This document shows, piece by piece, positions 1 through 64,000 of a stretch of 64,000 nucleotides of DNA. Origin of the DNA: Octopus sinensis (lineage: Eukaryota); the NCBI RefSeq assembly GCF_006345805.1, contig NC_042999.1, positions 134,912,001 to 134,976,000 of the forward strand, read 5' to 3'. Position numbers and translations under genes: made by a program. Numbering within the stretch: the first letter of the stretch is position 1; every line of letters starts with the position of its first letter. The notes below the pieces were generated by a model. It worked only from the letters and a program-made list of their open reading frames with translations, was not told the DNA's origin and did no database searches.

Positions 1-89
1 TGCATGTTTTTAAATTGTTGACTATTCTGGTTGAGGCCCAATTGACAACGCAAGGCTATAGAATTGCAAACATCAAGAGACATTAAATA

Positions 90-900
90 CCTTCAGTTCC
101 TTGATTGAATTGGTCTTGTACCATAACCATTATCTTTTAAGTATCACAATGAAATAAATTCCAGTGGTATGAGGTCCTGTGAACGCGTAAAAAATTCTTC
201 TGAACCTCTTCGTCCAAACCACCTCCCCGGCAAAATCGCATCAAGATAGGTCCTTACATTACTATGTTAGTGTGGGGACACTCGCCGTCTTACTGGAAAT
301 GGAATTTCACACTTTCAAAATACTTCTGAATGCTTGGCATGACAAATTGTTGCAGCAAGTTCAAGTAAATTGGACCACTCACAGTACCATAAAACAAAAA
401 TGGTCAAATTAATCATACTATAAACCCTAATAAATTAACCTGCTTTTCTATAAAATGCAGATTCTCAGATCCGCAGTAAGTGCAATCGTGACACTTAATT
501 ACGCCAATTAATTTAAATGTAACATCATCACTCAGGACAATTTTGTAGGAAAGTGTGCATCTTCTACGCATCTTGGCAAGTGTCACTCACAAAACAACAC
601 TTTTCGGCCCGAATCGGCTTCAATGAGAGCATGACAGCGCTTCAAAATGCGATGAACACTCGGTTTTGAAATTTCTATTGAACTCTAGCAATACGTTTTG
701 AGTACACTATCGTGCTTTGTGTCCGCGGTCTTCTGGAACGTTTCTTGTGGACATTCTGAGCAGTTTTATCTGCTTCAGACTTATCTCTAATTCGAGGGAC
801 AGTACATCGTGTTTGAAACTCTCTACTAAACTGTCTTTGCATATTGGATTGAGTTTTACAAACTTTCAGTTGCACTTTAGAGTAAATTTCCTTTTTTCAA
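90..900 (-). mobile_element. Degenerate Tc1/mariner-superfamily transposase remnant (DD37D/DD41D-like, DUF4817-type N-terminus); duplicated at ~17090-17900
   Basis: Minus-strand translation gives N-terminal MQRQFSREFQTR...RIRDKSEADKTAQNVHKKRSRRPRT (ORF 675..875). It also gives catalytic-region FQ*DGECPH...VRTYLDAILPGRWFGRRGSEEFFTRSQDLIPLEF, matching the FQQDGAPPH...GRWIGR.G...WPPRSPDLTPLDF consensus. Multiple stops; TIRs not resolved. Confidence 0.7.
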
Positions 901-1010
901 GGCTTAGTCTGGTTCTTTTCATAATTTCAAAGCTTTAAATCTCAAAAGAAATAAAAATTAGGTGAGCTTTCAGGTGTTGAAGTGTGTATACATTGAGACA
1001 TGCTACAAGT

Positions 1011-1189
<179 letters not shown>

Positions 1190-1240
1190 ACATATGTGTG
1201 TATCTATTATACTTCTAATCTTTATTTGCAGAGAACCATA

Positions 1241-1585
1241 ATGAGGTATTTAATCTTGATTCTAACGCTGACCGTGACCGTTGTTTGTGCAGATGATTTT
1301 AACATAATAAAATCATTCACAAAATGTTACAAGAATTTCCAAAACAATGCTTTTGAATCGAACAAGAGGCAGGAGTGGCAGAAATACTGTTTGGATAACA
1401 ACCCTTATGTTCGGAAACGTTTTGGAGGTTGGGTTAACCAAATTCCAAACATTCATGACTATAATAATATGGGAGATGGTCCAAAGCCTATTAGGTCAAA
1501 GCAGGTCAGAAAGGAATATAGAATGCTCACTACAAAAGAGAGAAACGATTTCCATCACGCCATTAATCTATTAAAACAAGATACG
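1241..1585 (+). CDS. Tyrosinase-like gene copy 1, coding exon 1 (signal peptide, N-terminal RKE(Y)R motif)
   Basis: Acceptor tttatttgcag at 1231, ATG at 1241, MRYLILILTLTVTVVCA signal-like peptide, VRKEYRMLTTKERNDFHHAINLLK typical of tyrosinase N-termini, donor ACG|gtaagt at 1586 (phase 0). Confidence 0.9.
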
Positions 1586-1821
1586 GTAAGTTCTTTAGTT
1601 GATATCAGTTAATTAGCAAATTTAATCAACAATTTTTACTGTACTTTATTACAAATTCAGCAAATTTATTAATTTTCTTACACATGAAATTCGACAGTAT
1701 GTGACCTCATGCAATGTCCCAATGGTGTTGGTAACCTAAGTAAGGCGCAACATTTGTAATAAAATAGTAATCAATTATAGAGTTTAATTGTTGCTACAGC
1801 CGACGATATTGGAGCTAAAGT

Positions 1822-2430
1822 AAGGCGGCGAGCTGGAAGAAACGTTAGCACGCCGGGCGAAATGCGTAGCCGTATTTCGTCTGTTCTGAGTTCAAATTCC
1901 TCCGAGGTCGACTTTGCCTTTCATCCTTTCGGGGTCGATAAATTAAGTACCAGTTAAGCACTGGGGTCGATGTAATCGACTTAATCCGTTTGTCTGTCCT
2001 TGGTTGTCCCCTCTGTGTTTAGCCCCTTGTGGGTAGTAAAGAAATATGTATTTCGTCTATCTTTAAGTTCTGAGCTCAAATTCCGCCGAGGTCGACTTTG
2101 CCTTTCATCCTTTCGGAGTCGAAAAATTAAGCACCAGTTGAGTACTGGGGTCAATCTAATCGACTTTCCCATTCCCCCATTATTTCGGGCCTTGTACCTA
2201 GAGAAGAAAAGGATATTGAAGCTAGAGTAAGGCGGCGAGCTGGCAAAAACGTTAGCACGCCGGGCGATGCTTAGCGGTATTTCGTATATCTTTACGTTCT
2301 GAGTTTAAATTCCGGCGAGATCGACTTTGCCTTTCGTCCTTTCGTGGTCGATAAATTAAGTATCATTCGCGTACTGGCCCCCTCCCCAATAAATTTGGGC
2401 CTTCTGCCTACAGCAGAAAAGGATTTTGTA
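1822..2430 (+). mobile_element. Tandem trio of tRNA-derived SINEs (family A) in tyrosinase intron; duplicated at 18759-19370
   Basis: A-box-like GGCGAGCTGG and B-box GAGTTCAAATTCC followed by gaggtcgactttgcctttcatcctttcgg; many further copies in the window. Confidence 0.85.
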
Positions 2431-2435
2431 GCTAA

Positions 2436-2484
<49 letters not shown>

Positions 2485-2523
2485 CTTTATAATAACTAAT
2501 AATGGTCACTTTTTTTTATTTAG

Positions 2524-2636
2524 AGGTTGAAACCAAATGTTTATGATGCGATCGCCTTCCTCCATTCTGGTCCCACGGTTATAAACGCTCACGCTGGCCC
2601 ATCGTTTTTAGCTTGGCACAGAATCTACCTTAACAT
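2524..2636 (+). CDS. Tyrosinase-like gene copy 1, coding exon 2 (CuA site); absent from ORF track
   Basis: Acceptor ttttttatttag| then RLKPNVYDAIAFLHSGPTVINAHAGPSFLAWHRIYLN(M), with three CuA histidines (H...AH.GP.FL.WHR). Donor AT|gtaagt at 2637 (phase 2), matching exon 3. Confidence 0.92.
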
Positions 2637-2777
2637 GTAAGTATTTTCTTCCACACGTAAGAATTACTTTTGAACATTATTTATATTTGTTTTTATACCG
2701 TATTCTTCGAATATTTTAATACTTCATAAATCTTAGATCGATAATATATATGTTTATATATGTACACATGCACACGC

Positions 2778-2860
<83 letters not shown>

Positions 2861-3474
2861 TATTAGTATGTATTTATATAGGTATATATGTATGTATGTA
2901 TGCATGCATGTATGTAAGTATAATACACCCTAATGACTAAGCCACACGTCTTCACAGAAAAGTCCAGTGGTTACTAATATAAGAATCGAACTCTTTGCTT
3001 ATTCTTACTTGTCAAATAAGTTCGATGATTTCCTAGAAATTTTTTAACGAGTTCCTTCATATTCATATGAGATGGGAACGGGAAGAAATATACGGCCTCA
3101 ACATTTAGGATTAACATCTAGCGTTTAGAGACCCAAAGAGCAAGGAAGACTTCAAATTAAGTTTCTAGATTATGTCAATCACAGAGCATTTTGTTCATCT
3201 TACACTCAAACATTAGAGCAAGATTACATTTTCTTTACTGATTCTAATGATACGGAGTCATCCATAGCGCCCCCATAATCATAATCACCACTTTAGTTTA
3301 ATCATATACTCGATCTTTTTCATCATTATCACCACTACCATCATCATCATCGCCATCATCATCATCATCATCATCGCCATCATCATTATCAGCAGCAGCA
3401 GCAGCAGCATCGTCATCATCTTCGCTTTATTTATTGTATAATTTTTCTTTTTGTTTTTCATTTCATTTCCTCAG

Positions 3475-5032
3475 GATGGAAGAAGCTCTTAATACAAAGA
3501 TGCCAGGAATAACAATTCCGTATTGGGATCCAACACTTGACAGCTCTCTTGATGATCCTCGAGATTCCATTATCTGGACGGATAAATTCTTGGGAAATAT
3601 TAATGGAATTGTTAATTGTGGTCCGTTTGCTAACTGGAGCACACCAGCTGGGCCTCTGATAAGGAATGGTGGTTTTATTAGTAACTTACCAACTAATCGC
3701 GACATAGAAAATATTCTGAGCCGATGGAGACTTGCAGATATCACCGAACCAAATGCGATTATTAAATACAATTTGGAATTTCACCACAATTCTATGCACA
3801 ATTTTATTGGAGGACATTTAGGTCAACCAGAAACCTCTCCCATGGATCCAGTTTTCTGGCTAATCCACAGCTATATAGATCTTCTTATGAATCGTTTCAA
3901 TGAGAACCAAAAGAAGCACAATGTCGATCCTGCAACAGATTATCCATTAAATTATGGTTTACCAGTTTATGGTCCTGATCAAAAAATTGTTCTGAAGAAT
4001 ATAACAATCAGAGAAGCATTAAAACAAGCTCAATCTTCTAATTATGTTCCTCTATATGACTACGCTATACTGGAGATGCCATGTTACGAAAATTCAAATT
4101 TTCTTCCTTCTCCATATCTAACTTGCCACAAGGGAAGATATCAGACGAAAACTAGAAAATCAGCTGGTTGCAATGCTCTTATTCCCTATCAGAATATGTT
4201 TTGTATTAACCGTAAATGTGATCTAAAAGAATGGCATTTATTCCAGTTGAAGTAATTTACGAACGACCTTTCGAAACGATGAAATTTGGAAATTTCCCGA
4301 TCAGAAATGGCATACCAGATTTACTGACTGATCTATACGACAATAATATACCCCAAAATATCTCATCTAGTAACTCTACTTGCCGAAGTAAAAAGTGTTG
4401 TGGCCCCGCGGGAAGAGTCAGTGTGCAAGCCAGTGGCATCAATTATTTTGGTAACTATGAAGAAATGGTGATAGTTGATCGTAGATTAGCTGTGTCATCG
4501 GATATAGCCTACATTGGTATCAGAAGACCTACAACAAACTTCAGTCTGGTATTTACGACAGTTTCAGAACAATGTGGAAGAATATGTCGTCCTTCTTGCT
4601 TAGTGCCGGGTTCAAATCCACCGAGGTACACAGAATGTATAGGTCTGTTGAACTTAACTCACAATGATGCTCATTTCTACGGCAATACTCTGGCAGAAGC
4701 TTACATGAAAGTGTGGGATTATAAAAACCAGATACGACCGAAAGTAAGACACGAGAATATACCAATCGTATACCATTGTGATGACAGCCTGTGGCCATTT
4801 AACAACACCGACTATACAACAACAACAACACCATCATCTTGGACAACAGCGTCAACACGTACACGAACCACAACTACTACTACCACTACTACAACTCCAA
4901 CAACTACAACACCAACAACTACAACACCAACAACTACAACACCAACAACAACAAGTTGGGTATGGAGAACAACAACACCAACAACAAGATGGGAGTGGAA
5001 AACAACGACAAGCAGTGGTGATAGTAATATCT
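3475..5032 (+). pseudogene. Tyrosinase-like gene copy 1, coding exon 3 (CuB, Cys-rich domain, Thr/Pro linker), frameshifted as assembled
   Basis: Acceptor tcatttcctcag| at 3474, PYWD motif, CuB HHNSMHNFIGGH...DPVFWLIH, donor ATCT|gtaagt at 5033. Reads gaatggcatt at 4229-4238 versus gaatgggcatt in copy 2, so one G is missing, giving a stop at 4253-4255. May be a sequencing error. Confidence 0.85.
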
Positions 5033-5979
5033 GTAAGTATTTCATTTATCCACTCCTTTAATGAATGCATGTCTGTTTACGATATATATGTATCATATAC
5101 AATACAGGATTTTATATAATTTATTACAAAATCTGTTGATTCACTTATTTTTTCTTCTCAACAAGAGCCACGCCTGTTACTTATTTCCTTCCAAGTATTT
5201 TACATCAATAATCTCAACATATAACTAAGTGGTTGAGAGGCAGAGGCAGAGGCAGAGTAGAGCGAAAGATTAAATGTCTTGTATTTAATAATGTATCTTT
5301 ACTTTCTAAATTCAAATTCTCTTTGGATCAACTTTGGGTTTCACCATTCCGGTGCAGATAAAATAAGACCTGTGCCACGTGTCTAAAGTTTCATTTATAA
5401 GCTAAAGTCATTGAAAAGAAGAAATGTTAAACCAACAATGGCAGAGAAAAATGTGTGTCGATGCTAGAAATCATTATGTAATCAGTATTACAGCTATGCA
5501 TATCCTTAAAGCAAAACTAAGGACACGATTCCCCTACTTTTCTTATTTATAATATGTTTCTGATTTATAGCATTATCACATTCTAATTCGCAACATCCCT
5601 ATAATCTTAATTACGAAGTTCCTGAAATTAGTTTCATGAACCTCAATATTTTCGTGCATATTATTATCCACGAGAAAACCAATAATTAATATATTTATGC
5701 TTCATGTGATATTATATGAACCTTCTAAACTAGTTTGCAAGCATTCTTCACTATGGATGATAAAGCTAAAATTTGAAACATCGTTTATTCGGCTATAGGT
5801 TCACTTCAAAATGAAATACATGTGCATTTTAATATATATTGGAAAAATTACTAAAATATACCCCACTCACCCATCTTTTTCGTACCATTAAATCACTCCA
5901 TAATGTTTCCTTAAATTATATCTGATAAATCATACAAGATATAACATTTTTGCATCTCGTTTTTCTTTTTTCATTCCAG

Positions 5980-6191
5980 TTTGTAAAGTCGATAACTCTT
6001 GTGTAATCCCATCGAGATGTAGCTGTTCATACATGGAAAAGAAACCTTGCATGCAACTGTGCTCCCGATACGCCATATGTATTTACGGACAATATTTCGT
6101 TTTAAATTGCGGTTCTGGATTTAGATACAACCACCAACTGAAGCAGTGTGTTCGAGGATACTGCTCACACAGATACTTATCAAAGATATAG
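5980..6191 (+). CDS. Tyrosinase-like gene copy 1, coding exon 4 (Cys-rich CBM14/peritrophin-A-like chitin-binding module, stop codon); absent from ORF track
   Basis: Acceptor ttttcattccag| at 5979; phase 1 join gives FCKVDNSCVIPSRCSCSYMEKKPCMQLCSRYAICIYGQYFVLNCGSGFRYNHQLKQCVRGYCSHRYLSKI*. Spacing C-x5-C-x9-C-x12-C fits CBM14. Confidence 0.82.
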
Positions 6192-6563
6192 ATTTCACAC
6201 AAAATTACCGTTAATAATACCGTCACTTTCACATCCAACATTTGCTGTTAATATCAGAAATGTTGTTAGTCTTATTTATACGAAACCTATCGTCTATTAT
6301 TTAAATTAGTTGTTGTGTTTTTGTACTAAGTAACCAACAACAAATACATTAGTTTAGCTGTGCTAAACTGCCTTATAATCACCATAACCCCAAAATGATA
6401 TATTATTTAATATTTATGTCAAGTTGTCACCACATCCGGTTTTGAGTGAGGTTAATGACTACATTACACATACACACATACTTTGTATGTGTCTATATAT
6501 ACATGTATGTATACACATACACATCCATCCATCCATCCATCCATCCATCCATCCATCCATGCA

Positions 6564-6595
<32 letters not shown>

Positions 6596-9469
6596 CATAC
6601 ATACATACATACATACTTGCATATACATATGCATACTCACATGTGGTACATATTTATCTATTCATTCTCCTTGATGTCGACGATGATCATAGTTTATTTC
6701 TAAACTGTCGTTATTTTTATGACGAAATGCTGTGATCTGTAACAGAAGATCATTGATGCTGATCTTCGAAAATTATATTAACATTACATTCATACATATT
6801 TCACCCATTTTTCGTTCTGACGATGTAGCTCCATATCTTTAAAATCCATCCATTTCTTTGAGAAAGGCATTAAAGATGCATCTTCATATTTACCAATGAT
6901 ATCACACCCACACCACCGCAGAAATATTTGGGCATCAGGCCTCTTTTTCACTGACAATAAGAGCTATATATTTTAAACTATATAACTTTATGTTACGAAC
7001 GATGATAATTGTACTTGTTATAAACAATATCCCTTTGTTGTAAATGTCATATGTGATTATTGTTAAATAATAAATTATTTATTTCACGAATTATTTGCCT
7101 TATTGTTTATACTTACTTCACCGAATCTCATAAAGCAGACTTTGCGCCGATATAAAAAAAATGTTATTGTTATCGTGTAAGAGAAGTTACTGTATAGTTT
7201 CACGTTTTTAATAGTTTACGACGTGGTTATTTCGCCTAGAAAGCTTTATTTAATCCCAGATCAGTCTTGATCAAACTGATTAGGGATTAAACAATAACAA
7301 GCACTGTATATTACTAATTGAATCATCACATAAAAGACTTGATGTGCAACAAATTCCGAATAGATGTTAAAAGGTTCAGGCAACCAGCTCAGTAACAAAA
7401 GTGATTGAAATGATTGTATGAGTAACTCGGGGGTGCATACTAGTCTCACTTGGGTATGCATCTGCCTAGAAAGCGCAACACAACAGACAACAATTGATTT
7501 TTACATCATGTCCACAGGAAAAGAAACACATTATAAGCTTCTATTCATTCAGAATTCCTTAATTATGGAAGAGAGTGATTCTGAAATCTAGATATTCATT
7601 ATTATATTTTAAAAAGCGGTATAGACGTACGATATTAATAAAAAAAAATCTATTGTTTTTACTGGAGTTTTTGGGGATTTTTTGGGGGGGGGTGGTTGTA
7701 ATAGCAGTTAGTACTCAGGAAACATTTTCATAAGACAGAGAAGGAAAATCATCATTTCAAATGCAATAGTATTATTCAGATCTAAAATCGTTAAAACAAT
7801 GATTTTAAAACGTACTTCTTTTAGATATATCCACCATAAATTAAACTTCCCTGGTCTTTATATTTTGGAAATTTGGACATGGTTTGGAAATATGGATATG
7901 GCCAGTATCCAAATTTGGATATGGTTAATGCTCGATTTGAGGAAAAAGTGAATTGTGAATACTGAGTACTTAACGCAAGGTCTGGCAATATCTAAAATGA
8001 CTTTCAACTGATTTATAAAGATTCACTCGCAAAAGGTTTCTTCTCCCCATTTCTTCTGTACCTTCTGCTCTTTTGAACTAGCAAGCTACATACAATGTAC
8101 CTCTGAAATAAACTAATATACTCGCCTTTCCATCTCTCAACATTCTTATTTCTTTCCACTCACCTCCCAAAACTCTGCATGTGGCACATTTTGCTATCAC
8201 TTTTCTCGCAAACAGCATCCTTCGGATTTCACTCACTATCTACGTTTTTCCTATTGGCCTCAACGTTATAACTTATCATTATGGGAAGGCCTGCAAAATC
8301 CAGGACGCTAACTCACATCCTCAGTAAACGTGTTTTTAATGCGCAGTAGGGATGAGTTTAAATGGAAAATATATGCTGTATATGAGTTTAAATGGAAAAT
8401 ATATGCTGTAAGTTCAAAGTAGAAGACGTCTTTGTAGTAGCAACAGAAGAGACATAAAACGCACAAGTCATCGATGTAGGCTATTCCCCATGGACGAGTG
8501 AGAATGTGAGAAGTTGTTGTAGTAACAAAAAAAAAAGAGGGAGATGACATACAAGTTACTGGCGTTACTATTCCTCGTGTGGATGTGGGAGTTAGATGCA
8601 TCGTACACTTATTGAATACATATATCATAGTTTTGGAACGGTCTCGTGTTTACAGATGTAGGTTCGAGTTCCACAGACAGCCGTTGATTATTTCTATTTC
8701 CAGGCTTTTTTAACCCAATATTTACAGGCTATTATTCATAGCTTTATTTCGAGATTCACCGTTCCAAAAACAATTATTTCACGTTCAGGTGAAATAGTTA
8801 TATATGTGTGTGTATGTGGGTACATTACACACACATATATACATACATGCATACATACATACATACATACACACATACATACATACATACACACATACAT
8901 ACATACATACATACATACATACGTACATACATACATACATACATACATACATACATACAACTAATAAGCACTACAAGACTGTCATGTAATACAACAAACT
9001 ACAATTCTTACACGTTTTCAAGAAGAGCATCCTTAACAACCCCAGAATATGAAAACTTGGTCCCATCATCTCAGTTTTAAAGCTTAACAAAAAACTTAAC
9101 AAGAACAAGAGTCGTATCATACAGATACATCACCGTCTATGAACAATCTCAACTATTCGGGCTAACATACCTGTACTCAACACCTCCTTAACTTTTCAGC
9201 ATTTAAGCAGCCAATATCTGCCTAAACTTTTTATGTGACTTATGTTCAAATCGGCCAGATATGGGCTCTCACAGCTACCCTACAATGTCATTTTTAAAAT
9301 AAACAGTCACATCATCAAAATCTCGAAGATACGAGATAATGCATGATTAATTCAAAAGTTATGTGAATAAATATGCATTGCACTTGGCAAAATGATCTGA
9401 ATGCTAAATGGTTAAGAAACAACACAAAGTGTTCTATATTTAAGAGTTGAGAAATTATATACATTATTT

Positions 9470-10665
9470 ACATTATTTACAATTGACTGATATTTGTCCT
9501 CATCTTTGTTGTTAACACAACGTTTCAGCTGATATACCCTCTAGCCTTCATCAGGTGTCTAGGGGAAATTTCGACCTGGGTTCCAGCAGGCAAGGGAAAT
9601 GCTACAAGTGGTGATGAACAAGTCTGACTACTCGAAAAAACTAGCAAGTCTTATAAGTGATGGTAGCTATAGCAAAGTAAAGAAAGACCCTACTTTGAAA
9701 ACAGAGAGCAAGTTGTCACAGATCTTGATCAAGAACAAGGATCACTTTGCACCAATGAAGTACAGACAACTGACTCAACACTACAGCAAACTACCACACG
9801 TGTACGGTCTTCCTAAGATTCACGAGGATGGTATTCCATTAAGAGCTATAGTGAGCTGTAGCGGTTCAGCATGTCATCCACTGAGCTGCTTCCTTGTGGA
9901 TATAATCAGTCCATTAGCAGAAAAGTCAACATCGTATGTGAAGAATTCCACCCACTGAATCCAACCAGATGGTGAGTCTAGTCTGTTCACCAAAGTCTCA
10001 ACTGGTGAGGCACTATCGGTGATTCAAGAAAAACTAGTGACAGACACCCATCTAAAAGAACGTACTAGTATACCACTAAGAAATTTGATGGAAATGTTGA
10101 CCTTCTGTATAGAAACTACCTACTTCAGTATGGACACTGATATATATCGACAAAAAGTGGGTTTAGCTATGGGTTCACCATTATCACCAATAATAGCCAA
10201 TATATACATGGAATACATTGAGAATTTGGCTTTAGGATCAACACCACTAAAACCAACCCTATGGCCGCGATACGTTGATGACACCTTTATACTCTAGCTC
10301 CACCAGGAAGATGTCCAAGTGTTGTTAGATCATGTGAACTCAATAAAGCCATCCATACAGTTCACAATGGAAAAAGAAAAAAACAATCAACTAGCATTCT
10401 TGGACGTATTAATAACACGCACCAAGGATGGATTCAGAACATGCGTATACCGCAAACCGACCTTCACTGAACGATACCTCAACTTCACAACTCCCATCAC
10501 CACCACCAACAACAACATCGAAAAATACCTTAGAAAAGAGAACCCAGGTTCGAAATTTCCCCAAGACACCTGATAAAGGCTAGATGGTATATCAGCTGAA
10601 ACGTTGAGGTCAGCTGAAACGTTAAGGACAAAATAAGGACAAATATCCGTCAATTGTAAATAACG
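9470..10665 (+). mobile_element. 5'-truncated Penelope-like element (RT fragment) flanked by inverted ~110-bp terminal repeats
   Basis: PLE RT motifs YGLPKIHEDGIPLRAIVS, LAMGSPLSPIIANIYME and RYVDDTF. 9476-9582 is the reverse complement of 10541-10660. Confidence 0.85.
9514..9559 (-). ncRNA. Minimal type I hammerhead ribozyme motif in PLE terminal repeat
   Basis: Minus strand reads GACAC-CTGATGA-AGGCTAGAGGGTATATCAGCT-GAAAC-GTT-GTGTT: catalytic cores CUGAUGA and GAAA, stem I ACAC/GUGU, palindromic AACGUU stem III, GUU triplet. Confidence 0.65.
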
Positions 10666-11215
10666 AGTACAAAGTGTTGCTTAATTAACTACATCCTATG
10701 TCATCTAATTTGTGTAGTATAATCTGTGCAGTATACAAGGACCTAACTACCGGAACGTGTGATTTCTCGAATTTGGTACACTTGCTTTTGTATAACTTGT
10801 CTCTAGACAATCTCTCACAACCTTATATGAAGATAAGATTACACTCACATTCTCCCATCATTCTTTAATAACAGTTGCGTAATTACTTCAAACTTTCATC
10901 AATTACCTAGATAGCTGGTTGCAAAACAACTGTAGACCAACCAAACTCATTACCTTCCCGACCTGCAACACCCGAGGACATTAAATACAACCAATCATCA
11001 CATTCGAAAACATAACTAAAACACTGAAAACAAATATACTAGTATCTATCAATCTCTATCTCTCTCTCTTCATATATATACAAGCTTGCTTCCCTACACA
11101 TGGTTCTGGGTTCAGTCCCATTGCGTAGCAACTTAGGCAAGTGTGTTCTACTGTAGACTCAGGCCGACCAAAGCCTTGCGAGTGGATTTGGTAGATGGAA
11201 ACAGAAAGACGCCCG

Positions 11216-11256
<41 letters not shown>

Positions 11257-11862
11257 TGTGTGTTGAAGCAAATAGGAGAAAAAGAACGCTTAGTAAGAGC
11301 ATATATATTTTTTAATCGGTTGTAAAGTTACATAAGTGGCTCAAGATCTGTGAGTTTGTCATACAAGAGACTCTCGGCTCATTTTAAGTTAACCCTGTAA
11401 CCTGTCCTTCTGGAGTTTCCCCACATGTGATCGATTTTTCTCAAACAAGGTTAAAAAAACTGAATAAAGGATAAAGATATCTCGTTGTGACAGAGGAAAC
11501 ATGATAATATGCGATTAGCTGAACATACAAATCGGCTTTTGGCCAAGGTCAACAGAAAAGAACACCAGGGTGAAGGAGAAGGGTGAGCAAAAGTCTGTGT
11601 ATGTAGAAGAAGGAAAAGAGAAAGAGAAAGAGAAAACGAGATGTTCTCTTTCGCATACCTGCGTGTAAAAACAATTTTTCTTGTTAATGAACAGACACTT
11701 CTACAGTGACAAAAAACATTATTATATATTCCCCAGATTAATGTAAATCCCATTTAATACACAACCTGTTCATTCTGATGCATAACTGTAGATTCCTTCG
11801 ATACAATGTAAACAGAGATAACCAAAGAAGAAATAACAGCAATTATCGAAATAGTGAGTCAT

Positions 11863-12069
11863 TGTTACACATTCATATCTATGTGTATACGTGTATCCCC
11901 ACTCTTGGCACTATTTTGTTAGTGAATAGTACAACTGTGTGTAAAGTATATAATGTATTACTACGCTGAAGGTCGAGTCCGTGTAACATGTAAAGCAAAT
12001 AAACACGTAACAATAACAATGGTTTTCATTTGGTTGTCTATCCCATTAGAACCCGAACTACACACAACA
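11863..12069 (+). repeat. 5' LTR (207 bp)
   Basis: Begins TGTTACAC, ends CACAACA; differs from the 3' LTR by 4 substitutions and 1 indel by eye. Confidence 0.95.
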
Positions 12070-12082
12070 TGGTGGCAGCGGT
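12070..12082 (+). other. Primer-binding site complementary to a tRNA-Leu 3' end
   Basis: TGGTGGCAGCGGT immediately after the 5' LTR is the reverse complement of ...ACCGCUGCCACCA, the 3' end of eukaryotic tRNA-Leu(AAG/UAG)-type tRNAs. Confidence 0.8.
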
Positions 12083-12192
12083 AAATAATTAATCGGGAAC
12101 TGTGCCTTTACAACGAAACAGAAACACAACGAACGAGGAATTAACAAACGAAATATCGCTTCGTCTTCGGACAACAAACACGACGATCCAAG

Positions 12193-14557
12193 ATGGCGAC
12201 CCCCGTCGCCGTACAGATGAATCTACATCCGATTATGAACTGGGATTCTAGTGATGTCGTAGAAGCATTTAAAAAATTCAAACAAAAAACTCAACTAGCT
12301 TTCAAAAGTTTCCTGAAAGGCACAACTGACGATGAGAAGGTAAGCTATATCCTTCTATGGTCAGGTAATAAAGGAATAGACCTATTCAATAGCTGGGATA
12401 TGTCAGAATCGGACTGCAATAACCCAGACACACTTCTTGAGAAATTTGAAAGGCACCTAGAGCCCAGGTCGAACCATAGAATTCACAGATACGAATTCCA
12501 GGGCCTGAAACAAGACCCACAAGAAACAATTGACAATTTCCTGTCAAGACTGAAAAATATTGCAGAGAAATCAAATTCAAAGACAGGGAGGAGAGAATTG
12601 TAGACCAATTAATATGGGGGTGTGCCCACAAAGAAGTACAAAAATCACTAATAGGTAAGGACGCTCTCCAGTTGGTAGAAGCAGTAGACACTGCAAGAGC
12701 ATTCGAAGCCACTACCAAACAGATGGCCTCACTTAATTACGAACAAGCTCACTTGGTAGCAGTGTAGATACTGTATCTAGGCACAGGACACATACCCACA
12801 AACAAAGAACATGCCAGTACTGTGGTACAGAGCATGAATTTAATAACCGGAAAAAATGTCCTGCATTCGGTACACACTGCAAATGATGTGGAAAAATTAA
12901 CCACTGGAAAAAAATGTGTAGATTAACAAAATCCCAGAAAGACAAGCCCCAATTTTTAAAGAGGAGCAGAAATAGAAGAGATATACATGCACAACAACAG
13001 GAACAAAACACCCCAGAGGAGGAATTCTTGGTAGTCGGCATAATAAATGTGCATGAGATGGGAAAGGACGACCGGAAGAAAGAAGATGAGGCATACACGA
13101 CAATAAGAATTCAAAAGAAGGCCGGAAGGAAAAGAACAAACATAGACTTAAGGCTGAAGATAGACACTGGGGCCCAGAGTGATATCTTGCCTGTCAGCTT
13201 ATACAAGAAGATGTTCCCAGAAAATATGACAGAAGAGGATAGGGTCAGGAAAGGAATCCTCACACCAAGTGATGTGGTTCTCACTGCGTACGGAGGAACC
13301 AGGATTCCACAACTGGGTAAAACAACTATCACAGGGACACACAAAGTAAAAATAATTAAGTGTTCTTTTTATGTCACAAGAACAGAAGGGCCAGCAATTC
13401 TTGGACTCAATACCTGCAAAAATTTAAATATTGTGTCGGTCAATGGTGAAGTGAAAGCAGCTCCAAGCAGGATTGACAGTGATATGCCTATCAAAGACCG
13501 ACCACCAATCACAAACAAACAGGAGATGGAAGGACTAAGCATAAAGGTCCACCACATTGTAAATGTGACAACCACAAAGCTTGCGGAAATCAAAGAGGAG
13601 ACCAGCAAAGATGAAGAACATCAGCTCCTTACACAGATGGTGATTCAGGGGTGGCCAGAAAAGAGACATCAGGTACAGCCCCTAATTCGTGAATATTGGG
13701 CCATCCATAATGATATATCAGTGGAGGATGGAATCCTGATGGCTGGATCCCGAATAATTATACCCAAGTCAATGCAAGAAGAGATTCTTGACAAGATCCA
13801 CCAAGGGCATCTCGGAATGGAAAAATGCAAGCTCCGAGCCAAGTCAGCAGTATATTGAGTAGGCATGTACAAATACATAGAAAAGAGAGTTTCTACATGC
13901 CACATCTGTCAAAAGTACAGAAACTCACAACAAAAGGAAGAAATGATATCTAGTGACATCCCAAGAAGGCCATGGCAAACTATTGGAGTAGATCTGCTCA
14001 CAGAGGGCCAAGAATGGTATTTGATAATGGCCTGCTACTACTCCAAATTTCCATTTGTGAGAAAAGTGAAAGACCTGACAGCCAAAACAATCACCACAGT
14101 AGCTCGAGGACTTCTAGCAGAGCAAGGAATACCAGAGCAGATCATATGTGATAATGGAACCCAGTTCACATCACAAGAATTCAAAAAGCTTGCCGATGAG
14201 TATGGGTTCAATATTACAACTTCATCTCCACACTACCCCAAAGGCCATGGGTTTATAGAAAGACAGGTGCAGACAGTGAAGAGAACACTAGTCAAATGCC
14301 GAGAGACTAAGGAAGACCCACACCTGGCACTTCTGTCCCTACGAGCGACACCACTGAGAGCTGATATGAAATCCCCAGCAGAATTGCTGAATGGCAGGAA
14401 GTACAAAACTACCCTGCCAACTAAAATCCAACCTCCTATTGACCAGGAAGAGACAAGGGCAAAGCTAGCAGCCACTCAAGAACAATCACAGAGGTATTAC
14501 AACAAACATGCACAATATTTACCTGAGATACTTGGAGGACAACATGTGCATACTTAA
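12193..14557 (+). pseudogene. Disrupted gag-pro-int polyprotein of the gypsy element
   Basis: ORFs 12193..12603, 12914..13858 and 13865..14557; a frameshift in gag, in-frame TGA at ~12884 and 13856, TAA at 14555. Protease region joins directly to the post-RNase H linker near 13520. Confidence 0.9.
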
Positions 14558-15049
14558 GATCCCATAACTAAAACATGGATCCCAGCACAGGTTGTCAGTA
14601 GAGCTGAAACTCCAAGATCATATATAATAGAAACGGAATCTGGTAGGCAGCTGAGACGCAACAGGGCCCACATCCGCCCAACACCAGAGCTGTTGAGGAC
14701 AACGTGTACTACACCTGCTGCATTAGTGACAACACCCACAGAATCATCACCCCAACGTGCACCAACCACCTATCAGCAGTCCAACAACACACCTCAGACA
14801 CCGGTGCGAAGCACAAGATCCACCAGATGGAGAAAGAACATTCTGCCACCGGTTCGATACCGTTAAAGAAAAAAAAAGAAAATGAAAAGAGAAGTATCTA
14901 ATTCAGCTAGACTACAAAGCAGAGGCAGAATAATCTCACGACCTCTGCTGTAGGATTGCCACCTCAGGCTGACAATCCATAGAGCAAGGGAGACTACTCA
15001 TAATTGTCTTCACTGCCAAAAGACCCCTTTATTTTTTTTCAAGAAGGAA

Positions 15050-15257
15050 TGTTACACATTCATATCTATGTGTATACGTGCATCCCCACTCTTGGCACTA
15101 TTTTGTTAGTGAATAGTACAAACTGTGTGTAAAGTGTATAACGTATTACTACGCTGAAGGTCGAGTCCGTGTAACATGTAAAGCAAATAAACACGTAACA
15201 ATAACAATGGTTTTCATTTGGTTGTCTATCCCATTAGAACCCAAACTACACACAACA
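15050..15257 (+). repeat. 3' LTR (208 bp)
   Basis: Direct repeat of 11863-12069, preceded by the polypurine tract. Confidence 0.95.
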
Positions 15258-16062
15258 GTCATGTCCCTTGGGAGACTAATGCAAGAGTAACTGTCTTATA
15301 ACAATCCACTGCAATTGAAAAACAACGGCGAAACTGTATTCTTATATCGGCTCAATAGAGATCCCAATTAAAAGCCAACCATATCAACACATCAACTCTT
15401 TCAAGCAAGTCACAAAGAAAACACTACATGGCTTTTGCAGCACATTTGACAAAAAGAAAAATATGTTGTATGTACGAGGACTATGTAGACCTCAGTTATA
15501 CTGAAACATTGTATAAACAGGGAAGATGGGTCTGTTGATCACATCTCGTCGTTCGTCCGACTACATAAGACTACTGAATCAAGCCTGACTCGGCACCACA
15601 CACAAATAGTGTTCAGGAAATGTGTCTACAGGAAATGTGGATCTGAGTCCTTCAGACTGCCTTCGACTTTTCTATCTAAAAGGAATTATTCAGTGCAATA
15701 TTTACGTGCTGTTATTCCTAACATTGTGTATGCCTCGAGGTGTATTATTCCATGTACACATACACACACGCACACGCATGTACACATACACACACACAAA
15801 CACACGCACACACACACACACACATGACAGAAGTAAATATACGCCCTTATAATCATTAAAATATATTTAAATCTGAAATTATATATTCAAATTATTTATT
15901 AATTATTATAATGTGAATATCTAATATTTAGTAGATATGCCCTTTTCATTTTTCAGTGCAAGGATTCTATAAAGCATGCTACTGATCAGATGACGAATAT
16001 TCTTTTAGGGAATTTCCTGTCAAGTTTCATGCAATTTCAGTAATGAGGCAAAACACAAGACA

Positions 16063-16330
16063 CACGTGTGGAAAAGCTAAAGTTAGAAAATAAAACAGGA
16101 AATAATAGCTCAAAGGAAAGACATAAATAGCGTGAGAAAAACAAAACAAAAGCGAGAAATCCACATTTGGCTCATAAACTATGTCAAATTTATGGCCACT
16201 CTCTAAAACAAGAACTATTGTTTTGAAATTCGCTTCTTCCTAAACTTATTCACGTGTTTCGCACGCGACAAAAGCAAACATAATTTGCAATTGATAATAA
16301 AATAAGCAATAAATAAATTAATAAATAAGA
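16063..16330 (+). promoter_or_regulatory. Recurrent motif module, copy A
   Basis: CACGTG 16063, GCGTGAGAAAA 16130, CTATGTCA, GAACTATTGTTT 16212, TTCACGTGTTTC 16249, then an AATAAATAAATT tract. Confidence 0.5.
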
Positions 16331-16364
16331 AGAGAGACTAAAGGAAAGGTAAAATCGAGTTCCA

Positions 16365-16442
16365 TATAAATATCATCGATTTTTACAGAAACATCATTCG
16401 AGAAACGAACTTTGACTTGAAACAAATTAATCAGAGGTGAGT
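16365..16442 (+). promoter_or_regulatory. Predicted core promoter and non-coding first exon of tyrosinase copy 2
   Basis: TATAAATA at 16365; Inr-like TCATTC with its A at 16396, 31 nt downstream; consensus donor GAG|GTGAGT at 16437. Coding exon 1 has an acceptor 9 nt before the ATG, which implies an upstream exon. Confidence 0.55.
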
Positions 16443-18021
16443 GAAGAACAGTTTCTAGTTATATTTCCTTTACAGTGATTCTTTTTTTTTTTTGGTGGGG
16501 TGGGGAGACAAAGGTCGTTTCGCTTTTTGCTTTTTTGTTGTTTTTGTTTTTACCTGGAAGCTTATAATTTTCATCAATCAGAATCATAGTTTACACACTG
16601 TAGTGAAGTGAACCGCTATGAACGGAGAACTCTAGTTTGAAACATGGTATCTACGTGACATTTCTAGAAACTTAAGAGAAATTGAAATAACAAACGACTT
16701 ACATCTAAATTTTACAATGAAGAAATTATCTTTCTCTCTTCTTCGTGGATAGGCAAGAACTCAGAGCATTAGATTTCACAATTTTTGCGTTAAGTCAAAC
16801 TTAACGATTTACTTCTTTTTGAGACATCTAACCGTTGACCAGTGATGACAGTATACGAATAGCCAGTCCATTGACTGAACATCTGCAATTTCCTTGTTTC
16901 GTTGCATCCTCTCTCTCTATATATATATGTGTGTGTGTGTATGTGTGTGTGTATGTGCGCGCGCCTGAAATTTACAAGCAGAATTTAATAGCTTGATGCG
17001 TGCATGTTTTTAAATTGTTGACTATTCTGGTTGAGGCCCAATTGACAACGCAAGGCTATAGAATTGCAAACATCAAGAGACATTAAATACCTTCAGTTCC
17101 TTGATTGAATTGGTCTTGTACCATAACCATTATCTTTTAAGTATCACAATGAAATAAATTCCAGTGGTATGAGGTCCTGTGAACGCGTAAAAAATTCTTC
17201 TGAACCTCTTCGTCCAAACCACCTCCCCGGCAAAATCGCATCAAGATAGGTCCTTACATTACTATGTTAGTGTGGGGACACTCGCCGTCTTACTGGAAAT
17301 GGAATTTCACACTTTCAAAATACTTCTGAATGCTTGGCATGACAAATTGTTGCAGCAAGTTCAAGTAAATTGGACCACTCACAGTACCATAAAACAAAAA
17401 TGGTCAAATTAATCATACTATAAACCCTAATAAATTAACCTGCTTTTCTATAAAATGCAGATTCTCAGATCCGCAGTAAGTGCAATCGTGACACTTAATT
17501 ACGCCAATTAATTTAAATGTAACATCATCACTCAGGACAATTTTGTAGGAAAGTGTGCATCTTCTACGCATCTTGGCAAGTGTCACTCACAAAACAACAC
17601 TTTTCGGCCCGAATCGGCTTCAATGAGAGCATGACAGCGCTTCAAAATGCGATGAACACTCGGTTTTGAAATTTCTATTGAACTCTAGCAATACGTTTTG
17701 AGTACACTATCGTGCTTTGTATCCGCGGTCTTCTGGAACGTTTCTTGTGGACATTCTGAGCAGTTTTATCTGCTTCAGACTTATCTCTAATTCGAGGGAC
17801 AGTACATCGTGTTTGAAACTCTCTACTAAACTGTCTTTGCATATTGGATTGAGTTTTACAAACTTTCAGTTGCACTTTAGAGTAAATTTCCTTTTTTCAA
17901 GGCTTAGTCTGGTTCTTTTCATAATTTCAAAGCTTTAAATCTCAAAAGAAATAAAATTAGGTGAGCTTTCAGGTGTTGAAGTGTGTATACATTTTGAGAC
18001 ATGCTACAAGTGTATATATAT

Positions 18022-18125
<104 letters not shown>

Positions 18126-18177
18126 ACATATGTGTGTATCTATTTATACTTCTAATCTTTATTTGCAGAGAACCATA

Positions 18178-18522
18178 ATGAGGTATTTAATCTTGATTCT
18201 AACGCTGACCGTGACCGTTGTTTGTGCAGATGATTTTAACATAATAAAATCATTCACAAAATGTTACAAGAATTTCCAAAACAATGCTTTTGAATCGAAC
18301 AAGAGGCAGGAGTGGCAGAAATACTGTTTGGATAACAACCCTTATGTTCGGAAACGTTTTGGAGGTTGGGTTAACCAAATTCCAAACATTCATGACTATA
18401 ATAATATGGGAGATGGTCCAAAGCCTATTAGGTCAAAGCAGGTCAGAAAGGAATATAGAATGCTCACTACAAAAGAGAGAAACGATTTCCATCACGCCAT
18501 TAATCTATTAAAACAAGATACG
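18178..18522 (+). CDS. Tyrosinase-like gene copy 2, coding exon 1
   Basis: Acceptor AG at 18167-18168, ATG at 18178, donor gtaagt at 18523; translation identical to copy 1. Confidence 0.92.
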
Positions 18523-19372
18523 GTAAGTTCTTTAGTTGATATCAGTTAATTAGCAAATTTAATCAACAATTTTTACTGTACTTTATTACAAATTCAGCAA
18601 ATTTATTAATTTTCTTACACATGAAATTCGACAGTATGTGACCTCATGCAATGTCCCAATGGTGTTGGTAACCTAAGTAAGGCGCAACATTTGTAATAAA
18701 ATAGTAATCAATTATAGAGTTTAATTGTTGCTACAGCCGACGATATTGGAGCTAAAGTAAGGCGGCGAGCTGGAAGAAACGTTAGCACGCCGGGCGAAAT
18801 GCGTAGCCGTATTTCGTCTGTTCTGAGTTCAAATTCCTCCGAGGTCGACTTTGCCTTTCATCCTTTCGGGGTCGATAAATTAAGTACCAGTTAAGCACTG
18901 GGGTCGATGTAATCGACTTAATCCGTTTGTCTGTCCTTGGTTGTCCCCTCTGTGTTTAGCCCCTTGTGGGTAGTAAAGAAATATGTATTTCGTCTATCTT
19001 TAAGTTCTGAGCTCAAATTCCGCCGAGGTCGACTTTGCCTTTCATCCTTTCGGAGTCGAAAAATTAAGCACCAGTTGAGTACTGGGGTCAATCTAATCGA
19101 CTTTCCCATTCCCCCATTATTTCGGGCCTTGTACCTAGAGAAGAAAAGGATATTGAAGCTAGAGTAAGGCGGCGAGCTGGCAAAAACGTTAGCACGCCGG
19201 GCGATGCTTAGCGGTATTTCGTATATCTTTACGTTCTGAGTTTAAATTCCGGCGAGATCGACTTTGCCTTTCGTCCTTTCGTGGTCGATAAATTAAGTAT
19301 CATTCGCGTACTGGCCCCCTCCCCAATAAATTTGGGCCTTCTGCCTACAGCAGAAAAGGATTTTGTAGCTAA

Positions 19373-19417
<45 letters not shown>

Positions 19418-19456
19418 CTTTATAATAACTAATAATGGTCACTTTTTTTTATTTAG

Positions 19457-19569
19457 AGGTTGAAACCAAATGTTTATGATGCGATCGCCTTCCTCCATTC
19501 TGGTCCCACGGTTATAAACGCTCACGCTGGCCCATCTTTTTTAGCTTGGCACAGAATCTACCTTAACAT
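19457..19569 (+). CDS. Tyrosinase-like gene copy 2, coding exon 2 (CuA)
   Basis: Same 113-nt exon with canonical AG/GT; one synonymous change (TCG to TCT, Ser) relative to copy 1. Confidence 0.92.
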
Positions 19570-19710
19570 GTAAGTATTTTCTTCCACACGTAAGAATTAC
19601 TTTTGAACATTATTTATATTTGTTTTTATACCGTATTCTTCGAATATTTTAATACTTCATAAATCTTAGATCGATAATATATATGTTTATATATGTACAC
19701 ATGCACACGC

Positions 19711-19779
<69 letters not shown>

Positions 19780-20393
19780 TATTAGTATGTATTTATATAG
19801 GTATATATGTATGTATGTATGCATGCATGTATGTAAGTATAATACACCCTAATGACTAAGCCACACGTCTTCACAGAAAAGTCCAGTGGTTACTAATATA
19901 AGAATCGAACTCTTTGCTTATTCTTACTTGTCAAATAAGTTCGATGATTTCCTAGAAATTTTTTAACGAGTTCCTTCATATTCATATGAGATGGGAACGG
20001 GAAGAAATATACGGCCTCAACATTTAGGATTAACATCTAGCGTTTAGAGACCCAAAGAGCAAGGAAGACTTCAAATTAAGTTTCTAGATTATGTCAATCA
20101 CAGAGCATTTTGTTCATCTTACACTCAAACATTAGAGCAAGATTACATTTTCTTTACTGATTCTAATGATACGGAGTCATCCATAGCGCCCCCATAATCA
20201 TAATCACCACTTTAGTTTAATCATATACTCGATCTTTTTCATCATTATCACCACTACCATCATCATCATCGCCATCATCATCATCATCATCATCGCCATC
20301 ATCATTATCAGCAGCAGCAGCAGCAGCATCGTCATCATCTTCGCTTTATTTATTGTATAATTTTTCTTTTTGTTTTTCATTTCATTTCCTCAG

Positions 20394-21964
20394 GATGGAA
20401 GAAGCTCTTAATACAAAGATGCCAGGAATAACAATTCCGTATTGGGATCCAACACTTGACAGCTCTCTTGATGATCCTCGAGATTCCATTATCTGGACGG
20501 ATAAATTCTTGGGAAATATTAATGGAATTGTTAATTGTGGTCCGTTTGCTAACTGGAGCACACCAGCTGGGCCTCTGATAAGGAATGGTGGTTTTATTAG
20601 TAACTTACCAACTAATCGCGACATAGAAAATATTCTGAGCCGATGGAGACTTGCAGATATCACCGAACCAAATGCGATTATTAAATACAATTTGGAATTT
20701 CACCACAATTCTATGCACAATTTTATTGGAGGACATTTAGGTCAACCAGAAACCTCTCCTATGGATCCAGTTTTCTGGCTAATCCACAGCTATATAGATC
20801 TTCTTATGAATCGTTTCAATGAGAACCAAAAGAAGCACAATGTCGATCCTGCAACAGATTATCCATTAAATTATGGTTTACCAGTTTATGGTCCTGATCA
20901 AAAAATTGTTCTGAAGAATATAACAATCAGAGAAGCATTAAAACAAGCTCAATCTTCTAATTATGTTCCTCTATATGACTACGCTATACTGGAGATGCCA
21001 TGTTACGAAAATTCAAATTTTCTTCCTTCTCCATATCTAACTTGCCACAAGGGAAGATATCAGACGAAAACTAGAAAATCAGCTGGTTGCAATGCTCTTA
21101 TTCCCTATCAGAATATGTTTTGTATTAACCGTAAATGTGATCTAAAAGAATGGGCATTTATTCCAGTTGAAGTAATTTACGAACGACCTTTCGAAACGAT
21201 GAAATTTGGAAATTTCCCGATCAGAAATGGCATACCAGATTTACTGACTGATCTATACGACAATAATATACCCCAAAATATCTCATCTAGTAACTCTACT
21301 TGCCGAAGTAAAAAGTGTTGTGGCCCCGCGGGAAGAGTCAGTGTGCAAGCCAGTGGCATCAATTATTTTGGTAACTATGAAGAAATGGTGATAGTTGATC
21401 GTAGATTAGCTGTGTCATCGGATATAGCCTACATTGGTATCAGAAGACCTACAACAAACTTCAGTCTGGTATTTACGACAGTTTCAGAACAATGTGGAAG
21501 AATATGTCGTCCTTCTTGCTTAGTGCCGGGTTCAAATCCACCGAGGTACACAGAATGTATAGGTCTGTTGAACTTAACTCACAATGATGCTCATTTCTAC
21601 GGCAATACTCTGGCAGAAGCTTACATGAAAGTGTGGGATTATAAAAACCAGATACGACCGAAAGTAAGACACGAGAATATACCAATCGTATACCATTGTG
21701 ATGACAGCCTGTGGCCATTTAACAACACCGACTATACAACAACAACACCATCATCTTGGACAACAGCGTCAACACGTACACGAACCACAACTACTACTAC
21801 CACTACTACAACTCCAACAACTACAACACCAACAACTACAACACCAACAACTACAACACCAACAACTACAACACCAACAACAACAAGTTGGGTATGGAGA
21901 ACAACAACACCAACAACAAGATGGGAGTGGAAAACAACGACAAGCAGTGGTGATAGTAATATCT
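20394..21964 (+). CDS. Tyrosinase-like gene copy 2, coding exon 3 (CuB, molluscan Cys-rich domain, Thr/Pro linker), intact
   Basis: 1571-nt open exon with phases 2 and 1 consistent with both neighbours. Contains YWD, HHNSMHNFIGGH...SPMDPVFWLIH, FCINRKCDLKEWAFIPVEVI, GINYFGNY, CGRICRPSC and PTTTT repeats. Confidence 0.93.
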
Positions 21965-22914
21965 GTAAGTATTTCATTTATCCACTCCTTTAATGAATGC
22001 ATGTCTGTTTACGATATATATGTATCATATACAATACAGGATTTTATATAATTTATTACAAAATCTGTTGATTCACTTATTTTTTCTTCTCAACAAGAGC
22101 CCACGCCTGTTACTTATTTCCTTCCAAGTATTTTACATCAATAATCTCAACATATAACTAAGTGGTTGAGAGGCAGAGGCAGAGGCAGTAGAGCGAAAGA
22201 TTAAATGTCTTGTATTTAATAATGTATCTTTACTTTCTAAATTCAAATTCTCTTTGGATCAACTTTGGGTTTCACCATTCCGGTGCAGATAAAATAAGAC
22301 CTGTGCCACGTGTCTAAAGTTTCATTTATAAGCTAAAGTCATTGAAAAGAAGAAATGTTAAACCAACAATGGCAGAGAAAAATGTGTGTCGATGCTAGAA
22401 ATCATTATGTAATCAGTATTACAGCTATGCATATCCTTAAAGCAAAACTAAGGAACACGATTCCCCTACTTTTCTTATTTATAATATATGTTTCTGATTT
22501 ATAGCATTATCACATTCTAATTCGCAACATCCCTATAATCTTAATTACGAAGTTCCTGAAATTAGTTTCATGAACCTCAATATTTTCGTGCATATTATTA
22601 TCCACGAGAAAACCAATAATTAATATATTTATGCTTCATGTGATATTATATGAACCTTCTAAACTAGTTTGCAAGCATTCTTCACTATGGATGATAAAGC
22701 TAAAATTTGAAACATCGTTTATTCGGCTATAGGTTCACTTCAAAATGAAATACATGTGCATTTTAATATATATTGGAAAAATTACTAAAATATACCCCAC
22801 TCACCCATCTTTTTCGTACCATTAAATCACTCCATAATGTTTCCTTAAATTATATCTGATAAATTCATATAAGATATAACATTTTTGCATCTCGTTTTTC
22901 TTTTTTCATTCCAG

Positions 22915-23126
22915 TTTGTAAAGTCGATAACTCTTGTGTAATCCCATCGAGATGTAGCTGTTCATACATGGAAAAGAAACCTTGCATGCAACTGTGCTCC
23001 CGATACGCCATATGTATTTACGGACAATATTTCGTTTTAAATTGCGGTTCTGGATTTAGATACAACCACCAACTGAAGCAGTGTGTTCGAGGATACTGCT
23101 CACACAGATACTTATCAAAGATATAG
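22915..23126 (+). CDS. Tyrosinase-like gene copy 2, coding exon 4 (CBM14-like module, stop)
   Basis: Acceptor cattccag| at 22914, TAG at 23124-23126. Total spliced CDS is 345+113+1571+212 = 2241 nt, i.e. 746 aa plus stop. Confidence 0.85.
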
Positions 23127-26100
23127 ATTTCACACAAAATTACCGTTAATAATACCGTCACTTTCACATCCAACATTTGCTGTTAATATCAGAAATGTTG
23201 TTAGTCTTATTTATACGAAACCTATCGTCTATTATTTAAATTAGTTGTTGTGTTTTTGTACTAAGTAACCAACAACAAATACATTAGTTTAGCTGTGCTA
23301 AACTGCCTTATAATCACCATAACCCCAAAATGATATATTATTTAATATTTATGTCAAGTTGTCACCACATCCGGTTTTGAGTGAGGTTAATGACTACATT
23401 ACACATACACACATACTTTGTATGTGTCTATATATACATGTATGTATACACATACACATCCATCCATCCATCCATCCATCCATCCATCCATGCATACATA
23501 CATACATACATACATACATACATACATACATACATACATACATACATACTTGCATATACATATGCATACTCACATGTGGTACATATTTATCTATTCATTC
23601 TCCTTGATGTCGACGATGATCATAGTTTATTTCTAAACTGTCGTTATTTTTATGACGAAATGCTGTGATCTGTAACAGAAGATCATTGATGCTGATCTTC
23701 GAAAATTATATTAACATTACATTCATACATATTTCACCCATTTTTCGTTCTGACGATGTAGCTCCATATCTTTAAAATCCATCCATTTCTTTGAGAAAGG
23801 CATTAAAGATGCATCTTCATATTTACCAATGATATCACACCACCACCACCGCAGAAATATTTGGGCATCAGGCCTCTTTTTCACTGACAATAAGAGCTAT
23901 ATATTTTAAACTATATAACTTTATGTTACGAACGATGATAATTGTACTTGTTATAAACAATATCCCTTTGTTGTAAATGTCATATGTGATTATTGTTAAA
24001 TAATAAATTATTTATTTCACGAATTATTTGCCTTATTGTTTATACTTACTTCACCGAATCTCATAAAGCAGACTTTGCGCCGATATAAAAAAAATGTTAT
24101 TGTTATCGTGTAAGAGAAGTTACTGTATAGTTTAACGTTCTTAATAGTTTACGACGTGGTTATTTCGCCTAGAAAGCTTTATTTAATCCCAGATCAGTCT
24201 TGATCAAACTGATTAGGGATTAAACAATAACAAGCACTGTATATTACTAATTGAATCATCACATAAAAGACTTGATGTGCAACAAATTCCGAATAGATGT
24301 TAAAAGGTTCAGGCAACCAGCTCAGTAACAAAAGTGATTGAAATGATTGTATGAGTAACTCGGGGGTGCATACTAGTCTCACTCGGGTATGCATCTGCCT
24401 AGAAAGCGCAACACAACAGACAACAATTGATTTTTACATCATGTCCACAGGAAAAGAAACACATTATAAGCTTCTATTCATTCAGAATTCCTTAATTATG
24501 GAAGAGAGTGATTCTGAAATCTAAATATTCATTATTATATTTTAAAAAACGGTATAGACGTACGATATTAATAAAAAAAATCTATTGTTTTTACTGGGGT
24601 TTTTGGGGATTTTGGGGGGTTTTTTTGTAATAGCAGTTAGTACTCAGGAAACATTTTCATAAGACAGAGAAGGAAAATCATCATTTCAAATGCAATAGTA
24701 TTATTCTGATCTAAAATCGTTAAAACAATGATTTTAAAACGTACTTCTTTTAGATATATCCACCATAAATTAAACTTCCCTGGTCTTTATATTTTGGAAA
24801 TTTGGACATGGTTTGGAAATATGGATATGGCCAGTATCCAAATTTGGATATGGTTAATGCTCGATTTGAGGAAAAAGTGAATTGTGAATACTGAGTACTT
24901 AACGCAAGGTCTGGCAATATCTAAAGTGACTTTCAACTGATTTATAAAGATTCACTCGCAAAAGGTTTCTTCTCCCCATTTCTTCTGTACCTTCTGCTCT
25001 TTTGAACTAGCAAGCTACATACAATGTACCTCTGAAATAAACTAATATACTCGCCTTTCCATCTCTCAACATTCTTATTTCTTTCCACTCACCTCCCAAA
25101 ACTCTGCATGTGGCACATTTTGCTATAACTTTTCTCGCAAACAGCATCCTTCGGATTTCACTCACTATCTACGTTTTTCCTATTGGCCTCAACGTTATAA
25201 CATATCATTATGGGAAGGCCTGCAAAATCCAGGAGGCTAACTCACATCCTCAGTAAACGTGTTTTTAATGCGCAGTAGGGATGAGTTTAAATGGAAAATA
25301 TATGCTGTAAGTTCAAAGTAGAAGACGTCTTTGTAGTAGCAACAGAAGAGACATAAAACGCACAAGTCATCGATGTAGGCTATTCCCCATGGACGAGTGA
25401 GAATGTGAGTTGTTGTAGTAACAAAAAAAAAGTGTAGATGCATCGTACACTTATTGAATACATATATCATAGTTTTGGAACGGTCTCGTGTTTACAGATG
25501 TAGGTTCGAGTTCCACAGACAGCCGTTGATTATTTCTATTTCCAGGCTTTTTTAACCCAATATTTACAGGCTATTATTTATAGCTTTATTTCGAGATTCA
25601 CCGTTCCAAAAACAATTATTTCACGTTCTCGTGAAATAGTTATATATGTGTGTGTATGTGTGTACATTACACACACATATATACATACATACGTACATAC
25701 ATACATACATACATACATACATACATACATACATACATACATACATACATACATACATACATACGTACATACATACATACGTAAATACATACATACATAC
25801 AACTAATAAGCACTACAAGACTGTCATGTAATACAACAAACTACAATTCTTACACGTTTTCAAGAAGAGCATCCTTAACAACCCCAGAATATGAAAACTT
25901 GGTCCCATCATCTCAGTTTTAAAGCTTAACAAAAAACTTAACAAGAACAAGAGTCGTATCATACAGATACATCACCGTCTATGAACAATCTCAACTATTC
26001 GGGCTAACATACCTGTACTCAACACCTCCTTAACTTTTCAGCATTTAAGCAGCCAATATCTGCCTAAACTTTTTATGTGACTTATGTTCAAATCGGCCAG

Positions 26101-26311
26101 ATATGGGCTCTCACAGCTACCCTACAATGTCATTTTTAAAATAAACAGTCACATCATCAAAATCTCGAAGATACGAGATAATGCATGATTAATTCAAAAG
26201 TTATGTGAATAAATATGCATTGCACTTGGCAAAATGATCTGAATGCTAAATGGTTAAGAAACAACACAAAGTGTTCTATATTTAAGAGTTGAGAAATTAT
26301 ATACATTATTT

Positions 26312-27540
26312 ACATTATTTACAATTGACTGATATTTGTCCTCATCTTTGTTGTTAACACAACGTTTCAGCTGATATACCCTCTAGCCTTCATCAGGTGT
26401 CTAGGGGAAATTTCGACCTGGGTTCCAGCAGGCAAGGGAAATGCTACAAGTGGTGATGAACAAGTCTGACTACTCGAAAAAACTAGCAAGTCTTATAAGT
26501 GATGGTAGCTACAGCAAAGTAAAGAAAGACCCTACTTTGAAAACAGAGAGCAAGTTGTCACAGATCTTGATCAAGAACAAGGATCACTTTGCACCAATGA
26601 AGTACAGACAGCTGACTCAACACTACTGCAAACTACCACACATGTACGGTCTTCCTAAGATTCACGAGGATGGTATTCCATTAAGAGCTATAGTGAGCTG
26701 TAGAGGTTCAGCATGTCATCCACTGAGCTGCTTCCTTGTGGATATAATCAGTCCATTAGCAGGAAAGTCAACATCGTATGTGAAGAATTCCACCCACTTC
26801 ATAGAATTGATCAAAGATACCCCCACTGAATCCAACCAGATGGTGAGTCTAGTCTGTTCACCAAAGTCTCAACTGGTGAGGCACTATCGGTGATTCAAGA
26901 AAAACTAGTGACAGACACCCATCTAAAAGAACGTACTAGTATACCAATAAGAAATTTGATGGAAATGTTGACCTTCTGTATAGAAACTACCTACTTCAGT
27001 ATGGACACTGATATATATCGACAAAAAGTGGGTTTAGCTATGGGTTCACCATTATCACCAATAATAGCCAATATATACATGGAATACATTGAGAATTTGG
27101 CTTTAGGATCAACACCACTAAAACCAACCCTATGGCCGCGATACGTTGATGACACCTTTATACTCTGGCTCCACTAGGAAGATGTCCAAGTGCTGTTAGA
27201 TCATGTGAACTCAGTAAAGCCATCCATACAGTTTACAATGGAAAAAGAAAAAAACAATCAACTAGCATTCTTGGACGTATTAATAACACGCACCAAGGAT
27301 GGATTCAGGTCATCCGTATACCGCAAACCGACCTTCACTGAACGATACCTCAACTTCATAACTCCCATCACCACCAACAACAACAACATCGAAAAAATGA
27401 GAACCTTAGAAATGAGAACCCAGGTTCGAAATTTCCCCAAGACACCTGATAAAGGCTAGATGGTATATCAGCTGAAACGCTGAGGCCAGCTGAAACGTTA
27501 AGGACAAAATAAGGACAAATATCCGTCAATTGTAAATAAT
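26312..27540 (+). mobile_element. Penelope-like RT fragment with inverted terminal repeats (duplicate copy)
   Basis: Paralogue of 9470-10665; retains 29 nt that are deleted in copy 1. Confidence 0.85.
26356..26401 (-). ncRNA. Minimal hammerhead ribozyme motif (duplicate copy)
   Basis: Identical to 9514-9559. Confidence 0.65.
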
Positions 27541-28104
27541 GAGTACAAAGCGTTGCTTAATTAACTACATCCTATGTCATCTAATTTGTGTAGTATAATC
27601 TGTGCAGTATACAAGGACCTAACTACCGGAACGTGCGATTTCTCGAATTTGGTACAAAAGGGAGCCCCCACTTGCTTTTGTTTAACTTATCTCTAGACAA
27701 TCTCTCACAACCTTATATGAAGATAAGATTACACTCACATTCTCCCATCATTCTTTAATAACAGTTGCGTAATTACTTCAAACTTTCATCAATTACCTAG
27801 ATAGCTGGTTGCAAAAAACTGTAGACCAACCAAACTCATTACCTTCCCGACCTGCAACACCCGAGGACATTAAATACAACCAATCATCACATTCGAAAAC
27901 ATAACTAAAACACTGAAAACAAATATACTAGTATCTATCAATCTCTATCTCTCTCTCTTCATATATATACAAGCTTGCTTCCCTACACATGGTTCTGGGT
28001 TCAGTCCCATTGCGTAGCAACTTAGGCAAGTGTGTTCTACTGTAGACTCAGGCCGACCAAAGCCTTGCGAGTGGATTTGGTAGATGGAAACAGAAAGACG
28101 CCCG

Positions 28105-28180
<76 letters not shown>

Positions 28181-28925
28181 GCGTGTTTGTGTGTTGAAGC
28201 AAATAGGAGAAAAAGAACGCTTAGTAAGAGCATATATATTTTTTAATCGGTTGTAAAGTTACATAAGTGGCTCAAGATCTGTGAGTTTGTCATACAAGAG
28301 ACTCTCGGCTCATTTTAAGTTAACCCTGTAACCTGTCCTTCTGGAGTTTCCCCACATGTGATCGATTTTTCTCAAACAAAGTTAAACTAAACTGAATAAA
28401 GGATAAAGATATCTCGTTGTGACAGAGGAAACATGATAATATGCGATTAGCTGAACATACAAATCGGCTTTTGGCCAAGGTCAACAGAAAAGAACACCAG
28501 GGTGAAGGAGAAGGGTGAGCAAAAACATACAGAGACACAGATACGTACCTTAAGTCTGGGTATGTAGAAGAAGGAAAAGAGAAAGAGAAAGATAAAAGGA
28601 GATGTTCTCTTTCACATACACATATACAAAAATAAATACAAATAAAACAGCTAGGCACAACTGGTAGATGTGGGAAGAGAGGAGAAAATGAGGGAAATTA
28701 GGGAAAGAGTAAGCATACGATAAAACCAGTCATTGTACGCCCACTTCTCCATATTCTTTCCTCTCCTCATACCAGTACATCCATCAACCACTTGCGAGTA
28801 GCCGCTCTGTCTATATATATTTTTGTGTGTACGTACTTGTGTGTGCATATTCTTTCAGGACCGACCTAAAAGGCGCGCATATATGTATGTATATATGTAT
28901 GTATGCATGCTTGCATGTGTTCATG

Positions 28926-28959
<34 letters not shown>

Positions 28960-29040
28960 TGTATGTATGGATGGATGGATGTATGTATGTATGTATGTAT
29001 GGATGGATGGATGTATGTATGTACGTATGTATGTATGTAA

Positions 29041-30106
29041 ATTTCACTCTCCTCCAGTATAGCTTTGACCTCGTCTACAGAATTCATATTTTCCGTCCAA
29101 ATGATTTTGAAAACTGCAGAATAAATGATAATCAGATGGGGCAATGTCCGGCGAATATGGTGGGTGGGGCATCGTTTCCCATTCAAACTACTCCGGCCTT
29201 TGTAATGTCATCCTCGCTGTAAATGGCTGAGCATTACCCTGATGGAAGAACACTTTTTGTCATGAAACCAAAGACAGTCGTTTTGCTTCTAGCGCTGACG
29301 TAAGCCGCTGAAGCTGCTCGCAGTAGATCTCTTTGTTATTGTTTGGTTTGGGTTTAAAACCTTTCATATCCCACCAAACAGATAACAATACCTTACGTGG
29401 GTGAAGACCTTCTTTAGCCTGGGCTGCCAGTGTTCCTCCTTCCCTTACTTTCTGTCTTCAGTGCTTGACATTTTTATAGAGAACCATTTCTCGTCACCAG
29501 TAACTATTCGGTCCCAAAAATGGTTCATTCGTGAGACGTGGCAGTAAAGAAGAGCACACATTTACTCTGCGCACGATTAGACGTGGAAGGTTTGTGAGGA
29601 GCCAATTGAACCCAATTTGCTGACTTTTCTGATGGCACGCAGGTATCGATAATGGCTGAATGACCAAATCCAAGCTTTTCTGCTAGTTCCTCAGCATTTA
29701 TGATAGGATTTTGTTCCACCAGGTTTTTCAGGACGTCCTCGTCGAGCTCTACAGATCTTCCAGGACGAGGCTCGTCTACTAGGCTGTAGTTTCCGGCTCG
29801 GAATTTCTGGAACCACCGTTGACACTAGCTTACGCTTATGTCCGATCGCCATATGCTGCATTAATATTCCTTGCGTTGTTGCCTTTATTGAACTTTATAA
29901 AGCAAAATATGCTGAATATGCTCCTTTCTCACTTCCATCGTATCTTTGAATAAATAACTGTTAAAAATCGAACTGCACTCTACAAAACCTGCTCTATGAA
30001 TGAGCACCTGCCTTTATAGCAAGTTGATGCAGGTTATTTATCCCGTCCCCCTCCGACTTTTAGTTCATGTAATTAAAAACTGCATTATCTATGGGATGAC
30101 CCAATA
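29041..30106 (-). mobile_element. Mariner (Mos1/DD34D-type) element, 3'-truncated and degenerate
   Basis: TA plus TIR TTGGGTCATCCCATA at 30106-30090; ATG at 29938 (MEVRKEHIQHILLY); QRWFQKFRAGNYSLVDEPRPGRS, TGDEKW, HPPYSPDIAPSDYHLF. Runs into a (TATG)n tract at ~29040. Confidence 0.88.
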
Positions 30107-30165
30107 TTCAATGCCCCACATGAAATAATCTTACTTAATTGAAACTGCTTTTTTACTTGTTTATG

Positions 30166-30207
<42 letters not shown>

Positions 30208-30542
30208 CAAAAAGAAAATAATGTTATAATTGGTCAGGTTAAAAAAAATGGATTCTGAAATTTGGAGACATGAAGAGAATGTAATTTCTTCCAAAATATA
30301 TGTATATTATTTGAAAAACTTTATGATTTCTTTGAAAGCAACCAGAATATTAATAAAAAAAAATGTGCGAATATTTCTATTCCTATTCGAACACCTGAGA
30401 TGTAAGGCTTATAGACACTTTGTGATAAAAACAGTTATAGAGTAAAACAATGTAGACATTTGCATAAAATTCCTGTTGTGATTGCACTCCCTGAGCACAT
30501 ATGTAAAAATTAAATTAGTATTTTATAAAAATTCTATAAAAA

Positions 30543-31522
30543 TCATGCGACAATATTTTTCAGACAATACCACCTAGCTTCAGTAGTCCACACACTTGTC
30601 TTTCTTTTCGATCATTTGCACTGTTCGTTCATTCTACCGACAAACACGTTCGTTATAACATCTCTTGGTTTCTATCAGTCTTCTTTTGGCTCCTAAAATT
30701 GTTTCCATAATTCTGCCTCACTTGTCATTTGTGGTCCGTCATACATAAGCTGTGACAACATTTGCCATATATTTTCAATTATGTTCAAGTCTGGACTTCA
30801 CGCTGGCCATTCCAGTAGACTTATTTTCATGTCTTGCATGCATTCTGTGACTGTTTTTGACACATGAATGCTGCAGTTATCCTGTTGGGGTATAAAATCA
30901 TCTCCCATTTCTTCTCTAATACGGGACAAGGCTCTCGTTTGCAACAAATGAGTATAACTCATGCTGTTCAACCTTCTCTTCAGCCACTCTAACCAAAAAT
31001 AATCAGGAAAGGCCAGCACACGAGACACAATCGTCTTCACTCGCCTATGAGCTCTCTTCCCAAGCGACTTTTTCCTCCATCTTTTCATCTTATTCCGGTT
31101 ATAGTCATTCTTTGGCATATGTTCTACTGTAGACTTCGAAATCTCCAAATTAACAGCTATTTTTTCCAGTTTCAGGTCATCTCTCTTTCTTCGAACTGAA
31201 GAATTTATTTCCTCTGAATGCATTTTCATCCGAAAAAAAATGTTTTGTCGACTAAAGAAAGGTTTTTGAAGGTTAATACTTATTGGATTAATGCATGCTG
31301 CCTTTGCACTAGAAAATTTGCATATAAAATTTTGAAGCATTCTGTTACGTCGTAAAAATAACGACGCGTAATTTATATCAAAATATATTTTTAAAAATGA
31401 TCGCAGTAAAGAAAAGACTGAAACAAGCATCTTACTTTCAGTCAATTTAAAGTAGCTCCACGAAATAAACTTTCTAGAAATACAACTTCTCAGGGGTCTG
31501 AAAAAGTTTGTCAACCCCTGTA
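30543..31522 (-). mobile_element. Internally deleted Tc1-like element
   Basis: TA|CAGGGGTTGACAAACTTTTTCAGAC at 31522-31496 and a degenerate counterpart GACAATATTTTTCAGAC near 30549; DDE motifs FIPQQDNCSIH...LLEWPA*SPDLNIIENIW. Confidence 0.75.
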
Positions 31523-32199
31523 TTCCCAAAGATTTACTTTCTTTTAGATGCTGAGAGTTCCATTCTAGACCGGGATGGAGGCTTTAACTTCTTCCCACAT
31601 CAACAGCAGCAAAATAACAAAATCTTGTTAAGGAAAATGATTAAAAGTAATTGATTAAAGGTAATTGAAATAAATCGAGAAAGTATGGATGTACAGAAGG
31701 CGGTCTCAAAAAAACGAAAATTACGAAGAGAATGTTTTTCCTTGTTGTAAGTAGGAAAACATCTAACATGATTTGTTGGCGATTTACAGATAAAGTACAT
31801 GAAATAAATAAAGAATTAGTTTTAAATTCATACTTAAAGGAAAATACTATTTCTTAGTGTGGGTGATGACAGCAAGAGACATCTTACAGTGTTGTCGGAT
31901 GACAACAATAAACAGGTTTCTACATATAGAAAATGAATGCGAATAATTTTTAGCGGGCCGGAAATGAGTTTGAAGGGTTCGTTCGTCAAACAACGTAACT
32001 CCTCTGAACTAAGGACAAGTTAAACTTTGTTGACCTCTTGTTGAAGAAAACTAGCTTTGTTTAACTTTCAAAAGCGTTTCAGACAATTTAACGCCCTCAT
32101 TCGCGAACTCTAAGTATTTTGATAACTCAGTGACCAAGCTGGTCTCCCGATAAAACCAGCTGACAAAAGTTGTGCTGCTGTTGTTTGGCAGACTAACCT

Positions 32200-32870
32200 C
32201 TGCAGTGTGAAAGCTTTCTGATAGATCAACAATACTAACAACTACCGAAAGCTATCTAGGGATATTACACTCTAGAACCAAAAAAATTTATTTTGTACCA
32301 TTAAGCACTTACATCTTCCTATTCATTCCTTTCACTACAACCAACCTTACCATAAACACACCTCGAACCTCCACTATCTATTTTGTTCCCAAACTACATT
32401 CACCCAACATCCCGTAATATCAACGTAATATTTCCTCCTGTAAGTACCCCAACGAAATCCTATCCAGTTACTCTTGTTTCATCCCTTCACAGTCATGCCC
32501 CACCAATTTATAGTTACAAACCAAACTCATAACCTTCCCAACTCCTTCTCTTTCCCTCCTAAACGTTCTCAATTTCTATTCACCCTCGACATGAAATCCC
32601 TCTACACTGTCATATTCCACAACGATGGAGTCTTAACTCGTCGAAATTGTTTTCAATCTCTGCTTTTCACTTGAACCTAACAGCAATACCATTCTCTATC
32701 TAACCTAATGTGGCCTTCACTTGAATAACTGTTTTTCCTTCTGTAGTGAGCTCTACCAGTAAGCCACCGGTATGTCCATACACGCCAAGGTGACTCCTAG
32801 TTACACCAACTTCTTTGTGGGCTATACTGAGGCTCAGATCTTCCCCCATTTCAGGATTTTTATACGCTCA
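32200..32870 (+). mobile_element. Highly degenerate Penelope-like RT remnant
   Basis: Frame-broken PKLHSPNIP, LFTLDMKSLYTVIFHNDG and TPSYTNFFVGYTE, matching PLE RT motifs PKIHKP..P, D..SLYT.IPH and PSYANLF.G. Confidence 0.55.
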
Positions 32871-33229
32871 TTATATTTTCGATTGTAATGGCAACTAGTT
32901 AATCTAAGGATTAACTACTTGCCTTCAGTTTTAAAATCACCAAATTTATCCTGCTATGAAAAATACGTCTACAATCTCCAACACTTCAGTCACTTTGCTA
33001 CACAGCTTACCCATTCCTCAGTGAACTCTATGTTTGTTGACTCGCAGTTTAAATCCCAATCCCACAAATGTCACCACAAATCCTAACTAGTCCCAGCCTT
33101 AGCGCATGCCATAGACCTCGATCATGGCTGGCCTAGACCTACAGAATAAAAACTACAATCCTTATTTATTAAACATACCTATTTTCCTCAATATAATGAT
33201 CCCAGTAAACTAAAGGATCAGTATATTCA

Positions 33230-33728
33230 TTATACAGCTATGGTACGACCACACTTGGAATTCGCATCATCAGTTTGGAACCCCTATCTTGCTCAGAACA
33301 TTGACCTCCTGGAATCTGTCCAGAGACGTGCAACCAAACGCATACCCTCCATCAGACACCTACCATACTCTGAGCGCCTTGTTTCCCTGGGCATGGATTC
33401 ACTGAAGCTCCGGCGTCTGGCGACGGACTTGGTAAACACCCACAAAGTTATCAACCACCTCACCAACAACAACACTGAACACCTTTTTGATCTCCATGTG
33501 TCTAACACACGTGGACATGCCTACAGAGTCAGAAAACAACACAGTTCCTATGACTTTCGGAAACATTTTTCACGCTCAGAGTTGCTGAAGCATGGAATAA
33601 ACTGCCGGCGTTAGTTGTTGACTGCCATGACACTGCATCCTTTAAGGCCCTCATGCTTTCCGAAATCCGCCGAAACTACACCTGATTATATATACACTTT
33701 GTTGTAGTGCACCTGAGCACTGTACACA

Positions 33729-33808
<80 letters not shown>
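33230..33808 (+). mobile_element. CR1-clade LINE 3' end with (ATT)n tail
   Basis: MVRPHLEFASSVWNPYL...LESVQRRATK...TRGH; 3' hairpin GTGCACCTGAGCAC followed by long (ATT)n. Confidence 0.9.
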
Positions 33809-33809
<1 letters not shown>

Positions 33810-33860
33810 GCAAATTGACAAATACAGAAATTACAGATATATAATAAATCATTTTGATGA

Positions 33861-34024
33861 CAATGTGTGCACAATAGAAAAAAATTAAGTTAATACACCA
33901 TACCCAACACAATGCAGCACAAAAGAAAAAAATTAAGTTAATGCACCATACCCAACACAATGCAGCACAAAAGAAAAAAATAAAGTTAATACACCATACC
34001 CAACACAATGCAACACAAAAGAAG
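33861..34024 (+). repeat. 48-bp tandem repeat, ~3.3 units
   Basis: AATGCAGCACAAAAGAAAAAAATTAAGTTAATRCACCATACCCAACAC units starting at 33911, 33959 and 34007, plus a degenerate first unit. Confidence 0.9.
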
Positions 34025-34035
34025 CAAAAATGGAC

Positions 34036-34290
34036 CAGACAAATATATAATAAGGCGTGAGAAAAAAGAAAATAGAAGTCTTAAATCAACAGTTGACTTG
34101 TGGGATATTTCATATTTCTTTTTGTTGATAAATGAATGGTATAAAAAGAAAGAACTGAGTGTTGCATTCTTGTTTTTTTCCCTTCGACATGTTCACGTGT
34201 TTCACAATCTATAAAGGAAAGGGTATTTAAAATTTAACAATAAAATATTTACCGAATACATAAATAAATAAAATAAATAAATAAATAAGT
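34036..34290 (+). repeat. Recurrent motif module, copy B
   Basis: CAGAC, GGCGTGAGAAAAAA 34054, TCAACAGTTGAC, ATATTTCATATTTCTTTTTGTTGAT, GAACTGAGTGTT, TTCACGTGTTTC 34192. Confidence 0.6.
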
Positions 34291-34412
34291 AGGTTTGCAA
34301 ACATAGTTATGAGGTTAAAACGTTCGTTCCTCAACAACATGGTTTCGGATCTGAGCAATACTTGAGCCATACTTTACGAGAGAAATTTTACTGCAGTTAC
34401 TCTCCAGAATAC

Positions 34413-34535
34413 ACGTGCAGTAGCATAGCTGAAGCGAAGCACGGGGGCAATCCGCTTTAGACGACGTTTTAAGGGGGTGCAGCAAACTCAAGACCTACCC
34501 CGGGTGGCACACACTCTAGCTACACTACTGCACGT
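34413..34535. mobile_element. Short MITE-like element
   Basis: Terminal inverted repeats ACGTGCAGTAGCATAGCT and AGCTACACTACTGCACGT; TSD not clear. Confidence 0.45.
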
Positions 34536-34740
34536 ATGTATGTATATGTGTACGCATGTGTATGAATGTATGCATGAGTGTGTGTGTGTTAATATGGCCG
34601 TGTATGTGTGAGTCAACTAGAGGCTGTAGAAAATGCTATTTGTTCAAGATGCCACGCGCTACAATAGAACCTTGGACCTCATAGCGTCGAAGCGAGCCTC
34701 ATAAACATGTAACCATATTGCACTTCACACACACACACAC

Positions 34741-34841
<101 letters not shown>

Positions 34842-35143
34842 TGTTTCTTTATTAGCCACACAAGGCTGCACACATACGGGACAAATTACAAGGTAGAGCT
34901 TTTCTTTTTAGGGATAAAAAAGGGAGTTTGGTTTTCAATCAAAAGGGATCGTAAAAGGAAATAAAGAGGAAAGCAAAAACAGGGGGTGGGGATAAAAATA
35001 AAAGGAAAAAGAAAAAATCGATCAATAGGGATCGTTATCACAGAAATGTTAATATAAAGTGTAAAGGGGAGGACAGGTGAGGTTTACCCGTGGAAAGAAA
35101 AGCCTACGGAAAAGACCACGGTAACCTCGGTCAATGAAATCAC

Positions 35144-35222
<79 letters not shown>

Positions 35223-35256
35223 GGATATATTCCATTGCAATCACATGAGATCTCAT

Positions 35257-35953
35257 TTAATTAATTTTTTTAACTAAACAGTTTGAATCTTCGAATACTG
35301 GTAGAATTTCTCACGTAGAACACGATTTACTCTGAATGTTTTTGACAAAATTCCTATTTTAGAAGTTATTTCGTGTTAAAGTTGTCGTATTTGGGTAATT
35401 TTAACCAATCAACGTGTATTCGGTTGAAGAAAGCTACTGCTGTTTGCAATAGTAATCGAAAAGGAACAACTTCCGGGTCATCTCTACTAAATGTCACTAC
35501 TCTGTTCTATTCGTCACTTTTATCCTTCCTTCCTATCTAGTCAGCACCGTGCATTCCTTACTCTTTCCCACCCCTGGTCGTCACCTTTATCCTTCCTCCC
35601 TTTCTAGTCATTACCGTGCATTCCTTACTCTTTCACTCCTGTATACGCTATCAACTAGCAACCAGCGAGTGAACTTTTACTGCCACTACAATTACCGCAT
35701 TTTCCGGTGTATAAGCAGCTATTTATTATGATAATTTTTTTTAAAACCTAATAAAGACTATTATATTTATTTCTATATTACCCATAGGGGGCTAAACAGA
35801 GAGGGGACAAACAAGGAGAGACAAAGGGATTAAGTCGATTACATCGACCCCAGAAAATTTTGTCGAAAACGTTCAGAGTAAACCGTGTTCTACGTGAGAA
35901 ATTCTACCAGTATTCGAAGTTTCAAACTGTTTAGTTAAAAAATAATTAATTAA
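35257..35953. mobile_element. MITE-like element with ~95-bp inverted arms, carrying an internal SINE fragment
   Basis: 35257-35352 is the reverse complement of 35855-35953; SINE family A fragment at ~35783-35853; two 67-bp direct units at 35511 and 35578. Confidence 0.75.
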
Positions 35954-36561
35954 AAATCTTGTAGTTTTCATAGAAATAATTTCTAGGACGTCAGTTCAAA
36001 GTTTTTTCTTAAATTTCTTCTTTAAAAAAGTAAAACTTAGTTTTTGCCTTTAAAAGCTTCAAAAGAAAAAATTCTGATTATAAATACCCTAGTTCCCGGT
36101 CAACACGTGGAGATATATTTCGTGTGTGTATCTAAATATCTGAGTATTTAAAGAGAACAAATTTGGATAATGCCTCATTGTGCGAATGGATTAAACTGAA
36201 AGGGTCGTGAGAAAGAGAGAGAGGTTTAGAGTGGGAAAGAAACGACAAACTGATGACTTTGTCTATTGTTAGTTTTATGTAACTGTGAAAGCATAGCTGC
36301 TTAACTTATTGTTAGCATTTGATAGTATAATACAGTACATAGAAAATTATGTTGAAATATTTGCGTCATTCTTATTATCTTTTCTTTGTTTCAACCATTG
36401 GACTGCGGCCACGCTAGGGAACTTCCTTGGCAAATTGACCACATAACTTATTTTATGCCTGGTATTTATTCTATAAAATAAGTACCATTTGAGTACTGGG
36501 GGCGATATAATCGACTTCTCCCTTCCCCCGAAACTGCTGGCCTTGCTCCAAGATTTGAAAC

Positions 36562-36599
<38 letters not shown>

Positions 36600-37137
36600 T
36601 ATTATTATTATTATTATTAAGTGAGAGAGCAGTGCATGCCATCAAAGTGACACTGGGGTAAAATATACGAAGCCCAGTGTACCCATCAGGACTACCCGTC
36701 CGATAAGGGTACACTAGGCACATGCATCACAACCATGTGTGCGCAACATGGTGATCTCATATCAAGATAAACAGTGCATGACCTTGCAGGTGGAGCCCAG
36801 TTAGAATTTCTTCTGGTCGAGTAACCCATCCTGCTCAAAAGGTCCCTGAATAAAGGTTGTTTAAGGATGATGAACGAAACACCCATGTTTCCAGAGGTGA
36901 ATTATTCAAACCCCAAAGAATCCCTCAACACATGGCTATGATACTCCCCCACTACTTCTGCTTGTGATCAGAGATGCACATATCGTCAGCCACTAAGGGA
37001 CATGCTCAACTGGTTAAGGTCAAACAACTGACAAGCAAATCTGTGGTATTGAGCAGAATATTTGCTGTAGCCCATCTTTTATTCCAAGACAAAACAATGT
37101 ACAAGATCAGAAGCCATGAGAGTCACTGTTATTATTA

Positions 37138-37705
<568 letters not shown>

Positions 37706-37709
37706 ATTA

Positions 37710-38075
37710 TTACCTCCGCCTCCGCTAAGGCGGAGGTATTGTTTTCAGTCGTGTTTGTTTGTCCTTGGACAAGATATCTCAAGACCTGCTGGGTGGATTC
37801 GGATGAAACTTTCAGAGATGTTTGGCCGCAGGACTGGCACGAACTGATTAAATTTGGGGATCGATCCGGTACCAGACAACGATTCTGGATTATTTTTCCG
37901 GTTTTTTTTTTTTTACTTAATTTTTGAGAGTGGTCGGGTTAATTCTTTTAGTTTTCTCATTTGTGAGAGCAGTCGAGTTTATTTTAGATATTCTCATTTT
38001 AAAAATCATCTCTGGCTAATCGTTGAGAGGATGCTGGTGTTGCCTTGGCGGAGGTTTGTGCTCCCTGAGTGCTCT
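37710..38075 (+). mobile_element. Non-autonomous Helentron/DINE-1-like (HINE) element
   Basis: 5' palindrome ACCTCCGCC...GGCGGAGGT, (GTTT)n, 3' subterminal GGCGGAGGT plus short stem-loop GCTCCCTGAGT; second copy inverted at 58215-58580. Confidence 0.55.
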
Positions 38076-38129
38076 TGTTATTGTTATCTTATAACTATTA
38101 CATGCTTTATTAGTTAGCAAAGATATTGT

Positions 38130-38830
38130 CTTTAGGTTTGGTGCCAACAAATTTCCTCAAATCTCAGTCTTTCTTAAAATTCTTGCAGAATTCAGGATTG
38201 AATTTTTTTAGCAGGCATGCACTTCCAGAAAAGTGCAGTCTCACCAATATTGTATACTTGCTTTGGTGCGTAGACCATTTCAGCAATCATTTTCTTCAAC
38301 TGCTCAGGATAAATGATAGAAGCCTCTGTATCAGTGTTCGCAGTTTCACCATTTATTTTTATGTTGGGCAAATTCATTCGCTTCTTAAACCTTTCAAGCC
38401 AGCCTTTACTATCCGAAAACGGATTTTCATTAGAAGTTTCGCCATTTTTCTGCAAATTGGTATATAAACATTTGGCTTTTTAAAACTTATCGGCACATTA
38501 AGCTGATTCTAATTCTCGATCCATTCACTCAAAAGTCGTTCTATCTTAAACATTACATTAGATCTATGGAAAATTAAGGCCCGAGCAGTTAACAGAGAAG
38601 CTTCTTCAGTATTTGACATATTTTTCTCTCTGTTGTCATGTAATGTTCCCACTCTAGACGTTGCAAGATTTAATGCTTTGGTAATACAGCTTAGTTTTTT
38701 TCCCGTACCACCAAGTCTTTTTAAAACATTAAGCTTAATATCCAGTGTAATCCTTTTACTGTTCCTTTTCGCACTACTGCGAAAGGAACAGCTACTTGAT
38801 AGCTTCTTTCCAGATATCTTAAATTTAAAA
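38130..38830 (-). mobile_element. Tigger/pogo (TIGD1-like) transposase remnant
   Basis: KRITLDIKLNVLKRL (HTH_psq-like), FKIERLLSEWIE, FSDSKGWLERFKKRMNL...KINGETA...QVYNIGETALFWKCMP (CENP-B HTH into DDE_1). Confidence 0.85.
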
Positions 38831-39547
38831 TAAATAAAGCAGCACAAATGTAGTTTAGAAAATGGTCTGGGAAAGATCTGTTTTGTGAGAGCGGAAAATG
38901 CTTTTATTTCTATAGATGTAATAATGAAAATTATATGAAAAGGTGAAGAACTGAGGAAGAGTAAGTACTGTATGATTACAGTTAGATGAAGGGTTATAAG
39001 ATTTTATTGGCAATTTGCTCCTTCCGCTTCTGACTTAGGACATAAACACACACACACACACCACACACACACACACACGCACACACACACCTACACACAA
39101 TCATACACACACACTCACACGCAAGTATACACACACACACTCATACACACACAGACATACACACTCATGCACGCACGTGTGTTATCGTAAATGCTGGCAT
39201 CTGTTGAAGCTAGTTGGATTCTAAAATTGAATAGCTAATAGTAGTGATGATGTGGGTTGTATTGGTTTGGATGTTAATTGGCCGGGCATTGTTGGTCGTG
39301 TGGTGGTCATATTGTTCTTGCTAATTGTCTTGTTGAGACAATTTAATCTCAAGTCAATCTTCATAGACCTATGGTCAAAGACATTTCATTTAACTTTCAA
39401 AATACACTAAAATACCACACTATATGTTTTTATTTGAAATGGATTTGCTTATCTTCTTCATTCTATATATTACTATTGCTGTTGGTGGTTGTGTCAATGT
39501 TGATGATTGAAACACACATGCACACACACATTCTTATACACACACAA

Positions 39548-39619
<72 letters not shown>

Positions 39620-39903
39620 ATGTATGGATGGATGGATGTGTGTGTATGTATGTATGTATGGATGGATGTATTTGTGTGTTTGTGTCTTTGTTTGTTCTCC
39701 CACCACCATAGCTTGACAACCGATGTTGGTGTGTTGTGTCCCCGTAACTTAGCGGTTCGGCAAAATAGACCGATAGAATAACTACTACGCTTACAAAGAA
39801 TAAGTCCTGAGGTCGATTTGTCCGACTAAAACCTGTTATGGTGGTGCTCCAGCATGACCTCAGTCAAATGACTGAAGCAAATAAAATAAAAAAGAATGTA
39901 TAC

Positions 39904-39972
<69 letters not shown>

Positions 39973-40161
39973 TTGAAAATTACGCAATCCGGGGTTTCAG
40001 TAAGAGCGAAATTAATGGTCAAAGTTAACAAAATCCGTACGCGCGAAATTCTGTAACCTGAAGTATCTGTAACGCAGTGGATGCCTGTAAGACAGAAATA
40101 AACGCTTTATATATTTCGTGTCGTCACTCTACGTGCTAAGTCCAAATAATGGCGAGCCGCT

Positions 40162-40206
<45 letters not shown>

Positions 40207-40214
40207 TAATAATG

Positions 40215-40284
<70 letters not shown>

Positions 40285-40415
40285 TAATAATAATAATAAT
40301 AATATTAATAATCAAGAAACAGCATGTCAAATTCTTGGAGAATGCCGCATTTTTTTCTACCTACGCCCTATGAAAGTAGGAAGCATTTTCAAGCATAAAT
40401 ATTCCAACAGAGTCG

Positions 40416-40670
40416 CACGTGTTTGGCCATCTGATCACATAATACAATCGCTGTCTTGCACGTTGTTCATTATGTTGAAAAGTTTACAATATAAATTTGT
40501 GTAACACAAGAGCGGAAACAAATGACAAACGTAAAACAGCTAGCGTGAGAAAATAGAAACAGAAGTCGAATCTCAAGAGTTAAATGGTGAACTATGTCAT
40601 ATTTCTTTTGGTTGATAAAAATCAAACTATTGTTTACTTCTTTTTTAGTGTGCGTACGTGATTCTCAAAT
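40416..40670 (+). repeat. Recurrent motif module, copy C
   Basis: CACGTGTTTGGCCATCTGATCAC 40416, GCGTGAGAAAA 40543, CTATGTCATATTTCTTTTGGTTGAT, AAACTATTGTTT, GTACGTGATTC 40654. Confidence 0.6.
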
Positions 40671-40752
40671 CTACTATGGATTTTTGGTTGTTTGTTTTTT
40701 GGGGTCGTTAATTAACGCTAGTTAATTAGTAGATTTTTAAAACTACTTTACT

Positions 40753-41206
40753 GGGATCTTTTCGGTTTGAACGGCAGTTTTTCTAGCAGTGTCATATGAA
40801 ATTGTCACCCATAATTATGACCCTAGTATCGATCTATTGCATTTCTATCTGTTTTAGGGTTAGGCTTAGTTAGGGTTTGATAGGGTTAGGGTTAGGGTTA
40901 GGGTTAGGGGTGGGGGAAGGGTATCCTTTTTTCTTCACAAATGTAAATAAACCCAATCTGTTTCTTAAACGAGGGACATATTCATACAGCACAGAATGTT
41001 TTTACCTCAATAGACGTAATTGATTGGTTGAAATTGCAGAATTTGAATAAAAAAAACAACAAATATCTTACAAAGTATAGAATTTTCTCAATAAAGCCAA
41101 GAGAAAAAGATGTTTTTTAAACACATTCTACCAGTATACGAAGTTTAAAATTTTTTAGTTACCTAGAAATTATGTTAAAAACTGCCGTTCAAACCGAAAA
41201 GATCCC
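40753..41206. mobile_element. MITE with ~30-bp TIRs, 6-bp TSD and internal (TTAGGG)n
   Basis: GGGATCTTTTCGGTTTGAACGGCAGTTTT and AAAACTGCCGTTCAAACCGAAAAGATCCC; TTTACT flanks both ends (40747-40752, 41207-41212); TTAGGG units at ~40881-40909. Confidence 0.85.
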
Positions 41207-41579
41207 TTTACTGTACTTTAACGGTTATTTGTTGAGAGGCAAAATTTTAATTCGCTAACGCTGACTCGTTGCATTTTTTTCCCGCATGTTAGGAATCTTT
41301 CGAGAGCAATGCTTTTTCCTGGAGTCCAAAGTCATGGGCATAACGGGTAGTTACCCAGGAGTCCTTGGGTTTAGGAGCCCAATGCTGTGGTCTGTAATTT
41401 GCTGCCAATAAATAAATCTACCCTTCCCCCTCCTGTCCATTGCTTTCACCAAGGCCCATAAGGCTGTTAAACCGGACCTGTTTTTTTCCAACGTTTAAGC
41501 TTATATAATTTGTCATTGTGTTCTCTTGGCCACACATCACAGTTTCTAGTGGGAGCTTTTTTTCTTTTATCGTTTATCT

Positions 41580-41942
41580 TTTACTTGTTTCAGTCATTAG
41601 ACTGCGGCCATGCTCAGGAACCGCCCTGAAGCCTTTTACTTGAGCGAATCAACACAAGTATTTTCTTTCGTTTTTTAACACTAGTACTTATTCTATCGAT
41701 CTCTTTTATCACGAGGACGTAAGCTGACCAACACCGGTTGTCAGGTGGTGGTTGAGTACAAACACAGACACAAAGACTCACACACACGATTGGCTTTCAG
41801 TTTCTGTCTACCAAATCCACTCACAAGGCCTTAGTCGACTCAAGTCTATAGTAGAAGACACTTGCCCAATGTGTCACGCAGTAAGACTGAGCCCAGAACG
41901 ATGTGGTTGAGAAGCAAGCTTCTTACCACACAGCCACGCCTG
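41580..41942 (-). mobile_element. tRNA-derived SINE family B
   Basis: Reverse complement of the 49661-50072 family. Confidence 0.8.
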
Positions 41943-41956
41943 CATCTTGTTACCTT

Positions 41957-41991
<35 letters not shown>

Positions 41992-42261
41992 TTTCATTAT
42001 TCACTTTGATTCTGATTCCAGCTTATTTTTAACTCCTTATATATTATATATCCTCCTCCAACCTACAGTCAGTGGAGTTAAAAAGCAAATAAGCTACTTT
42101 GATACTAGCCTCATATGAATTATGAAGATAGTGATGTTTGTTTAATAGAAAACGTTAACAAAGTAGATATTCACAACTTGCAATAAGCAACGTTCGCCAT
42201 TATCTGTTAAGGGTTAGATACCAAATGTATAATATGTTTATATGTTTACACATATATACAC

Positions 42262-42615
42262 AATGGTTCCGGGTTCTCTCCTACTGCATGGCACCTTGAG
42301 CAAGTGTCTTCTACTATAGCCTCGGGTCGATCAAAGTGGATTTGGTAGACGGAAACTGAAAGAAGCCCGTCGTATATGTCTATATAAGTGTGTATGTATG
42401 TATGTATGTATGTATGTGTTTATGTTGTATGTGTCTTTGTGTATGCTTTTGTCCTCCCTCCCATCGCTTGACAATTGATGCTGGTGTGTTTACGTCCCCG
42501 TCACTTAGCGGTTCGGCAAAAGGCACCGATAGAATAAGTACTGGGCTTACAACGAATAAGTCCTGGGATCGGTTTCTTCGACTAAAAAACCCCTTTAAGG
42601 CAGTGCACTATGGCA
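42262..42615 (+). mobile_element. tRNA-derived SINE family B (5'-clipped)
   Basis: GGTTCCGGGTTC...GGCACCTTGAGCAAGTGTCTTCTACTATAGCC...GTCCCCGTCACTTAGCGGTTCGGC. Confidence 0.8.
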
Positions 42616-42644
42616 ATATATATGTGTGTGTGTGTATGTATATG

Positions 42645-42773
<129 letters not shown>

Positions 42774-42799
42774 CATACGTGCATACATACATACATACA

Positions 42800-42831
<32 letters not shown>

Positions 42832-42884
42832 CATACATACATATATATACATACATACACACACACACACATACACACACATAG

Positions 42885-43295
42885 TTGTATTTCGGGATGG
42901 TCATTTTTTTTTTTTTTGCTAAACACACTCACTATATATTCGTTCTTTACTTGTTTATTACTGTTCTTATTCTAGCTCATGTCCATTGTCTGGAAGTCTT
43001 TCGTTACACGTCTGTCACCCGCTCAGTGACACTTTCCGTCTTCGTGTGTGCTCTTGCTCTGCTTATGCCATTCTCAGAGAATGGAATAAGCAGAGCAAGA
43101 GCACACACGAGAATGGAATAAGCAGAGCAAGAGCACACACAAAGATGGAATGCATGCTGAGGAGGTCACAGATGTGTGACGAAAGACTTCCGGACAATGG
43201 ACATGAGTTAGAATAAGAACAGTAATAAACGAGTGAAGAACGAATATATAACGCATGTGTTTATTTGGAAAAAAAATGACCATTCCGAAATACAG
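42885..43295. repeat. ~410-bp foldback (long inverted repeat) element
   Basis: Arms TGTATTTCGGGATGGTCATTTT... and ...AAAATGACCATTCCGAAATACA pair towards centre CCATTCTC-A-GAGAATGG (~43068-43084); a 33-bp tandem duplication sits in the right arm. Confidence 0.9.
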
Positions 43296-43533
43296 TTCTG
43301 CGCTAGGTGGGAATGCTGAGGTCCCTGTTCGAAAATATAAGGACACAGATAGAGTGTCGTATAGCCAGCTAGAAACGATTTTTCTTGGGTTTAAATCAAC
43401 AGTAACATCGTCCCTTTCAGGTCAGCCACATTATGTTGGCAAATAGCCTTTACTTTAAAGAACTGTTACTCAATGTCTTTCTTTGAGATATTTAGAAATA
43501 ATAATAATGATGATGATGATGATGATGATGATT

Positions 43534-43583
<50 letters not shown>

Positions 43584-43634
43584 ATATAAGCAATAGTGAG
43601 TCTCTGGGCAAGGTATATTCAGTACCCACACGAC

Positions 43635-43926
43635 ATCGTGAAGTATATTTGCCACCTAAATGTGTCTCATCCTTAAGGGTTGATGCAACTCTTGCTTGTA
43701 GCCCTAGGTAGACATCTCCTCCAGCTGGCTATTGACATACTATCTGTGCCCAATCAGTATTTGCAAAGAGAAACAATCGTTCCCATGACTTCTCTTTGCG
43801 AATACTGATAGGGCACAGATAGTGTATCAATAGCCAGCTGGAGGAGATGTCTTCCTAGAGCTACAAGCAACAGTAGCATCAACCCTTCATATTAGCTACA
43901 TTTAGGTGGCAAATATACTTCACGAT
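43635..43926. repeat. ~290-bp near-perfect palindrome (hairpin MITE)
   Basis: ATCGTGAAGTATATTTGCCACCTAAATGT...GCAAAGAGAA, 17-nt loop (43773-43789), then TTCTCTTTGC...ACATTTAGGTGGCAAATATACTTCACGAT. Confidence 0.92.
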
Positions 43927-44429
43927 ATATATATATATATATATATATATGTCATTGTTCAATTTTATTTCAAGATCTCTTATCAACCGAGAAAAAGCTG
44001 GTTTCGAACCTAGATTCAAGGCTCCTTCATTGGAATTTCAACATCAACAACAGGATATTTTTGTTTGTATGTATGTATAAGTGCAGATTTGTATGTTTTA
44101 TTCTATGTATGTATTCTCATGCATATAGTTGCATATCTAGACATGCTCATGTATATTTAAATGATAAACTTATGGTGAGTTTTACAGATTCTTACAGTTC
44201 CCGTGATGGATTGGATTTGTAGTCTTTACTGAAGAAGCTGAGCCTATTATGCCAGTCCAGAAACCGGTCCACGTGAGTCCAAATACTTAAATGTATGCTG
44301 AGAGATTGTCTTAGCTCGTCTACCTTCGGCCGGTTGATTTCTGTAGTTATTATCAGCGTATTTTGGCAATTTAAATAAGAGTTTTGACTGTTATTTCCAG
44401 CAGGTAGACATTCCTAGTATGTCCTTTGA

Positions 44430-44511
<82 letters not shown>

Positions 44512-44513
44512 TA

Positions 44514-44554
<41 letters not shown>

Positions 44555-44668
44555 GTATGTATGTATGTATGTATGTATCTATGTATGAAAATGTATGTAC
44601 TACGTGTTGATATAATGTTAATAAGAGTATAACTTCAATATGCAATACAAAATTGAAAAATAATAAAT

Positions 44669-44966
44669 CAGACAAAAATCTCATATGATGTGAGAAAAAA
44701 AATCAGATGTCATACATCAAGTTGCTAAGTAAAATATTTCGCATTTCTTTTGGTTATTTTCTTTAAAATGTTTTTTTAATGTTTAAGAAAAGGAACCTTT
44801 GTTTCGATTTTCTTTTTAAACACGGTCACGTGTTTCGTAAGTGGTTTGACATAGAAATAAATATGGGAAAACATCAAAGAAAGACCATTGTCTGGATTTC
44901 TATAAGATCTCCCAAGTGTGCTTGTCTTCCTGAGTCCCCACTCCTCTCCCTGAAAAAGGAATAACA
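44669..44966 (+). repeat. Recurrent motif module, copy D
   Basis: CAGAC, GTGAGAAAAAAA 44690, TCAAGTTG, ATATTTCGCATTTCTTTTGGTT, GAACCTTTGTTT, GTCACGTGTTTC 44825. Confidence 0.6.
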
Positions 44967-45779
44967 ATCAAATATGATTTCGTTCAAATGTCTTCTGGTT
45001 TACGAAGTTTGTAAACTTTAGAACCGTCCGAGCATCGAGAATAAGAAAAGCATTGTTGGCATTAGCTCAGAGACCTGCACGCCCGCCATATTAAATTTTA
45101 AAATGGCTACCGAAAACACATAATTTAAACTATCTTGGTTTCTCCTCAATCTATAAAATTAAATAAACTAATGCTGTTTTTATGAATCAAGGAATCCAAA
45201 TAAAGGCTTCAAAATAATGCTCAGAATTTTAGAAAAGTAACGACGGTAATTGAAAACTATTGTCTATATATTCTTTTATATAACTATTTCTTGCTGAGTC
45301 TGCCTGATGGTTATGTTGTAGTTGTTCCTTAGAAATCGTCACTACAGTATCATTCAAGGAATATATCATTCCAATGATCCAGCAACAGGAGCAGTCACCA
45401 ACAAAACTGATGACAGATCCATTTATGTGTATGCAAACACGAGTTAAATCTGTGACGTTTTTTGATATTTGTTCAGTTTCAGAATATATTCCATTTACTT
45501 CTAATTCTTATCGTTTCTTTAGAGAGATAGATGTAAAACTAAATATTTGGATGTTAGCTTGTCTTAATACACAATATACTGGTCAACTTTTCTTTTTCTC
45601 ACTTTATTCATGCTATAACTTCCGTCTGCTTCTCACAGTTTCTCCAGCATCGTCTTTTGTGTAGCAAGGATTCCGATTTTATCTCAAAATCGAAAAAAAT
45701 GTACCAATTCTTCCTCATACAATGTTGCTCTGAATCAACAATCAACGACACGGTCTTCTGAGTCCATGTCTCTGACAAA

Positions 45780-46340
45780 GCTCCAGCAATTTTTCTTCAA
45801 TGCAGCCCCACGAAGTTCAAATAGCCCTTTTCTAACACCTGTCCTCCGTCAGCTTGGCCTCTAACATATACTGCCGTCCTCTCCTTCAAAGTAGGACAAA
45901 ACTTTTCATCAACTTACGTCTCGATATCTTCAAATAATACACTAAATTACTTTAAATACTACATTGTCCCTTCATCTACAACAGTATACTCATATCCGGC
46001 CCCCAAGCCTAATTCCATGTCACTGACGGTAATTCCTTGCATTAAGCATATATTCTATATGTGAATGAATCTATAGATCTCTGTACAGCAACGTAACCAG
46101 CCATCGTTTAGGTGTTCGCTTTAATAAGCACTTCCTCGCGCTTCATGATAACACTCAATGAACCGTAGCTAGATATTTCAATTCATCATACCACTCTGTG
46201 GACCTCTTGATTTGTAAAGCTATCTTATACCATGGCTCTCTGTACAGCTACAAGCTTTAAGAAAAGCACTTCATCTTTACACCAGGTACTTACTCGCCCA
46301 CCTTGTATTCTCCGAACCGACTTCCTCGTCTTTAGCATGT
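45780..46340 (+). mobile_element. Degenerate Penelope-like C-terminus (GIY-YIG region)
   Basis: Broken SIYSIC...LYSNVTSHRLGVRFNKH...TVARYFNSSYHS...EKHFIFT resembles N.IYCI.C..C..LYIGET.RRLGDRF.EH...VA.HFN...H. Confidence 0.45.
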
Positions 46341-46708
46341 TCACAGTTTGACAATACCTATATGTATTTCTCACTCATTCTCCTTTTAACTCTCTCCTTC
46401 TGGTCTGCCTGCTTCTCTCTCTCTCTCTCTTTCTCTCCCACTCTCTCTCTCTCTCTCTTTCTCTCTCCCTATCTCTCTCCCTCTCTCTCTCTTTCTCTCT
46501 CTCATTAAATTTCAAAATTTTCATCTTTCTTTACTGATTCTCATACCGATAATCTTATTGAACTTTACACACTACCCTATCATATCCTCAAATTCATTAG
46601 TTCTGTTATGGATCATCTTCTTACTTCGTACGCTGATACGTAACCTCAAGCAATCTTACTCTCCTTTATTTTCTTCCTCTTTCCAAATTTTCACTATTTT
46701 CCTTCCAT

Positions 46709-47060
46709 AGGCGCAAACGTTACTTTGTGGTAAGACGCTTGCTTTTCAACCACATCGTTCCAGGTTCAGTCTCACTACGTGACACCTTAGGCAAGTGTCT
46801 TCTACTATAGCCACGAGACAACCAAATCCTTGTGGATGGATTTAGTGGACGAAAACTAAAAGCCCGTCGTGTGTGTGTGTGTGTATATATGTACCCGTAA
46901 CCTAGCGGTTCGGCAAACAAGAGTGTCAGTTTTTCCTAAATACCAGGCTTTAAAAGAAGAAAAACAAGTACTGGAGTTGATTCACTCGACTGGAAATTTT
47001 TCAAGGCGGAGCCCCCAGCATGGCCGCAGTCTAATGACTGAATCAAGTAAAAGATAAAAG
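46709..47060 (+). mobile_element. tRNA-derived SINE family B
   Basis: GTGGTAAGACGCTTGCTT...GGCAAGTGTCTTCTACTATAGCC...CAGCATGGCCGCAGTCTAATGACTGAATCAAGTAAAAG. Confidence 0.8.
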
Positions 47061-47705
47061 CTAATTCTCTCTCTCTCTCTCTTTCTCTCTTTCTCTCTCT
47101 CTCTCTCTCTTTCTCTCTTTCTCTCTCTCTCTCACTCTCTAACAAATATAGTTATTCGATACCGTTATATAATTGTGAGTGTGTGTGTGTGTGTATTCAT
47201 TATTAGCGGCAGAAGCAATATTAGTTCAAAATATCTTACTTAAGATATACATTCTGTATATCTTACCCAGGCCCGTCGCCAGACTTCGGTGCCTGGGTAC
47301 TAATTAGTAATATTGCTAAAGTGGAGTTCCGGAATAAGTTTATCACTGTAAATCTGAGGGTGCACCACTGAATAGTGGTGGGGGAGGGACCCCTTAATGA
47401 TGGGACATGGATATTCCGTAGAAATCTTGGAAATTACGGCATTCGTTTCGAGAAAGCATCACATAAAGACGAATCGTACAAAAAAACGCAAAAGTATGAT
47501 ATATCAATAGCGGACGGAAGGCGTCGGAAAACTGCGGTAGAATTACTAAACTTAGCAAAGCAGAAATCTAAATTTATCTAATTCCATCGCGACTATTGGA
47601 CGCTTCTCGTCTACTTCTAATATACTTCTGCGCTTCTTAGCCCTGTACGTCGATGCAAGATGCTTTTCTCGAGACGAATACCGCAGTTTTCTGTCCTTCT
47701 ATAGT

Positions 47706-47787
<82 letters not shown>

Positions 47788-47807
47788 GGATAGACAGACA
47801 GATAGAC

Positions 47808-47876
<69 letters not shown>

Positions 47877-47914
47877 GGCGGACGGACGGACGGACGGACG
47901 GATTGATGTCCCAT

Positions 47915-48700
47915 CATTAAGTGGAAGGACCGCATCAGTGATCTTGAAATATTGGAAGGCTCTCGGTGTGAAAGTATAGAAGCTCTTGTGTTAAAACAAA
48001 GGCTCAGATGGAGTGGTCATCTGGTCAGGATGAAGGATTCAAGGATGCCAAAACAACTCTTTTATGGAGAGTGTACTAAAGGAGAACGACCTCCACATAA
48101 ACCAAAAAAGAGGTATAAGGACTTGCTGAAGGCTTCCTTAAGAGATGCTTGCATCTCTCCTGACACATGGGAATGCATAGCTATTGATCGTAGCGGGTGG
48201 AGAAGGATTGTGCACGAGGGGACAGCCACTTTTGAGAAATCTCGATTTGCACATGAGAAAGTAAGGAGGGATGTCAGGAAGGGCATCGCTGTTACACTTC
48301 CAGAAGGGAAGGATCTTCCTTTGATTCTGACATGCAATGTCTGTGCAAGACCCTGCCTCAGTAAAGCTGGACTCATGAGTCATCTTCGTAGTCATAAAAC
48401 GAGACAGATGAGTGACAACCTGGCCACTGGTGGTGGTGTAACATACCATACTAATCATATCTGTCGGGCATGTGGAAGAGAGTGTAATTCGGCAGGAGGA
48501 CTTAAACGACATGCAAAGGTACATGAAGCCCAGTTACAACTACAGCCGACTATTACCGGTAAAGGTTTTAGTTACCAATTCTGTACAAGACATTGTAGAT
48601 CTTTAACTGGGCTAAAAAGTCACATTCGATCACAGCACCAGTAACAGTTAAGCTTCGTGCAATGGCCATACTCGATAACGAGGGGGAAGCCATAATGTAT
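47915..48700 (+). mobile_element. RTE-clade (BovB-like) LINE 3' end with uninterrupted ORF C-terminus bearing three C2H2-type fingers
   Basis: IKWKDRISDLEILE..SIEALVLKQRLRWSGHLVRMKDSRMPKQLFYGE...WECIAIDRSGWR; fingers CNVC...HLRSH, CRAC...HAKVH and YQFC...HIRSQH; stop at 48644; (ATGT)n tail. Confidence 0.9.
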
Positions 48701-48749
48701 GTATGTATGTTTCGAAGCATGTATGCATGTATGTATGTATGTTTCGAAG

Positions 48750-49140
48750 CATGGTTGTGTCAGTAAAAAGCTTACTTCTTAACCATATGGTCTTGGGTTC
48801 AGTCCTACTGTGCATCTCCTTGGACAAGTGTCTTCTACTATTGCCACAGAGTGACCAAAGCCTTATGAGTGGATTTGGTTGACGGAAACTAAAAAAGCTC
48901 GTCATGTGTGTGTGTGTGTGTGTGTGTGTGTCTTTGTGTTTATGCTGTCTTTGTCCCCTATTACCTCCTGACAACCGTCGTTTCTTTGTTTACGCCCCCT
49001 ATGACTTAGCGGTTCAGCATAAGACACTGATAGAATAAGTACCAAACTTTAAAAGGTAAGTACTGCGGTCGATCTGTTCGACTAACCCCTTCAAGATGGT
49101 GCTCGAGCATGACCGCAGTCCAATAACTAAAACAAATAAA
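48750..49140 (+). mobile_element. tRNA-derived SINE family B (diverged)
   Basis: Same head, core, (TG)n and tail order as 49661-50072. Confidence 0.75.
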
Positions 49141-49265
49141 AAAAAAAAAGATTGTTTTTTTTGCTAATAATATTATATGCGTGTGAGTGGGTTGAGACGG
49201 AGTAGTATTCTGGAATTTGGGTCATTATACCTTTGTATTCAACACTTAAGAATTAGAAAATACAT

Positions 49266-49368
49266 CAGACGAAAATCAAAAGCAGCGTGAGAAAAAAAAA
49301 AGAAAAGACAAAAATCAAGTTGACTCGTCAAATATTTTATATTCGTCTTGGTTATTTGCTGAGAACGT

Positions 49369-49399
<31 letters not shown>

Positions 49400-49596
49400 C
49401 TTGAATGCGATCACGTGTTTTTACATACTTCAACGGAAAAGGCAGTTTGCATTTGGTAACGAAATAAATAACGAATAAATAAATAAATTATAAACGAAGA
49501 AGAAATTGAAAGTCAGAGCCTGGTTTCCAGTACGACCCAGCAACTGCACCTATCTTTCCCGATCCTCCTCTCCTCTCACTGAAAAAAAGAATAATA
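49266..49596 (+). repeat. Recurrent motif module, copy E
   Basis: CAGAC, GCGTGAGAAAAAA 49285, TCAAGTTGAC, ATATTTTATATTCGTCTTGGTT, GAACGTTTTGTTT, ATCACGTGTTTT 49410, then TTTGCATTTGGTAA and an AATAAATAAATT tract. Confidence 0.6.
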
Positions 49597-49660
49597 GTTA
49601 GGTTCTCTGTGTTAACAAAAATAATTTCGCGCAAATCTTTTAGAAATAAGCAAACGTATA

Positions 49661-50072
49661 GGCGTAGGAGTGGCTGTGTGGTAAGTAGCTTGCTTACCAA
49701 CCACATGGTTCCGGGTTCAGTCCCACTGCGTGGCACCTTGGGCAAGTGTCTTCTACTATAGCCTCGGGCCGACCAAAGCCTTGTGAGTGGATTTGGTAGA
49801 CGGAAACTGAAAGAAGCCTGTCGTATATATGTATATATATATATGTGTGTGTGTGTTTGTGTGTCTGTGTTTGTCCCCCCAACATCGCTTGACAACCGAT
49901 GCTGGTATGTTTACGTCCCCGTAACTTAACAGTTCGGCAAAAGAGACCGATAGAAAAAGTACTAGGCTTACAAAGAATAAGTCCTGGGGTCTGTTTGCTC
50001 GACTAAAGGCGGTGCTCCAGCATGGCCACAGTCAAATGACTGAAACAAGTAAAAGAGTAAAAGAGAGAGTAA
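49661..50072 (+). mobile_element. Full-length tRNA-derived SINE family B (best copy)
   Basis: A-box GTGGCTGTGTGG, B-box GGTTCAGTCCC, CORE-like GGCACCTTGGGCAAGTG, internal (TA)/(TG)n, LINE-like tail GGCGGTGCTCCAGCATGGCCACAGTCAAATGACTGAAAC, AAAGAG terminal repeats. Partial copies at ~11083-11250, 27970-28190, 39600-39895, 55815-55925, 61789-61950 and 63195-63420. Confidence 0.9.
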
Positions 50073-50479
50073 ACTTGTACATTTTTAGAACAATCAGAGA
50101 ATGTAGAATCTGAAAATCAATCCCAGCATTATCATAGACAACCACATAGCAGCCATTTTGGAATGTCAAAATAGCTACCTTAAAATACATAGTGCTATCT
50201 CCGCTTCTAGAAAATTTAGAAACTTCAGTATGCTAATTCTATGAAGTCTTAATCAAGGGATCCAGTAAAAGCCTCAAAATAAGGACTCTTGTTTATAGAT
50301 AAATAACAAAGCTAATGAAAATCATTGTCCTTATATTTGTTGCATTATATATATTGCAAGTCCTTTGAATTTATAGGTGTGGGTTCTTAAAACAAAAAAG
50401 CAACCGTGTTAGCTATCTGATGTAGATATTACAATAGATCTATTAGGTGTATATCTTTCAGAAATAGTACTTTTTATTG

Positions 50480-51360
50480 ACCTTCATCATTACTGTTAAT
50501 GCCCTTTTTCCGCACTACACTCCGTGGTATTTTCACTGTTACTTCCATATTAACGAAGATCTGTACAAACTAAGTTGTGTCAATTGCATGAACACCTCTG
50601 GGTTGTGCTATTAGCTCTATACAGGTATATATGACCAACTCAACCCTGATTTACAATGCGGATGGAACCTTTGTGTTGGCAGTTAGTATCTAACCATGAT
50701 CATTCTGTTAAAAGCCATATTTTAATGAGTTGAACGGACATTGTCAACTCACAGTGTCTTGACACCAAACTCTACTTTGTATGTGGACACGTTCAACATA
50801 CTTCTCCAAGGAACCAACTGAAGGAGACAATTTGCTGCATTCTACTATGTTTGCCAAACAGATCCCACCTTAGGTCAAGAATGATTTTTGTATGGCTAAT
50901 CTTTGAGCTGTACATTAAGTATACAAAGCTGACCTCTGCATCCTTCAGCTTTTGTGCGAAGCCTAAGCTCTGTGTCAGTTTCATCACTGCTGAGGCAATG
51001 TTCTGGTCTAACTTATGTACAGCTAAAACAATTTGGTTTCGCCTACTGCAGAGAATCTTCTAACATTACTCAGTCAATGCGTAGAAAATCACTAACACTG
51101 CTGCATTGTCTCACAGCCAGCGCACTGTAGATTGGCTCAGTCTTCAGACTGGCATACATCACGGTGTGTTTTGCTGAACACGTCGTAGTATGCGACAGCC
51201 AGAAGCATGACACCTGTATCTGAAGTGAAGAAGACCATCCGTGCGTTGGAAAAGCACTGTCATGCAACTGCTGCTAAACAGATCATCAAAGTATCAGCTT
51301 CCTCTTCAAACTGCTTATTGTGGATGCTTTGTGAGTAGCCTAATGCTGATGTGATCACTA
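50480..51360 (-). mobile_element. Degenerate XPG/FEN1-like nuclease ORF of probable Academ(X)-type DNA transposon
   Basis: Minus-strand EEEADTLMICLAAVA...FFTSDTGVMLLAV (EEADT...S.DTDV..L), VIFYALTE*C (FHALTGCD-like) and LDLRWDLFGK; heavily frameshifted. Confidence 0.5.
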
Positions 51361-51435
51361 ACTCTTGGTAGTTTCTGTTAGTTCTTTGAGTATTGCTGGT
51401 GCAAAAAACTCCGTTAAGGTGAAAAGCCGTTTTGA

Positions 51436-51521
<86 letters not shown>

Positions 51522-52279
51522 ACTGTAAACTGGCATAAAATGTAATATTTTTAAATAAGCCAAAAAATATTTTTGTAATGGTATTCACTTGAAAATAATT
51601 TCTAAAAAATTAAAATATTGTCTGTTTAAAGAAAGCTAAAATATAAATACTGTAAAAATAACTTGTATTTTTGAAATCACATACACTTAAAAATATTTTT
51701 CAAATGATTAAAATATTGTGTTTAATAGAAACATTTACTGTAAAAACAACTCGTATGTTTTCGTTGGCAAGTTAAAATCACTAAAACTTTCGCCCAGGTC
51801 GTGAAGTTTGCCTTCAAAATACAGAAGGCATTGATCATAATGTCTGTAATCGAAACGTTAGAATCTCTTCCCTTTCAGGGTTATGTTATTTTCGGAGTAT
51901 TTTCCCATTATGCACCGTTTTGAGTACTTATAAATACCCTAAAAAAACCATATCTCAGGAATCCGTGGTCCAATTTATACGAAACTTGTTTTATTCCGTT
52001 TGTATTCACACTTCAGAGGTCCCTTAATTCACAGTATTTTCCCATTATGTGCCAGTATAGCTGTATTAAATGATAGACAAGAAAGCAATCAGAAAAGTTG
52101 AGTAGTATATAGATTGGCTTGATTCTAACTTTAGCACAGGTATAAATAAAAGACTCTTGTAACAGAATAATCCTTCTTTCCTCGGCAATATCAGAGATGT
52201 AACATCCTTCTTATTCTGTCTTTACAAATATAGCATCTCCCTCTCTCAAAATAGCCTCTCTCACTTTCTCTCTTTCTTG

Positions 52280-52331
<52 letters not shown>

Positions 52332-52623
52332 TGCCTCCATCGGCCACTAGAAAACTATTAACTTGTTATCGAAGACAAATCTCGACTGAGCCTTAATTCA
52401 CTGTTACTATCTTCCCAGACAACTAATAGTACGCCTTCTACAACAACAATAACAACAACAACAATCAGCGATTCTCTAACAGACCAATTCATCGCAGTTG
52501 TAATAATTCATAACTGTTAATTAAATGCTATGTTAAATACGAACTATGCCTTCCGTCAATTTATTTCAAGAATCCTGAAATTACTATGTCGTCATTCGCT
52601 ACCCACCTTCAAACTTATTACCT

Positions 52624-52853
52624 ATTTCTTTATTGCCCACAAGGGGCTAAACACAGAGGGGACAAACAAGGACAGACATAGGTATTAAGTCGATTACATC
52701 GACCCCAGTGCGTAACTGGTACTTAATTAATCGACCCTGAAAAGATGAAAGGAAAAGTCGACCTCGGCGGAATTTGAACTCAGAACGTAACGGCAGAGGA
52801 AATACGGCTAAGCATTTCGCCCGGCGTGCTAACGTTTCTGCCAGCTCTCCGCC
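52624..52853 (-). mobile_element. SINE family A, full-length
   Basis: Reverse complement of the 1822-2046 unit. Confidence 0.85.
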
Positions 52854-53056
52854 TACCTCCACCAAACTTATTACCAATGTATATTATCAATTACACGGTT
52901 ACAATTGGTTACAAAATGCTTTATCTCTTAAGTTCAAATTGCAGCGTGGTCGAAGCCAAGAATTTAGTGTGAAATTCATGAGAAATGTCAGTTATCTGTA
53001 CTTCCTCAATTAGAAATAGAAAACAGCGCGGGGTTTATTAATATTCAACGGATAAG

Positions 53057-53390
53057 CACGTGTTCGGTCATGTGATGACAATATTTTTGAAGTCACACAC
53101 TAACTCACAAGATATAGAAAAGCTAACTTGTAAAGTAAGATAAATCAAAAATCAAAAAAAAAAAAGAAGATATAAATCATACAAAAGACAGTGAGATATT
53201 GAGAAAGAAAAAAAGTTGAATATCAACTGTTAACTCATAAAATGATTTCTTTTGGCTGATAGCAATAATTTTAAAGAAAAGAACTATTGTTTTCTTTGCA
53301 TGTTTTGTTTTGTTTTCCTATGCCTGTTCACGTGATTCACAAGGAATAACGGAAAATATGTAAAAATGTTTTTTACATATAACGGTGAGA
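53057..53390 (+). repeat. Recurrent motif module, copy F
   Basis: CACGTGTTCGGTCATGTGATGAC 53057, GTGAGA 53191, TCAACTGTTAAC, ATTTCTTTTGGCTGAT, GAACTATTGTTT 53281, TTCACGTGATTC 53327. Confidence 0.6.
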
Positions 53391-53742
53391 TGGTAGCAGG
53401 TCCCGCTCAAGGCGCCGGCAACTCGAGCAGTCACCCGGGGTACCATGTGCAAGGAAGGAGTGACAAAGAAAATTCCCACGACATTCAGCTTCTACAAGCC
53501 GAAGTTCAGCCTGCCCGGGCGTCAGCAACTCTAAGGCCGGAGCTAAATGGTCGGGTTCAAATACTTTGGAGGTCAGCTTTGCTTTTTATCTTTTCGGATT
53601 TGATTCAGTTTAATCAACTGCCGATCTGTGCCAACAGGAAGTGAATGGATTTATATTGTGTAATAGAAACCAAAAATCTTCGGCCAACCGCTGAGGCACG
53701 TGATCTGAATACGCTGCTGTCGTGTCAATATTATCTAACTGC

Positions 53743-54575
53743 AAGGCAGCGAGCTGGCAGAATCGTTAGCACGCCGGGAAAAATGCTTTCGTCTGCCATT
53801 ACGTTCTGAGTTCAAATTCCGCCGAGGTCGACTTTGCCTTTCACCGTTTCGGGGTCGATAAATTAAATACCAGTTACACACTGGGGTCGATATAATCGAC
53901 TTAATCCGTTTGTCTGTCTTTATTTGTCCTTTCTGTGTTTAGCCCCTTGTGGGCAATAAAGAATTTAAACGTTCTGCGTTTAAATTCCACCGAGGTAAGC
54001 TGTGCCTTTCATCCTTTCAGGTTCGATAAATTAAGTATCAGTTGAGCACAGAGATCGATATAACCGACTTAACCTCTTACCGAAATTGCTGACCTTGTGT
54101 CAAATTTTAAAACCATTAATACTATTATTAAGGTGGCGAAGTGGCAGAATCAGTAGCATGTCGGGCAAGATGTTTAGCGGCATTTCGTTCGTCTTTACAT
54201 TCTGAGTTCAAATTCCGACAAGGTTGACTTTGCCTTTCATCCTTTCAGAGTCGATAAAATAAGTACCCGTCGAGCACTGGGGTCGATGTAGACTATCCCG
54301 TTCCACCAAATGTTAGGCCTTGTGCCCTTGGTAGAAAAGATTATTATTAATATTAAGGTGGTGAGCTGGTAGAATCGTTAGCACTTCGGGCAAAACGCTT
54401 TGTCGGAATTCCGTCTGTCTTTACTTTCTGAGTCCAAATTCCACCGCTGTTAACTGTTCTTTTCATCCTTTAGGAGTCGAGAAAATAAGTACCAGTTGAT
54501 CATTGGGGTCAATGTAATCGATTTACATCCCATCCCCGAAATTGTTGGCTTTTTGCCAAAATGTGAAACCAATAT
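53743..54575 (+). mobile_element. Head-to-tail array of four SINE family A units
   Basis: Heads at 53743, 54130 and 54355 plus a 5'-truncated unit at ~53964; the units at 54130 and 54355 start right after ATTATTA tails. Confidence 0.85.
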
Positions 54576-54834
54576 TATCTATTTGTAACACCCTATATCA
54601 ACGGTTCTTAATCAGGGCGGCAGCACCCACTAGGGCGTTGTGAGCTCAAAATGGAGAAGCAAATGCCAAGAGAGCCACAAAGGAGTGGGTGCTGACTATT
54701 TAGAGACTATTTATTTCTCAGAAGCAAAATGAAATAAAATATCAAACCATCTACAATTCTTTTATTCCGGAGATGTACTTGTTTAGCAAGTGAGCTGATA
54801 TGAGACCGTATGTTTAAGCTAAAGCTATTACAGA

Positions 54835-55165
54835 GTGACAGACATAGCCTGGCTCTCCGTCGGTAACGACAACGTGTGTTCCAGTCGATATGATCAACCG
54901 AACAACCAGCTCGTGAAATTAACGCACAAGTGGCTGAGTACTCCACAGACGCGCGTACCCTTTAACGTGGTTCTCAGGGAGATTCAGCGTGACACAGAGT
55001 ATGACAAGGAAGGTTCTTTGAAATACAAGTACTATTAATTTTTGCCATCTGAGTGGACTGCAGCAACATGAAAGTGCCTTGCTCAAGGACACAACGCGCG
55101 GGAAGCGAACCTATGACACTACGATCGTGACCCGAATCCCCTAAACCACTAAACCACGCGCCTTG
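54835..55165 (-). mobile_element. Third tRNA-derived SINE family
   Basis: Minus strand GGCGCGTGGTTTAGTGG (A box), GGTTCGCTTCC (B-box-like), then TGTGTCCTTGAGCAAGGCACTT core and GTCCACTCAG. Confidence 0.65.
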
Positions 55166-55314
55166 ACAGTGAAAGCACAGACTGGCTATTCAAAAACACG
55201 TATAAAACGTATTACGTCTGCGCCTGTAATTCAAAAACAATCTTTGCACGGATTAACATATAAACAGGGCATTGCGTTATCCATAAGCAACAAAATCACT
55301 GATGGTGCACTGGA

Positions 55315-55500
55315 ATCTATATAAATAAAAGTGAGAATGTCTGTCTGTCTCTGTGTATGTGTGCATCACTAAAACTCAAGAACTACCAAACCAATTTCAT
55401 TCAAATTTTACATATGCCTTACTCGGGGTCAATGCAGCGTCATGGATGAACCAAAAACATGTTCAACTTCTTGCCTAATGCGAGCCGGGAGCAATCTCTT
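55315..55500 (+). mobile_element. Possible non-autonomous Helitron 5' end
   Basis: A|TCTATATAAATAAAAGTGAGAATGTCTGTCTGTC start resembles Helitron 5' termini; no 3' CTAG terminus found. Confidence 0.35.
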
Positions 55501-55638
55501 ATCTCTTACACTACTTCAGTATTACGTGTCAAATGTGAAACAATAACATCTCTATTGTAATGTGAAATATTACTTTCACTTTTAATAATGAAACTATTAA
55601 CAGTTTCACTTTGTATGTATGTACATATATATATATAT

Positions 55639-55711
<73 letters not shown>

Positions 55712-55772
55712 TTCCGTTTCTATTACTTTCAATATGACATATTTGTGTATGTATATGTATGTATACGTATGC

Positions 55773-55804
<32 letters not shown>

Positions 55805-55929
55805 ACATATATATGTGTGTGTGTGTGTATATTTGTGTCTGTGTTTGTTCCCCACCACCACCGCTTAGAAACCGATGTTGGTGTGTTTACGTCCCTAGCT
55901 TAGAGGTTAGGTAAAAGGGAGTAAAAGAG

Positions 55930-55966
<37 letters not shown>

Positions 55967-55977
55967 CACACACACAC

Positions 55978-56043
<66 letters not shown>

Positions 56044-56047
<4 letters not shown>

Positions 56048-56949
56048 CTGCATACATCAATGACTGATACATCTGGACACACATCGGGTGTTTCGGGTCT
56101 TTCAACATCATACACTCTCCTCCGGGTGACCCAGCTGGTGCTCATCAGACCCCAGCTTGTGTCCAGATGGCCAGCTAGCTACCCCATGGCTCTCCACTTT
56201 TGATCCACACCCTTCTGGAGACCCTCTCAGCTGCATCTGTGGTACTGCGGATTATCTTCCTCCTTCTCACTCCCTCGATGCTCAAACTGCTGACAGCTCT
56301 GGTCAGGGAACGGGATGCAAAACCCCTGCACCCAACCTCCACTGGGAGACACCTCGCTCTCCAACCAACCCACGTACTAGGAGAGCTTTCTCTCAAAAGC
56401 TTCTTCCAGGCAATCTTCCTATAGGACAGTCAGCTCCAGCAGCACCACTTGCTTGGTGGACTCAGACACAAGGACAATGTCTGGTCGCAGAATGGTGACC
56501 GCAATGTAGCCAGGGATCTTCAGCTGACGCTCAAGATCCACTAGTGGCTGCCAGTCTCTTGCAGATGTTAGGATGCCCACCGATGTTTTTTCTGGCAGGG
56601 GTTGGCTGTTCCCCCGGCTCTGACAAAAGCGATGGTTTTCTTGGAGGGTCGGAACCGCTTCGCCCACACGAGTCCCGCTCTGATGGCTTCAGCGATAGTG
56701 TTAACGACTTGGTCATGCTTCCAGGTACCGTCCTTCTCCAAGTGCCACCGTACAGCAGCTGAGAATGTGTTCCAGGGTACCTTGCTTGGAACACAACGCG
56801 CATGCCGGTGTCTCTGGTATGCCCCATGTGTGCAGATTTGATGGGTTTGGAAGCATTTAAAGAATTTAATGCGGTGAGGCTCAGCATTCCACAGCTCAGC
56901 CCAGGTCACTTTCCTCTCAACCGCATTCTTCCATCTTGTCCAAGGTCCG

Positions 56950-56951
<2 letters not shown>
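56044..56951 (-). mobile_element. HERO-type (restriction-like endonuclease) non-LTR retrotransposon 3' end, embedded in (TA)n
   Basis: CCHC ACALCSKQGTLEHILSCC, then (frameshifted) WKHDQV, RLE motif LRPDIVLVSESTKQVVLLELTV; 3' UTR containing GATGTTGAAAGACCCGAAACACC; (TA)n directly abuts both ends. Confidence 0.82.
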
Positions 56952-57026
<75 letters not shown>

Positions 57027-57337
57027 CGAAAGAAGGTTTGAAAATACAATGCAATTTTAAAAGATGTTTATTTACTTTTCCGGTTTCACTCCTTAGAAAA
57101 ATATTGTCAAAAGTAACATGTAAAAGTTTGGTTGTGTTAATTATTGGTTGTCACAAAATGCTACAATACATATATACAGTCTTTGGTAACAAGAACATGT
57201 TAAGGTCATAAAAAAGTTTAACAAGTTCATAAAAATATTGGGCACAAAATATTACAACATATATATACATTCTCAAGGCAATGTTAAAGATAGTTTCCAG
57301 ATGGAATTATTAAAAAGTTCAGTGGAATATTGGTATA

Positions 57338-57754
57338 CCTGGAAGGACTTGTCCCAAACTTTGGCATCGAGAGTTACACAAATGCCAGAACTGGGCGCCA
57401 CTGCGTGGTGCCAAGGACTCCAAATTTGCCATCAAGATGTAGGACAAGATACTGTGATAGCCTGGGCTTCCGAGGCCCACAGCTCTTCAATATCCTCCCG
57501 AAGAACCTAAGAGACCTGCATGGGGTGGATGCAGATGTCTTTAAAATGAAACTGGATCTCTTCTTGTCAGGTATCCCAGATGAACCAACTTCACGGCAGG
57601 AGGTGCAGATGAGGGCAGCTGCATCGAACTCTCTCATGCACCAAATGGCAGTTGCTAAAAAGCATTCGTGAAGTAAAACCATGTAGCAACACCAAATGGC
57701 GGTGCCCCAGCATGGCCACAGCTCGTGAGCTGAAACTAGAATCAATCAATCATA
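57338..57754 (+). mobile_element. CR1/L2-group LINE 3' end with (ATCA)n tail
   Basis: RGPQLFNILPKNLRDLHGVDADVFKMKLDLFLSGIPDEP is a typical LINE ORF2 C-terminus; 3' UTR GGCGGTGCCCCAGCATGGCCACAGCTCGTGAGCTGAAAC; ATCAATCAATCA tail. Confidence 0.8.
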
Positions 57755-58160
57755 CCGTGGACCAGGTCAGTTTGAACTTACCTACTACCATAATGTAAAC
57801 CTTTTTGAACTCATAATATTCTGTGCGTGTATACCAATATTCCACTGAACTTTTTAATAATTCCTTCTGGAAACTATATTTAACTCGCACTCTATTGTAG
57901 CTATTTCTATTTTTCTTGTTGCTATCTTCATCGTTTTTTTCATAACGTCGGTTGTTAGTTCCACAGGCGGCATTAATTTCAGTGTATTTCCGTCTCTTTC
58001 CAGTAACTTCTCGCATTCCTTCATTTTTCGTGATTCAACCTTTATTTCACGTACTTCCTGTGTTTCCGCGTCTATCCCTTTTTCAGCTGCAGCCGCATAA
58101 CTGTGGCCACCTGCTGGCGTTTTCTCCATTTTTCCCCACAATGGGAAAAAAAACAACAAT
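57755..58160 (-). mobile_element. Probable LINE ORF1 5' fragment, tail-to-tail with the preceding LINE end
   Basis: MEKTPAGGHSYAAAAEKG... charged coiled-coil-like text with a frameshift into ELLKSSVEYWYT; family assignment is inference only. Confidence 0.35.
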
Positions 58161-58214
58161 TCAAAATAACAACAATTTTAACATGACTTACGTCTAACAC
58201 AACAAAAACAACTC

Positions 58215-58580
58215 AAACCGCCTGCAAAAACCAACGCCCGCCAAGGCAACGCCAACATCCTCTCAACGATTAGCCAGAAATGATTTTTAAAATGAGAATA
58301 TCTGAAATGAACTCGACTGCTCTCACAAACGAGAATCCGACCGTTCTCAAAAATTAAGCAAAAAAAAAAAAAATAGGAAAAACAATCCAGAATCTTTGTC
58401 CGGTACCGGATTGATCCCAAAATCTAATTAGTTCATGCCAGTCATGAGATCAAACATCCCTGAAAGTTTCATCCAAATCTATCCAGTGGTTCTTGAGATA
58501 TCTTGTCTACGGACAAACAAGCAAACAAACAAACACGACTGAAAACAATACCTCCGCCTTAACGAAGGCGGAGGTAATAA
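58215..58580 (-). mobile_element. Non-autonomous Helentron/DINE-1-like element, second copy
   Basis: Reverse complement of the 37710-38075 family (CCTCCGCCTTAACGAAGGCGGAGG palindrome at ~58551-58574). Confidence 0.55.
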
Positions 58581-58689
58581 ACCACAACACTAAATTAGCT
58601 TTTTTTTTTATTAAAATAATCATTTTCCGGTTTAAAAGAATTTTTTTACAAATCATGAAGATGGGCGTTTATAAAACGCAGTGGGTACT

Positions 58690-60160
58690 TTCTTCTCAAC
58701 CAACTTTCACTATTCTTTCAATTCTGTCACTCCAGATCAGTGGCAAACTGTCAGTGTCATCCCTCTGTTCAAAAAAGGTGACCGCACATCGCCTGTCAAC
58801 TATCGCCCTGTCAGTCTTACTAGCTGCATCGCCAAACTGATGGAATCCTGTGTCAGAGAAACCCTCTGGAACTTCTGGAAATCTCACAGCCTCATCCAAC
58901 CGTCACAATTTGGATTTATTCCTAACTCTAGCTGCTGTAATCAACTCATCGAGTTTCTTGAGGACATTACTCGAATCACTGATGGCGGCTCCTGGGCAGA
59001 TGTTGTTTACCTGGACTTTGCTAAGGATTTTAATTCTGTGCCACACAAAAGACTTATAGTGAAACTCTCTGCAATGGGTGTAAGAGATGATCTCTATAAC
59101 TTGTTGAAGTCCATTATCGGCTGAAAAGAGGTTGTCACAGTTCTAGGACAGCACTTTTCACCCTATGAGATGACATCTGGTATAGCACAGGGATCTGTTC
59201 TTGGCCCCCTTTTATTTGTTGCATATATTAATGATATAGATGCCAACTTAAAGAATGCCACAGTGCTGAAATATGCAGATGACATCAAGCTGTACCTCGA
59301 AATAAAGAGGACAGATCCTGTATACTATAGATCTTTATTGCAATCAGACCTGGACACAATGCAACAATGGATCATGGACTGGCAACTTATGCTGGCTGTG
59401 GACAAATGTACCACCATGCATTTTGGGAGGGAAAAACCCAGCATCTACTTACTCCCTCCACAACACTAATCTCAAAAAGTCTTCTTGTGAACGTGACCTG
59501 AGCATTATTGTTGACAGCGATTTGCATTGGACAAAACACACTGCTAAAATTGCCAAGGCTGAGGGTGTCTTAGCATCACTTACCAAGTCCTTTGTGAGCC
59601 ACTCTCCGGTTATCTGAGGCTTTATATAGCTATGGTGCGGCCTCACCGGTCTGGAACCCCTATCTTGCCCAGGATATTAATCGTCTGGAAACCGTTCAGC
59701 GAAGTGCAGCCAAAAGAATACCCTCCATCAGGCATTTGCATATTCTGAACACCTTACTTCTCTGAAACTCCAACATCTGGCAACTGACTTGGCAGACACC
59801 CATAAAATTACTAACCATCTTACTAACAATAACTCTGAGCACCTTTTCAAACTCCAGTTGTCTAACACCCGTGGACATGTTTACAAAGTAAGAAAATAGC
59901 ACAGCTCCCATGACTTTCGGAAACATTTTTTCACGCTAAGAGTTGCCAACATCAGTTGTTAGCTGTTGGAGCATTGCATCCTTTAAAACTTCCATGCTTC
60001 CTGAGATTCGCCAACACTACACATGCAAGCATGTATCTGACTCATACACTGTTCACTTTCCAGGCATTTGTTCATTACTGCATATGCTTTACATGCACTT
60101 TTGACAAGTTGTAGTGCACCTGAACACTGTATACAATAATTTCATTATTATTATTATGAT
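58690..60160 (+). mobile_element. CR1-clade LINE, 5'-truncated, covering the RT domain
   Basis: VIPLFKKGDRTSPVNYRPVSLTS, QFGF, VYLDFAKDFNSVPH, SGIAQGSVLGPLLF, YADD; 3' end matches 33240-33760, including the GTGCACCTGAACAC hairpin and ATT tail. Confidence 0.92.
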
Positions 60161-61968
60161 CAAAAACAAATTGTTTCTCTCAATATTTGCTATTCCTTAT
60201 GACATAAATTTTCACATCATTTCAACAAGACATTTTGCATTACAATTGAAGACAACCAGACTTAGGGGTTTTAATAAGATTTATTAATTAAACATAACAT
60301 ATTTCACAAAAAAAAAACAATTTTATACATTCTTATCTTATGATTTAAATTTAATCATTTGCAAAAACTCTTCTCTTTTCTTCTTGAAGTGGTTTTTTTG
60401 CATTTTGTTTTAAATTTTTATAAAAATATTCTTATAATTGAAGGAAGAAAAAGGTGGTCCTTAAACTTTGGGAATCAAAGACATAAAAAATTAACTTGAG
60501 AAGGTAAAAATTATGTGAAAATAATTATTTGATTGACAGCAACTTGAAAAATATCTATGTTAATGCATTTTTATTTTTTTTATTTATGATATGTTTTGTA
60601 AAATAAACGAAAATTTTTATTTTAGTAATGCCTTTTTTGAGGATGTGTGTGTGTGTGTGTGTGTGTGTGGCATGGCTGAATGATAAAGCTATTTACTCTG
60701 CAATCATGAAGTCCAGGATTTAGTTATATTTAGCTAAACATACTGTCACACATGAAATATATATATATATCTCATCATCATCATCATCATTTAGCGTCCG
60801 TTCTCCATGCTAGCATGGGTTATAAAACAAAACTATTCTTTATAACCTAGATCTGTAATATGTAGGAATCAAACAGAAACAAGAAATGATCTTATAGTTT
60901 GAAATGTTAAGCAACATTACAGATTTGCTATGTTCTCAAAGAGTTTGGACAAACGTTGGCTCAACAGCATATTCCCAGATACTTTCAGTTTCCCAGAAAA
61001 GAAGGCCTGAAAAAATAATGAATGAATGAATGAATGAAACAAACAAGCTAACAAACAAACAAAAGAAAGAAAAAAGAAAGAAATGAAAATAAGGAAGAAA
61101 GGAGGAAAGACAAAAGGAAGGAAAGAGAGAGAAAAAAAAAAGAAAGACCATAGTTATCTACAATAAATTGTAAAATGGCTGGTAAACAATAATCTATCAA
61201 ACTCTCTCATTTGTTGATAACTTAATTTCAAGGTCAAGAAGAAGAACTGTTTTAATTCTTCTATGGTTGGAAAGAATCCAACAATTTGGCTTTCTTTGGT
61301 TCTTTCCAGTTCTGATACAAGATTGAGAGACTGAAGAAGAGAGAGAGGCTGATAGAGACTGCTGCTGCTGCATAACTCCATGTCAGCCCCAATCCAGTAA
61401 ACCTATGATTAAAGACATTCTAGATATGATCATTACCATCATTTAGCGTCCGTTTTCTATGCTGGCATGGGTTAGACGGTTTGACTGGAACTCGTACTGG
61501 TTTGGTTTCTATGGCTGGATGCCCTTCCTAACATCAATCATTCTAAGAGTGTAGTGAGTGCCTTTTATATGTCACCAGCACAGGTGGCTTGTACATGTGA
61601 CTGGTACAAGTGCCTTTTAAATATTTTTCTAGATACAGTGTGTAGCACATCATTATCCAATGTGCCTCTTTTTAAAGTGGTACAGATGGTTTGAGAGAGA
61701 TTTGCTATTTGGCTGCTATTTCTTAAACACCAAGCAATCACGTAGAGGAATCTTCATTAGCTTATAATTATAACATATAACAGATGCAAGTATGGCTGTG
61801 TGGTAAGAGGTTTGCTTTCCAACCACATGGTTTCAGATTCAGTTCCACTGCATGGTACCTTGGGCAAGTGTCTTCTAAATACTACAGCCTTGGGCCAACA
61901 AAAGCCTTGTGAGTGGATTTGGTAGATGGAAACTGAAAGAAGCCCATCACATATATACACATATATAA

Positions 61969-63195
61969 AAGGTGTAGGTAGAAACTCCATAAGATGCATT
62001 CAGTGTAAGCTTTGGACACAAACGGTGCAGCAACATCAGAGGAAGGTTAAGAGGGAAACTAGCTTTTGTATGTGGAAGATGCACAGGAACAATAAACACT
62101 GAAAATGCACAGAAAATAGACTCCATCAACTGCCAGGGAAGCAAGCTAGAGGTAGTAAATAGCATCTATTATCTAGGTGACCAAGTTAGTAATGGAGGTG
62201 GATGCTCCAAGAGCATAGCTGTGAGAATGATATTAAGCTGGGCAAAGTTCAGAGCTCCTACTCCTGCTGAAAACAAAGGGCCTCTCTCTCAGAGTGAAAG
62301 GCAGATTGTTCAATGCCTGTGTGCAAACAGCTATGCTGCATGGCAGTGAAACATGAGCTATGACAACTGAGGACATGTGTAGGCTTGAGAGAAATGAAGC
62401 CAGTATGCTTCACTGGATGTGCAATGTCAGTGTACATGTTTGACACAGTGTAAGTATCTTGAGAGAAAAGTTAGGCATAAGAGGAATCAGATATGGTGTG
62501 CAAGAAAGATGACTGCACTAGTATGGTCATGTGATGCATATTTACAAGGACAGATGTATAAAGAAGTGCTGATCTCTAACTGTCGAGGGAACCTGAGGTA
62601 GAGGTAGACCCAGGAAGACATGAGACAATGTGGTGATGCATGATCTTCAAACTTTGAGCCTCACAGAGGCAATAACTAGTGACCAAGACCTTTGGTGATG
62701 TGCTGTGCTTGAGAGGACCCGTCAAGCCAAGTGCACCCAAGCTGGTGGCACGTAGAGAACATCTTTTGAACACTGGGCTTCACAGAGGCAAAGTGGATGA
62801 GTTCCATTCAAGCATTGATGGAGGCAAAATGGCTGAGTTTCTTTCGAGTGTTGGGCCTCATGGAGGCAAAGTAGCTGAGTTCTTTTTGAGTGCTGGGCCT
62901 CACGGAGACAATGACCAAGACCTTTGGCATTCTGTTGTGCTTGAGAAGACCCAGCAAGCTGAGCAAAATCACAGTTTTGGCAGATATTGGTGTCATGCAA
63001 ATTGGCAACTGTGCCAGTGACACGTAAATGCACCCTAGTGTCAAGCAAATGGCATCTCGGAGTAGTTGGCATTAGGAAGGGCATTCAGCTGTAGAAAACC
63101 ATGCCAAATCAAACTGGAGTCTGGTGTAGTTTTCCAGCATGCCAGTCCAGTCAAACAATCCAACCCATTCCAGCATGGACAACAGACGTTAAATG
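61969..63195 (+). mobile_element. RTE-clade LINE 3' portion (second RTE family) with rearranged 3' region
   Basis: GVGRNSIRCIQCKLWTH...FVCGRC, LEVVNSIYYLGD, LREKLGIRGI...LHWYGHV, GRGRPRKT. 3' UTR GGCATTAGGAAGGGCATTCAGCTGTAGAAA...CAGACGTTAAATG; minus-strand UTR copies at ~60775-60820, 61435-61600 and 63800-64000. Confidence 0.8.
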
Positions 63196-64000
63196 TGTGT
63201 ATGCCTTTGTGTTTGTCCTCCACCACCGCTTGACAACCAGTGCTGGGGTGTTTACATTCCAATAACTTAGCAGTTCAGCAAAAGAGACTGATAGAATAAG
63301 TACCAGGCTTATAAAAAAAAATAAGTACCGGGATCAATTCATTTGAGTAAAAATTCTTCAAGGTGATGCCACAGCATGGCCACAGTCTAATGACTGAAAC
63401 AAGTAAAAGATGAAAGATAAAAGAGATAAGTGTAATAGAAGCACTGTGAGCTGGCATTATGACATAGGAATGAGAACCACAAATATCATCCTCTATGTTA
63501 TCCTACAGCACAACACTGTCTCCTCAATTTTTAATTACAACCCAACTATTGCCAACAAAGAAACTAAGTCTAACAGCCAAATCACTATGCAAGCCATAGA
63601 TCTATTCCATTGTCTCGACCACGGTCGAACAATGATGATGATGATAGATCTATTTCATCAGAACTGGCCTGAAACTCTTTGTTAAAGACACTTATTCTCT
63701 TCAATGCAATGATCCCAGTCAACTGATAAATCCAGTATATTCATTGCAGAAAATTAAGAAATACAGAATATGCAGATGTAAATTACAAATTATCATGAAC
63801 ATCATCATCAACATTTAATGTGCATTTTTCATGCTGGCAGAGATTGGACAGGAATTGGCAAGGCCAGGGGCCACACCAAGTTCAATAATCTGTTTTGACT
63901 TGGTTTCTGTAGCTGGATGCCCTTCCTAATGCCAACCACTCTACAAAGTGTACTTGATGCTTTTTATGTGGCATCATCACCAGTACTTTTTATGTGGTAC

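What the first reader, a model, noticed from the sequence alone, without database searches (positions are those of the whole stretch)
18178..23126. Secreted tyrosinase with mucin-like linker and a hidden C-terminal chitin-binding (CBM14-like) exon
Seen: phase-consistent GT-AG splicing of four exons gives a 746-aa protein, and exons 2 and 4 are absent from the ORF track. The last exon has 10 Cys, including C-x11-C-x5-C-x9-C-x12-C-x4-C with aromatic residues (Y31, F48, Y50 of the exon peptide) at typical positions. Established: peritrophin-A/CBM14 domains show C-x5-C-x9-14-C-x12-C spacing, and type-3 copper tyrosinases oxidise catechols for sclerotisation and pigmentation. Inference: enzyme, O-glycosylated stalk and chitin anchor (the architecture of GH18 chitinases) would tether quinone cross-linking to a chitin scaffold. 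Candidate sites in a shell-less cephalopod are beak, radula, sucker cuticle or egg stalk. Molluscan tyrosinases with chitin-binding domains may already be described, so novelty is uncertain.
Basis: partly seen in the sequence, partly recalled or inferred. Interest (0 to 1): 0.7.

Follow-up and report, generated by a model that had tools for sequence, protein, structure and literature searches.

The report
Octopus tyrosinase with chitin-binding-like tail
The four-exon gene is real and already in RefSeq as an "uncharacterized" Octopus sinensis protein: a secreted copper phenol oxidase with a threonine-rich stalk and a small cysteine-rich end domain of the chitin-binding (peritrophin-A/CBM14) fold, a layout shared by many molluscan tyrosinases but apparently never described as such.

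Summary
Exons 18178-18522, 19457-19569, 20394-21964 and 22915-23126 splice GT-AG in phase to a 746-aa protein. That protein is letter-for-letter RefSeq XP_029634295.1 ("uncharacterized protein LOC115209860", Octopus sinensis). The window is CM016861.1:134,912,001-134,976,000, so the last exon is hidden only from an ORF track.

The protein has a signal-peptide-like start, a tyrosinase domain (Pfam 103 bits, six His ligands), a conserved Cys-rich beta-rich middle domain, an 86-residue linker (46 Thr) and a 10-Cys C-terminal domain.

The window's own C-terminal domain misses the Pfam CBM_14 threshold (18.4 vs 22.1 bits). Homologous domains of gastropod tyrosinases pass it. A profile of the domain family retrieves peritrophin-type proteins, and the AlphaFold model's 14 best PDB matches are all CBM14 folds. 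The same domain ends cephalopod, gastropod and bivalve tyrosinases, and the Argonauta orthologue has the same four exons.

Chitin binding is untested. The closest solved relative (Aplysia EHEP) binds polyphenols, not chitin.

A near-identical tandem copy lies at 1241-6191 and carries a 1-bp frameshift as assembled.

Verdict: ordinary annotated gene; correct, modestly interesting domain reading.

The parts
18178..18522 (+). Exon 1 (aa 1-115): start codon, signal-peptide-like N-terminus MRYLILILTLTVTVVCA, N-terminal region with 3 Cys
   Evidence: mean Kyte-Doolittle hydropathy 2.6 over aa 3-15. The start aligns with the start of the Argonauta orthologue. The signal peptide is inferred by inspection, not by a predictor.
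19457..19569 (+). Exon 2 (aa 116-153): CuA site with H129, H138 and H147 (H-x8-H-x8-H)
   Evidence: These histidines are nearly invariant in the 22-sequence alignment. The same short exon is present in the Argonauta locus L001 at 15001-15117.
20394..21964 (+). Exon 3 (aa 153-677): CuB site (H257, H261, H284), conserved Cys-rich middle domain, Thr-rich linker
19469..20820 (+). Span encoding the Pfam Tyrosinase domain (aa 120-295), interrupted by intron 2
   Evidence: PF00264, E = 3.8e-29, 103 bits against a cut-off of 22.6. Coordinates converted from the CDS map.
20953..21705 (+). Middle domain (about aa 340-590): beta-rich, 13 Cys, no Pfam family; includes the WAFIPVE and CGRxC motifs conserved across molluscan tyrosinases
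   Evidence: No Pfam hit even at E <= 10 (protein 3). Many nearly invariant columns. Beta strands with block-mean pLDDT mostly 67-88 in the orthologue model. Foldseek alignments to hemocyanin functional units run over about 520 columns.
21706..21963 (+). Thr/Pro-rich mucin-like linker (aa 591-676), containing a 15-nt in-frame repeat (PTTTT, 6.7 copies at 21787-21886)
   Evidence: Composition. Tandem repeat. The equivalent stretch in the orthologue model has pLDDT about 30. The repeat number differs between the two gene copies.
22915..23126 (+). Exon 4 (aa 677-746 plus stop): 10-Cys C-terminal domain, a divergent peritrophin-A/CBM14 fold
22992..23087 (+). Core that matches Pfam CBM_14 profile positions 14-45 (aa 703-734: C-x5-C-x9-C-x12-C with Y707, F724, Y726)
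   Evidence: 18.4 bits and E = 0.0024 for the isolated exon peptide, below the gathering score of 22.1.
1241..6191 (+). Second, tandem copy of the gene (exons 1241-1585, 2524-2636, 3475-5032, 5980-6191). As assembled, a 1-bp deletion in a GGG run at about 4232 shifts the frame after aa 405. It also has one PTTTT repeat fewer and 3 extra bases.
1..11658 (+). Duplicated block A, which matches 17001-28619 (block B, holding the gene of the finding)
   Evidence: 98.7% and 97.0% identity over the two blastn segments. There are about 4-5 substitutions in the first 6.5 kb (genic) and about 60 in the last 5 kb. The left end is cut by the window start.
12193..14557 (+). Retrotransposon remnant in the spacer between the two copies (integrase-core ORF at 13865-14557)
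   Evidence: ORFs. PF00665 rve, E = 6.2e-11. Not assembled or reconstructed.

Best explanation
The locus is LOC115209860 of Octopus sinensis. It encodes a secreted, modular type-3 copper phenol oxidase (tyrosinase).

Domain order:
- signal peptide;
- di-copper catalytic domain with all six histidine ligands;
- a conserved Cys-rich, beta-rich middle domain of unknown role, possibly a cap comparable to the beta domain of hemocyanin functional units;
- an 86-residue Thr/Pro-rich, probably O-glycosylated and extended stalk;
- a C-terminal 10-Cys module whose core is a divergent peritrophin-A/CBM14 fold.

Most likely mode of action: the enzyme is exported by an epithelium. The terminal module holds it on an extracellular matrix, most probably chitin-containing. 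The flexible stalk lets the catalytic head reach nearby tyrosine or catechol groups. Oxidation to DOPA and quinones then drives local cross-linking (tanning) or melanin deposition. This is the same modular logic as GH18 chitinases (catalytic domain, Ser/Thr hinge, CBM14).

The architecture is ancestral for a clade of molluscan tyrosinases (cephalopods, gastropods, bivalves). In octopods the genes sit in tandem clusters that are still duplicating or converting.

Shown: gene structure, domain identities, conservation.
Inferred: secretion, glycosylation, the ligand of the terminal module, the tissue and the substrate.
For: Gene model:
- Exact identity of the spliced product to XP_029634295.1.
- The window is identical to CM016861.1 at that gene.
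- The Argonauta orthologue has the same four-exon layout.
- A gastropod homologue with the same end domain sits on a 2,525-nt contig, too short for introns. This is my inference that it is a transcript (P0009).

Enzyme:
- PF00264 at 103 bits.
- H129/H138/H147 and H257/H261/H284 are present and are invariant or nearly invariant in 22 homologues.
- The orthologue model matches Bacillus megaterium tyrosinase at E = 5e-15, TM 0.73-0.77 normalised to the target.

Terminal module:
- 10 of 12 homologous domains hit CBM_14, best E = 5e-7.
- Bulinus (P0013, precomputed PF01607) and P0165 (24.9 bits) pass Pfam's threshold within tyrosinases.
- A profile of the domain finds only CBM14 proteins in the PDB: EHEP E = 1.1e-4, CHIT1 CBM14, Blo t 12, chitinases.
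- The same profile finds 1,124 proteins among 1.84 billion representatives. The top hits are multi-repeat proteins, and 9 of 10 sampled reach Pfam's CBM_14 cut-off (the tenth, P0144, 20.7 bits).
- The AlphaFold model has pLDDT 86.9. Its 14 best PDB matches are all CBM14 folds.

Context from papers:
- HcTyp-1 (P0020), which carries the module, is expressed in nacre-secreting mantle epithelium (PMC7045039).
- Tyrosinases are highly expressed in Argonauta arm and mantle tissue (10.1101/2021.07.10.451900).
- A Biomphalaria albumen-gland phenoloxidase is linked to cross-linking of egg-shell proteins (PMC5201427).
Against: - The window's own module scores below Pfam's CBM_14 cut-off.
- Foldseek E-values are weak (0.04-0.8), as is usual for 70-residue domains.
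- The N-terminal half of the module (four extra Cys) and the short C5-x4-C6 spacing are not canonical.
- EHEP and Der p 23 have the CBM14 fold but do not bind chitin (PMC10619976), so the fold does not prove the ligand.
- There are no expression data, activity data or glycosylation data for this gene.
- The full-length structural model is of the 64%-identical Argonauta orthologue, not of this protein. It has only moderate confidence (pLDDT 71).
Confidence: 0.6

Rival explanations
1. Same protein, different ligand. The terminal peritrophin-A-like module binds phenolic or quinone-tanned material, DOPA-rich proteins or another matrix protein rather than chitin. It would then recruit substrate or product to the oxidase.
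For: - The closest solved relative by sequence profile (E = 1.1e-4) and by fold (rank 1-2, 36-37% identity) is Aplysia EHEP.
- EHEP is a molluscan protein of three peritrophin-A domains that precipitates phlorotannin and tannic acid and has no chitin-binding activity. Der p 23 also lacks chitin binding (PMC10619976).
- The module is rich in exposed-type aromatic residues (Y707, Y712, Y715, F716, F724, Y726, Y737).
Against: - In EHEP the tannic-acid pocket is built jointly by three domains and two linker loops, not by a single domain. Here there is only one domain.
- Most characterised CBM14 modules attached to enzymes through Ser/Thr linkers are chitin anchors: CHIT1 and an insect chitinase appear in the hit list.
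Confidence: 0.2
2. Immune or mucosal phenoloxidase. The module recognises chitin of fungi, parasites or prey cuticle and directs melanisation or quinone toxicity to them, rather than building the animal's own structures.
For: - CBM14-fold proteins include the antimicrobial chitin-binder tachycitin.
- Tyrosinase copper-binding-domain proteins are among the source proteins listed for peptides of the O. vulgaris skin-mucus proteome (PMC11431876).
- Recent tandem duplication is common in defence genes (general knowledge).
Against: - No immune-expression data exist for this gene.
- The same architecture is conserved over three molluscan classes with all 10 Cys fixed.
- It occurs in a mantle-epithelium shell-related gene, HcTyp-1, which suits a structural role.
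Confidence: 0.1
3. Pigment enzyme. This is a melanin-pathway tyrosinase (skin, eye or ink), and the tail has no targeting role.
For: - It is a bona fide tyrosinase.
- Cephalopod tyrosinases are known from the ink sac (Illex Tyr2, P0015). A tyrosinase marks the cell cluster interpreted as chromatophores in squid (PMC9839350).
Against: - The Illex tyrosinase (P0015) is only 35% identical and lacks both the linker and the terminal module.
- Strong conservation of the module argues that it matters.
- No transmembrane segment for melanosomal anchoring: the maximum 19-residue hydropathy beyond the signal peptide is 1.08.
Confidence: 0.07
4. The terminal exon is not used in this gene, or the gene is not functional. 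The enzyme would end a few codons into intron 3.
For: - An in-frame stop lies 27 nt into intron 3.
- One ENA gene model of a relative (P0006) ends without the module.
- The neighbouring copy is frameshifted as assembled.
Against: - The RefSeq model uses the exon, and the read-through product is not in the protein collection.
- The donor is a perfect GTAAGT and the acceptor has a strong pyrimidine tract.
- The exon is intact, with all 10 Cys, and is conserved in position in Argonauta.
Confidence: 0.03

Closest known systems
Octopus paralogues annotated as 'tyrosinase-like protein tyr-1 / tyr-3' (O. sinensis P0003, O. vulgaris P0002) and the Argonauta hians genes GAB1611244.1 (P0001), GAB1611243.1 (P0181, second half) and P0004
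   Same: - Same order of parts: signal peptide, tyrosinase, Cys-rich middle domain, Thr-rich linker, 10-Cys end domain.
- Same four exons in Argonauta.
- Linked or tandem genes: P0004 and P0001 lie about 95 kb apart on one contig, and P0181 is a fused model of two neighbouring copies.
   Different: 60-64% identity only, so this is a distinct paralogue. Linker length and repeat type differ.
Gastropod and bivalve tyrosinases with a recognised or recognisable CBM_14 end domain (Bulinus truncatus P0013, Biomphalaria glabrata P0010, Plakobranchus P0016, Sinohyriopsis cumingii Tyrp-1/HcTyp-1 P0020, P0165)
   Same: Homologous end domain with the same 10 Cys. Pfam CBM_14 is above threshold in P0013 and P0165. 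Same middle domain.
   Different: About 30-37% identity. Linkers are Pro-rich rather than Thr-rich. Gastropod domains have a 7-residue insert in the N-terminal half.
GH18 chitinases and chitotriosidase with a Ser/Thr-rich hinge and a C-terminal CBM14 (PDB 5hbf, 6so0, 3w4r)
   Same: Same modular logic (enzyme, flexible hinge, one C-terminal CBM14). The CBM14 core aligns.
   Different: The catalytic domain is unrelated (a glycoside hydrolase, not a copper oxidase). The canonical module has 6 Cys, against 10 Cys here.
EHEP, 25-kDa polyphenol-binding protein of Aplysia kurodai (PDB 8in3/8in6)
   Same: It is the best sequence-profile and fold match for the end domain. It is molluscan and built of peritrophin-A domains.
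   Different: It has three domains and no enzyme, binds phlorotannin and tannic acid in a pocket formed by all three domains, and has no chitin binding (PMC10619976).
Nematode tyrosinases (TYR family) with C-terminal ShKT domains (P0025-P0028)
   Same: Secreted tyrosinase followed by small disulfide-rich C-terminal module(s). The catalytic domain is 26-39% identical.
   Different: The end module is ShKT (PF01549), not CBM14. There is no ShKT hit here.
Cephalopod tyrosinase Illex argentinus Tyr2 (P0015) and molluscan hemocyanin functional units
   Same: Type-3 copper core. Hemocyanin functional units align structurally over the core plus a beta domain.
   Different: Illex Tyr2 lacks the linker and end domain. 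There is no hemocyanin beta-sandwich Pfam hit here. This protein has a single catalytic unit.

Membership tests
Tyrosinase / type-3 copper protein (Pfam PF00264) | Profile match above the curated threshold | tested here: met
   103 bits against a cut-off of 22.6, E = 3.8e-29, aa 120-295 covering profile positions 2-212 of 214.
Tyrosinase / type-3 copper protein (Pfam PF00264) | Six histidine copper ligands (CuA H-x8-H-x8-H; CuB H-x3-H-x~21-H) | tested here: met
   H129, H138, H147 and H257, H261, H284 are present. The equivalent columns are invariant or nearly invariant in 22 homologues.
Tyrosinase / type-3 copper protein (Pfam PF00264) | Four-helix-bundle fold like solved tyrosinases | tested here: met
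   The model of the 64%-identical Argonauta orthologue matches B. megaterium tyrosinase at E = 5e-15, TM 0.73-0.77 normalised to the target. The test was on the orthologue, because the spliced window protein could not be submitted.
Tyrosinase / type-3 copper protein (Pfam PF00264) | Mono- or diphenol oxidase activity | not testable with these tools
   Needs an enzyme assay.
Peritrophin-A / CBM14 (Pfam PF01607) | Profile match above the curated threshold | tested here: not met
   The window's domain scores 18.4 bits alone (12.3 in the whole protein) against a cut-off of 22.1, and matches profile positions 14-45 of 53 only. Homologous domains in other tyrosinases do pass: P0013, P0165 at 24.9 bits and P0110 at 26.6 bits.
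Peritrophin-A / CBM14 (Pfam PF01607) | Six-Cys register C1-x(11-24)-C2-x5-C3-x(9-14)-C4-x12-C5-x(5-9)-C6 | tested here: inconclusive
   C2 to C5 fit exactly (x5, x9, x12). C1-C2 is x11 only if an intervening Cys is skipped. C5-C6 is x4, shorter than usual. Four extra Cys lie upstream. The EHEP register for comparison is CX15CX5CX9CX12CX5-9C.
Peritrophin-A / CBM14 (Pfam PF01607) | Homology detectable at profile level to bona fide members | tested here: met
   A profile of 11-12 tyrosinase end domains hits only CBM14 proteins in the PDB. Among 1.84 billion representatives it hits 1,124 proteins at E <= 0.001. 9 of 10 sampled reach Pfam's CBM_14 cut-off, most with 6-13 repeats; P0144 scores 20.7 bits, just below it.
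Peritrophin-A / CBM14 (Pfam PF01607) | CBM14 fold (two small antiparallel sheets held by disulfides) | tested here: met
   The AlphaFold model of the exon-4 peptide has pLDDT 86.9 and is all-beta. Foldseek ranks 1-14 are all CBM14 structures with probability 0.60-1.00, but the E-values are only 0.04-0.8.
Peritrophin-A / CBM14 (Pfam PF01607) | Binding to chitin | not testable with these tools
   Needs a pull-down or ITC. Some members of the fold (EHEP, Der p 23) do not bind chitin.
Nematode-type tyrosinase with ShKT tail | C-terminal ShKT domain (PF01549) | tested here: not met
   No ShKT hit at E <= 10.
Molluscan hemocyanin functional unit | Hemocyanin beta-sandwich domain (pfam14830) and multi-unit chain | tested here: not met
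   There is no such Pfam hit and only a single catalytic unit. A structural alignment to functional units over about 520 columns exists but has rmsd about 17 A.

The most novel reading that the evidence does not exclude
A whole clade of conchiferan tyrosinases, so far described as single-domain enzymes, carries an ancestral 10-Cys peritrophin-A-like end module. In the most novel reading, this module does not anchor to chitin. It binds phenolic or DOPA-rich or quinone-tanned material, as the related Aplysia EHEP binds polyphenols, making it a substrate- or product-recruiting domain on a polyphenol oxidase. Shell-less octopods would retain it and amplify it in tandem for a non-shell matrix.
Probability: 0.12. 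Interest if true: 0.6.

Novelty: new member of a known kind. Interest (0 to 1): 0.33.

Why it matters
Molluscan tyrosinases turn up again and again in shell, periostracum and egg-capsule matrices. The papers I could search describe them as a signal peptide plus one tyrosinase domain.

A conserved stalk-plus-CBM14-like anchor would give a simple physical reason why the enzyme stays in insoluble, chitin-bearing matrices and acts locally. It would also offer a handle (the isolated 70-residue module) for finding where these enzymes act in a shell-less octopus.

For genome annotation the lesson is small. LOC115209860 can be renamed from "uncharacterized protein" to a tyrosinase with a peritrophin-A-like C-terminal domain, and the upstream copy needs checking.

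Tried and rejected
I used the exact exon-4 translation instead. For the full length I used the Argonauta orthologue.
- A word-indexed protein search with the end-domain alignment returned nothing at E <= 0.001. A 70-residue domain cannot reach that E-value in 5.8 billion sequences. The exhaustive profile search did work.
- The first full-length search showed no hit above 64% identity, and I wrongly suspected an unannotated species. The reason was that the 90% cluster is represented by a 155-aa O. bimaculoides fragment. The exact look-up resolved it.
- Context look-ups for P0002 and P0003 were not on record.
- Paper searches for an explicit tyrosinase-CBM14/ChtBD2 description in molluscs found both domains listed side by side in shell proteomes, but never in one protein. 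Subscription-only papers (e.g. Aguilera et al. 2014; Chen et al. 2017) were not searchable, so absence is not proven.
- ShKT, hemocyanin beta-domain and known tyrosinase C-terminal Pfam families were considered for the middle and end domains and rejected for lack of any hit.
- CBM_19 gives weaker, overlapping hits (7 of 12 members). I treat these as cross-talk between Cys-rich chitin-binding profiles.
- I could not decide whether the two gene copies are a true tandem duplication, a gene-conversion tract or a retained haplotype in the assembly.

Full report
**1. What is in the sequence**

Each intron starts with GTAAGT, and each acceptor is a pyrimidine tract ending in AG. The exons join in phase to 2,241 nt and 746 codons, ending in TAG at 23124-23126.

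Read-through of the third donor stops at 21991-21993. Exon 2 is too short to appear in an ORF list. Exon 4 appears only as a 52-aa ATG-started fragment when the cut-off is lowered to 40 aa. The Cys count, Cys spacing and aromatic positions quoted for exon 4 are correct.

**2. Identity of the locus**

An exact-sequence look-up shows that the 746-aa product is letter-for-letter RefSeq XP_029634295.1 / UniRef100_A0A6P7S7Y8, "uncharacterized protein LOC115209860 [Octopus sinensis]". The DNA returned for that gene is identical to window 8178-33126. This places the window at GCA_006345805.1 CM016861.1:134,912,001-134,976,000.

The read-through variant without exon 4 is not in the protein collection. 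In O. bimaculoides only 151-155-aa fragments of the orthologue are annotated. So the exon is hidden from an ORF track but not from NCBI's gene model. What the annotation lacks is a name and a domain description.

**3. The enzyme**

- Pfam gives Tyrosinase (PF00264) at 103 bits against a cut-off of 22.6, over aa 120-295.
- The CuA histidines are H129, H138 and H147 (H-x8-H-x8-H). The CuB histidines are H257, H261 and H284. All are present and fall in invariant or nearly invariant columns of a 22-sequence alignment.
- The N-terminus MRYLILILTLTVTVVCA looks like a signal peptide (mean hydropathy 2.6). No later segment is hydrophobic enough for a membrane span. Secretion is therefore inferred, not shown.
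- An AlphaFold model of the 64%-identical Argonauta orthologue was used because the spliced window protein is not accepted by the tool. Its catalytic core is confident (block means mostly 70-94). Its best PDB match is Bacillus/Priestia megaterium tyrosinase (E = 5e-15, 29-30% identity, TM 0.73-0.77 normalised to the target).

**4. The middle domain and the linker**

Residues about 340-590 have no Pfam family, even at E <= 10. They are nevertheless strongly conserved across molluscan tyrosinases: many Cys, and the WAFIPVE and CGRxC motifs.

This region is predicted to be beta-rich. Foldseek alignments to hemocyanin functional units run over about 520 columns, against about 300 for bacterial tyrosinases. 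This hints at a counterpart of the hemocyanin beta domain. The superposition is poor (rmsd about 17 A), so I leave it as a lead.

Residues 591-676 hold 46 Thr, 8 Ser and 8 Pro in 86 positions. They are encoded partly by a 15-nt in-frame repeat (PTTTT, 6.7 copies, 21787-21886). The repeat number differs between the two gene copies in the window. The equivalent stretch is disordered in the orthologue model (pLDDT about 30). "Mucin-like" is right as a statement of composition. O-glycosylation itself is inferred.

**5. The terminal exon**

On its own, the window's exon-4 peptide scores 18.4 bits (E = 0.0024) on Pfam CBM_14. That is below the gathering score of 22.1 and covers profile positions 14-45 only. 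By the strict Pfam test it therefore fails. Four further lines of evidence place it in that family at the level of homology and fold.

- (a) The same 10-Cys domain ends tyrosinases of cephalopods (Octopus, Argonauta), gastropods (Bulinus, Biomphalaria, Plakobranchus, Elysia and a Logan transcript-sized contig) and bivalves (Saccostrea, Sinohyriopsis, partly Potamilus). Ten of the twelve domains hit CBM_14, with a best E of 5e-7. Bulinus P0013 and P0165 are tyrosinases with CBM_14 above threshold.
- (b) A profile of the domain family finds only CBM14 proteins in the PDB: EHEP (E = 1.1e-4), the chitotriosidase CBM14, Blo t 12 and chitinases.
- (c) The same profile, run against 1.84 billion representative proteins, finds 1,124 proteins at E <= 0.001. 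The top hits carry 5-47 repeats, mostly aligned to profile positions about 33-64. Nine of ten sampled hits reach Pfam's CBM_14 cut-off, most with 6-13 copies; the tenth (P0144) scores 20.7 bits.
- (d) An AlphaFold model of the exon-4 peptide is confident (pLDDT 86.9). Its 14 best PDB matches are all CBM14 folds: EHEP, Blo t 12, Der p 23, Avr4, chitotriosidase, tachycitin and Der f 23. The E-values are weak (0.04-0.8), as expected for so small a domain.

The non-canonical parts are the N-terminal half, with four extra Cys, and a short C5-x4-C6 spacing.

**6. Support for the splice from relatives**

The Argonauta hians orthologue locus (L001) has the same four coding blocks in the same order, including a separate terminal exon for this domain. 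O. sinensis and O. vulgaris paralogues annotated as tyrosinase-like tyr-1/tyr-3 have the same order of parts. A 763-aa gastropod homologue with the domain lies on a 2,525-nt contig. That contig leaves no room for introns, so it is most simply a transcript (my inference).

**7. What it most likely does**

The best-supported reading is a secreted phenol oxidase held on an extracellular matrix by its terminal module. The Thr-rich stalk would act as a spacer, the modular logic known from GH18 chitinases with a Ser/Thr hinge and a CBM14.

Chitin is the most probable ligand, because that is what enzyme-attached CBM14 modules usually bind. Relatives with the module are also expressed where chitin-protein matrices are laid down. 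HcTyp-1 is expressed in nacre-secreting mantle epithelium (PMC7045039). Phenoloxidase activity in the Biomphalaria albumen gland is linked to cross-linking of egg-shell proteins (PMC5201427). Argonauta tyrosinases are very highly expressed in arm and mantle tissue (10.1101/2021.07.10.451900).

None of this tests the ligand. The closest solved relative, Aplysia EHEP, has CBM14-fold domains that bind polyphenols and not chitin, and Der p 23 does not bind chitin either (PMC10619976). On a polyphenol oxidase, a phenolic-binding module is a serious rival. One caveat: EHEP's pocket needs three domains together.

Two further rivals are less likely: an immune role (targeting foreign chitin) and a pigment role. 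The Illex argentinus tyrosinase Tyr2 lacks both linker and module.

**8. Surroundings**

- Window 1-11658 is a second copy of 17001-28619 (98.7% and 97.0% identity over the two blastn segments). It holds a second gene at 1241-6191.
- In that copy, exons 1 and 4 are identical in DNA and exon 2 has one synonymous change.
- Exon 3 of that copy differs by one substitution, a 3-bp insertion, one PTTTT repeat fewer and a 1-bp deletion in a GGG run. As assembled, the deletion shifts the frame after residue 405.
- Substitutions are about 0.07% in the genic 6.5 kb but about 1.2% in the 3' flank. This pattern fits recent gene conversion or very recent duplication. A retained haplotype or a homopolymer error in the assembly cannot be excluded.
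- The spacer between the copies carries a retrotransposon remnant with an integrase-core ORF.
- In Argonauta, the gene next to the orthologue is a 1,618-aa fused model of two more copies. It has a long tract 100% identical to the orthologue and an end domain closer to the window's. A further paralogue lies about 95 kb away on the same contig. Tandem clusters with conversion therefore seem typical of this family in octopods.

**9. Novelty**

The gene model is public. Tyrosinases and CBM14 modules are both well known. The combination is already visible in precomputed Pfam annotation of a snail protein.

In the papers I could search, molluscan tyrosinases are described as single-domain enzymes with a signal peptide. 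I found no description of a tyrosinase with a chitin-binding or peritrophin-type tail. Key subscription papers were not searchable.

I therefore file it as a new, sub-threshold member of a known kind. It is of modest interest to people working on molluscan sclerotisation and biomineralisation.

Noticed in passing
window 1-11658 vs 17001-28619: An 11.7-kb block is present twice in tandem (98.7% and 97.0% identity over the two blastn segments). Its left end is cut by the window start. Substitutions are about 0.07% in the genic half and about 1.2% in the 3' half, which suggests gene conversion, very recent duplication, or a retained haplotype in the assembly.
   Followed up: partly
window 1241-6191 (frameshift near 4232): The upstream gene copy has GG where the downstream copy has GGG (21152-21154). 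As assembled, this truncates the protein after residue 405. No separate protein for this copy appeared in the 90% cluster of XP_029634295.1. It is either a pseudogene or a homopolymer error.
   Followed up: partly
window 12193-14557: Retrotransposon remnant in the spacer between the two tyrosinase copies: three consecutive + strand ORFs, the last with a Pfam integrase core (rve, E = 6e-11). It was not reconstructed.
   Followed up: partly
window 18740-19340 (intron 1) and 1822-2377; also 53743-54516: The finding's intron 1 appears, by eye, to hold about three tandem copies of a roughly 230-bp element; blastn shows it recurs 74-76% identical near 53.7-54.5 kb and in the upstream gene copy. It looks like a dispersed SINE-type repeat and was not classified.
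   Followed up: no
window 58681-59124 (+), 47952-48644 (+), 30798-31529 (-): Other mobile-element debris: a reverse-transcriptase fragment (RVT_1, E = 1e-12), an ORF with C2H2 zinc fingers, and a 243-aa ORF without a Pfam hit. No other cellular gene was seen in the window.
   Followed up: partly
L001/L002 (Argonauta hians BAAFZT010000184.1) and protein P0181: The Argonauta gene next to the orthologue is a 1,618-aa fused model of two further tyrosinase copies. A tract of several hundred residues is 100% identical to the orthologue, flanked by diverged ends. This is a conversion-like pattern, and it is also a gene-model merge that should be split.
   Followed up: partly
window 20953-21705 (aa about 340-590): A roughly 250-residue Cys-rich, beta-rich domain follows the tyrosinase domain. 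It has no Pfam family but is strongly conserved across molluscan tyrosinases (WAFIPVE, CGRxC). It may correspond to the beta domain that caps the active site in hemocyanin functional units.
   Followed up: partly
window 18013-18123, 19375-19415, 19704-19840, 20239-20339, 23456-23549: Dense microsatellites ((TA)56, (TG)20, (CA)n, (TCA)34, (ACAT)23) lie in the promoter-proximal region, the introns and the 3' flank. Their lengths differ between the two gene copies.
   Followed up: no
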